From: Paragordius varius
Lineage: Eukaryota > Animalia > Nematomorpha
Direction of reading: 5' to 3'
NCBI GenBank assembly: GCA_964247055.1
Contig: OZ176052.1
Coordinates: forward strand, 372,001 to 436,000
DNA: 64,000 nt
Shown: positions 1 to 64,000 of the stretch, one piece after another
How positions within the stretch are numbered: position 1 is the first letter of the stretch
Layout: each line of letters opens with the position of its first letter
The notes under the pieces: generated by a model
What the model saw: only the letters and a program-made list of their open reading frames with translations
The model's database searches: none
What the model was told of the DNA's origin: nothing
Made by a program: the position numbers and the translations under genes

Positions 1-400
1 GAATATCAAAAGAGACGAAAAAAGAATAAACGCTTTTGAAATGTTTTGCTGGAGAAAAATACTTGGTATAACATGAAGGACAAAATAAAGAACATCGACA
101 TCGTAAATAAAATTAATGCACAAACAACGCTTCGGGGTAAAATAATAAAACAAAAATTCGGTTACTTTGGACACATTATTCGGGGACATTCTTTGGAAAA
201 GGATATTATGTTAGAAAAAGTTAATGGCAAGATAGGAAGAGGACGAATACGTATTCGCTGGATAGACGAAATCTTATCACTTTCCAAATTGTCACTGCAA
301 AAACTATCTCAAAAAGCTCACGACAGAACCGAGTGGAGGAAGTTTTCCTACAAAATCGCTAATGGTCGATAACTGACTACAAGCTCAACAACAATAATAA
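1..400 (+). mobile_element. RTE-clade LINE, 3' end (C-terminal ORF remnant and tail)
   Basis: ORF 46-372 has the RTE C-terminal pattern (KFGYFGHIIRGHSLEK..MLEKVNGKIGRGRIRIRWID..HDRTEWRK), followed by a caa/taa-type tail at ~385-400. Confidence 0.8.
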
Positions 401-1104
401 AATTATAATTTAAATATAACATTAACAACTATGCATTTTAATAATTTATGCTTAATATTTAAATTAAAAATATTTTAGCGTGCCATTTAATTGTTGCAGG
501 AAATGCGCCCCGAACTTTTAACCCGATTGCATCGGAATTCAATCCGAAAACCCAACTTTAATTCATTCTTAATTTTAATCAAATTCGCTATACAATTTTA
601 TATTTTATTGTCTATACAAATCGATCTATGCACTTTAACGAAAATACGAATTTATTTATCATTTTTTTGAAGAGCACATCGGAAATTTCTATTTTGCTAA
701 AGGATTTGCATCAATGTTGTAAATGGTATTTTATACATGCAACATTCTGGATTATTCTATTATATGATAAATAAAAAGTAAGAATTCCAAGAAAAACCTG
801 ATTGTGATATATTAAAACTTCGTTTAAATTGTAAAAACCCTCCTAAAAGTAAAAAACGAATTTAAAACGGCTAAATAGAATAATAACGGTGTGCCAAGCT
901 ATCATGATGCTTTTAAAAAATGTGCTAAACTGAAGCTTATCACAAATTAAATTTACCAACTATCTTTATTTCTGGAAAAACCTTTTTTGTATCTTTTTGG
1001 TTAGAATCCTTTAACATTAAAAAATAGTATTTATAGAACATGATGTATATGACTGGTTGCAGTTCAAATTCTGAAAGGGTTTGCAAATTTTCATATGATT
1101 TCTA

Positions 1105-1472
1105 CTTAAAAGCCATTTTTATTTTACAAAAAATTTGCAAAATATCATGTTTATTTGATTCTAACGTTAAAATTAAAGCTTATTATTATTGATAGAATTA
1201 GCAAGAATGGTTTATTATGTATTATTATTCAATTTATTCAATGCACGTTACATTGATTATATTTTTACCTTTGAGTTTTACATAAAAAAAATATTGAGTA
1301 TTTTTGAATAAAATTTATTATTTATTTCGCTTTATCAATGTTATATAGGTGCAAAATTTTGCCAGTTTCAATTCCTTCTGTATAATTTAAATTATTTAAT
1401 TTTAAACAGGCATGGGGTATCCAACTACCCCAATTTAAATCGAAAAACTGATGAATGTCTTGTATCCAAGTG
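1105..1472 (+). mobile_element. piggyBac-like MITE, partial copy
   Basis: Ends TACCCCAATTTAAATCGAA..GTATCCAAGTG like the complete copy at 43304-43862; mirror of part of 19135-19659. Confidence 0.65.
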
Positions 1473-2152
1473 ATAAATATTGATTACAAATTTGGACTTT
1501 ATTGAACGGATGCATATTTTTGTATTATTTGTCTCAAAATTCACTTATTCAATAAACCCTATTTTTATAAGTGTATGGCTAAACGTGAGGGGATAATTAT
1601 CAAAAAGGGCTTAGTAAATACACAAAGTGCTTTATTAAACCTGGCCTACACGTTTTTCGGAAACGTCGTTCAAACTTAAAATTGCACTTCTATTTTTTGA
1701 AAAAACCCGATTTTTACACGAGGTGGAACTAAACAGAAGGCCTAATATAAAGTCGGCGTATTGATTGATTGAATAATTTTCACTTTTGCAATCGGAATGG
1801 GCATACGTTTTCTCCAAGCTTTAAGCTAACACCTCTTATTTTTATTAATATATAGATTACTTTGGAAAACTTTTAACTTACTATTTATTTTATATTTTTT
1901 GAGTTTTATACGAGGTATTTGTTATTATCTAATTTCATAGCACAAATTTTCGATAAAGTTAAAAAATGTCCAAATGATAAGTTTTTATATTTTCAGGAAA
2001 TGAGGGTTTGATAATAAATTTTAACCAAAAAACATTCAATATTTTGTCTATTTAAAGCATTGAGCTGTAAACTCGTAAAAAAATCAGATAATACACAAAT
2101 TTATTGATGATTGATTGCACTCAATATATATATTTTGTTTAATTTTAAAAAG

Positions 2153-2332
2153 GACGGCTCTTTCTGATAACGAATCATGCAACATTGTAGAGGAACATAG
2201 TTGACCAAATCGGAGACAAAACACACTCATCAATTAAAAATATTGGAAAATGCATTCTCAGAATCCCATTATCCAGATATTTATGCTCGTGAAGATTTGG
2301 CCAAACTTATTCACTTAAACGATAAAATTCAG
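2153..2332 (+). pseudogene. PRD-class homeobox exon copy, disrupted
   Basis: Paralogue of 24295-24487 (..[28 protein letters not shown]|gt) with a TGA and deletions; no WFQNRR exon found downstream. Confidence 0.85.
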
Positions 2333-2409
2333 GTTAATTTATTTTTAAAATAAAATTAATTATACCACAAAAACAACATAATGTAATAAATTTTAAAAAA
2401 ATTTAACAT

Positions 2410-3342
2410 TACACGACTTAAACTTGATTTGGAGGTGATAAAAAATCATATGATCAAATAAAACTTAAAGATTTTGCAAGTGTGGTGTAGGGCACACTTG
2501 ACAGATTTAAAAATATGGATAAAATTATTTTGGAAACTATTTATGTATAAAATGTAGGTTTTATATGTTATTAAAACCTTTGTTAATGATAAAAATTTTT
2601 AATCTAATAAATTTTGGCTAATGGACTTATTCAAATTGAGTGGAAAAAGGGGATATAATTTATAATATCTCTGCTAATATTTAATAATAATGCATATAAA
2701 AATAGGCTAAATTTATCGATTCCGTGAGCCCGCAAAAAAATTCTCGAAAATTTCTCAAAAAAAATAATTAAATATTAATCTTGTATAATTTCGAATCTTC
2801 GTTAAATAAACGCTAAAGGTTACTTCACTATTTATTAACTAAAGTAAAGAATTTATATTATAAATTTATTTCAAATGTAATGTTGATAATCGATAATAAT
2901 ATGTTATATTGTATAAACACTCCCCATTATATTTGCAAATGGACTCCTAACAAATGAGTAGTGTGGTAAAATAATAAACAGTATTTTAAGAGCGAATGGT
3001 TTCATCAACTTAATAATTATTAACGGGCTTAGTATGTAGAAAAATCTATGATATTAAATAAGATACGTATTAAAGAGTTTGAGAAACTTCAATAAATGCA
3101 TATTGTATTAATTGTTTATCTTTTGGTGCCTTATTTTATAGAGTTTGGCTGAAAATCATCAAAATAATTTTCGCAAAATTTGAATGGGTGGCAAAAAAAT
3201 GTTACATTCATAAACAAAAGACTTGACTTAAGTGTATTTTTTTTCACTGATCTTCAAGTATACACTTGCTGGCTTAAATAAACATGCTCAACTTGGCACA
3301 CTTGACTTACAAGTCAAGTGCGACTATTTTATCACCCCACCC
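2410..3342. mobile_element. Unclassified TIR-type repeat (GGGTGGGGTGATAAAA end family)
   Basis: Ends TTTTATCACCCCACCC; internal GATTTTGCAAGTGTGGTGTAGGGCACAC shared with 14500-15447, 17243-18180 and 61217-62535. Confidence 0.65.
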
Positions 3343-4789
3343 ATAATATTTTATGAAAAATTTAGCTATATTTTATGAATGAAGATTTAGCTTTAACCAA
3401 AAAAAATTTAATATATTCGCAAATTTTTCTATTTTCTGATATAGAACTCTTGCCACAAAAGTGTAACTACACGTGTAAGCCTATCATTCCTGCATTTTAC
3501 TATCGTAATATAAATATTTCATCATTTTATCCTTATAATACTAGACAATGTTTGATAATTATAATAAAATAGGTTTAAAACCAGTATTATAGTTAAAAAA
3601 TTGAGCTCTAAGACATGTAACTTCCCAAATATGTCATCGCGGACAAAAAAGTTAAACAGGTCATAAAGTGCTAATTCAAGCAAAATTTCATAAGGCTTGA
3701 ATGCACTGGCAAAATTAGACATAAATATAAATCTATAATTTTCAAAATAAAATATTATGTTATACTTTAAATGCTGTTCGTAATCATCATGGTTTTATTT
3801 TAATTTATTTTACAAATACATATTTTTTAAAAACTACATATTTTCGACATGCTTCCACCATTTTTTTATTATCGCGCATTTCTTCTAGTGTTTAACACTT
3901 GGATACAACACATTCATTTTAGTCCTTCGATTTAAATCGGGGTAGTTAAATACCCCAGGACTGTTTAAAATTATCTTTAAAAATTATGGAAGGAATCGAA
4001 ACCACGGCGTTTTGCACTTATAATAAATCGAAATATATAAAAAAATTATACAAAAATACTTGATATTACATATTTTAAGGGAAAAACGAAATAAAAAAAT
4101 TTAGTCAGCGTGACATGTCTGCAATGGTAAAATTGAAAAATAATATAAAATAAACCGCTTTTTTAAATTCTAATGTTAGATGTAATTTAAATAATAAATT
4201 AGCTTTAATTTCTTAAAATTACAGTATGCATTTTAATGTATGCTCAGTAATTTTATTGCCAGTCGAATAACATAAATGGTTTATCCAATGCGTAAAATAC
4301 TGACCCACGAAATTATTTCGTAGTACACATATGTAAAAGGATTGACGTGAGAATTAACAGAGGCTTTAATTTGATGGATATTTTGTAATGTTAAATTTTG
4401 AGAATATAATAGCAATTTATGTTAATATTTGAAATATTGTTGTTACGTATTTAGATGCGGAATTTTGTGGGTTTTTATCTTTGATAAATTAATAAATAGT
4501 AAAATACGTATTTTAAGATTTTTAATGTTAATTATTCCTAAATTTAATAATAAATATTTTTCAAGATGCTAAATAGGTGTATTAATGAATATTGGTATTA
4601 TAATTTTATATAGTTGTTACTACTAATTAAAAAAACACAGGTAAATATATATTTGTGAAAATTTAAGTAGATTTTAAATTTTTGTCTTTTATGTTTTGCA
4701 ATGTTAATTATTAATAATTTTTAAGTATTTCAGCCATTTTAATCAGGTAAAAATTTGGTTATTAAATTTAGCAAATTTAATTTTTTTTG

Positions 4790-5900
4790 TTTTTTTAGTA
4801 ACATTTAATTGTAATTACTGCATATTTTGGACCTTATAATAAATACAGGTAAAAATTGCGGTTTTTAACAAATTTAGTAAAAATTTGGTTTTTTTTTGTT
4901 TTTTAGGTTTTGCATTGTTAATTGTAATTAATTACTACATATTTTGGACCTTATAATAAATACAGGTAAAAATTGCGGTTTTTAACAAATTTAGTAAAAA
5001 TTTAGTATTTTTTGTTTTTTTAGGTTCTTTGTTAGTTGTAATTAATTACTATATATTTTGGACATTATAATATATACAGGTAAATTGGGTTTTTAATAAA
5101 TTTAGTTTTTTTGTTTATTTAGGTTTTGCATTGTTAATTGTAATTAATTACTACATATTTTGGACATTATAATAAATACAGGTAAATATTGAGGTTTTTA
5201 ACACATTTAGTAAAAATTTAGTTTTTTTTGTTATTTAGGTTTTCATGTTAATTGTAATTATTACTACATATTTCGGACATTATTATATAAACAGGTAAAA
5301 ATTGCGGTTTTAAACAATTTTAGTAAAAATTCAGTTTTTTTTGTTTTTTAGGTTTTGCATTTTTTGTAATTAATTACTACATATTTTGGACATTATAATA
5401 AATACAGGTAAAAATTGCGGTTTTTAACACATTTAGTAAAAATTTAGTTTTTTTTGTTTATTTAGGTTTTGCATTGTTAATTGTAATTATTACTACATAT
5501 TTCGGACATTATTATATAAACAGGTAAAAATTGCGGTTTTAAACAATTTGAGTAAAAATTCAGTTTTTTTTTGTTTTTTAGGTTTTGCATTTTTTGTAAT
5601 TAATTACTACATATTTTGGACATTATAATAAATACAGGTAAAAATTGCGGTTTTAAACAAATTTAGTAAAAATTTAGTTTTTTTTGTTTTTTAGGTTTTG
5701 CATTTTTAATTGTAATTAATTACTACATATTTTGGACATTATAATAAATATAGGTAAAAATTGCGGTTTTAAACAAATTTAGTAAAAATTTAACATTTTG
5801 TGTTTTGCATCATTGTTATTTGTTATAAATTAATAAATATTTTGGAAATTTTAATAAATACAGGTGAAAAGGGCGGTTTTTAATAATGAGTAAAATTTCT
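4790..5900 (+). repeat. ~120 bp tandem array in left arm of foldback element
   Basis: Repeated unit CAGGTAAAAATTGCGGTTTTAAACAAATTTAGTAAAAATT..GGTTTTGCATT..ACTACATATTTTGGACATTATAATAAATA, about 9-10 copies. Confidence 0.92.
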
Positions 5901-7559
5901 AATTTTTTGATTAACGTTGCTAATTTATTAAATATATTTTTGATACATTGATATATACAGGTAAAAATTACTATGATTTTCGGTTTTTTAAATTTTTAAG
6001 AAAATGATTTTTTTTGTTTTACATTGATAACCAATATATTAAATATAGTTAACATATCTGAGCATACAGGTAAAAATGGATGTTACGGTTTTAGGTTTGA
6101 CATTTTATTTTCAAATCCAACTATGTATATTTTAACAAACACCTTATGTCACCAAAGACTGAAAATAAGATCAAGATATATAAAACATCTTTTAAAGGAT
6201 CTGAATATCGCCAAATATAAATAAATTTATTTAAATTATAAATGTGTAATTATACAAAATATTCATAATATTATGTTTGAAATTAGTTTCTTCTTATAGA
6301 TATTAATACAGGTAATTTGTTTCTAATATTGATAAACGATGCGGTGTGCGTTCATGATAATCATAGCCAAAAATTAAATGTAGATAATCCTGAAAATTTC
6401 AATCACCATCATTTTCTGGGTATATCAACTAAAATATAAGATAGAAAGGTATTTTTAATATATTAAAAAATTGATACCTGGATTCTAGACGTATTTTCAC
6501 CATAATTTTAAATATTGAGGGCTAAAACATTCAAAGTTTGAAAGGGAACAAAATAAGGTTGACTCGGCTTTTTAACAACTAAATTTGCAAAAAAATATTT
6601 TCTTCATGATAAAAAATCTAAAATAATATTTTTGTTTTTTTGTTCTATCATCCTAAACTATAATGAAAAACTATTCTTCACCAAAGCAAACAATGTTAGT
6701 GTTGCCTGCTTAGTTTTGGAAGTGCTGTTGCATTCAAAGCTTTTTAAAAAAATATTTTTTTCTATTTTCTATTTGACGTCATTGTTTCATATTTATAGTT
6801 TGGGATGGTAGAACGAAATATCATTTTTGAATTTTTTATCATGAAGAAAATATTTTTTTGCAAATTTAGTTGTTAAAAAGCCAAGTCAACCTTATTTTGT
6901 TCCCTTTCAAACTTTGAATGTTTTAGCCCTCAATATTTAAAATTTTGGTGAAAATACTTCTAGAATCCAGGTATCAATTTTTTAATATATTAAAAATACC
7001 TTTCTATCTTATATTTTAGTTGATATACCCAGAAAATGATGGTGATTGAAATTTTCAGTTATCTACATTTAATTTTTGGCTATGATTATCATGAACGCAC
7101 ACCGCATGGTTTATCAATATTAGAAACAAATTACCTGTATTAATATCTATAAAAAGAAACTAATTTCAAACATAATATTATGAATATTTTGTATAATTAC
7201 ACATTTATAATTTAAATAAATTTATTTATATTTGGCGATATTCAGATCCTTTAAAAGATGTTTTATATATCTTGATCTTATTTTCAATCTTTGGTGACAT
7301 AAGGTGTTTGTTAAAATATACATAGTTGGATTTGAAAATAAAATGTCAAACCTAAAACCGTAACATCCATTTTTACCTGTATGCTCAGATATGTTAACTA
7401 TATTTAATATATTTATCAATGTAAAACAAAAAAAATCATTTTCTTAAAAATTTAAAAAACCGCAAATAAGAGTAATTTTTACCTGTATATATCAATGTAT
7501 CAAAAATATATTTAATAAAATTAGCAACGTTAATCAAAAAATTAGAAATTTTACTCATT

Positions 7560-8940
7560 ATTAAAAACCGCCCTTTTCACCTGTATTTATTAAAATTTCC
7601 AAAATATTTATTAATTTATAACAAATAACAATGATGCAAAACACAAAATGTTAAATTTTTACTAAATTTGTTTAAAACCGCAATTTTTACCTATATTTAT
7701 TATAATGTCCAAAATATGTAGTAATTAATTACAATTAAAAATGCAAAACCTAAAAAACAAAAAAAACTAAATTTTTACTAAATTTGTTTAAAACCGCAAT
7801 TTTTACCTGTATTTATTATAATGTCCAAAATATGTAGTAATTAATTACAAAAAATGGAAAACCTAAAAAACAAAAAAAACTGAATTTTTACTAAATTTGT
7901 TTAAAACCGCAATTTTTACCTATATTTATTATAATGTCCAAAATATGTAGTAATTAATTACAATTAAAAATGCAAAACCTAAAAAACAAAAAAAACTAAA
8001 TTTTTACTAAATTTGTTTAAAACCGCAATTTTTACCTGTATTTATTATAATGTCCAAAATATGTAGTAATTAATTACAAAAAATGCAAAACCTAAAAAAC
8101 AAAAAAAACTAAATTTTTACTAAAATTGTTTAAAACCGCAATTTTTACCTGTTTATATAATAATGTCCGAAATATGTAGTAATAATTACAATTAACAATG
8201 CAAAACCTAAATAAACAAAAAAAAACTAAATTTTTACTAAATGTGTTAAAAACCGCCATTTTCACCGTATTTATTAAAATTTCCAAAATATCTATTAATT
8301 AATAACAAATAACAATGATACAAAACACAAATATGTTAAATTTATACTAAATTTATTAAAAACCGCAATTTTCACCTGATTTATTAAAATTTCCAAAATA
8401 TTTATTAATTAATAACAAATAATAATGATACAAAACAAATGTTAAATTTTTAATAAATTTATTAAAAACCACAATTTTTACCTGTATTTATTATAATGTC
8501 CAAAATATGTAGTAATTAATTACAATTAACAATGCAAAACCTAAAAAACAAAAAAAAACTGAATTTTTACTAAAATTGTTTAAAACTGCAATTTTTACCT
8601 GTATTTATTATAATGTCCAAAATAGGTAATAATTAATTACAATTAACAATGCAAAACCTAAAAAACAAAAAAAACTGAATTTTTACTAAAATTGTTTAAA
8701 ACCGCAATTTTTACCTGTATTTATTATAATGTCCAAAATATGTAGTAATTAATTACAATTAACAATGCAAAACCTAAAAAACAAAAAAAAAACAAATTTT
8801 TACTAAATTTGTTAAAAACCGTAATTTTTACCTGTATTTATTAAAATGTCCAAAATATGTAGTAAATTACAATTAACAATGTTACATAAAAAACAAAAAA
8901 AAATTAAATTTCACTAAATTTAAAAACTGAATTTTTACCT
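7560..8940 (-). repeat. ~120 bp tandem array in right arm of foldback element
   Basis: Reverse complement of the 4790-5900 unit, about 11-12 copies. Confidence 0.92.
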
Positions 8941-9929
8941 GAAAATGTCAGAAATACTAAAAATTCTTAATAATAAACAATACAAAACATATAAGACAAA
9001 AATCTAAAATCTACTTAAATTTTCCAAATATATATTTACCTGTGTTTTTTAATTAGTAATAACAACTATAAAAAATTATAATACCAATATTATTAATACA
9101 TGTATTTAGCGCGTTGAAAAATATTTATTATTAAATTTAGGAATAATTAACAACGAATCTTAAAATACGTATTTTACCATTTATTAATTTATCAAAGATA
9201 AAAACCCACAAAATTCCGCATCTAAATACGTAACAACAATATTACAAATGTTAACATAAATTGCTATATATTCTCAAAATTTAACATTAAATATCCATCA
9301 AATTAAAGCCTATGTTAATTCTCACGTCAATCCTTTTTCATATGTGTACTACGAAATAATTTCGTGGGTCAGTATTTTACGCATTGGATAAACCATTTAT
9401 GTTATTCGACTGGCAATAAAATTACTGAGCATACATTAAAATGCATACTGTAAATGGACGATATTTTGCAAATATTTTGTATAATAAAAATGGTGTAAGT
9501 TGACATGGAACTTTTTTCTCCAAAACAATATTTTATTTGGATATTTTGGCATATTTATATAATTTTTATTAGGATAGGAGCATAAATTTAAATTGGAACC
9601 GTTTCGTTTAGTAGTTTTTTTAAAATCCTAACTCAAATTTGATCTGGGGTATTTAGATACCCCAATTTGAATCGAAGTGTTAAATCAATTATTATTATCC
9701 CTATTTTTTTGAATAAATGTTTTATTCACTAGATTTATTTTAATTTAATGGTTAAATAGGTTCATGAGGGCCTTCATTGTATTATTTCTATCTATTGATT
9801 TTTAGACGCCATAAAACATTAAAATTTAGTAATAATTTGTTTAATGACATCGTTTTCCATTTTTAAAAATACTACTTAATTAATATTCACTCAAGTATGT
9901 TTTCAATCACATTATCTCATATAAATTAC

Positions 9930-12220
9930 ATATGGAAATGTCAGAAAAGAATAAAAGTAAATAATGAAAAAAGAACGAATTTAAATGCTGTGTTTGTTTA
10001 ATACTAGAGCAATAACTTATTTATATTTGTTATTTGCTCGCGGATCGTGGATGGTTCTTGTGCTCGGCATAAATTATTCATGATTAAGTCATTTTTTGGA
10101 TGCCAAACACCAAGAGTTCCAACCACCTGCGGTAGTATTTCTATACTTTTGTATCGCGTTTGCATTATTGGTATGTATTTGTCAATTTTATTTTGAAAGG
10201 CATCGTTCAAGGATTGGGATTTGTTTTCGAATTGGCAGATCACATCGATTATATAGCAGTTATTTTTATTGGTTATATCAGGTCGGGTTTCAAGGGCAAT
10301 TGGGTTGGGAAGGAATTTTCTTGTAATATTCTTGTGCCCTCGTTAATATGAGTTTTCAGAATTTGCAGACATGCATTGTGGCGTTTAATCCAGTGCGGAG
10401 AGTATTGGAGGCAATGATTTAACATATGGGGGGGGGGGTGTTTATATGCCCTCCCACATCTCCTGCACAATGGATTTTTAGCCGACCCTGGACGGCTATT
10501 CACAGGCAGATGATTGAGGCGAACTTTGTGAATAAACCGCCAGGTTTTGAACGATGTATATGTTCCTGTCAGGGTAAAGTGAGATGAGGTAGGATGATGT
10601 TGGATGGCCTCAATCACTTTACCCTGATTAGGACAATCAGTTTAGGATTGTAAGCTATGTTTAACTTTTCTTTTGGATAGGGTTGCCATAATAATTTTTC
10701 GTGCGTTCGGGTCGATGTTTACCAAGTGCCCTTTTATAATTCCCATGTCAGGTCAAGTCTTTTAGAGGCTTACCTGGCTTTTGTATATAGGGATGAGCAT
10801 CCTCTAGTTTTGATTTGTATTTTATTATTTAAGTATTGGTTTAATTGAATATCGTTAGTGGTGGTTGACTTTGTATGTCTAAATACGGTATGTTTTAAAT
10901 CATTAATGGCTTGATCTGCTAAATATTGATCATGAGACGTTAATAATTTGTAAGTTGAAATAATTATCAAGTTGTCATGTAGGTTTGCTAGCTGTGGCAG
11001 ATCAAGTCCGCCTGCTTTGGTGGGGGCATAGAAATAGTTAGTTTTAGCTGTGGGGGGTAATGCTGTTATTTTTTGATCAGGGATCGAATTTTATTATCAG
11101 ATTTGGTTAGCTCGGTTTTTTTATTGCTTCCATTCTGAGGGAGTGGATAATGGTTGGAAATATGAATGTTTTAAGGAAGTCTAATTTCTGCCACGGTGCC
11201 AGATTCGATTGTGTTACATTGTCTACCAGGTTAGCCAGTTCTTGGGTATTAAGGTGAAATTGGTTTGCCAAGGTAGATGGATTTTCCTTCTGGGATTTGT
11301 TCGAGGATTTGATTATGTATGGTTATATTAGGATTTGGCGAGTTAATACATAGAAGAGCAGATTTGTTCGCATTGATTGTTATGTTATGGGATTGAAGCT
11401 ATTTCTCTGCAGTGTGGATAGTTTTCTGGAGAGCTTCTACTTGGTGTGCGATGATTACCAAATCATCGGCATACGCTAGGGATGTGGAGGATATGTTAGG
11501 CAACTCCAAGAGTGGGTTGATGGCCAGGTTAAATAAGGTTCCGGAGACAGGGAAGCCCTGTTTAATGCCCTTTTGAAATGGAATAGGATATGTCAGTCCG
11601 CCTTGTGTATGGATTTGGGTTTTAGAATTAGTTATATTTTGAATTATTATATTTTTTAGTAATGTGTTTATTGGAAGTTGATTAATTGTATTGATAAGTA
11701 TGTTGTGCGGAATCGAATACGCTTTGATAATATCAAGAAATGCTATTAATAGTCTATGTTTATCTTGTTTCGCACTCTTTATTTTTTGTTCAATCACATA
11801 GTTGTGCTCAAATACTCCATCAAAGGGCATAAAGCCTTTTTGATTAGGGTGAATTAGAGATTTGTCAATTATGGATTTCAATAGGGTTTGGTTGACATAT
11901 TTAAAAAAGATTCTATATAGTGTGTTGGAAATAGTTATTGGTCTAAAATTTTTTATTTCATTAATGTTACCGGATTTGTGTATTAGGATTGTTTTGGAAG
12001 AGAGCCAGTCATCAGGTAATGTCCCTAGCTGAATTATTTTATCAAATATTGTTTTTATGATTGGTGAATATGTCTCTATTTTTAGCCAGGTGGTAGGTGT
12101 AATACTTTTTGGGCCTGGTGAGGTTGATTTAGACCTTAGGAGCTGTTTGGTAACTTCATTATAAGATAATGGAAATGGGGAAAATGGTACAGGTTGTGGT
12201 TGATGTAGATTGGGGGATCA
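9930..12220 (-). mobile_element. Utopia-like RLE non-LTR retrotransposon, 5'-truncated, frameshifted
   Basis: RT motifs (QKGFMPFDGVFEHNY, GIKQGFPVSG, LAYADDL), CCHC knuckle (CRRCGR..HMLNHC), RHN and PDLI motifs; mirror of 12256-14480. Confidence 0.9.
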
Positions 12221-12255
12221 ATAAAAAAACCGAGCTAACTAAATCAGATAATAAA

Positions 12256-14499
12256 CTGGGGACAATACCCGATGACTGGCTTTGTTCCAAAACAATTCTA
12301 ATACACAAAAGGGGTACCATTAATGATATAAAAAACTTTAGACCCATAACTATTTCTAACACACTCTATATAATTTTTTTAAATATGTCTAACCAAACCT
12401 TACTGAAAACCATAATAGATAAAACTTTAATTCACCCTAATTAAAAAGGATTTATGCCCTTTGATGGAATATTAGAGCACAACTATGTGATTGAACAAAA
12501 AATAAAGAGTGCGAAACAAGATAAACATAAACTACTAATAGCATTTCTTGATATTATCAAATCCTTTGATTCGATTCCGCACAATATACTTATCAATACA
12601 ATTAATCAACTTCTAATAAACACATTACTAAAAATATAATCATTCAAAATATAACTAATTCTAAAACCCAAATCTATACACAAGGCGGACTGACAGATCC
12701 TATTGCATTTCAAAAGGACATTAAACAGGGCTGCCTTGTCTCCGGAACCTTATTTAACCTGGCCATCAACCCACTCTTGGAATTGCTAAACATATCCACC
12801 ACATCCCTAGCGTATGCCGATGATTTGGTAATCATCGCACACCAAGTAGATGCTCTCCAGAAAACTATCCACACCGCAGAGCAATGGCTTCAATCCCATA
12901 ACATAACAATCAATGCGAACAAATCTGCTCTTCTATGTATTAACTCGTCAAATCCTAATATAACCATACATAATCAAATCCTCGAACAAATCCCAGAAGG
13001 AAAATCCATCTCTTACCTTGGCAAACCAATTTCACCTTTAGCACCCCCTAAAAATACCCATGAACTGAATAACCTGGTAGACAATATAACACAATCGAAT
13101 CTGACACCGTGGCAGAAATTAGACTTTTTTAAAACATTCATATTTCCCACTATTATCCACTCCCTCAGAATGGAAGCAATTAAAACCGAGCTAACCAAAT
13201 CAGATAAAATTCGTTTTCAGATAAAAAAAATAACAGCATTACCCCCCACAGCCATCACTAACTATTTCTATGCCCCCACTAAAGCAGGCGGACTTAATCT
13301 GCCACAGCTAGCAACTACATGACAACTTTATAATTGATTCAACTTACAAACTATTAACGTCTCATTATCAATATTTAGCAGCTTAAGCCATTAATGATTT
13401 AAAACATACCGTATCTAGACATACAAAGTCAACCACCATTAACGATATTTAATTAAACCAATACTTAAATAATGAAATACAAATCAAAACGACAGGATGC
13501 TCATCCATATATACAAAAGCGAGGCAAGCCTCTAAAAGACTTGACCTAGCATGGGAATTTCAAATTCCAATAACAGGGCACTCGGTAAACTTTGACCCGA
13601 ATGCCCGAAAATTTATTATACCATCCCTATCCAAAAGAAATGCTAAACACAGCTTACAATCCTTAACTGATTGCCCGAATAAAGGTAAAGTGATTGAGGC
13701 CATCAAACAACACCCAGCCTCTTCCCACTTTACCCTTTCGGGTACATATACATCCTTTAAATCCTGGCGGTTCATCCACAAGGCACGCCTTAATCTGTTG
13801 CCAGTGAATAGCCGTCCAGGGTCATTCAAAAATTTATTGTGCAGGAGATGTGGGAAGGCAAATGAAACTCTCTCCCATGTATTGAATCATTGCCTTCGAT
13901 ACTCTCCGCACTGGATTAGGCGACACAACGCTTGTTTGGACATTCTGAAAAATCATTTAACAAGCAACACCATAATACAACACGAAAACACTAACATAAT
14001 ATATTTACCATTGAAACTCGACCTCATATTAACTAAAAAAAATAATTGCTATATAATTGATGCCACCTGCCCTTTTGAAAACAAATTCCAATCATTGACC
14101 TATGCCTCCCTAAATATAATTGAGAAATACAATCAGTTGATACCATTAATGCAAACACAATACAAGAGTATAGAAATACTACCGCTGGTAGTCGGAGCTC
14201 TTGGTGCTTGTCATCCAAAAATGACTTAATCATTAATAACCTATGCCGAGCACAAGAACCATCCACGATCTGCGAGCAAATGGGTAAGCAGTACCATCTT
14301 TTATAGCTCTGAACTATGAAGCTCATTATCCAATGATTCTATTGGATCCAATCCCCTTCCATACATCAAAAAACATTAACATATGAATAATTTATTACTA
14401 GAGTATTGAACAAACACAGCATTTATATTCGTTCTTTTTTTATTATTTACTTTTCTTCTTTTCCTGACATTTTCTTTCATATATAATTTATATAATATA
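12256..14499 (+). mobile_element. Utopia-like RLE non-LTR retrotransposon, 5'-truncated, frameshifted
   Basis: FRPITISN, MPFDGILEHNY, YADDL, LTPWQKL, CRRCGKANETLSHVLNHC, RHN, IIDATCPFE. After a TIR insertion and ~40 bp more, a U2 3' half begins at 15486. Confidence 0.92.
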
Positions 14500-15447
14500 G
14501 GGTGGGGTGAGTAAAAAGTCGCACTTGACTTATAAGTCAAGCGTGGCAAGTTGTAAGTTTACTTAAATCAGCAAGTGTACACTTGAAAATTGGTGATAAA
14601 AAAACACTTAGGTTAAGTCTTTTGCTTATGAATGTAACATTTTGCCATCCAATTCGAATTTTACACCATTGCCAAAAGTTATGAAATAAGGCACAAAAAG
14701 ATTAACAATTTATACAATATGCATTTATCGACGTTTTTCAAACTCACTATGATATCTTATTTAATATTATAGAACTCTAATATTGAGCCTGGTTATTTTT
14801 AGATTGATGAAACATTCGCCCTTAAAACATTTCCATTTCTTTATCACACTACTCATTTTGTTTGGAGTCCATTTGTAAATATAATGGGAAGATATTTATA
14901 CGATATAATATATTATTTTAATTGAATCAACATTACATTCAAATAAATTTTTGATGATACATTAGTTAATAGTGAAGTAACCTTAGCTTTTAATAAACGA
15001 AGAGAAATTTTACTAGATTAATATTTACGAGATTCCAATTTTTTTGCGGTCACGGAATTTATATATTTAGCATATTTTTTTACATGTTCTTAAATATTAG
15101 CAAAGTTTTCCTATAAATTTATCCCCTTTTTAGTATCTACCCAATGAATATAAAAATTAGCCAAAATTTATCAAATTAACAATTTATAACATTAAAAAAG
15201 GTTTCAATTACATATAAAATCTAAATTTTATGTACAAATCTTCCAAAATAATTTTCCATATTTTTAAATCTAAGTGTGCCCTACACCACACTTGCAAAAT
15301 CTTTAAGTTTTACTTGATCATATAATTTTCAGTTCAATTCTTGCTTGACTTACATGTAATGTTAAATTATATTTTGTCACATGTAATCAAGCCCTGACTT
15401 GAAAAACTTGCAAGTCAAGTCAAAAAAAATTTTTTATCACTCGACAC
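14500..15447. mobile_element. Unclassified TIR-type repeat (GGGTGGGGTGA end family) in the retroelement 3' UTR
   Basis: Starts GGGTGGGGTGAGTAAAAAGTCGCACTTGACTT, ends AAGTCAAGTC..TTTTATCACTCGACAC (imperfect inverted ends). Confidence 0.7.
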
Positions 15448-15485
15448 ATAATTTGATTACACCCAAACATATTTAATTAAATTCA

Positions 15486-15616
15486 ATCTGTTCTTATCTG
15501 CTTAATATCTAATACGACCTCTAAATTAAGTTTTTTTGGAGATTTTGGGGAGGCGCTCCTGGCTTGCCTATTCCATCGGGTCAACCTGGTGTTGCAGTAT
15601 CTCCAGGAGTGGCCCA
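15486..15616 (+). pseudogene. U2: U2 snRNA 3' portion (downstream half of a split U2 gene)
   Basis: ATCTGTTCTTATCTGCTTAATATCTAATACG, Sm-like TTTTTTTGGAG, CCTGGTGTTGCAGTATCTCCAGG; small deletions relative to 36438-36589. Confidence 0.9.
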
Positions 15617-16173
15617 AATACAATCATTAAACTAATTTAGAAACTCTTTAATAAATAATTATAATTTTAACAAGTTTAAAAAAATTATGATAGAAAAATT
15701 TCAGCTCATTTTCATTCTCACCACTGTGATCAAGATCATGCTAACATGATCGAAATATAAGTTTTATTAATAAATTTTTTATTTGTTAATAATATATTCA
15801 TACGTTTGCCAAATTAATTCTTGTATTGTCATTCACGTATGGAATCTTTAAATTTTAAAAATTTTTTAAGTTTGAAAAGGTGGTAAATTTGATATTATAG
15901 AGAGTTTTGAAAAAGTTGTTTATGTTAAAAACGGTTTGAACGAATCCAGTAATGTGTACAGCCCACTTCTGTGTCCAGAAACAAAATCTCCAAAAATAAA
16001 ATAACATTATGGGCCGATTACTAAATTTTAATGTTTTATGGCGTCTAAAAATCAATAGATAGAAATAATACAATGAAGGCCCTCATGAACCTATTTAACC
16101 ATTAAAAGTTTAAAATAAATCTAGTGAACATAAAACATTTATTAAAAAAATAGGGATGTAATGATTGATTTAA

Positions 16174-16680
16174 CACTTCGATTCAAATTGATCTAAATAC
16201 CCCAGACTAATTTTAAAAAACTACTGTACGAAACGGCCCCAATTTAAATTTATGCTCCTATCCTAATAAAAAATATATTAATACAAAATATCCAATTAAA
16301 ATATTGTTTTGGAAAAAAAGTTCCATGTCAAACTACTTTGACGCCATTTTTAATTTTAAGGGTAAATTAAAGCTAATTTTTTATTTAAATTACATCTAAC
16401 ATTGATAGAATTTAAAAAAGCGGTTAATTTTGTATTATTTTGCAATTTTACCATTGCAGACATGTCACAGTTGACTATTTTATATTTCAGTTTTACCTAA
16501 AATATGTAATATCAAGTATTTTTGTATAATTTTTTTTATATATTTCGGTTTATTATAAGTGCAAAACGCCGTGGTTTCGATTCCTTCCATAATTTTTAAA
16601 GATAATTTTAAACAGTCCTGGGGTATTTTATTACCACGATTTGAATCGAAGGACTAAAATGAATGTGTTGTATCCAAGTG
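16174..16680 (+). mobile_element. piggyBac-like MITE
   Basis: TTAA|CACTTCGATTCAAATTG...GTATCCAAGTG|TTAA. Confidence 0.8.
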
Positions 16681-17242
16681 TTAAACACTAGAAGAAATGC
16701 GCGATAATAAAAAAATGGTGGAAGCATGTCGAAAATATGTAGTATTTAAAAAATGTATTTGTAAAATAAATTAAAATAAAACCATGATGATTACGAACAG
16801 CATTTAAAGTATAACATAATATTTTATTTTGAAAATTTAGATTTATATTTTTGTCTAATTTTGCCAGTGCATTCAAGCCTTATGAATTTTTGCTTGAATT
16901 AGCACTTCATGACCTGTTTGACTTTTTTGTCCGCGATGACATATTGGGGAAGTTACATATCTCAGAGCTCAATCTTTTAACTATAATACTGGTTTTAAAC
17001 CTATTTTATCATAATTATCAAACATTGTCTAGTATTATAAGGATAAAATGATGAAATATTTATATTACGATAGTAAAATGCAGGAATGATGCTTTTGGTT
17101 TAAGGCTTACACGTGAAGTTACACTTTTGTGGCAAGAGTTCTATATCAGAAAATAGAAAAATTTGCGAATATATTAAATTTTTTTTGGTTAAAGCTAAAT
17201 CTTCATTCATAAAATATAGCTAAATTTTTCATAAAATATTAT

Positions 17243-18180
17243 GGGTGGGGTGATAAAATAGTCGCACTTGACTTGTAAGTCAAGTGTGCCAAGTTGAGCA
17301 TGTTTATTTAAGCCAGCAAGTGTATACTTGAAGATCAGTGAAAAAAAAATACACTTAAGTCAAGTCTTTTGCTTATGAATGTAACATTTTTTTGCCACCC
17401 GTTCGAATTTTGCCGAAATTATTTTGATGATTTTCAGCCAAACAATATAAAATAAGGCACCAAAAGATAAACAATTAATACAATATGCATTTATTGAAGT
17501 TTCTCAAACTCTTTAATACGTATCTTATTTAATATCATAGATTTTTCTACATATTAAGCCCGTTAATAATTATTAAGTTGATGATACCATTCGCTCTTAA
17601 AATACTCTCTATTATTTTACCACACTACTCATTTGTTAGGAGTCCATTTGCAAATATAATGGGAAGATGTTTATACAATATAACATATTATTATTATTGA
17701 TTATCAACATTACATTCGAAATAAATTTATAATATAAATACTTTAACTTAGTTAATGAATAGTGAAGTAACCTTTAGCGTTTATTTAACGCAGATTCGAA
17801 ATTATACAAGATTAATTTTTAATATTATTTTTAGGATATTTTCGAGAATTTTTTTGCGGGTTCACGGAATCGATATATTTAGCACATTTTTATATGCATT
17901 TTATTAAATATTAGTAGAGTTATTATAAAAATTTATCCCCTTTTTCACCCCATTTGAATAAGTCCATTAGCCAAAATTTATTAGATTAAAAATTTATATT
18001 ATTAACAAAGGTTTTAATAACATATAAAACCTACATTTTATACATAAATAGTTTCCAAAATAATTTTATCCATATTTCTAAATCTGTCTAGTGTGCCCTA
18101 CACCACACTTGCAAAATCTTTAAGTTTTATTTGATCATATGATTTTTTATCACCTCCAAATCAAGTTTAAGTCGTGTAAT
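17243..18180. mobile_element. Unclassified TIR-type repeat, mirror of 2410-3342
   Basis: Starts GGGTGGGGTGATAAAATAGTCGCACTTGACTTG; reverse complement of 2410-3342. Confidence 0.65.
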
Positions 18181-18257
18181 GTTTAATTTTTTTATAATTT
18201 ATTACATATGTTGTTTTTGTGGCTAATTAATTTAATTAAGTTTAAAAATAAATAAAC

Positions 18258-18443
18258 CTGAATTTTAGCTTGGTTTAAGTGTATAAGCTTGGCCAAGTCC
18301 TCCCTAGCATAAACATCTGGATAATGGGATTCTGAGAATGCATTTTTCAATATTTTCAATTGTGGAGTGAAGGATGTTCTTTGTCTCCGATTTGGACAAC
18401 TGTTTCTCTACAATGTTGCATGATTCGTTCAGAAAGAGCCGTC
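18258..18443 (-). pseudogene. PRD-class homeobox exon copy, disrupted
   Basis: Minus strand reads [45 protein letters not shown]|gt; 7 nt shorter than the intact exon (2+2+3 nt deletions). Confidence 0.87.
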
Positions 18444-19134
18444 CTTTTTAAAATTAAACAAAATATATATATATATATTGGGTGCAATCAATCATCAATA
18501 AATTTGTGTATTATCTGATTTTTTTACGAGTTTACAGACCAGTGCTTTAAGTAGACAAAATATTGTTTCTGAAAGTTTTCTGGTTAAAATTTATTATCAA
18601 AGCCTCATTTCCTGAAAATATAAAAACTTATCATTTGGACATTTTTTAACTTTATCCAAAATTCGCGCTATGAAATTAGATAATAACAAATACCTCGTAT
18701 AAAACTAAAAAAATATCAAATAAATTGTAAGTTAAAATTTTCCAAAGTTAATCTATGTATTAATAAAAATAAGAGGTGTGAGCTTAAAGCTTGGGGAAAA
18801 TGTATGCCCATTCCAATTGCAAAAGTAAAAATTATTCATTTATCAATACGCCGACTTTATATTAGGCCCTCAGTTTTGTTCCACCTCGTGTAAAAATCGG
18901 GTTTTTCCAAAAAATAGAAGTTCAATTTTAAGTTTGAACGACGTTTCCGAAAAACGTGTCGGCCAGGTTTAATAAAGTAATTTTTGTATTTACTAATCCC
19001 TTTTTGATAATTATCCCCTCACGTTTAGCCATACACTTATAAAAATAGGGTTTATTAAATAAGTGAATTTTGAGACAGATAATACACAAATATGCATCCG
19101 TTCAATAAAGTCCAAATTTGTAATCAATATTTAA

Positions 19135-19659
19135 CACTTGGATACAAGACATTCATTTCAATCCTTTGATTTAAATTGGGGTAGTTGGATACCCCAGGCC
19201 TGTTTAAAATTAAATAATTTAAATTATACAGAAGGAATCGAAACTGGCAAAATTTTGCACCTATATAACATTGATAAAGCTAAATACTTAATATTTCTTT
19301 CTTAATGTAAAACTCAAAGGTAAAAATATAATCAATGTAACATATGTGCATTGACTAAATTGAATAATAATATATAATAAACCATTCTTGCTATTTTTAT
19401 CAATAAAAATTAGCTTTAATTTCACGTTATCAACGAAAAACTTTGCAAATTTTTTGTAAAATAAAAATGGCTTTTAACTAGTTTGAAAATAAACTTTTTT
19501 TTCAATGAAATTTTATTTAGATAATTTGGCTCTTTTATAAAATTTTTATTAGGTAGGAGCATAAATTTAAATTGGGACTGTTTACTTCAATAGTTTTTTT
19601 AGAAATATTATATTTAATTTAGTATGGGGTATTTAAATACCCCAATTTGAATCTAAGTG
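19135..19659 (-). mobile_element. piggyBac-like MITE
   Basis: TTAA|CACTTGGATAC...CCCCAATTTGAATCTAAGTG|TTAA. Confidence 0.8.
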
Positions 19660-19921
19660 TTAAGTACGTTAAATGTGCATTATGCATTTTATGGTTGCTT
19701 ATTTTACATTGGGCGATTCACAACACAGTAGTGTATGGAAAAAAGAAATGGTTTATTAAATTTATTGTTTTTCCATACACTACTGCGCAAATTTCCACTT
19801 GTGGATTAAGCAACCATTAAAATGCCGACTGTAAAATGTTTTCTATGCTAAACCATTAATATACCTTAATTTTATAGCTAAAAAATATTTTTTACATTTT
19901 AGTGGCCTTTGTAATTTTTAT

Positions 19922-19924
<3 letters not shown>

Positions 19925-19963
<39 letters not shown>
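19925..19963. repeat. (AT)n microsatellite
   Basis: Perfect AT run; similar runs at ~25155-25189 and 49401-49432. Confidence 0.95.
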
Positions 19964-19969
<6 letters not shown>

Positions 19970-20769
19970 CTTATTCGGGATTTTACAATAAAAAAATAAT
20001 GCGGATAAAAGGTCGAAGAATGTAAATATCCTAAAATAATTTCTCGCTAATTGCCACACAAACTTTAAAAGTGATATGGACCTTTTATAAATATAATATG
20101 GCTTTGGTTATATATATAAAAACCGGTCCCAAAAATCTTATAAGAATTTGCAAACCCTTTCAGAATTTAAACTGCAACCAATTATATACATCATGTTCTA
20201 TAAATACTATTTTTTTAATGTTAAAGGAGTTAACCAAAAAGCAAAAAAGGTTTTAATAAAGATAGTTGGTATTAATTTGTGTTAAGCTTCAGTTTAACAC
20301 ATTTTTTTAAAAAATCATGATAGCTTGGCACACCGTTAATATCCTATTTAGCCGTTTTAAATTCGTTTTTTACTTTTAGGAGGGTTTGCACAAAATTTTA
20401 AACGAAGTTTTAATATATCACAATCAGGTTTTTCTTAGAATTCTTACTTTTTATTTATTATTTAATAGAATAATCCAGAATGTTGATTATATAAAATTAC
20501 CATTTACAACATGATGCAAATCCTTTAGCAAAATAAAAATTTTCGATATGCTCTTCATAAAAATGATTAATAAATAATTTAATCGTGATTTTCGTTAAAG
20601 TGCATAGATCGATTTGTATAGACAACAAAATATAAAATTGTATTGCGAATTCGATTCAAATTAAGAATGAATTAAAGTTTGGTTTTCGGATTGGATTCCG
20701 ATGCAATCGGGTTGAAGGGGGCGCATTTCCTGCAACACTTGAAATGGCACGCTAAAATATTTATGCAAT

Positions 20770-21450
20770 ATTTTAGTTTTGTTATGATTTAATGTAAGAT
20801 TATATTTTTTGCACACATTTATAAAAGTTCGGAGACTGTTTTCGAGGTTCGTTTGTGAATTTGCCAAGATTAACGTGTCGTCTGCGTAGTGGAGAGTCGT
20901 CAGAGTGTGACCCCCTACTTTTATTCCTGGCAGATTCATATCCCTCATAATACATTCCAAATATATGTTGAACAACATGGGGGATAAAATGCAGCCTTGA
21001 CGCAGACCTATGTTCATTGGGGTCCAAGAGGTCGGGCCATGCGGGGTGTTAAGTGATAGGTAGGAGTTGGACTATATGAATTTAATTAATATGATTAAGT
21101 GATCGGAAACTCCTATTTGTTTAAGGGCCTTCCAGAGAATGTCATGTTGAACGGTATAGAAGGCTTTAGAGATATCCACAAAGCATAGGTGTAGCTCATT
21201 TTTGAATTTACAGTTTTTTTCTATTATCCATCTACGGCATCCTGTTTTTCTCTAAAGCCTGCCTGCGTCATTGAGATTTCCGGGTTGACAGGCGGTTTTG
21301 TATTATTTTTAGGAACACTTTTGAGGTTTGATTGATTAATGCTATTGTGCGGTAGTTTTCACATAATTTAGGATCGCCCTTTTCAAATATAGGGACCGCT
21401 AGTAATTTGTTCCAGTCCTCCGGAACGTTGCCTCACTGAAAATTTGGAAT
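20770..21450 (-). mobile_element. RTE-clade LINE reverse-transcriptase fragment
   Basis: GLRQGCILSPMLFNIY, LHYADDTLIL, LNHNKTK; upstream degenerate QAGFR and CFVDISKAF; 3'-truncated at ~20770. Confidence 0.85.
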
Positions 21451-21912
21451 AATTAGAGTATTTTCAATGAAACATGAATGGTTGGTGTAACACCAAACAA
21501 AGACGGTTTGCAAACTAAAATGCTGATAAAAAATTAAAATTATTGACATGCAATTAAAACTCAATTATTAAAAACTTTTCGTTAATTTACATAGCTTTTC
21601 AAGAAACGTTACTAATTCTTAATACATGTACGTTTTTATTTTCAATTGTTTTCTATTTTATTCGAATTAAAAAGTATATTTTTTAGACAAGTTAAATGGC
21701 ATGTAATTTTTGATTAATTTGTTTGCATTTTATGTTTAATTTTCAATAGGAAAGGCATCTATTTTAAGAAATAACCATAAATAAATCATTAAACTTAAAA
21801 AAAATTCAACCGACTTCATATTTGGACAATATTTTATCGGCCATTATACCGGAGTAACTCTAATATTTGAAAAATGGTTTTTTACAATATTTTGAAAACT
21901 GTTTTAACCAAC

Positions 21913-23785
21913 CTGTACATTGTAATCCCTGTCTTCTGAGACCTAAAAGTAATTTTTTGCAGGAAAGGCAAATGGTCGGAACTTAATATGTATGAGCTTC
22001 TAGATTGTGGCTTATTCCACGGGTTCGTTTTTCAGAATCTTGAAAGATATTTTAAAAAATTATCAAAAAAGCGTTTTGTAAAAAACAATGTCTAAATTAA
22101 TTTACCAATTATTTCTTCTGGGGCAGTTGTTGATTTTATTCCAAAATCACTCTATAATAATATAACAAATTGCGTTGTTTTATTGATAGTGTGTGTTTAA
22201 AACAGCAATGGTTAATTAGAATAAAAATGGAAATTATACAGATAAAATGTTTAAACAATTTGAAGGTCATAATTTTAAACCTAAGGGGAAATTAGTTACA
22301 CCAAACCCTAAATTACAAAAATTTAATTAAATTGATCTGTAAAATTTTAAATTTTATTGTTAAAAATATTATAAAATTCACTAAAAAATTATTTTTATTG
22401 TCACCAAGTTATACACCATACGTTACTGTAATCAAACGTACTATAATGCTATTTTGTCCAAGATAATAAGCGTTTATTTAAGCTATGTGACATAACAGGA
22501 TCTATAGTCGTACTTTTAACAATATACATTTATAGTACAATTAAAAATCTAAAAACCATAAAATAACATATAAGCGGTCAAATCGATTGAAAATTTTAAG
22601 CAACGAAACCTTGCCAAGAGGATTCGATATAATTCGACCAAGTGTTGTGTCTCCCACATTATTTGAATCATCCTGGTTATTTTTCGAATATTGATTCCTT
22701 TGCTTAAACAATTGGCTTTGGGAACAATCGTTTGGGATTTTTGTGGCGCACCTTTTATGGAACGGCCTTCCACATCCACTGCACTTTAGTGCTTGCAGAA
22801 TAAGACCAAAAATCATGGAACCGCAAAAATCACAAAAAGCTGGACTTGTAAAACAATGCGCATGCAATGAATGTGGGCAAGAATTATAATTTGGTTGCAT
22901 TTTTATCACGATTTTTGCAACAAAGAATAAGAACAATGTATGTGTACAACAATGTTGTCAAATTTGGAAACGAAAAAAATGAGAAAAAAAACGAGAGAAA
23001 AAATTTTAGTAAAAGTTTTTTTAGCTGATATAGTACGCAAGACAGTAAATATTGTTTTGCCTTTTTTATAATTATATAGTAATTATATTTTAAACAATTA
23101 TTGTGACAAAATGAATGGCTTAAAAATACCTTGAAAATGACGCATCTTTGCGACCATATTTATAATTATTGCTTTAAAAGAAACAATATATAAATTTTTT
23201 CGTTGCTTATTAAAGATAAAAGCAATAATATAAATAAAGTTGACAATAAATTAAAATGGGAAAACAATTTATTTCTTTCAATAGAGGCACATAAGATAGC
23301 TAATATTCACCATTCGAATTCTTTCACAGATTTTTCGTAACAAAAACTGTTGCCAGTGGAAATCTAAAAGAGCTTAAAAACTTAATCACTAACTTGATTC
23401 AAATTGTAATCTCGCTTCATATCAATGAGATGCAAATTAGCAGCATTCTCATTAGTATTAGCCGTACTTTCTTGAGAATTATTCGGAGTTCCCTTTTCCA
23501 ACATTTTAAACAAATAATCGTTTTCATGGATTGAAATACTTCTGAGATGACATAGGAAATCAATGTATTCATGAACTAATTTACATGTACTTCCCTATAT
23601 AATTATTTTTTAGGAGAAAAAACCATAGTAGCCCGTGATTGTCCATTTATTACCAGATTGGGGACTTGACTTGCGGTTGAAATGGTTTGACTAATCAAAT
23701 TGCGGTGACGATTCTTTTGAAGTTAACAGTAAAAAGTAAATAAAAACCTTTCAAGTTCTGTATGCTTATCTTTATACGTGGTCAT
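21913..23785 (-). pseudogene. PRKD: Protein kinase D-like gene, N-terminal part (C1a and start of C1b), apparently disrupted
   Basis: C1a [50 protein letters not shown] (exon ends 22610); phase-compatible GT-AG exons 22151-22106 and 22038-21913 give HNLEAHTY*VPTICLSCKKLLLGLRRQGLQCT with TAA at 21985-21983. Upstream exons 23785-~23390 are tentative; no kinase domain in window. Confidence 0.75.
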
Positions 23786-24283
23786 TTAATCTTTTTCTAA
23801 CGTTTTAAAATATTATAGATATCAAACATAAAAATTTAAAACCCTAATTAATAGACCTGTCAAATTGTTTTTAAAAAGTTCATAAAGTTCATTTGAATAT
23901 TGAATAAATAACGTTCCTTATTAATGGAAGTTGTTAATTAAAAATGACAGTTTGAAAAGGCAAAAGGGGTAATTTTACCACTTGTTATATATGTAGATAG
24001 AAAATAAGTTACGTAATAATTTGAGTGACATATGAACTTTTGAAAAGTGAGATTTTTATATTTTTAGCATTTATGAAAAAAAACAGTAGCGTATAGTTAA
24101 AAACAGCCAATGGTTGAAATTAACATTTTGATTTCCATATTTTAACATTGATTTTGTTTATTTAGGTTGCACAGACTTTATTTTTTACCTAAATTACTGT
24201 ATCTTACACGTAAATTAAGTACACAAATTTATTAATGATTGATTGCACCCAATACATATATATATGTATATATATTTTGTTTA

Positions 24284-25073
24284 ATGTTAAAAAGGGCCGC
24301 TCTTTTTGATAAAGAATCGTGCAACATTGTAGAGAAACATAGTTGCCCAAATCGGAGACAAAGGACATCTTTCACTCCACATCAATTGAAAATATTGGAA
24401 AATGCATTCTCCGAATCCCATTATCCAGATGTTTATGCTCGTGAGGACTTAGCCAAGCTTATTCACTTAAACGAAGCCAAAATTCAGGTTTATTTATTTA
24501 TAAACTTAACTAAATTAATTATACCACAAAAATATTATAATGTAATAGAATTTAACAAAGAATATTTTATAACAATATTAATTAATTAGTGAATTCTATT
24601 TATTTTTTATAATTAAATTAACATATCTTTATATGATTTGACATTTAGATTAAATCAATAAATTATATAATTTATTAAATAAATCATAATGATATATATT
24701 TTAGATATGGTTTCAAAACCGGAGAGCAAAATATCGCAAAAACGATCACAATTTGCTCGCCATAAAATCTTGCAGGCAAAAGTACTCAAATAATACATTT
24801 TCAAAATCTCAAAAATTATCTTTAACTGGAAAGGTATTAGAACCAACAACAAATGCAAATACTACTTCCATAAAAAATCCCAAATTAATATGGAATCAAA
24901 ATCCAAATGTTTCAAATACACCATTTTGTCAGGGTTATCAATTGACAAGCCCAAATTATAATATCGAATACGACTCGCCAACATTTCATCAAGACTTTTA
25001 TGATTTAAATCAAAGAACTCTATTACCACAATCTGAAATTTACGATTTTCATAAAACATATATGCAAATTTGA
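24284..25073 (+). CDS. Q50 paired-like (PRD-class) homeobox gene; exons ~24284/24295-24487 and 24705-25073
   Basis: Spliced homeodomain [45 protein letters not shown]|[12 protein letters not shown]; phase-0 GT-AG intron 24488-24704 at the typical PRD position between residues 46 and 47; open to TGA 25071-25073. True 5' end uncertain. Confidence 0.92.
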
Positions 25074-25152
25074 ATAAAAACATTGTATAATATACATTAA
25101 ATTTATTTAGGAAATAAATTTTTTACGAAAATCATGCCGGTTATACTCGATT

Positions 25153-25190
<38 letters not shown>

Positions 25191-25192
<2 letters not shown>

Positions 25193-28100
25193 AGATGACC
25201 AGACGTCCCGCTTTTTCACATTTTGTCCCGCCTCCCGCTACGTTTATAAGATGTCCCGCTTTTTCATGATTATATAAAAAAAAATTTTTTTGAATTCAAA
25301 TAAATTTTTTTTATTTTAAATTAAAAATTTTTATTTTTAAATTAAAAATATTTATTTTTTTCCAATTTATATCATATTATACACTTTCCTTCCTGCTACT
25401 ACTGTCATTAATATCAAAAAGCCTAGTTATACTAGATCAAAAGACAAATTGATATTATAAATCGATACCTTACACGCTTTTTCCAGAAATTAAGTTAATA
25501 TAACATATACTAATAGTAGTTTATAAATATGAACACAAAAAGAGGCTGTAAATTCAATAATGAATAAATGAAAGATTTTCCTGTCATTAAAAAAAAGAAG
25601 AATGAATCGTCTGTTAAATGTCCTTAATGCGATGGGGAATTCTCCCTGGCACATGGCGGCAAACATGACATTACAAAGCATATTGATACATAGAAACATC
25701 AAAAATCTTTAATATTAACGGCATCATCTCACAAGATGAGCGATTTTTTTAGAAAAACCGCTTTTGGAGAGGAAGAAAAGAATTTAGCACCTGCTGAGGG
25801 CCTGTTTTCCTTTCACGCATTAAACCATTGTTATTCATTTCGTTCAATGGATTGTACCTCACAGGTTATTCGCACTTTATTCAATAAAAAATTTACATGT
25901 GCCCGTACAAAGGCTGAAGCCATTGTATGCAATGTTTTTTCGCCACATGCTTTTTCTGAAATATAAAAAGTTCTAAAAATTAATTTCTTTTCCCTATACT
26001 TTGATGCTTCAAATCACCATGCAAAATTATTTCCTACTTTAATAAGATATTTTGATTCAGAAACCGGAGTAAAAATTAAAATTTTAGAAATAATTTCCCT
26101 ACCCGGTGAAAATTCTGATATAATATTTACTTTAATAATGCATATTCTAGAAAAAAATAATTTAAAAGACAAAATTATCGCATATTGCGCTGACAACACC
26201 AATACGAACTTTGGTGGAAAAGCAAGGAGAGGAACAAAAAATATTTTTCATAAATTAACAGATAATCTTAATCAAAACATTATTGGCGTAGGGTGTGCAG
26301 CGCATATAATACACAACGCTATTCAAACAGCTGCAGATTTGTTACCCTTAGATGTGGAAAATGTAGTTGTTAAAATGTATTCCTATTTTTATATATACAC
26401 GGTACGTGTTGAAACGCTTAAACAATTCTGTGAAAATGCAGAAGTTCAATATAAAAAAATGCTTGGATATAGTAAAACTCGTTGGTTAGCTTTTATGCCA
26501 GCTATCGAAAGAATTTTAAAAAATGTATGATCCTTTAAAATCTTTTTTTTATCACAGGACAAATGTCCTACAACTTTAAAAAAATTTTTTGAAAGTGATT
26601 CTTCAAAAATATGGTTAGAATTCTTACATAATCAAGTTTCTCTATTTCAAAATGTTATTAAATTTATTGAAGGTGACAAAATTTCGGCAGTCGAAGTAGC
26701 CAATGAAGTTAGTAACCTGAAATTCCAATGTCAAGAACGGTTAGAAAATAATTTTATTCCATTAACCATCCGCAATACAATAAATAATTTAGAAAAACAA
26801 GGCTTAATAAATCGCCAAGATATCCTGTATCATATAAAAATGTTTTATACAAACTGTAAAGATTATTTGGAAGACTGGACGACGCAATTCAATGAAATTG
26901 ATCATTTTCATTGGATAACATTAAAATCAGAATTTAATTGGTGCGATGTTCAAAAATCATTTGATTATATCTGCTCCCAAAAATTCTCAAAAATTGATCT
27001 TTCAGAAAATGATCTTTTTTCTGAAGTATAATTAGTTAAAAGATATATTAATAATGAAAAACTTAAATTATGGACAAAAGAAAAATATACAGTAGAAAAG
27101 AAATGGTTGGAAATATTTCATCATTTTAAAGCCAACTATATTACATACAATAATATTTTAAAAATTGTGGAATTCGCACTATCTTTACCTGGAACCAACG
27201 CTGCTACTGAGCGCGTTTCCACAGTAAATCAGGTGTGGACATCGGAAAAATCAAATTTAAATGTTGAAACTTTGAAGGCCGTTTTATCTGTTAAATATAA
27301 TTTGACAAATTCTTGTGAAGACTTCTACAATATTTTAAAAAATGATGACTATCTGCTAAAACGCATTCACACAAACCAAAAATATACCAAAGAATAAAAT
27401 ATTTTTTTTAAAGTTTTTGTGTTAAAAAACATAATTTCCTAAAATATTGTATAAGTCTTCATAATTTGTCAAATTATATTTGATAACACATAAAGGTCTT
27501 TTATTCAACATTTAAATTTGATTCCGTGTCCACACTTGATTTACTGTGGAAAAACGCGTTCAATAGCAGTGGTTCAGGTGAAGATAATGCAAATTCTACA
27601 ATTAAAATATTATTGTATGGAACATATTTTAAAAATGATTATTTTAACCTATCCTACGTATTTTGTTCTGTTGTTTATAATATAAGCTTTCATTCAATAT
27701 ATTTATTTAATAATGAGACTTCATTAAAAAGTGTCACTGTGCACCGTTTTGTCTTCCAAATAATCGTTTCTGTTTGTATAAAACATTTTTATTTTGGCTA
27801 TTCATTGAGCCTTGTTTTTCTGGATGCTTTATGATATTGCGATTAAGTAATGGTATAAAATTATTTTCTAACCTTTTTTGACTTGGAATTTTGACCTTTG
27901 TCCTGTGATAAAAATTAGGATTCTAGGAGATCACATTTTTATAAATATTTCAATTGCTGGCAAAAGAGTTAACCAACAGTTCTGCAATATCCAAGCATTT
28001 TAACATCTATATCTTCCACATCCAGGGGTAACAAATCAGTAGCTGTTTGAAAAGTGTTGTGTATCTGCCAATAATGTTTTGATTAAGATTATTCGCTAAA

Positions 28101-28401
28101 TTGTTAAAGATATTTTTTGTGCCGCTTCTTGCATGACCCAGCGCATTTTTGATGATTTCGTCTTTATTATTTTTTTCTAGAATATTACAATCACTTCACC
28201 CTTTGCTCGTGCACATGTAAATTTATTGAATAAGGTACAAACAACCTGTGAGGTACAAATTTTTTTATATTTATAATCTATGTGTTAAAAATAAATAAAT
28301 ATTACAATAAATTTTTTGTATAAAAATTTTTGGTTGTACCCCCCAATGACCCCCCCCCCCCCCTCAGATTTGTCCCGCTTTTTCCTTCAATGGTCACCTT
28401 A
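25191..28401 (+). mobile_element. hAT DNA transposon (Blackjack-like ends), transposase pseudogene ~25529-27397
   Basis: Ends TAAGATGACCAGA / TGGTCACCTTA; 8-bp TSD TATATATT (25183-25190, 28402-28409); motifs CADNTN, CAAHIIHN, KTRW, LPGTNAATER. Confidence 0.92.
27440..28260 (-). pseudogene. Inverted, internally deleted copy of the hAT transposase inside the same element
   Basis: Reverse complement matches successive pieces of 25850-27335 (GTACCTCACAGGTT, AATCTTAATCAAAACATTATTGGC, GATTTGTTACCCCTGGATGTGGAA, CCACAGTAAATCAAGTGTGGACA). Confidence 0.85.
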
Positions 28402-31400
28402 TATATATTACAATTTAAAAATGGACCCTTACAAATTTACATTGTATATATATATTAAAAATATTAATAAAATTATCAGATTTTAAATCAGTGGCGTTTC
28501 TTTTAAAAAATTCTGGTTATTTATAATTATATAATTGATGGAATTTATATCACATTGCCTTAATAAAATTATTACGTAAAAACTTTCAAATTACTTACTG
28601 CCTTACATTATTAACACTTGAGACCCTTGCTTCAAATACATAAGAAGGTGTTCCGATTGCTATAAACTTGTTTGTTGTTTGTATAAATATTATAAAAAAC
28701 CATACACATATAGACAGGAAGGTACTTTAAAGTAAAATATATGTACAAGTACAATCTATAAGAAAACAAACGACTAATTTTAAAATAATTATTAATTATT
28801 GGTTGTCATAATGTAATTAAAAAGATTTTATTATTTTTATACCAAAAGTCTGAAATAATGATGCATAGACATTTTTTCCATAATTATCAAGTTATCGATA
28901 TTTTATATTCAGGGGTAAAAAATGCCCTAAAGTGTATACGGATAATACATATAATTTATTTGTTACTGACATTTTCCTAGTACTAAATGATTGATGAAGA
29001 TCCGAGGAATTTTAAATACAGTTAAACCTTTTTAAGCGTACTTTTTTGTGAGGTAGCTCTTTTTACCTTTTTTTTCAATAATTGATTTATTTATTGCATA
29101 TCACGTTTTAACTTTTTTCGCACAAATCAAATAAAAAGTTCTTTTCCATTTATTTGTATTAGCAATAACATTGGTTACATCAACTATTTAAAACTTTAGG
29201 TCCCAGGGCGAGCAATCTTTGGACCGCATTATTTTATTTTTGGGAAAATGTTGATTCCTACAAATATTTTTAGGTTTTGGAAATTATTGTTAAATCCTGA
29301 AAAACCGCTATTACGTTAGCTTAATTTAACCATCACTATTATTGATTACCAATAAAATAATAATTTTATTGGCATGAATTTTGAGGATAGGCATCCGTCA
29401 AAAGGGTTTAATAATAATTGATTAATGAGATTTTTTATTCGCCAAAGTTGGTATCCCAGAAATAGAAAAAAATAATTTTGGGAAGAGATGCGGAATCATT
29501 ATTGAAATATTTATTAAATCCTACATATGGAAATTTATATGTATGTTATAAAAGTGATTTAATTTTATTACAGAAAAACCGTTTGACAACAACCAAATTT
29601 TAACGATTCCCCGAAAATAATGGAAGATGGAGAGCTGCCAAAAAAGTTGAAAATCCGCTTGTTAAATCAACATTGCTGCAAGCCAGATTTAACAATACTA
29701 AATTTGAGTTAGGCTAAGATATATCATTGAAAAATTTATATTATATGAATAACGTAAGAGTGAACCTTTTTTGCAGTCAACCATATCAAGCACCAATAGA
29801 AGGAAATAAAGATAGGGGAAATTATATACAATACTAAAGCAGTTTTATGGAACATATCATCCATCATTTTATTAATGCCCATATAAATATTTTATTGTTT
29901 TATTTAAGTAATAAAACTCAGCGTGAAACAAAAGTATATTTTATAAACGGGCACAACAAAAAATTAGGCAATGAAAATAATAAAAACCAGTGGACATGAA
30001 GTTCCAAGCTTGTCATAAGTTCGGAGTCTATCTCATTAAAAATAGCTTAAAATTCAGACGCTAATAACCACTTTAAAATTTGAAACAATATAACAAATTA
30101 AAAATTTCTTTTTATTTTCACCTAAATTATAGTCTGACGATTTTAAAATATTAATTTCTTACAATTATAATTTTTCTAGGACAGATATAGATAATCGATA
30201 GTTTTAAAAATTATTCTAAAAGTCGGTCATAAACATACTTGTAATGACGGCATTTGGAATACAGTGTAACGCTTTCGATAGACTACATTTTAAAATTTAA
30301 CAATCAATAAATTTTCCACCAAATAATATATGTTTAATATAATTTGAAACATATATTACAATCTATTTCCCAGTACGAAAACATCAGTAATCAGCAAAAC
30401 AAAGCCGCAATAGGTAGATCATAGTAAATATTTTAAGCGATTATTGTTTTACAATTTAAAACTTACAGCATAATTTTAATTATTGCATTTTAGCGATTTT
30501 TCAATAAAATCTTGTTTTAATTTAAATCTAAATATAAACTATGAGGAAATGAGTTTTTTTAACAGCCTATTTACAACTCTACAAGATTTTCTTTTAGAAT
30601 CTTTTAGCATTTCTTAGGTTATCGAAAATAACGTAATTTTAGTTATGCATCACAAGTTGATTACGTGTTGATAAAAAAAGATTAAACAATGAAAACAAAA
30701 ACATATTTTAAGTTTCAATATATATTTTTCTTTTCCCTAATATATTCTAATGAAGAGAAGGCATGCCCATAAAAATACTGTGCAATATAAAATTTGCGCA
30801 CATGAAAAAGAGTAAATTTGATTAAGTGCAGAAATTTATTTATCTTTTTAGGTATTTTTTACATATTGAAGAAAAAATAAAAACACATTTGTGGCATAGA
30901 ATTATTTTCAAATGATATTTTTTTCCCTTATAAATAAAGAAATAAATTACCGGCTTTATTTTTCGCTTATTTTTATATGGTAATTTATTAAAAAAATATC
31001 AATAGTTGTTTTCTTTTTGTGAATTTTTTTAATTTACAATCTGCATAAATTACAAATGATTTTATTATCTGCAATTTTATTACATTTTTTCGCGGCATCT
31101 GCAACAAAGTTATTTTTCCATTTTATAATCATATATGATTTTATAAAATCATTTATTCATAATTTTACGCTGTTAATCGTTTAATTCAAAATTTGAATTT
31201 ATATTGAATATTAACTATTGGAGATCTCGGGGCCTTATTCCCTCTTCACGATAAAACTTATATTCTTCGCGCTTTAAATATATAACAGTATCAAAAACTT
31301 TATTCTCTTTCATCATCAAATTTACGGATTAATCATATAACAATATACGATTTATTATAGGAAAAAATAAATTTTAATATCTCGTTACAATAAAATATTT

Positions 31401-31907
31401 TTTTACGTTAGAAAATGATGAAGCTACATATTTTTTTATAACTGTTTTTTTAAATAAACTGGAAATTATTCTAAAATCCTATTCCAAATTTATTTTTTAT
31501 ATTTGGAAAGTTTATTACATTGATCAACCCCAAAACATTTGTATAGAATTATAATAATAATAAATTTATTGTGTGATATTTACAATATATAATGCTGGAT
31601 ATGGATAATATAATAAATACAGGTAAATTAACACACAGAGATATTGTATATACAAACAAAATTCTAAAACAAATGGATAAAATATGTATAGAATGCATCT
31701 ATATAAAAATGATGAAAATGTGAGAGCAACATTGTAAAAATATCACAATTTGAAACAAAAATATAGAGTATTTGGTATCATTCGATAGCTAAAAAAATGC
31801 TTTTTTCAACTATTTCCGTTAAAAAAAAGAATATAAAGGTGAGAATAATGTCTCGATTCCCGAAAGGAAATAAATTTATATTAAAGAATGAAAATTTTTA
31901 TATGGTT

Positions 31908-31943
31908 ATCGCTTCTCGGCCTCTTGGCTAAGATCAAAAGTGT
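31908..31943 (+). ncRNA. U2: U2 snRNA 5' portion (nt 1-~36) of a split gene
   Basis: ATCGCTTCTCGGCCTCTTGGCTAAGATCAAAAGTGT matches the conserved U2 5' end; similarity stops at the branch-site-recognition sequence. Confidence 0.93.
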
Positions 31944-34900
31944 CGTCCCTTCTTACCTTAAATTCTTAATAAAATTAATTAAACTTGATCTTATGCCATC
32001 TTTTATACTTTTACAAATATTTAACTGTCCCTTTTTAATTCATTGCACTTTCATACCTTTTTTTGTAATTTTTTGTGCCTTTTTAAATCTCCCCCCTTTG
32101 GTTAAGTTCGCGCCCCTCTTAATTGTTTTTGTTTACCCCCCTTTTTTTTCAAATTTCGCGCGCCTCTTAATTGTTTTTTTGTTTACCCCCCCTTTTTAAA
32201 TATTCCCTCCCTTTTGCTTTAAATTCGCGCTTTGGCCATTTTTTTTAAACGGTTTTTGTTTACTTTCTCCATCTTTGTTAATTGTTATTTGAAATTCGCG
32301 CCTCTCTCTTTATCTTTTATTCGCATGTTGTTTTTACTCTTAATTGTGTGTCTCTGAATTCCCGGCCCCCTTTTGGTTATATATTAATTATCCGGGTGAT
32401 TAGGACTTTATTTATTTCCATTCTTTAATCCTTTGGTCCATCTAAATTTCTTTCCAATATTATATATTGTTTATTTTTATTATAGATATGATTTCAACCA
32501 ACACTATTAGCTCCAACAACGTACAAATCATGTTTCCCCTTACAATAAGTGATAATGATAATCAACCAGTGTACTGCAAGACAACCTTCTGCCATATCTC
32601 TGTCACCACGGTCAATACTCAAAGCCATCCATCATTCTGTGTCAACCCGTCCACAACTCCAACACCCGATATTGGCTCTCTCTATGAACACCAATTCCCT
32701 TCACTCTCTTCATCTCAGTTCTACGACAACGTGTACACAGCTACCAATCAGTCATCCAATCAGGCCAAATCTCCCAGCTCAAACATTAAACGCAAGACCA
32801 TCCTTGATCTTGTCCATCCAGCCAACAAAATGCTTAAGATAAATAATAATGATAATGATGGCGACCTATTGGAGGCGATGCCACATCAACCTACCCTGCA
32901 GGACAAAACCCTATCCTTCTATTTCCCTTTGCCTAATCACTTCTTATGTCCGTTTGAATCTTGCAATCATCAATTTCGTTGTAAATCCTGGACTGCCCAG
33001 AGACAGTCTCTTCTACGTCATATTAAGCTGGTCCATAAAGAACTAATCAAAATAGTTAATATTTGCAAACCTTGTAACAAAGTTTTATCTATTCACCCAA
33101 GTATACATATGAAAGAGTGCATTTTTGCGTCCAAATCTCCTATTGTCCAAATGCCTCACGCATGTGATGAGTGTGACTTGTCGTTTCCCAAGCGCATGTC
33201 TCTCTTATCTCATAAAAGGTCTCATAATCTACCTCCTCATCCTCACAGCAAACCGTTAAGTCTGTCAAACCTCCGATTCAATCCGTCTAATAAGCCTAAG
33301 GTTGTCGAGTCATCTCCAACCCATTCAGTAAATTTTTTTGATCCACCCAGCTCTCCAGTTAATTCTTCTCCTACCAAAGTGAGTGGGACCTCAAACATCA
33401 TTGGTAAGGGACCTGAAGGCAATAATTCCAGTACGGATATTAATTCCAATATTCTAAATCCCAGTAGTTCGGTAAACAAAAATTATTTTAATTACTTTTC
33501 TAAGAATGAAGTCTCTTTATCTAATCGCTTTACTATTCTTGAGGAGAGTGTTGATGAGGAACCCACTTCATCGGTTACTCTACCTCCACCAAATAAAAGT
33601 TTTAATAAATCCTCTGCTTTAAATAAAAATACTTTTCCTTTCACTAATTTTAACAACCTTCTTGACTCCCACGACGAGAATTCCGACTGGGAGGACGTTT
33701 GTTCTTTAATAAGCTCTATTCAAAATGCACTATCTCCTCCCCGGGCTGATTATAATAAGTCTAAAAGTTTGGTTCATAAAGATTTAAATATTCGTAGCAT
33801 GTATAAGAGAAATAGGAAAAAGGCTATAAGATTAATCGTTGATGGCCCTCCATCCTCTTGTAAAATAAATAACGAAGATATAACAAATTATTTTAACAAT
33901 ACAATTGGCAAAAAATCTGAGCCTATTAAATTTAATTATTCTAATAATTCTGTCCCTTTACTTGATTTTATTCCCTTTTCTGCATCTGAAGTTTCTGATA
34001 AACTAAGAAAAGTATCTAACAGCTCCCCTGGTCCTGATGGTATTTCATATACCAAATGGAAGCAGGTGGATCCCAAAGGTATTCTTTTATCTAAAATTTT
34101 TAATTTGTGTTTAAGTCATAGAATGATTCCTAATCATTGGAAAGTAACTAAGTCAATCTTAATTTCTAAAAAAAAGGGAGACCCTTCTCTTGTTTCAAGC
34201 TGGAGGCCCCTTTCACTAAGCAATACTATTTATAAATTATTTACTGGCCTTATTGCCAACCGAATTTCTAAACATATTTTAAAGAATAACTTATTATCAT
34301 CAGCCCAGAAAGGATTTATGCCTTTTGATGGCTGCTTTGAGCATAATTATATTTTAAATAAATCAATTTCTGATGCTAAACATAATAAAAAAGATATTTT
34401 TGTAACCTTTATTGATATCACTGCTGCGTTTGACTCGGTCCCTCACCAGCTGATTTTTGAATGTCTCCCTAATTTTGGTATAGATAATAATATTCAAGCT
34501 TTAATTAAGGATATTTACACAAATTCATGTACTCAGTTCTTTTCCGCCTCTGGGTTAACGCAACCCATTCCTTTCTTGTCTGGCATTAAACAGGGGTGTC
34601 CAATTTCTGGCCTTCTTTTTAATTTGTCAATCGATTCTGTGTTGAGATCTATGGTGTTTAATGGTCACAATGTCCTCGCTTATGCTGATGACATTGTTTT
34701 ATTGTCTGACTCTCCTGAACGTCATCAAGTTGGGCTCAACTTGTTAGAATGTCTTATTCATGATATCGGTCTTTCGATCAAAGCTGAGAAGTGCAATAGT
34801 ATTTCTATTGCTTCTTGTAGTCCTGTTTTTAAGATTGGTGAAGTTGTCGTCCCCTCAATCAGTCAAGGAGAGTTTGTTAAGTTTCTTGGAAAGCCTGTAG

Positions 34901-36437
34901 GTCTCAATTTCATTAATCCCGTTCCTTCTACGGAAATTGTGGATAAAATACATAGTTCTAGCCTCCTCCCTTGGCAAAAGCTAGACGCTATTAAAACTTT
35001 TTTCTATCCCACTATTTCTCACCAGTTGAGAAATAATGAGCTTAAAATGGTTACAGGTGAATATCTAGATAAAAAGCTAACTAAAGTGTTCAAACAAATA
35101 TTAAATCTTCCAAGAGATGCCACTAACAATTATATTTTTGGCTCTCGTAATAAGGGCGCCTTAGGGATGCCCCTATTCCGAGATGACATTAATATATTTC
35201 GTGTGGATTCCGCTTTTAAATTACTTACTAGCTTAGATCCTTCTAGAAGAGTTTCTGCTCTCGAGGAACTTAAGGTTTCGGCTAGCTTTCGTTTTAAGGT
35301 TCGATTAGATTCAATAACTCCCGATCAATTAGGCAAATATTTGTCTGGTTATGAGAACCCTCTTGTCTCAAATCCAGCTAATAAATGACAAAACATTTGG
35401 ACAATAGCGAGAATTGCGTCTGAATCTCTCAAAATTTCCTGGTCTTTTGATGATTCTTTTCAGCCTACAGTAATTTCAGAGTTCTCTAAAATCTCCCAAG
35501 ACAATCGCTCAGCTGTTGTTTCTAACCTTCGATTTTATAAACGAAAGTTAAAGGATACTGAGCTACACCATTTTGCTTTGCAGGGTCGGGTGATGGAGTG
35601 CGTCGCTGATGATAAGGTCAGTCATCATTTTCTTTACAATAATAAAGATCTTCGATTCAGAGACTGGAACTTCATCCATCGAGCGCGGCTCAATCTGCTT
35701 CCAACAAAAATGCGACTCAGGTCGTCGGAACAAATGTGCCGTCGCTGCGGCAAGTCAAAAGAAACTCAGGCACACGTTTTAAACCACTGCCTCAAAGATG
35801 ATAATATAATCACCAAAAGACACAACATCATAGTGGACCTGATTAAAGACAACCTCCCATCAAAATTCAAGATCTTAAGTGAAAATCAAGCCATTGATTC
35901 GTCGAGACTACGTCCTGACCTCATTGTAACAGATGGCACTGATTGCTATATCATTGATCCCACAGTGCCGTTTGAAAACAGGCTAGAATCGTTCGAAACG
36001 GCATTCAATAATAAAATAATGAAGTATAGCTGTTTGGCTCAACAATTACAGGAAACATACAGCAACACCCAAGTCATTCCAGTTGTTGTAGGGAGCCTCG
36101 GCTCATGGTATTCGAAAAACGATGTTCTTTTTGAGAAGATCAGGTTCCGATGCCCTACCCAACTAAAGAAATCAATAGTTACCAATACTATCAAATCATC
36201 CTCGGATATGTACCACATGTTTATGAGCGGTCGAAATTCCCTCATAGACAACAACCCAACAAATGCATCATTGTAATATTTTTTATATATATTTTTCTTT
36301 TTATATTTATTTTATTTTTTATATATATATATAATATTTTCTTTCTTCCCCCTTGTAACTTCCCCATGCCCAATATTGTTGCGTAGCACTTTTCTTCATA
36401 TATTCTAAAATGTATTTTTATATATATTAATAAATTA
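31944..36437 (+). mobile_element. Full-length U2-targeting RLE non-LTR retrotransposon (Utopia-type)
   Basis: Lies between the U2 5' and 3' portions; one long reading frame with zinc fingers, RT and RLE; A/T-rich 3' end. Confidence 0.93.
32488..36276 (+). CDS. Retroelement polyprotein (~1262 codons): 3 N-terminal Zn fingers, RT, CCHC knuckle, RLE; one internal TGA at 35386-35388
   Basis: CPFESC..HIKLVH, CKPC..HMKEC, CDEC..HKRSH; SPGPDGI, WRPLSLSN, QKGFMP, AFDSVPH, GIKQGCPISG, YADD; CRRCGKSKETQAHVLNHC, RHN, RPDL, IIDPTVPFE. ORF 35578-36276 is in frame with 32467-35388 and the 63 codons between are open. Confidence 0.92.
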
Positions 36438-36589
36438 TATCTGTTCTTATCAGCTTAATATCTGATACGACCTCTATAGAGGTCCATGATATTAAATTTA
36501 TTTTTGGAGATTTTGGGGAGGCGCTCTGGGCTTGCCTATCTCTCCCCATCGGGTCAACCTGGTATTGCAGTATCTCCAGGAGTGGCCCA
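36438..36589 (+). ncRNA. U2: U2 snRNA 3' portion of the split gene
   Basis: TATCTGTTCTTATCAGCTTAATATCTGATACG, hairpin GACCTCTATAGAGGTC, Sm site ATTTTTG, CCTGGTATTGCAGTATCTCCAGG. Confidence 0.95.
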
Positions 36590-39314
36590 AACATAATCAT
36601 AAAAATCAATTTAGAAACAATTTTTAAACTTTAAAAAACTTAAAATATTATAAAAAAAATTATTTGAAAAGTTTATAGGAATGATAAGGTTGTGAATTTA
36701 ATATTATAAAGTTATGAAAAGGGGGTATGTCAAAAAAATTTAAACATCCAGTAATTATATCGATATCAAGCCACTCTTGTATATATACCAGGAACCAAAT
36801 CTCCAAAAATAAAAATAACATTATGGACCAAAAAAGTTTTAATTTAAAATATATATAATAACAAAATGAAAAACATACTTGAGTGAATAATAAAATTAGG
36901 TAGTAATAAAAGATGAAATACAACTAATATCCGTTGAAAAATTAAAATTTAATTTTTATGGCGTATAATAATCAATATAAACAAATATTATAGCGATGTA
37001 TTTCATGAAATTACATGAAAAAATTAAAATAAATCTAGCGAAACAATAATATTATAAAAATAGAGGTAATCGTAAAATTTAATGTTAAAAGAAATGCGCG
37101 ATAATAAAAAAATGGTGTAAGCATGTTGAAAATATGTATTATTTGTAAAATAAATTTAGAATTAAAAAATAAAACCCTGATGTGGAGTAAATTACCACAA
37201 CAGCATTTAACGTTAAAACAATCAAAACATGAAATTTACTTTTGTAAAATATAGATATAAAAATTTAATTAATTTTGCTAGCACATTTAAACCTAATAAA
37301 TTGTTTATAAATTTGCACCTCATGATCTTTTCACTTTTTTGTATTCGATGTATTAGGGAGGTTACATATCCCAGAGCTAAATCTTTTAACTATAATACTG
37401 TTTTGAAACCTATTTTAGTTTAAAAATGATTATCCAACATTAACCTGTATTATAAAAATAATCTGATAAAGTATATACATTCCGATAGAATAATATATCA
37501 GAAACGTTGCTTTTGGTTTTAGGGCTTACACGTGTTTAAGATGGATTACAATTGTCGCAAGAGTTTCTTCATATCAGATAATGGCAAAATTTGCGAAAAA
37601 TATTGCTAAAACATATTTTTGTGAAAGATAAATACTTCCAAAACATATCATATAAATTTATTATAAACTAATAAAAAGCATATTATATCTAAAAATTAAT
37701 TTTTTGATGTGAATTCCCGAAAGTCCCATTTTTTGGAATTATTATATACGCAAATATGCACGCTGTAAAAAAATACAAATATATGCTGATTTGCTAAAAA
37801 ATTAGAAAACGCATACATTTTTTAAAATTAATTTTGCAAAATTTTGTTGAAGGGTACTTTTTGCTATTTTGCGTTATGGAAACTGTATAACGCTTGACAT
37901 TAAAACACTTATTCTATAATTCGATGATGCTCAACGTTTCTATCACATTAGAATTTAGAATAAAAATTTCGTTCGTCTTCAAAATTATGTGAAAGCCAAT
38001 ATGTTTTTTTTTACAAAAACTTACCAAAATTTTTAAGCAGAAGCTTTTAATTTAAACTGTGGATATATCTGGTTCAATATTATTATATTATATATAAAAA
38101 GTTTGTAATAATATTAAGTTTTTTTACCCTATCCAAAAAGCCTCAAAATTGTATCAAGTACGCTACAAAAATATTTTGCCAATTTTAAAAAAGTATAAGC
38201 GGGTAAAAAGTGGGCCTAAAATAAAAAAGCTTGACTATGTTCGGCGCAATCAAAAAAAAGTAAAAATATACTTAAAATCGTATGGTCCAACACGTTTTCT
38301 GAAAAATTGCCTCAAAGACATAATGATTGTAGACTTCTGTTTCCAAAAAACCTTTTTTACATGCGGTGGGCCCGAACCGGGGGCTTTTAAAAAAAGGACG
38401 AAGCTATGTCGAGCATTAATGATACTTTTTTGATATTTGGATTTGAATGGGTCTACCGGTTTTCCGGAAACAGATCAAAAAGCCATAATTTCCATTCTTA
38501 TAAATATATAGTTTTAGGGAAAACAAAAATGTTCAAAAACTTAAGGTATGTTTTTTTTGTTTTCATAAACTTTTTTTAACACCTAATCAAGTTGTGATGT
38601 ATATAACTTTTAGAGAAATTGAACATAAGAAATGTTAAAAAATTATAAATCTGTGAAGTTGTAAATAACCGACCAGATATTATAAATATTAAGCTGTTAA
38701 AAAAACTTATTTACTAATAATTTTTATTTAGATCTAAATTATAAAACAATATTTCATAGAAAAATCGCTGAATTGCCATAATTGATGCACAAAGTTTTGA
38801 ATTTTAAAACAATAATCGCCTTATGTGATTTCTATTTTTTACCCATTAAATAGGCGGCTTGATTGAATTTATTTGGTGATATTTTCGTCCTGGAAAATAG
38901 ATTGCAATATACTTTTTTAATTATATTAAACATATATTATTAATTTAAAATTTTTAAATGATTTTGTCCATATATATTGATTGTTTTTTTAATGTGATGT
39001 TCCAAACATTGTTATTACGATTATAGTATATTTATTACGATTACTTTTAAAATAATTATTACAAAACTATTGAATGTCTATATCTGTCCTAGCAAAATAA
39101 TGATTGTAAGAAATTAATTTTTTTTGTATATTTAAAAGCCACAACGCACGATTTTAAAATCGCCAGGCTTTAGTTTTCTTATAAATCATATCGTATGATT
39201 AAATAAAAAGACAAGTTATATTTATGTTTCAAATGGTTTTCAGCGTCTGGATTTTGTTATTTTAAGTGAGATAACTCTGAACATAAAGCAAGTTTAGATT
39301 TTGATGATCTACAG

Positions 39315-41266
39315 CAGTGATACTCAAACCGCGGCCCGCGGGCCGCATGCGGCCCTAAGAGAGATTTAAAATTGCCCTATCACTATATTGATAATTAAAT
39401 TATTTTTTTTATTAATGAATTTTAAAATACACATAATTCGCTTATTTTAATATGAATTTATTTTCTTCAATTTTGGTAATTTTAGTTTTTACCCAATTCG
39501 AAATGTAGAAAAATTTCCCTATATTAAAATGATTTCAAATTGGCACACGTTATTCTATTTTCTTTATTTTAAAATTTTTGGATTCCTTTTTTGTATTTAA
39601 GCAAGCTTTTCGCCAAAACTTGTATGTACATATTCTTTTCATTGCTTTCCTGCATCATTTTTTATAACTCATTCCCATAAAATATTTTGCAAATAAACAT
39701 TAAATTTTAACCTGATTTTTATAGCATAATTCAAATTATATTCCTATTTTTTAAAAAAATTTACATAATATTTAAACATAAATTCAAAGGATGACATATT
39801 ATGCTAAACAACGTAAATTATCCGATGAAAATCGCCCTTTAAAAAAGAATGGGAAGAAAAATTCTTTGTCGTTTTAAATAAAAATGTATAATCAACGAGG
39901 AATATTTAAATTTTTTGCCAATGAATAATACCACTAAAGAAAATGATTTTCTCGAAATAATTAACACTTTTTTAGATAATAATGGTATATCTATAAAAAA
40001 TTGGTTTCGATCCGCACAAGGCTGTCCCTCTATGAAACCAAAGGATTATTCTTCTTTTGAAAAAATATAATTTGCAAATATTTTATCCTTACACCGCTTT
40101 ATTCATTAGAAAAACTTGGTTTCGCGGTAAAAGATGAATCACTCAATTAATTAATTAAAACGGTTGTGGATATAGTTAACCATATCCGTGGCAGAAATTC
40201 TACCGCCGTAAATATAAAAACCTTCTAAAAGATATCCACAGTGAGTCTGATGATATTCTTTTGAACACCCCTTTGAGATGGCTAAGCCTTAGCAGAGTAT
40301 TAAATAGATTTTTTGTTGTAAGACAAGAAATTCTATTATTTATAAAAGATAACAGAAAGTTTGACGAGAAAATTAATAGTGACAAATGCTGGGTTCTGCC
40401 TACCTTTGCAACATTACTTAAACTCTTAGTATTTTTGATACGTCATCAAGGGAGCAAAATAACAACCCAATTTGCTAATCAAATATTTGCTTTTGAAGAA
40501 AAATTAATTATATATAAACAAGATTTTATAAATAAACAATCCTATATTTTTCAACACATACCGCGGAGACTAATTTAATAATAGACAAATCATTTAACAT
40601 TTTTAGCTAATGAGATGAAATTCAGATTTCAAGAATTAAGAAATATTAAAAAGTGCTTAAAATTCGTTGAAAATCCATGCCATATGGATATATTCAATAT
40701 TAAGCAACTTGAGCATTTCGGTTTCAGGCTATCATTTAAGAATGTAGATTTCAATAATTCCAATTTGGAGACTATAATCAAGGACTATCATAGAGAAAAA
40801 AGATATGTAGAGTTGTGGCAAGATGGGCCAAATAAATATGAAAATATAAAAAAATGTCCTCAAGTTATCCTAACTGTTTTTCTCTCAACTTACACGTGTG
40901 ATAAGGCATATTCCAAAATAAAATATGCCAAGAATATACAAAGAAATCGCTTAACCGATGATCATATCGACGACGTATTAAGATTGGCCTGTCATGAGGC
41001 GAAACCAAATTTGTCAAAAAACATTGGTTAATATCAAAATAAAAATTGTTATCAAAATATTTTAATTTTTTAAACTAAATGGTGCACAACGAGTTTTTAG
41101 CTGGATTTACATGCGATCAGCAAATAAATCATTGTGCCGATTTAGAGTATAAATATAAGTATATATGTTAAATAGATATGGAATATTTGCCATTATAAGG
41201 TTCATGGCCCTCGAAAAAAAAATATATTTTATTTGACCCGTCAAATTTTTTTGGTGAGTACCACTG
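39315..41266 (+). mobile_element. hAT-Charlie-like element, decayed transposase
   Basis: CAGTGATACTCAAACCGCGGCCCGCGGGCCGCATGCGGCCC...GGTGAGTACCACTG; 8-bp TSD ATCTACAG (39307-39314, 41267-41274); RWLSLSRVLNRF and FLSTYTCDKAYSKIK..QRNRLTD fragments. Confidence 0.9.
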
Positions 41267-42049
41267 ATCTACAGTGTCTTCTATTTTAAATCTAGTTTTT
41301 TGTAGTTTAGCCGTTTACCCTGAATAAATAAATTAAAACGACAATAAAATTATTATATAAGTTTTTATATGCGCTAATTAGTGTTACGCAATGAGTTGTT
41401 ATTTTATAAAAACTATGTACTATGAATATATAATTTTCACACTAAAAATAACTAAAACTAACAAAATAAACATAGCCCTTTTTCTATTGAAGCATGCATG
41501 ATATAATTGACTGCAAAATGGTCATAACGTTAATATGATATAATTTTTTTAATTTGCGATATATCAATATTTATTTCAATGTTGATTTATTTTACAAATC
41601 GGATTTTCGACTTTCTTTGGTGGCTCTTTACCATCTCTTATTTGTGTTTTTTCAGAAGAGAAAATTTTATGTTTGCATATCGTAGATGTCAAACGATTTT
41701 GCTGCAACAAAATTAAAGTCACTTTAAAAACAAACATAAAAATTTTCATATGTAGGATTTGATAAATATCTCAATAATGATTTCACCCCTCTTCCCCAAA
41801 TTATTTAATTGTATTTCTGAATTACCCACTTTGGCGATACCTCTATAAAAAATCTTATATTAATCAATTAATATTAAACTCTTTTGATGGGTGCCTAACC
41901 TCAAAATACATGGCATTAAAATTTTAATTTTTATTTGGTAATCAATAATGTTGTAATTTTTTGAATCTATTTTTTGCCCAAGGTATGAGACCGTAAAAAT
42001 CAATAAGGATTTCACATATTTCCTGTCAAAAGGCAAAAATTTTAGTCAA

Positions 42050-43250
42050 GCGCTTCTTTGATGAAAGCTGCTGGGTAAGGAGTTACCCGGGAAAAACTTA
42101 CCCGTTATATCGAAATAGCGTGCTTTTGGGGCTAAATTTCAGAAAACCTATCGCCATATGAGTTTAATACCTGCTTAAAGTATTACCCGTAAAAAGTCAA
42201 AAATTTAGATCGTGGGTTTTTTAAAATTAGCGCTAGGCCCTTCACGCCCTGAATTCTCCACCATAGAATAATTTTTTTAAGGCAATTTTTCCGAAAATTA
42301 ATGAGAGCATATGGAATCAATCATGATTCCAGGTATTCTCCGTAAAAAATCAAAAAAGTCGAGCGGTTGGTTTTAAATTAGCGGTTAAATAGGCTCTAGG
42401 AATGGGGCGACTCGCGTAAAAATGCGTGACTATATCGGTACAGCATGCCTTTGGAGCCAAATTTCAGAAAACCTATAAGACTTGTGAGTTCAAAAGGGCT
42501 AAAATATTTATTACCGTTTAAAAAACAAATATTTTAGTATAGGGGGTTATTTCAATGAGTCGTTAAGAAAAGTTTTACGCCCTTGAAAATCGGCGTCATA
42601 GAATTATTTTATGGTTTTGAAGCAATATCAACAACTTATAGGAACATATGGACATTATAATTCCAGATATTCCCCATATAAAGACAAAAATTTTGCCCGA
42701 CGCTTTTTTATACCTGCCTCTGGGTATGTAGATACACGCCATAAACTGTGCCACTATATAGAAATTGCGTTATTTTAAACTAATTTAAAACATATGCCAT
42801 ATGAGCCCATTTAAAGTTCAAAATATTACCTGTAACCAGGTATAAGGTCAAGCCTTTTTTTATTAGCCCTTAATTTGGGGCCTTATGCCCTAAAAATACG
42901 CCATCATATAACGAGGGTGATGAGGTATTTTTTCAAATAACCCATGAGACGATAATCTCAAAGATGAATCCAAATATTTTCCCTATTAATCCAAAAAATT
43001 TAACCTAGCGCTTTTTCCATATAGGCTTATTGGTGGGGGTCTACCGGTTAAAAACTGAGATACCCCACAATGGCTTTAAGAAGCCATACATTTCATTAAA
43101 GACTTTAATAAAACTTAAAAATAGTATAGCGGTTTCCGTTAGCCGTGAATTTGGGGCCTTTACACGAGAAAACAATATATTAGTATGAATGCACCGTTTT
43201 GAAAATCCTATGAGATTATAGCTATTAAATAATGTTTCCAAATAATCCAC
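42050..43250. repeat. Degenerate tandem repeat, ~320 bp period
   Basis: AAATTTCAGAAAACCTAT at ~42135 and ~42460; CATAGAATAATTTT / CATAGAATTATTTT and CATATGGA at matching offsets. Confidence 0.5.
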
Positions 43251-43303
43251 ATATATGGATCATTTTATTGATCCCTTTCTTCAAACAAAGCTGTCATTTT
43301 TAA

Positions 43304-43862
43304 CACTTCGATTCAAATTGGGGTATCTAAATACAACAGACTAAATTTAATAGGATTTTTAAAAACAACTGTAGGAAACGGTCTCAATTTAAATTTATGC
43401 TTCCATCCTAATAAAAATTATATAAATATGCCAAAATATCTAAATAAAATTTTGTTTTGAAGAGAAGTTTCATGTCAAACTACTACGACGCCATTTTTAT
43501 ATTACAAAATTTTTGCAAATTATCGTCATCATTTAATTTTAAGGGTAAAATGAAAGCTAATTTTTTATTAAATTACTTTTAACATTGATAGAAATAGAAA
43601 AAGCGGTTTGTGTATTATTTTTCAATTTTACCATGACAGACATGCCACATTGACTAAATTATTACCTTTCGGCTTTAGCTTAAAATAAGTAATATCAAAT
43701 TTTGTTATATATTTCGGTTTATTAATGTTATAAAAGTGCAAGATTTTGCCATGGTTTCAATCCTTCCATATTGTTTTAAGAATTAAATTCTAAACAGGTC
43801 TGGGGTATTTAACTACCCCAATTTGAATCGAAGGACTAAAATAAATATGTTGTATCCAAGTG
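43304..43862 (+). mobile_element. piggyBac-like MITE, complete copy (559 bp)
   Basis: TTAA on both sides; CACTT(C/G)GAT termini; inner repeat CTTCGATTCAAATTGGGGTA 2 bp from the left end and ~29 bp from the right end. Confidence 0.82.
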
Positions 43863-43883
43863 TTAATTAAAAACTTCCATTAA

Positions 43884-44300
43884 CACTTCGATTCAAATTG
43901 GGGTATTTAAATACAACAGACTAAATTTAAGTTAGGATTTTTAAAAAACTACTGAAGGAAACTGTCCCATAAATATATGATTCTCTCCTAATAAAAATTA
44001 TATAAATATGCCAAAATATCTAAATAAAATTTTGTTCTGAAAAAATTCCATGTCAAACTACTTCGACGCTTTTTTTATTTTACAAAATTTTTGCAAAATA
44101 TTTAATTTTAAGGTTAAAATTACATCTAATTTTTTTAAATTATATCTAACATTAATAGAAATAAAAAAAGCGGTTTATTTTGTATTATTTTTTAATTTTA
44201 CCATTTCACATATGCCACGTAGACGAAATTTTTACCTTTCGGTTTTAACTTAAAATCAGTAATATCGAGTATTTTTGAATAAATATTTTTATATATTTCG
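43884..44300 (+). mobile_element. piggyBac-like MITE, right end missing
   Basis: TTAA|CACTTCGATTCAAATTGGGGTA start; colinear with 43304-43730. Confidence 0.72.
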
Positions 44301-44879
44301 GTTTTTAAAAAATCTGGAACATATGGTTACAACGCGCATGTTTTAATTTTAACATATTTTAACATCCGGTAAAATTTTATGTTATATTTTAGTTATATAC
44401 ATGAACGAAGAGAATCCTTTAGTTAAATTTCGTTCCCAACACAATCAAAATCTTATGGAATAGGAATCAAATATCTTATCGACTAGATTATTTGGAGAAT
44501 TATTCACAATGTTGAGTTGTTACTCTTACAGGTCGCTATGAATGCATTAAGATAATGAATTCTGATTTTGAAAGCCAAGTTGTTTATCTTTGTGAAGAAT
44601 ACACCTAAGTATATTTTTTTTGTATCTTTTAAATGGTAAAATTTTGTTCATAAATTAATTTTCGACTCGGTCTCTGGTATACACTAGGCAAAATACTTGT
44701 GACTTTTGGTTATTAAATATTGTGGTTTTAAACAAAATTTATTTTAGAACCGGGACTATAATATTTTTTCAGAATCGTTTTATTTTTACTAATTGTGCAT
44801 ATGCTAGCACTGTTTTAATTATAGTTTGGGCTGAGTTATTAAATCGATATAAAAGAATAAAGTTTGAGAGTTTATATCT

Positions 44880-45800
44880 AGCAATCAGTAACCTGACAGG
44901 ATTGCCAAATTATGGGGCTTACCATCAAGGATTGAATGGTTGTCGATACATAATTGAATGGGTCTAAGTCATTGGAGTGCGATTTATAATTAGGACTATT
45001 TTTATATCAATAGAAAATAAGAAGGAGTAGGTTAGGACAATTGCGGCTTTCATAGAGTCAGGGCTATCAGTGATGATAGTGAGATCGTCCGCGAAGGCCA
45101 AGCATGAGGTAAGGGGATTGTTTAGGGCTACGATAATGGGGTTAATACAGAGGTTAAAGATTAGGCCGGAAAGATGGCCCCCCTGCTTGATTCTTTTAAG
45201 ATAAGGGATGGGGGGTCGGTAAGATTTTTATCGATTAAAAATTGGATAGAAGAATTAAGTAAAATAAAATTTAAAAGGCTTTCAAGCGGTGGGGGCAGGC
45301 CAAGGGACGTTAAAAGTTGGGTGCAGACAGGCAGGGGAATGGAGTCGAAGGCGGCGGAAACGTCCAGCCATAGAAAGATGGTCTGGTGGTTCGCTGTTCG
45401 GGCCTTCGACAAGCGGTTGGAAATGTAGTAATTGTGTTCCAACACGCCGTCGAAGGGGGAAAACCCTTTTTGTTGAGGGGCGATGAGATTGTGGAGGGCT
45501 ACATGGTGGCTGAGGAATTTATGGATGATTTTAGCAAAGATTCGATAGATTATGTTAGAAATGGCGATGGGGCGAAAATTGGAGGGGTCGGAGGTGTCGC
45601 CTTTTTATGGATTAAAATGGAAAAGGATTGCAAGTCTGGAATATCAGGCAGAGATGTTAAAATTTTGGTAAGGTCATCTGCGCCCGAAGTCAGGGGTTTG
45701 ATATTTAATGTAGCGATGATTTGGTTGATACAAAGGATGAAAATAAGGCTTGAGAGGCGGCATTCTTTCTTTATTTCTTTTTGATAATAATAAGGCCTGT
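44880..45800 (-). mobile_element. RLE-type non-LTR RT fragment (Utopia-like)
   Basis: EHNY, LWLDVSAAFDSIP, GIKQG, AFADDL; reverse complement of 46028-46700. Confidence 0.85.
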
Positions 45801-46027
45801 TAATTTTTTGTCAAAAATCTGGCATCGATTATGTTTAAGGCATTTAAAGATCTCAACATTACATCAGGCTTATAGGAAAAAAATCCATAAATTTGTTTTT
45901 CAAATAAAATTTAAAAACCATATTTAAATTGTTTCTTAGAAGGGATAGAATACGCTTGTAGCGGGGTATCCATCCAAATTATCTTTTTTGACTTCATATA
46001 TTCATGAATTTCCACGAATTTTCATAA

Positions 46028-48900
46028 AGAAGGCAACACCTCTGACCCGGCCAATTTTCACCCCATCGCCATTTCTAACATAATTTATCGAATCTTTGCT
46101 AAAATCATCCATAAACACATTAGCCACCATGTTTCTCTCCACAATCTGATCGCCCCCCTACAAAAAGGGTTTTCCCCCTTCGACGGCGTGTTGGAACACA
46201 ATTACTACATTTCCAACCGCTTGTCGAAGGCCCGAACAGCGAACCACCAGACCATCTTTCTATGGCTGGACGTTTCCGCCACCTTCGACTCCATTCCTCT
46301 GCCCGTCTGCACCAAACTTTTAACGTCCCTTGGCCTGCCCCCACCCCTTGAAAGCCTTTTAAACTTTATTCTATACTTAACTCATCAACACAATTCCTAA
46401 TTGACAAAAATTTGACCGACCTCCATCCCCTATCTTAAAGGAATCAAGCAAGGGTGCCCTCTTTCCAGCCTAATTTTTAACCTTTGCCTTAATCCCAATA
46501 TCGTACCCCTAAACAATCGACCCCTCACCTCATGCTTGGCCTTCGCGGACGACCTTACTATCATCACAGATAGCCCCGACTCTATGAAAGCCGCAATTGC
46601 CCTAACCCTCTCCTTCTTATCTTCTATTGATATAAAAATAATCCTAATTATAAATCGCACTCTAATGACTTAGGACCCATTCAATTATGTATCAAAGATC
46701 ACCCAACCTCATACCTGCTCGATAAGTCCCGTTAATTCTTGGGTAAATTTGTTGGATTCTAGATTGTTTCGGAGACAAATTTACAAGTCTAATTCATTTT
46801 ATCGAGATGAAATTGTATTCCTCTATTCCATTACCCCTTGGCAAAAATGCGACAGCTGTTTAATATGCCGACTAATCATCAAAAGCTCTGTTTGGAAATC
46901 GCTCTCTAATCGATATATCTTTAATTAACTCATCTTCGCACATATCCTAAGTCCCTTTCATTTTTCCCGCAAGATGAAACTAATGTTTATTTCTATAGTG
47001 ACACCGATTCTGGTGGATTACAGTGGATTGAATAAAAGAATATTTGTAGTAAAAAAAATTTATATTAGTAAAAAATAAATAGTAGTGAAAATAAAAAGCA
47101 AAGGGCCATGGTGCACGAGTAATCATTTTACCATGCCCATTAAATAATGATTATTTTTACTATTTAATAATGAAGGGAAAGAATATAACGTAGTAGTATG
47201 GTGTTACATAGTCAATAAATACCCTTCCTTTCCAACCTCTTTCTTCTTTCAGTGATATACCATTTTTAAATTTCCCCGTGAATAATTCAATTTCACCTTT
47301 TAACAATACAAAATCATCCCCGAACATTTTAAATTCACCCTAAAATAAATTATGTGCGTATCAATATAAAAATTATCAATATCTTTTTATATTTTTAAGC
47401 AATAAAAATTCTTTAATACCGAAAAAATATATTAAATTTATCCAGAGGTATATCCTTCAAAACCGGCTGGATAATTTATCTGCAAAGATCGGACGAAAAC
47501 TGTTACCTGTGAATAGTCGCTCAAACTCCTCTGAAAACCCATGGTAATATAAAGTGGGAAGGCAGATTAAATTCTCGATCAGATTAACCATTGCCTTCAA
47601 TACTCTCCACAATGGACAAAAAGGCATAACGCATGCCTGGAAATTTTAAAATCACCAAATTAGTTTATGAAAACTTACCTTCTCAACATAACAACCCTTA
47701 TATAATTAATATATTAAAGGTAATTGCTTTAAATTTTAAAAATAAAAAAAAACTATGAAAGATCACTGTATTACAGTCATGTAGACTTTAATTTATCAAA
47801 AATTTACTTTTTTTCGTTAAATGGGTATTAATATTTGGTAAAGAATATAAAAACAAGAGCTATATGGTATTACTATATCATATTCTTTAAAAAAGTAAAA
47901 GAAGTGTGGGGAAAGGGCGTCCGAAATCTTTGGTTAAAAATGAAAATCTTAAAATATTGTTAAAGCGAATGGTAATATTTTTGTTAATTTAGCAAAATTT
48001 TATATATTAATTTGTTTGATAAAATTTTTATTTCTAGATTCAAATTGAGGTACCCAAATATACCCCAGACTAAATCTGAGTTAGCATTTTTAATAAACTA
48101 GTGAAAGAAACGGTCCCAATTTAAATTTATGCTTCTTTCCTAATAAAAATTATATAAATATGCCAAAATATCTAAATAAAATTTTGTTTTGAAAAAATTA
48201 CATGTCAAACAACTTCGACGCCATTTTTATCTTACAAAATATTTGCAAATGTCGTCTCATTTAGTGTTAAGGGTAAAATTAAAACTTTTTTATTTAAATT
48301 ACATCCTACATTCATAGAAATAGATTAAGCGGTTTATTTAATATTTTTTCAATTTTACCATTGCACACATGTCACGTTGACTAAATTTTACCTTTCGTTA
48401 GCTTAAAATTAATATCAAGTATTTTTGAATAATTTTTTTTATATATTTCTGTTTATTATTGTTATTAAGTGCAAAATTTTACAATGGCTTTGATATATTT
48501 AAAAAATTTAATTTTATGATTATTTAATATTGCATCTTTTAAAATCGTTCCCATATCAAAACAAAAAAATTATAATTGAGATAAAAATTACGATTTTCTT
48601 AACCCTTTTATACAATAATTTTGAAGGGTTAGTAGTTAGTGTATTTTCATTTTTTACCAAATATTTCCGACGCCCTTCCCCCACACTTCTTTTACTTTTT
48701 TAAAGAATATGATATGGTAATACCATATAGCTCTTGTTTTTATATTCTTTACCAAATATTAATACCCATTTAACGAAAAAAAGTAAATTTTTGATAAATT
48801 AAAATCTACATGACTGTAAAAAAAATAGATAAATACCAACTGTATACTACCCCTAATACAAGCACAAAAAACAAAAATATTGATGATGAGATATAAAGAA
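46028..48900 (+). mobile_element. Decayed RLE-type non-LTR element interrupted by later insertions
   Basis: RT 46028-~47035 (HPIAISN, LDVSATFDS, KQGCPLS, FADDL, PWQK, GGL); knuckle/RHN piece 47445-47700 (LLPVNSR, HCLQYSPQWTKRHNACLEIL); weak RLE tail near 48830-48890. Confidence 0.72.
47774..48816. mobile_element. Non-autonomous Tc1/mariner-type element with ~185 bp TIRs
   Basis: TA|CAGTCATGTAGA...TCTACATGACTG|TA; 47774-47960 is the reverse complement of ~48630-48816; contains a piggyBac-like MITE remnant at ~48030-48495. Confidence 0.85.
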
Positions 48901-49230
48901 TGGCTTATGCAAACAAATTTTAATCAGCACCACCTTTTATAACTAATATGTATGGAACACATTCATAAAAGACTATATTTAAAAACTAACCAACACACAT
49001 TACAGTAAAAAATGAAATTATACGGACAAAACGTAAAAAATAAAAAGAGAATTTTTTTTTTCTAAAAGAAAACCATACTTTTAAAATCTTGATTTTTTTA
49101 AATATAACTCGTTGTTTTACTGCAAAATATGAAATATATAAATTCAATTTCATCTTATTAGCTTTATATTTGATAAGACATCTATTATGCGCATCTTAAA
49201 TTAAAGCTTCATTTCTTTAATCCAATATTA

Positions 49231-49398
49231 CCATTTACAATTTAAATTCTCCCTTGAACAAATCACCCTCAAACAATTAAAATATATTAATGAATAGAAT
49301 TAAATTAATACTGAAAAAATAATAAACTATGCCATAATATTTTATATTAAAGATGAGTTTTTGCCCAAAAATTTATAATTTATAGATGAATTGTAAAT

Positions 49399-49400
<2 letters not shown>
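49231..49400. mobile_element. Short MITE (TA|CCATTT...AAATGG|TA family)
   Basis: CCATTTACAATT start and AATTGTAAATGG end, TA flanks; related to 63673-63971 and ~47258-47360. Confidence 0.65.
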
Positions 49401-49435
<35 letters not shown>

Positions 49436-49439
49436 AAGT

Positions 49440-49528
49440 AAGCCATCCCCAAAATCTCCAAAAATAAATTTATTTATTATTATGGATTTTTTAATGGTCG
49501 TATCAGATATAAGTAAAAAGAACATATA
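49440..49528 (-). pseudogene. U2: Degenerate U2 snRNA 3'-half fragment
   Basis: Minus strand TATATGTTCTTTTTACTTATATCTGATACGACC...TTTATTTTTGGAGATTTTGGGGA matches 36438-36520; starts at the same U2 position and is cut before stem-loop IV. Confidence 0.8.
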
Positions 49529-49539
49529 CGTTTAATTTA

Positions 49540-51770
49540 CAATGTATACATTAAAACTTAAAAAAGGTCGGTATGGTTAAATATAATATTTTTATATAGG
49601 TTGATTGGTGAATGCTGGATTATGGGATGGAAACATATGAATTTATGATTATTTTAAAATTAATTTTGTAAAAATGTTTTATGTAAAATAACACTCATGG
49701 AAAAAAATATGAATTAAAAACCCCGAGCAGGGTTGAAATATTCCTCCAAGAAAATTGGTTGATCCTGTTGTTGGTCTGATTGCAGCACATTCGTTTTGAT
49801 TCGATGCTGTTGTTTTGTTCAAAGCTTGACCTCCGTAAGAAGGCTAAGTTCAAGTAACATTTGTGTTGTTTATTGGAGGTAATGAGCAATGATTGGCTGT
49901 GTTGATGTTTAAACTGTGGCTAATGAATTAATTTAAGTAGCCATGGTTTGTAAACGGTTTCGATATCTTAGATATGGTAGAAAGATTAACACCATTTTTA
50001 AACTAAGACTAAAGCTGTTATAAGAGTCATATTGTTAAACCAATCATTAGACTTCTGAACCAAAAAACTAACAAGGTGTTAAATATTTGAACTGTTGGTC
50101 GTTTTTGGAATACCGTATTTATTTACTTCTGAAGGCCAGCGGAAGTATCTTGTTTTTTGGGTTCTAAGACTATAAGGGCATTAGCGATGTGAATTTATCT
50201 ACCTTATGATACAGGTTGAGTCAAAAGCCCCCCGCGTTCATCAAGGCAGGTCACGTCAATTAGAAAATGAATACCGTGGTATTTATTACTAAATATAATG
50301 AAGAGAAAGGGTAGCCGGATAAGAGTAGTCGGACAAAACTTCAACACAGCGTAAAATGTTTTAAGTATGTTTAAAGACAAATTCATAATAAAATCTTAAT
50401 CATTGATTAAAGATATGTAGTAAAGTTTCTGGGTGCCGCTCACATCACCATCGCGATGATGCGGGAACCTGGACTAGTGTTTGTAGGGTTTTAAATTTGA
50501 GTTGATTCAATGAATCTTCAATTTTGAATCCTACCACGGATGTTATGAAAGAGGAACTGGCTTTGTGGAGGGAAGCTGCTTCGATGCGAGCTTGGGAATG
50601 ATAAGGCTGTGTATAAACAAAAAATTATATTTGGACTTATTAGTTCGAACAAGGCGGCGGGAGGATGGGTCAATGTTAAGGTTTCACCCTTTTATAAAAA
50701 AAGTGCTAATTGGAATAGTCCTATAGAGAGACCGACACGTACGATGCTGAGCGAGATTAGCTGAAATATTGAAGACATTAATGATTTTAAATTATTTGAT
50801 GGAAATTTAGAAATATCGGTCAGAGGGAAGTTGAGTTTAGTCCTCTGATAAATGGTGGTTAAAAGGGTAAAAAGCGCAAGTTTGGAAATGGCCGGATCCG
50901 TGGTAGTTCGCAGCTTAAATGTTGAGTTTAGTCGGTATATATATAAAAGAAGAGATGTTTTAGAAACACCAAATCTCCCTTTAGAAACCGGGATGTAGAA
51001 ATAGTAAGTGGGTCCCTGGAGAAGCGATGTTATTTTTCCTATATTACGAATGAGAGAGTCCTCTTTAGATAGGCCTTATTCACCGACCCAATATGAAATT
51101 TATGGTACGGTGTTGGGAATACAAACACAGCCTATGCTGTATTTCTACCAGGGCTAGCAGCAGATCTGATATATCGGGTGAGATCAAATTTCATTGGTGT
51201 TCCAAAGTAGTCCTAAGCTTTGTCTTTTTGCAGAGAAGGAACCATGTTTGGTGGCTGCGGAGCTGGTTAGCAGCAAGGCTTGAGTCTAACCAATGAATTC
51301 GCCAAGTTTGCGCCAGACTTAATATTATTAAAGTTATCGGACATGATTCAGGAAGTCGTCGGCTTAGGGGTGACAGGTGGTGTATTGAGTGTTGTTAAGG
51401 GATATTAAGGGTGATTGAAATAAAAAGAAGAGGGGAATGCATATTTTTGGCGATAACTTGAGATTAGCGTCGGACAGGTTTCCCTCACTTGGAATTCGAG
51501 TAGAAGAAAAGAAGAGCTAGAAAGAATTAAAAACAAGTAAACAATGATACCAATCCACGGATAACTGCCGAAATGGCGGAATGAGGGGAATCAAAAGCTG
51601 CCTCAACATCGAGCCACAGAATGATGCATGGACGTTGTTGTTGCCTGGCCGAAGTCAATTTTTGCAAAAGGAGAAAATTACAAGGTGTAAGGCATGAATC
51701 CTTTCCTTTAAGGGGAGACCATATTGTTTGACATATAAGTGGAGAGAGACTTTGAAAATTATGGTGTTTT
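49540..51770 (-). mobile_element. Heavily decayed Utopia-like RLE non-LTR element
   Basis: KGFMPY (~51690), LWLDVEAAFDS (~51600), *ADDFL (~51360), ETLLHIFNQC (~50420), FLIDVTCLDE (~50250); 3' end runs toward the U2 fragment. Confidence 0.75.
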
Positions 51771-52723
51771 GTTTAAATATACTTTAAAGTTTTCATTAAT
51801 TTCACTATCTTAGATAAACAAACCTTAAAATTAAGACTTGTATACAACACATACAAAATCCCTTGATTCAAATTGGGATAGATAGATACCCCAGGCTAAT
51901 ATGGAATAAATTGAAACATTGCCAAAAGTCTGCACTTATATAACATTATAAGCCAAAAAAACATTGAAAAATACTTGATATTATTAAGGGAAACCCAAAG
52001 GTGAAAATTCCTACATGATATGTATAAAATAAAGTTAAATACGATTTCAATAAAAAAGTAACTCAATTTTAGACTTGGAATTAAATCAAAACGATATGTC
52101 ATCCAAGTAGTTTCATACGGAACTTTTTTCTAAAAATAAATTTATTTAGATATTTTGGCTTATTTATATAATTTTATCAGGATGCAAAAGATTTAAATTG
52201 GAACCATTTTTTTCAGGAGTTTTTTATAATTATCTACTTAAATATTGTCTGGGGCATTTAGATATACCAGTTTAAATCAAAATGAATATAATATTACAGT
52301 AATATGTATGATAGGCAAATTAAATGAATATTAAATTTTTACATTACGATTTCTATGGGCTCATCATTAAGCTTCAAGAGCTATCCCCCTGGATAAAAAC
52401 TATTACACGGATTTAACAAAAAAAATATTGATGAAATATATTCTGATAGCAACAAGTTTAGGTGTAAGTTTAGCCCTTGCGAGCAATTTAAGAAAATTGT
52501 TTTTACTATTGTGGTAACTGCTTATATTAGAAAATGGCGATTGCGTATATCATATCAAATTATGGTAAGATGCTTCATTTCAAAAAAATCACTAAAAATT
52601 AAATTATACGCAGCTAAATACATACATATATATTCTGACAGGTAATGTATCAGGATTAAAATGCGGCTTTCGGTTTTGGCCCTTAGTGATTTTAGTAAAT
52701 TATTTATTTGTGATAAATGTTTT

Positions 52724-53056
52724 TGATATGATGTTATATAATATGCAACAAAACATAACTCTATATTATATATTACTTTGCTATTCAATGCATACGTATA
52801 ATACTTTTCTGTTATTAATATTTTACGTGACATGTTATATACTACGTGACAAGTTTTAGACTACGTGACTGTTTTATAAATGCACACTCATCATTCTCAG
52901 AAATTTGTATATGTTAATGCACGATAAAAATATATAATAAGATCCGTATACATTTCTCGGAATTAAATATAACCTATATAAACAACAACTTCTTTACATT
53001 GCATTACTGTGTTTTCCCATTATTGTGTTATAATAAATTATACCCAACTGATATTA
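52724..53056 (+). repeat. 5' LTR (333 bp)
   Basis: TGATATG...GATATTA, direct repeat of 60760-61096. Confidence 0.95.
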
Positions 53057-53058
53057 TT

Positions 53059-53068
53059 TGGCGACGAG
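53059..53068 (+). promoter_or_regulatory. Primer-binding site, probably tRNA-Ser
   Basis: TGGCGACGAG 2 nt after the LTR, complementary to a 3' end ...CUCGUCG-CCA as in tRNA-Ser(GCU). Confidence 0.75.
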
Positions 53069-53088
53069 AAAAAAAAATTTATTCTGCC

Positions 53089-54064
53089 TAATGGAAAATC
53101 CCGGAGATACATCATTTAGTAATGCGCAAAATCCTCTAAATCAAATAATTCTTGAACCATTTGACGAATGTTACAATTTCAAAAATTATGTCAATCACAT
53201 AGAAAGGGTACTCGCGGCCAGGGATTTTCCTGTCACGGTCCAATATAAAAAAATTATTTTTAGCTTTCGGTGGTATTAAAATTTTGAACAAAATTGAAAA
53301 TATTCTATATCCTGATACCATCGAAGATTTGTAATGGCCGGAAATCTATAAAATTGCAGTTCAAATCTATGCCCCAGACAAAAGTCTATGGGTGAATAGA
53401 TGTGCATTTTATCGTATTCGTCGTGGTGATAATGAATCTATTCTTTCGTATTTAGAACGTTTGAAAATTTTGGCCGACAATTCTGGATTTGATTCGGACA
53501 TTTCTAACAAAATCAGGGATATATTTTTGATTGGATTAAATCAACCCAGATTAGAAAGAGAACTCCACATAAAATATCCGCTCGGTAAGTTAGATGACAA
53601 ACCACTGACACTACATGTTGGTCGATATGGCTTTTAGTTTTGAGGAAGCCGATAATCTTCCCTCGCAAATCAATAAGCTTAAAGTGGATAGATCCAGAAA
53701 TGTAAAACCTCATGGAAGTTTTAACAAGGGCCATTATAACAATTATAATTATAAAAACAATAAGAATAATGATGTCCGGGATAATAATGATACTAAAGTA
53801 AATTGCCGAAATTGTGGATCACTGCATGTGAGTAACAAGTGTCCGGCTTGGGGCAAAACGTGCTACAATTGCAACAAAAATAACCACTTTAGTTCAATGT
53901 GCAAAACAAAGTTGGTAAGAAATTTAGATCAAATTAGATCTATAAAAGCGGGCACTACCCCTAAAATAAAAGTGAAGAATATGATAGATATGATTTTCGA
54001 TACCGGTGCTGACTGCTGTCTCATAAGTCAACAAATATGGAAGCAGATCGGTAGCCCTAGTTAA
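53089..54064 (+). pseudogene. gag: gag with two CCHC knuckles and protease start, frameshifted
   Basis: CRNCGSLHVSNKCPAWGKTCYNCNKNNHFSSMC; FDTGAD protease motif. Confidence 0.85.
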
Positions 54065-54123
54065 CGTGGTCCGATCAAATAACCACGTATGATAATAATA
54101 AGATAACAATCTTAGGGAAAACT

Positions 54124-57100
54124 ATGGTCACTGTGGCGTTGTACAATGAAAAGAAAACGTTACCATGTATCGTAACTAAAAGCAATTTTGATCCAATTTT
54201 TGGATTACCTTGGATAAAAGCGTACAAGCTACCTTTTCCAAAAGGTGTAATCAATAATATAAATTCTAATGAGAAGATGGAGCTGACCAAAATATTTCCA
54301 AAACTATTCTCAAAGGAACTTGGTTGTTACAACGGCAATCCGATCAAAAAATTTTTGACACCGGATGCAAAACCAAAAGCTTTTCCATGCAGTAGAGTTC
54401 CTCTACCATTGCAACCATTGGTAGAAAATGAATTGAATAGATTGTTAGATTTGGGGATTATAGAACCAATAGACCCAACAACCACTGAGATATCTTGGGC
54501 AACCCCAACGGTCAACGTGTTAAAATCCAATGGGGAGGCTCGTATCTGCGCCGATTTTCGTGTCACAATCAATCCTTATCTATCAAAAGATTCTCATATC
54601 ATTCCGACATTTGATCAATTATTGGGTAAAATCGGAAATGGACATTCATTTTCAGTTTTGGATCTTGCCTACTTACAACTACCGGTTGATAAAGAATGCT
54701 CTAATATTCTGACAATTACAACACACAGAGGTTACTTTACGTATAAACGATTACCTTTCGGCTCACAAATGATCCAATGATATTTCAACGAGTTATGGAT
54801 CAAATTCTGGATGATTGCACAGGCGTTTGTGCTTATCTGGATGATGTTCTGGTAACCGGCAATACAGACACTCAACACAAAGCAAATCTGGAGCATGTGT
54901 TGGAGAAACTTGAACAGACCGGATTCCGTTTGCAACCGGATAAAATGAAATTCTTCCAGGAAAAAGTATCCTACATGGGATACGAAATATCTAAAAGAGG
55001 TATTAAGCCAACGGATGAAAAAATCAAGGCTATTTTGAAATGTCCTGTTCCAAAGGACAAAACAACATTACGGTCCTTTTTAGGACTATTAAACTTTCAT
55101 GAAAAATTTATTCCAAGATTACATTCAGTCATAAGTAAGGTGACCAGACGTCCCGCTTTTGGCGGGACAGTCCCGCTTTTTCACACTTTGTCCCGCTTCC
55201 TGCTACGTTTTTAAATGTCCCGCTTTTTCACGATTATATAAAAAAAAATTTTTTTTAATACAAATAAATTTTTTTTGTCCGTTTAAATTTTTTATCATTA
55301 AATATCTTTAAAATCTATTCAATTTTAAATTAAAATTTTTTATTTTAAATTAAAAATATTTATTTTTTTCGAATTTATATCATGTGATTATACACTATAC
55401 TTCCTACTACTACTGTCATTATTATCAAAAAGCCAAGTTAATACCACAAATCTCTAGATTAAAAGACAAATTGATACCACAAATCGGTACCTTACACGTT
55501 TATTTCACAAAATTAAGGTAATATAATATTTATTATACTAATATTTTAGTTTTATTACTTGCCAACATTATTAAAAAGCCAAATTAATACCACAAATCGG
55601 TAGCTTAAAAGACAAATTGATACCACAAATCGGTACCTTACACGTTTATCACAGAAAATTATGGTAATATAATATTTATTATACTAATAGTAGTTTATAA
55701 ATATGAGCACAAAAAGAGGTTGTAAATTCAACGATGAATTAATGAAGGATTTTCCTATTATTAAAAAAACGAAGAATGAATCATTTGTTAAATGTCTTAT
55801 ATGTGAGGGGGAATTCACCCTAGCACATGGCGGCAAGCATGATATTACAAAGCATATGGAAACACAGAAACATAAAAAATGTTTAGATATGGCGGCATCA
55901 TCTTACAAAATGAGCGATTTTTTTGAAAAACCGCTTTTGGAGAGGAAGAAAAGAATTTGGCACTAGCTGAGGGCGTGTTATCTTTTCACGCCGTTAATCA
56001 CAATCATTCCTTTAGATCTATGGACTGTACCTCACAGGTTATTCGCACGTTATTCATAAAAAATTTACATGTGCCCGTACAAAGGCTGAAGCCATTGTGT
56101 GCAATGTCCTTTCGCCACATGTATTTTCTGAAATACAAAAAGATTTGCTGAAAATTAATTCCATATCGCTATACTCTGATGCATCAAAACACCATGAAAC
56201 AAAATTATTTCCCACTTTAATGAGATATTTTGATTCAGAAACCGGAGTAAAAATTAAAATTTTAGATTTAATTTCCCTACCCGGTGAAAATTCCGAAATA
56301 ATATTTACTTCAATAATGCAAAAAAATAATATAAAATACAAAATTATCGTATATTGCGCTGACAACACCAATATGAACTTTGGTGGAAAAGCAAGGAGAG
56401 GAACAAAAAAATATTTTTCATAAATTAACAGATAATCTTAATCAAAACATTATTGGCGTTGGGTGTGCAGCGCATATAATACACAACGCTATTCAAACAG
56501 CTGCTGATTTGTTACCCCTAGATGTGGAAAATGTAGTTGTTAAAATATATTCCTATTTTTATATATACACGGTAGTGTTGAAACGCTTAAAGAATTCTGT
56601 GAAAATGCAGAAGTTCAATATCAAAAAATGCTTGGATATTAAACTCGTTGGTTAGCTTTTATGCCAGCTATCGAAAGAATTTTAAAAATGTATGATCCTT
56701 TAAAATCTTTTTTATTATCACAGGACAAATGTCCTACAACTTTAAAAAAGTTTTTTGAAAGTGATTGTTCAAAAATATGGTTATTCTTACATAATCAAGC
56801 TTCTCTATTTCAAAATGTTATTAAATTTATAGAAGGTGGCAAAATTTCGGCAATAGAAGTAGCCAATGAAGTTAGTAACCTAAAATTCCAATGTCAAGAA
56901 CGGTTAGAAAATAATTATACCATTAACCATCCGCAATATAATAAAAAATTTAGAAAAACAAGGCTTAATAAATCGCCAAGATATCCTGTACCATATAAAA
57001 ATGTTTTATACAAACTGTAAAGATTATTTGGAAGACTGGACGACGCAATTCAATGAAATTGATCATTTTCATTGGATAACATTAAAATCAGAATTTAATT

Positions 57101-60100
57101 GGTGCGATGTTCAAAAATCATTTGATTATATCTGCTCCCAAAAATTATCAAAAAGTAATCTTTCAGAAAATGATCTTTTTTCTGAAGTATCATTAGTTAA
57201 AAGATATATTAATAATGAAAAACTTAAATTATGGACAAAAGAAAATATACAGTAGAAAAGAAATGGTTGGAAATATTTCATCATTTTGAAGCCAACTATA
57301 TTACATACAATAATATTTTAAAAATTGTGGAATTCGCACTATCTTTACCTGGAACCAACGCTGCTACTGAGCGCGTTTTTTCCACAGTAAATCAGGTGTG
57401 GACATCGGAAAAATCAAATTTAAATGTTGAAACTTTAAAGGCCGTTTTATCTGTCAAATATAATTTGACAAATTCTTGTGAAGACTTCTACAATATTTTA
57501 AAAAATGATGACAATCTGCTAAAACGCATTCCCTCAAACAAAAAATATACCAAAGAATAAAATATCTTTAAAGTTTTTGTGTTAAAAAATAAACAAAATT
57601 ACTTAAAATATTGTATAAATCTTCATAATTTGTCAAATTATATTTGAACACACAAAATGGCTTTTATTCAACATTTAAATTTGATTCCATGTCCTTACTT
57701 AATTTACTGTGGAAAAACGCGTTCAATAGCAGTGGTTCAGGTAAAGATAATGCAAACAATTAAAATATTATTGTATGGAACATAATTTGTTTAAAAATGA
57801 TTATTTTAACCATTTCTATCCTACGTATTTTTACTGTTGTCCACAATATAAGTTTTCATTCAATATATTTATTTAATAATGAGACTTCATCAAAAAGTGT
57901 CATTGTGCACCGTCTTGTCTTCCAAATAATCGTTTCTGTTTGTATAAAACATATTTATATTCTGGCTATTCATTGAGCCTTGTTTTTCTGGATGCTTTAT
58001 AATATTGCGATTAGGTAATGGTATAAAATTATTTTCTAACCTTTTTTGACTTGGAATTTTGACCTTTGTCCTGTGATAAAAAATAGGATTCTAGGAGATC
58101 ACATTTTTATATATATATCAATCGCTGGCAAAAGAGCTAACCAACAGTTCTACAATATTCAAGCATTTTAACATATATATTTTCCACATCCAGGGGTAAC
58201 AAATCAGTAGCTGTTTGAACGTTGTGTATCTGCCAATAATGTTTTGATTTAGATTATTCGCTAAATTGTTAAAAATATTTTTGTGCCGCTTCTTGCATCA
58301 CCCAGCGCACTTTGTGATGATTTCGTCTTTATTATTTTTTTCTAGAATATTAAAATCACTTTACCCTTTGTTCGTGCACATGGAAATTTATTGAATAAGG
58401 TACAAACAACCTGTGAGGTACAAATTTTTTTATATTTATAATGTATTTGTGTTAAAAATAAATAAATATTGTAATAAATTTGTTGTATAAAAATTTTTGG
58501 TTGTACCCCCCAATGACCCACCCCCTTCTCAGATTTGTCCCGCTTTTTCCTTCAAAAAATCTGGTCACCTTAGTCATAAGTGATCTGCACACTTTGACTG
58601 GAAACAAAAAGCCATGGAAATGGGAGAATATTCATGATAAACGCACTGTCAAAACAACTAATAGCAAATTTTGTGGAACTGATTCCGTACAATCCGCAAT
58701 TGCCATTATTGATTGAGACCGATGCTTCAAACGAAGGTTTGGGTGCCATCCTTTTCCATGTAACCGAAGATGGCAAGCGGCCAATCTCCTTCGCATCCAG
58801 GAAATGTTTAAATTCTTAAAAACATTATTCGACGATCGAAAGAGAGGCCAAGGCGATTTTGTTCGCGGTAAACAAATTTCACCCTTTCATATATGGGAGA
58901 TCTTTTAAAATATTGACTGATCATAAACCACTGATTAAATTATTTGGGGAAGACCGGAACTTAACCGGAGTCACTAATATAAAATTATTACGTTGGATTT
59001 ATAAAATATCGGGGTATGATTATACCATTCATTTCAATAAAGGGGTTCAAAATTTAGCTGATCCCCTATCAAGATTAGCAATTGACGATCCTGAAATGGA
59101 TGATGATCATGCTGTAGCTGAAAAAATTCGGTTCTTATCTATGAACGATTTAAACATTTATAAAAAAAATGTATTAGTTCAGTCCAATAAGGACCCGGTG
59201 TTAAAAAAATTAAAAATTGCATTAAATTTCAACAATTGGGATGATCCAGATCTAAAAAATTATCAATCACATCGCAACGCTATCCAAGCATCGTATGGTT
59301 TAGTTTATTTGGAGGATAGACTCATTGTTCCTAGATCCATGCAAAATGAAGTCCTAAACTACTTTCACACTGGACACCCAGGGATAAGTACCATGAAGTC
59401 CCTTGCGCGCCACAGTGTATATAGGCCAGACTTGGACCAAAGTATTGAATTGCTTGCGAAGACATGTGACTCATGTCAAAGATACAAGCCCAATGTCCAG
59501 GAAAACCCAACATACAAATGGAATTTCATTACCGCCGTCTGGGAAAGAATACACATAGATATTGCTGGTCCCATTGATAATTTCTACTGGATGGTAACAA
59601 TTGACAGCTCGTCCAGATGGCTGGAAGTTAATTTATTGAAACAAGTTACGAGCAGGTCTGTTTTAAATTGCTTAGAACAATTGTTTGCGAGATATGGTTT
59701 TCCTAAAATGATAGTAAGTGATAATGCATCGTATTTTGTATCGCACGATTTTGATGAAAGGCTTAAACACTTAAACATCAAACATGTTAAGTCGAGTCCG
59801 TATCACCCACGAACGAATGGGTTGGTAGAAAGATCTATTTACACATTGAAAACTAAATATAAAGCTACGAAGAGGGCTGACATCTCTCCGCAAGAAGCAA
59901 TGAATACCATTTTGTGGAGCTATCGGCAAGCATTTCATAGTGCAACGAGAGCAACACCGTGCTCATTATTCCTAAAAAGAGAATTGTTAGGTCCCTTGTC
60001 ATGATTAAAGACAATACCATCAGATTTTACGGATAATACTAGAGCCCCCTTACGAGAATTTGATGTTGATGATGCTATTCTGATTAAAAATGAAACAGCA

Positions 60101-60200
60101 GAGGGGTGGCGGAAAGGAAAAGTAATTGAAAGAACAGGATTATTATCTTACAAGACTGATGACGGTAGCAAAATTCAGCGAAAACACGCCGATCAGCTAC
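54124..60200 (+). pseudogene. pol: pol (RT, RNase H, integrase), split by hAT at 55136-58572
   Basis: RICADFR, YKRLPFG, AYLDDVL; ETDASNEGLGA, TDHKPL; HTGHPG..CDSC, IHIDIAGP, VSDNASYF, PYHPRTNGLVER. Confidence 0.92.
55136..58572 (+). mobile_element. hAT DNA transposon (Blackjack-like), second copy; transposase pseudogene 55703-57560 and inverted deleted copy ~57607-58415
   Basis: TAAGGTGACCAGA...TCTGGTCACCTTA; 8-bp TSD GTCATAAG (55128-55135, 58573-58580); N-terminal CLIC..HMETQKH Zn finger. Confidence 0.95.
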
Positions 60201-60292
60201 AGAAGTCTGTTATGTCACAACCCGCCCTTGACATTGTACCAGAGATCCCAGTTACGGAAGCTGTGGAGTCGGAGTGTAACTTGACAGAAGTA

Positions 60293-60685
60293 CAGGGGCG
60301 TACCGATGGGGGGGCAAGGGGGTGCATCATGCCCCGGGCGCCGTTATTTAGGGGCGCCTAAATGATTTTTTAAAATTAAATTGTAATTATGCAAAAATAA
60401 TAAGAACTTTTAAATGAAATTTTTCAGCAATTTAGGTAATAATCCCTATAATATATACTCTATTATTCACCTAATTAGTACCATAGAATAAATTTAGTAT
60501 CATATAAATATATATATTTAATAGATTTAAAATTTATAAGACTGTGCTGTCTTATCTATGGTGTTTAGGTTACAACGTTTGTATTTTTTTTACTAAATTG
60601 TTTTATTGGTTTTTTTAAAAAAAAAGGGGGGGGGCGCCATAAAAGTTTTATGCCCCGGGCGCCGCAAATTCTCGGTACGCCACTG
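60293..60685. mobile_element. hAT-type MITE (393 bp)
   Basis: CAGGGGCGTACCGA...TCGGTACGCCACTG; 8-bp TSD CAGAAGTA (60285-60292, 60686-60693); subterminal GCCCCGGGCGCC at both ends. Confidence 0.9.
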
Positions 60686-60745
60686 CAGAAGTACAAAGCC
60701 GTTATCCTCGCCGGGAACGAAAAGCTCCGGATCGTCTTTCTTATT

Positions 60746-60757
60746 AAAGGTGGGAGA
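60746..60757 (+). promoter_or_regulatory. Polypurine tract
   Basis: AAAGGTGGGAGA 2 nt before the 3' LTR. Confidence 0.8.
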
Positions 60758-60759
60758 TA

Positions 60760-61096
60760 TGATATGATGTTATATAATATGCAACAAAACATAACTCTAT
60801 TTTATATATTACTTTGCTATTCAATGCATACGTATAATATTTTTCTGTTATTAATATTTTACGTGACATGTTATATACTACGTGACAAGTTTTAGACTAC
60901 GTGACTGTTTTATAAATGCACACTCATCATTCTCAGAAATTTGTATATGTTAATGCACGATAAAAATATATAATAAGATCCGTATACATTTCTCGGAATT
61001 AAATATAACCTATATAAACAACAACTTCTTTAAGTCCATTGCATTACTGTGTTTTCCCATTATTGTGTTATAATAAATTATACCCAACTGATATTA
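60760..61096 (+). repeat. 3' LTR (337 bp)
   Basis: Direct repeat of 52724-53056, followed by TSD GTTTT. Confidence 0.95.
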
Positions 61097-61216
61097 GTTT
61101 TATATAAAAGAATGGCTTGTGACATTTTTTAAATAAAAATCAATTTATGAAATGAAATGGTTCGTTCCAAAATACTATCACCAAAATACATTATAGACAA
61201 AATATAAACCAAATCA

Positions 61217-62535
61217 TGGATGGTGATAAAAAATCTTGACTTAACTTGCAAATTTTTAATAAAATCATTTTTACATTAGGGGAGTTAAATCAAGCAAGTA
61301 TAATTCATTCGGAGGTAATAAAAAGTCATATAATCAAATTAAATTTGAAGATTTTGCAAGTGTGGTGTAGGGCACACTTGACAGATTTAAAAATATGGTA
61401 ATTATATTGGAAATTATTTGATTTCATAATTGTTGGTTATGTTATAATATATTTTGGAAAATATATTTGGATGGATAAAAACGAGAATGAATTTTCCGAA
61501 AATCTATGTTAATTGTATCAGATACATATGAAAGTATAAAGTTCCACTATTTCGTGAACCCCTATAAAATCATAATATCAGACTGTATTTTTAATACTAA
61601 AATCGAGTATTTTTTTGGTAATAACATATTTACTGTTAATTTTATCAAAAGAAATTTGATCATTAATATGTGCAACACAGACTGTATGAATTTAAAAATT
61701 TGTTCGATAATTGGTATAACAAAAAAAATTTAAATTTCTCTTTAGTTAGCAATTTTTTTTGGAGGACTGCCGATATATTTTAAATATTATTTTAATTGAT
61801 TAATCAAATAACTGGTCGCAATAGACGAGATAAAATCCTCAAAAATTATATCTTAAATGTATTATAATTTTTACCTAACTTGATGAACTATGCTTTAAAA
61901 ATTAATTGACGGAAATATCTTATATTCAAAAAGATATATTTCTGTATAATTTAATATAAATCTTGATTTAATTTGTCGAATCTTCTTTTATATAAATCTT
62001 AAAAAAATAATAATATATTGTTATATTTTACAAACATTCAATTGTATTTGCAAAAGGGCTTCCAAAGTCAGTACAAAACGTTAAGGAACTTGGAGAAATA
62101 TTGACAGGGAATTCATGGTGAACACTTGGCAGATAATTATTCGATGGAAAAAATAGCGCAAAATATAAAAACAACTATTTCGTGATAAGTTTGCATCCGA
62201 AAATTAGAAATATTTCTTATGTATATACCTAAAAACATAATTACTTGTGGTAAAATAATAGAATAAGAGCGAATGGTTTCAACAATTTAAATTTAGATGC
62301 CGCACTCACTTTTTTAAAAAATCTTTAATATTATAATAACATAGGTGCCATTGAGTTTGAGCGAAAAACTTGACAAGTGTTGTGTTATCACCGATCGTCA
62401 AGTGTCTAGCTGGCTCATTATAGGAATTTTATAAATATTGATAATCGGAAATTTAAAGAAAATATTTTTTTCTTCCTAATAATTTTACTTTTTCAACCAC
62501 GCTTGACTTTCAAGTACGTTTTTTATCACCCCACC
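61217..62535. mobile_element. Unclassified TIR-type repeat (GGTGGGGTGATAAAA end family)
   Basis: Starts GGATGGTGATAAAAAATCTTGACTT, ends CTTGACTTTCAAG..TTTTTTATCACCCCACC; shares the internal GATTTTGCAAGTGTGGTGTAGGGCACACTTGACAG block. Confidence 0.65.
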
Positions 62536-63672
62536 TAAAATTTTAAAATAATTTAAATTTTTAAATGTGGGCTCCGAAAGTCTGAAATTTTTAGGCTTTT
62601 CTAAAATGGGCTAATTTCCTAAAAATAAACGCAAAAATTCCGATACTGCGCTCTAAAAATAAATGTATGCTAAATTTTGAAATCAATTTAAAATATTAAT
62701 AAAAAATGCAAGCATTTTCCCAAAATTGAATTAATAACAAAATTATGTTAAAGCGTTCACACTAGCCGTTATAAAAAGCAAGAATTTTAAGAGTTTAAAA
62801 AACACTTTTTCTCCATATTGATGATACTGAACATTTCTATTACTTAACTTTGATTAAAATATCTTTCTGTAAGTTAAATATATATTGTGTTTTACAAAAT
62901 CACCCAAATTTGAAAGCAAAACCTTTAAATAAAATCTGAAGCGATAAATGTTCAGTCTTATCGATTTAAATAGAAAAAGTGTTTTTATAATATAGCGTTT
63001 TTATACCGTTTCCATCATGCCTTAATTAACTTTTTGGAATACCAATTTTTCGGATGTTAAACTTTAGCTATTTAAAGGTTCTGTCACGCAATCTAGAACT
63101 AAGTTTTTTTCGTTTATTATAAGAGAACTAGACCATTTTAGAAGGGGCAAAATAGATATGGATTGGCCCACTTATGGATAATCTTAAAAAATTTATTAAA
63201 TTTTTATTAACAATTGCAAATTCAATGGCTAAAAAGTTAATACACAAAAAATTAATTATTATGGCAATTAAAGAACAATAAGAATATTACAAGGAAATGC
63301 CTCATGAACATAACATTTAATAATTTAAAATAAACATAGCGAAAAAATAAAAAATTTATGAGTTTATAAATAAATACTGTAAGAAATTCACGATAATAAA
63401 AATGGTGGCAGCATTGTTGCAAAATATGTAGGGCCATGTAAATGAGCCGGGTAACAGGCGCATTAAAAACGGATATCTAGGGAATTATAAAGTATTTTTG
63501 GGTCTGAAAACTGTGTTATCTTAATTAAAGTAAATTTAAAATGTGTATGGTATGTTATGGAATATTTGAACATGTATTAATAATTATTTTTCAAACAAGC
63601 GTGCAATGGTAGATATAATTTTTTGTTTACAATTTATATTTTAAGCCTTAAATAAAAATTTAAGTTAATGTA

Positions 63673-63971
63673 CCATTTGCGAATGCACCCTTAAACAATT
63701 CAAATTGCCCTTCGAACAATTTAAATTTACCCTAAAAATGAATTATGTGTTTTTAAACTATAATATAATTATTATTAATATGAAATATATCTTTATGGCA
63801 TAGTTTATTTTTTTTCAATATTATTTTAATTTCAAACATAATTTCATTTTTCAAAATTTGTATAAAATATAGGTAAATTTTAATCTTAAACAACATATAA
63901 TTTATTTAAGGGTGTATTTGAATTGTTCAAGGGTGAATTTGAATTGTTTAAGGGTGAATTTGAATAAATGG
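63673..63971. mobile_element. MITE with subterminal ~21-bp repeats
   Basis: TA|CCATTT...AAATGG|TA; three AAGGGTGAATTTGAATTGTT-like units at the right end and inverted counterparts at the left. Confidence 0.75.
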
Positions 63972-64000
63972 TATATTTAAAAAAACATTCTAACCCTGTG

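What the first reader, a model, noticed from the sequence alone, without database searches (positions are those of the whole stretch)
31908..36589. U2 snRNA gene split at the branch-site-recognition sequence by a near-intact retrotransposon
Seen: U2 nt 1-36 ending AAGTGT, a 4.5-kb element, then U2 resuming at TATCTGTTCTT; canonical GTGTAGTATCTG is broken at that point. No TSD is evident. Established: Utopia elements are U2-specific RLE non-LTR retrotransposons, so the class is known. This copy has three Zn fingers, both junctions and one lesion, and is a candidate new family and programmable-insertion tool lead.
Basis: partly seen in the sequence, partly recalled or inferred. Interest (0 to 1): 0.75.

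Follow-up and report, generated by a model that had tools for sequence, protein, structure and literature searches.

The report
Utopia retrotransposon splitting a U2 gene
A 4.5-kb jumping gene of the known U2-targeting "Utopia" kind sits at the standard Utopia site inside a U2 splicing-RNA gene. This copy is disabled by one stop codon, so it is a new family of a known kind rather than a new mechanism.

Summary

- **Layout:** U2 nt 1-36 lie at 31908-31943, a 4,495-bp element at 31944-36438, and U2 resumes at 36439 (ATCTGTTCTT...) and runs to about 36595.
- **Target change:** both flanks align for about 1 kb with an intact U2 unit on the same contig. There is no target-site duplication; 2-3 bases (AGT) are lost, which destroys the branch-site-pairing sequence.
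- **Coding capacity:** one 1,262-codon frame encodes three N-terminal zinc fingers, a reverse transcriptase (RT), a CCHC knuckle and a restriction-like endonuclease (RLE) of the PD-(D/E)xK type. A single private TGA at codon 967 lies ahead of the endonuclease.
- **Sister copies:** four copies (98.2-98.9% identical) have open frames and sit at the same U2 site.
- **Relatives:** the RT tree places this family with five other families of this genome, beside an arthropod clade. U2-flanked relatives from metagenomes lie on both sides, and Myb-bearing R2-type proteins lie apart.
- **Retargeting:** its nearest relatives in this genome sit in U1 genes.
- **RNA ends:** older copies outside U2 carry U2 bases at both ends, and every family ends in AATAAA just before the junction. 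This suggests, but does not show, transcription from the U2 promoter with RNA ends that match the target.

The scan had already reported related Utopia copies elsewhere in this genome. Verdict: a new member of a known kind, of modest interest.

The parts
30996..31907 (+). Upstream flank of the U2 unit, including the presumed snRNA promoter region
   Evidence: Aligns at 84% over 972 columns with the upstream flank of an intact U2 unit on the same contig (L002). The last ~30 nt before U2 +1 are conserved among U2 units.
31908..31943 (+). U2 snRNA 5' part (nt 1-36 here; one extra A compared with the intact genes)
31944..32487 (+). 5' UTR of the element: C-rich, with a 48-nt direct repeat in two copies at 32104-32199
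   Evidence: No Rfam ribozyme was found at E<=1, and the fold is no better than shuffled sequence (z -1.19).
32488..36276 (+). Single ORF of 1,262 codons plus the terminal stop, interrupted by one premature TGA
32947..33225 (+). Three N-terminal zinc fingers (32947-33036, 33064-33120, 33163-33225)
   Evidence: Motifs. The third finger is canonical C2H2 (Pfam zf-C2H2_6 E 0.008; PRDM9 fingers E 3e-6). All three are conserved in families F50, B and D.
34168..34890 (+). Reverse transcriptase domain, with the active-site motif AYADD at 34678-34692
   Evidence: Pfam RVT_1 E 4.5e-38. R2 protein structures 9nl2 E 1.3e-53 and 9dou E 3e-47. Motif position.
35386..35388 (+). Premature TGA (codon 967), the only lesion; it lies upstream of the CCHC knuckle and the endonuclease
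   Evidence: Four sister copies carry a sense codon there that differs at one base.
35737..35790 (+). CCHC zinc knuckle
   Evidence: Aligns with the R2Tg knuckle. Invariant in five families. Position.
35815..36027 (+). Restriction-like endonuclease (KRHN ... RPDL ... IIDPT ... KIMKY)
   Evidence: R2Tg 9dou E 1.7e-18. The catalytic PD, D and K columns are invariant in five families. Position.
36277..36438 (+). 3' UTR ending in AATAAATTAT, with the poly(A) signal AATAAA at 36429-36434
36439..36595 (+). U2 snRNA 3' part (from nt 38/39 to the end)
   Evidence: Rfam U2 121.7 bits. nhmmer places it at U2 positions 37-192 (L011).
36596..37438 (+). Downstream flank of the U2 unit
   Evidence: Window 36439-37438 aligns at 82% with the downstream side of the intact unit L002.

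Best explanation
This is a full-length copy of a Utopia-type non-LTR retrotransposon (restriction-like-endonuclease class, NeSL/Utopia lineage). I call its family 'family A'.

It inserted by target-primed reverse transcription into a standard U2 snRNA gene unit, at the site that Utopia elements use from oomycetes to animals. The inferred steps are as follows. The endonuclease nicks the bottom strand at about U2 nt 38/39. The RT copies the element RNA from that nick. The top strand is cut 2-3 nt upstream, so AGT is lost and no duplication is made.

The copy later acquired one private stop codon between the RT and the endonuclease. It therefore cannot encode a complete protein, although its ends are intact and it could in principle be mobilised by the protein of its four open-frame sisters.

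It is also inferred, not shown, that the RNA starts at the U2 gene's own +1 under the U2 promoter. In that model the RNA ends a few bases into the downstream U2 part, because the AATAAA signal sits 10 nt before the junction. The template would then carry target-matching bases at both ends, which would help priming and 5' joining.
For: **Shown**
- Exact junctions, and an empty-site paralogue with 3 nt missing.
- Zinc-finger, RT, CCHC and RLE layout with catalytic motifs intact.
- Five further copies with the same 3' junction in U2, three of which also have the same 5' junction.
- Beyond the ~190-nt U2 part, the flanks of those copies differ from the window's, so these are separate insertions.
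- Four sister copies have open frames of 1,264-1,265 codons. Synonymous codon differences outnumber nonsynonymous ones by about 3:1. Of the window copy's 22 private codon changes, 16 are synonymous.
- In the tree, the six in-genome families form one clade (96/88), sister to an arthropod clade (100/98) that holds a U2-flanked metagenome element. Further U2-flanked elements group with a Nasonia protein. Myb-bearing R2-type proteins lie apart.
- At least 15 of 63 metagenome relatives of the endonuclease domain are followed by a U2 3' part that starts at the same base.
- Of the 30 best U2 loci, 25 are cut at nt 35-40 behind such a tail.

**Supporting the U2-ended RNA model**
- Seven old family-A copies outside U2 genes begin with U2 nt ~6-34 (L041, L054, L055, L057-L060). 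Others end with 1-11 nt of ATCTGTTCTT.
- All in-genome families and 11 of 14 metagenome relatives carry AATAAA or ATTAAA 8-12 nt before the junction.
- No ribozyme match or unusual fold was found at the 5' junction.
Against: - No named Repbase Utopia, NeSL or R2 consensus sequences could be used. Clade membership therefore rests on proxy labels: U2 flanks, a Myb domain, a Ulp1 domain and source organism names.
- Deep nodes of the tree are weak (39-84).
- No RNA data were available, so the transcription start, the poly(A) site and the cleavage positions are all inferred from DNA junctions.
- Sixteen of 23 copies with intact 3' ends lie outside U2 genes, so specificity is not absolute. About nine of those share one flanking repeat and may stem from only a few events.
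- The host organism was not identified here.
Confidence: 0.9

Rival explanations
1. The element is an R2-lineage retrotransposon that switched from 28S rDNA to U2, so it is not a member of the Utopia lineage.
For: The best solved-structure matches are R2 proteins. Many database relatives are auto-named 'R2'.
Against: No Myb domain was detected. In the trees, the Myb-bearing R2-type proteins (P0075, P0086) lie outside the strongly supported clade that holds family A together with U2-flanked elements. The 'R2' names are automatic labels. The Protein Data Bank holds no Utopia structure to match against.
Confidence: 0.04
2. The TGA is not a lesion; it is read through or recoded, so this copy still makes the full protein.
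For: The frame stays open for another 295 codons after the TGA, with all endonuclease motifs intact.
Against: All four sister copies have an ordinary sense codon at this position, one base different, so the stop is private to this copy. The open frame downstream is expected if the mutation is recent. The window copy has only 22 private codon changes.
Confidence: 0.03
3. The split U2 at this locus arose by duplication or gene conversion of a U2 unit that was already occupied, not by an insertion event here.
For: U2 units lie in clusters: about 27 of 46 U2 matches fall within C3:257-528 kb. L031 and L033 share their immediate flanks and could be a duplicated pair.
Against: The window's flanks match an intact, unoccupied unit for about 1 kb on each side. 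They match the other occupied loci only over the ~190-nt U2 part and ~76 nt at the 5' side. The window copy is also the most divergent of the five.
Confidence: 0.05
4. A rival for the mechanism only: the element is transcribed from an internal promoter in its 5' UTR. The U2 bases on copies outside U2 would then come from microhomology at U2-like targets, not from a U2-initiated RNA.
For: Kojima & Jurka report short U2-like motifs at off-target Utopia junctions in crocodilians (PMC4640811). About nine off-target copies share one flank, so independent events are few.
Against: The 5' U2 pieces are 27-30 nt long, start near U2 +6/+8, and occur in at least two different flanks (L057 against L041/L054 and others). 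That is far longer than microhomology. No empty site with a U2-like sequence was found.
Confidence: 0.25

Closest known systems
Utopia (U2 snRNA gene-targeting RLE non-LTR retrotransposons; Kojima & Jurka 2015, PMC4640811), especially the arthropod families
   Same: The 3' junction falls at the same U2 position (U2 resumes at nt 38/39). There is no target-site duplication, as in arthropod Utopia. It has one ORF with three N-terminal zinc fingers, an RT, a CCHC knuckle and an RLE. Several families coexist in U2 genes. Disrupted U2 genes outnumber intact ones. Specificity is leaky in older copies.
   Different: The best public protein match is only 41% identical over the RT region. The host is not in the paper's Table 1 if it is a horsehair worm, as earlier scan notes say (not tested here). 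The six families of this genome form their own clade, and it includes two families that sit in U1 genes.
R2 (28S rDNA-specific RLE non-LTR retrotransposon; structures 9nl2, 9dou, 8gh6)
   Same: The same enzyme core: the RT, linker, CCHC knuckle and PD-(D/E)xK endonuclease all align. It also uses site-specific target-primed reverse transcription and depends on a host gene's transcription.
   Different: The target is U2, not 28S. No Myb domain was detected. No HDV-like ribozyme was found at the 5' junction. Off-target copies keep the host-gene leader.
NeSL-1 (spliced-leader-targeting elements of nematodes)
   Same: It belongs to the same broad NeSL/Utopia lineage in the published phylogeny. A Ulp1-bearing relative (P0115) falls in the same large clade.
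   Different: Family A has no Ulp1 protease domain, and its target is U2 rather than spliced-leader genes.
Keno (APE-type non-LTR retrotransposon that uses the same U2 site)
   Same: According to PMC4640811, its 3' flanking U2 sequence is identical.
   Different: Keno has an AP-type endonuclease. This element has a C-terminal restriction-like endonuclease and no AP-endonuclease domain.

Membership tests
Utopia | Insertion at the specific U2 snRNA site, with U2 resuming at about nt 39 at the 3' junction | tested here: met
   U2 resumes at (T)ATCTGTTCTT, which is nt 37-39. The same junction is present in five other family copies.
Utopia | Restriction-like (PD-(D/E)xK) endonuclease with a preceding CCHC knuckle, C-terminal to the RT | tested here: met
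   The region aligns with the R2Tg knuckle and RLE at E 1.7e-18. The motif columns are invariant across five families.
Utopia | A single ORF with one to three N-terminal zinc fingers | tested here: met
   Three Cys/His clusters are conserved in position in families A, F50, B and D. The element has one frame.
Utopia | RT groups with Utopia families within the NeSL clade | tested here: met
   Tested by proxy labels only. Family A sits in a 100/99 clade whose sister arthropod group holds a U2-flanked element. Other U2-flanked elements group with a Nasonia vitripennis protein. Myb-type R2 proteins lie outside. Named Repbase references were not available.
Utopia | Family-level preference for U2 genes | tested here: met
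   Seven of 23 copies with intact 3' ends lie in U2 sequence, which makes up roughly 0.01% of the genome. Among copies at 95.5% identity or more, six are in U2 and one is elsewhere. Sixteen mostly older copies lie elsewhere.
R2 | Insertion in 28S rDNA and an N-terminal Myb domain | tested here: not met
   The target is U2. Pfam finds no Myb domain. The element is separated from Myb-bearing proteins in the trees.
NeSL-1 | Ulp1-like cysteine protease domain and a spliced-leader gene target | tested here: not met
   No Peptidase_C48 (Ulp1) hit was found, and the target is U2.
Keno | AP-type (APE) endonuclease N-terminal to the RT | tested here: not met
   No AP-endonuclease domain was found. The endonuclease is a C-terminal RLE.

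The most novel reading that the evidence does not exclude
Family A is the closest U2-targeting relative of two families in the same genome that insert into U1 genes (49% identity, with the same three-finger layout). All of these families place a poly(A) signal about 10 nt before the junction. They appear to be copied from RNAs that start at the snRNA gene's own +1 and end just inside its 3' part. If this is right, the A/U1 pair is a natural retargeting experiment. Target choice would then be set jointly by the zinc-finger region and by snRNA-derived RNA ends supplied by the host gene, which would make the determinants of site choice directly mappable.
Probability: 0.35. Interest if true: 0.55.

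Novelty: new member of a known kind. Interest (0 to 1): 0.3.

Why it matters
The finding adds a well-documented locus, with both junctions and an empty-site paralogue, to the small set of Utopia families that have complete ends. It extends the lineage to a genome where six related families share U2 and U1 genes. The specific copy is defective, so its main value is comparative. Together with its open-frame sisters and the U1-targeting relatives, it gives a natural system for asking how RLE retrotransposons read their target and whether they borrow the host snRNA promoter and terminator. For genome annotation, it shows that most U2 matches in this genome are dead halves left by such insertions.

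Tried and rejected
- **The look-up of encoding contigs:** I could not inspect the contigs behind the spider, tick or Nasonia proteins, and used a metagenome scan instead.
- **Genome letters:** The shared flank of the off-target copies and the host's identity could not be followed further.
- **Empty site:** a search for an empty site of that flanking repeat found none. The left flank alone occurs eight times, twice followed by other sequence.
- **Ribozyme:** a scan of 31700-32700 at E<=1 gave only U2. The fold of the junction region is no better than shuffled sequence (z -1.19).
- **U2 complement in the 5' UTR:** a 9-nt complement of U2 nt 19-27 looked like a leader hairpin. It occurs in 135 of 2,000 shuffles and is absent from families B and D, so I rejected it.
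- **Tandem repeats:** the scan showed only AT-rich low-complexity arrays in the 3' UTR.
- **Fuzzy-regex junction search:** it timed out and I replaced it with BLAST.
- **Broken ORF:** it was searched as two pieces. In the one script that aligned it whole, the stop was written as X.
- **Large representative protein search and structure prediction:** I did not use them, because the family scans left nothing open.
Full report
**Observation**

The window holds a U2 snRNA gene cut in two.
- The first 36 nt of U2, ending AAGTGT, lie at 31908-31943. This is a unique exact match, with none in 100 shuffles. It scores 39 bits against Rfam U2 in a local scan.
- U2 resumes at 36439 with ATCTGTTCTT and runs to about 36595 (Rfam U2, 121.7 bits, E 3.9e-24).
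- The insert is 31944-36438, 4,495 bp.
- Intact U2 genes of the same genome read ...GATCAAAGTGTAGTATCTG....
- The window's flanks align with one such intact unit on the same contig (L002) for about 950 bp upstream (84%) and 1,000 bp downstream (82%). The two alignments meet with three bases (AGT) missing and nothing duplicated.

So this was a standard U2 unit. The insertion removed part of the branch-site-pairing GUAGUA, and there is no target-site duplication.

**Anatomy of the element**

- **5' UTR:** 544 nt, C-rich, with a 48-nt direct repeat in two copies.
- **ORF:** one frame from the ATG at 32488 to 36276, 1,262 codons.
- **Zinc fingers:** three N-terminal Cys/His clusters at aa 154-183, 193-211 and 226-246. 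The third is canonical C2H2. All three are conserved in position in three sister families.
- **RT:** Pfam RVT_1 E 4.5e-38, with AYADD present. The best solved relatives are R2 proteins (9nl2, E 1.3e-53).
- **CCHC knuckle and RLE:** a restriction-like endonuclease of the PD-(D/E)xK type. The motifs KRHN, RPDL, IIDPT and KIMKY align with R2Tg (E 1.7e-18) and are invariant across five families of this genome.
- **Not detected:** a Myb domain, an AP endonuclease or a Ulp1 protease.
- **Lesion:** a single in-frame TGA at 35386-35388 (codon 967), between the RT and the knuckle.

The broken frame was searched as two pieces.

**The family in this genome**

The window is G000:C3:372001-436000, in a 110.5-Mb genome of 44 contigs with about 25% G+C.

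A DNA search found three other full-length copies and one copy that lacks part of the 5' UTR. All four have open frames of 1,264-1,265 codons and are 98.2-98.9% identical to the window's coding sequence.
- At the window's TGA, all four have a sense codon that differs at one base. The stop is therefore private to this copy.
- Codon differences between copies are about 3:1 synonymous to nonsynonymous. Sixteen of the window copy's 22 private codon changes are synonymous.
- Most divergence therefore arose under selection in active lineages, and this copy has decayed little since it inserted.
- These copies, and a sixth at 95.5%, are followed by a full U2 3' half at the same junction. Three also have the same 5' junction.
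- Their flanks beyond the ~190-nt U2 part differ from the window's, so they are separate insertions.

About sixteen older copies (78-93% identical, plus one at 95.6%) lie outside U2 genes. Roughly nine of them sit in one shared flanking repeat on contigs C10 and C11.

Specificity is therefore strong but leaky, as Kojima & Jurka describe for some Utopia families (PMC4640811).

**U2 genes of the genome**

Of the 30 best U2 loci, only five are full length. The other 25 start at nt 35-40, directly behind an AT-rich tail ending in AATAAATT. At least five different tails occur, meaning several element families. This matches the picture published for Phytophthora and Nasonia, where disrupted U2 genes outnumber intact ones.

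**Relationships**

The word-based protein search found no protein above 41% identity over the RT region. The best hits are from spiders, ticks, insects, a springtail, a crayfish and a sponge. They include proteins from Nasonia vitripennis and Ladona fulva, both listed Utopia hosts.

I therefore scanned metagenome contigs with an alignment of the endonuclease domain.
- This found 63 relatives.
- At least 15 are followed, 300-850 nt downstream on the same strand, by a U2 3' part that begins at TCTGTTCTT. Several more have variant U2 parts.

In RT trees rooted on Myb-bearing R2-type proteins:
- Six families of this genome form one clade (UFboot/SH-aLRT 96/88).
- That clade is sister to an arthropod clade (100/98) that contains a U2-flanked metagenome element.
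- Further U2-flanked elements group with the Nasonia protein, and one groups near a Ulp1-bearing protein.

The element is thus nested among U2-inserting lineages and apart from R2-type proteins. Named Repbase references were not available, and deep nodes are weak.

**A retargeted neighbour**

The closest relatives of family A in this genome are F50 (49% identity) and G43. Both are flanked by U1 snRNA parts, not U2.

The best tree is (G43,(A,F50)), with support of 100/99 and 100/87. A tree that joins the two U1 families is not rejected (p-AU 0.45). One switch from U2 to U1 is therefore enough, with family A as the nearest U2-targeting lineage.

**How it most likely works**

*Shown.* The junction geometry, the intact motifs and the repeated use of one site.

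*Inferred from the known R2/Utopia mechanism.* A bottom-strand nick at about nt 38/39, target-primed reverse transcription, and a top-strand cut 2-3 nt upstream that gives the small deletion.

*Inferred from DNA only.* The RNA template may start at U2 +1 and end just inside the downstream U2 part.
- Seven old copies outside U2 genes begin with 27-30 nt of U2 (from nt ~6-8), in at least two different flanks. Others end with 1-11 nt of ATCTGTTCTT.
- All U2- and U1-type families here, and 11 of 14 metagenome relatives, have AATAAA or ATTAAA 8-12 nt before the junction.
- No ribozyme or unusual fold was found at the 5' junction, unlike R2.

Such RNA ends would pair with the target during priming and 5' joining. 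No RNA evidence was available. A rival model, with an internal promoter and microhomology at the target, keeps about a quarter of the weight for this step.

**Status of this copy**

The stop removes the knuckle and the endonuclease from any product, so this copy cannot act on its own. Its ends are intact.

**Novelty and score**

This is a new family (41% identity or less to public proteins) of a known kind, at the known site, with the known layout.

The scan has already reported related Utopia insertions, the U1 family, head-to-head dimers and off-target copies with U2 ends elsewhere in this genome. Earlier notes take the host for a horsehair worm; I did not test that.

The 'programmable tool' idea is untested. 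The field already has large inventories of such elements (PMC13580325). Interest is modest.

Noticed in passing
window 10031-14220 and 15465-15622: A head-to-head inverted pair of another Utopia family (35-43% aa identity to family A): the left arm is at 12190-10031 on the minus strand and the right arm at 12265-14220 on the plus strand. The right arm is followed by a degraded U2 3' half (Rfam 52.7 bits) behind a tail ending in aattaaattca.
   Followed up: partly
window 44997-46604 and 49446-49548: A second head-to-head pair of RT fragments (45604-44997 on the minus strand, 46026-46604 on the plus strand), and a U2-like piece on the minus strand about 3 kb away.
   Followed up: no
L065 (G000:C6:3723000-3732500) and L068 (G000:C6:606000-614000): The two closest relatives of family A in this genome are inserted in U1 snRNA genes. 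The U1 5' ~19 nt lie upstream, U1 resumes at about nt 20 downstream, and AATAAA again sits at the element's 3' tip.
   Followed up: partly
L037, L039, L041, L042, L044, L048-L050, L054, L055, L058-L060 (contigs C10 and C11): Old family-A copies outside U2 share one flanking repeat. The 3' junction reads ATCTGTTCTT followed by AAAAGAACAC, a short palindrome (GTTCTT/AAGAAC). It is not resolved whether this is a secondary target or one amplified event.
   Followed up: partly
G000, 30 best U2 loci (L001-L030): Only five U2 genes are full length, and two or three of those are sequence variants. Twenty-five are 3' halves left behind Utopia tails. About 27 of 46 U2 matches cluster in C3:257-528 kb around this window.
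   Followed up: partly
L083-L145 (metagenome contigs): Utopia-type elements abutting U2 3' halves are common in public metagenome contigs. They presumably come from host or soil animal DNA. Most end in AATAAA-like motifs just before TCTGTTCTT.
   Followed up: partly
window 58859-60004: An ORF with RNase H, integrase zinc-binding and integrase core domains, which is a fragment of an LTR retroelement.
   Followed up: no
window 20856-21426 (minus strand): Another short RT fragment, related to family A at 33-35% aa identity.
   Followed up: no
window 55067-55112: A weak match to the histone 3' UTR stem-loop (25.5 bits, below the gathering score). The neighbouring 218-aa ORF has no Pfam match.
   Followed up: no
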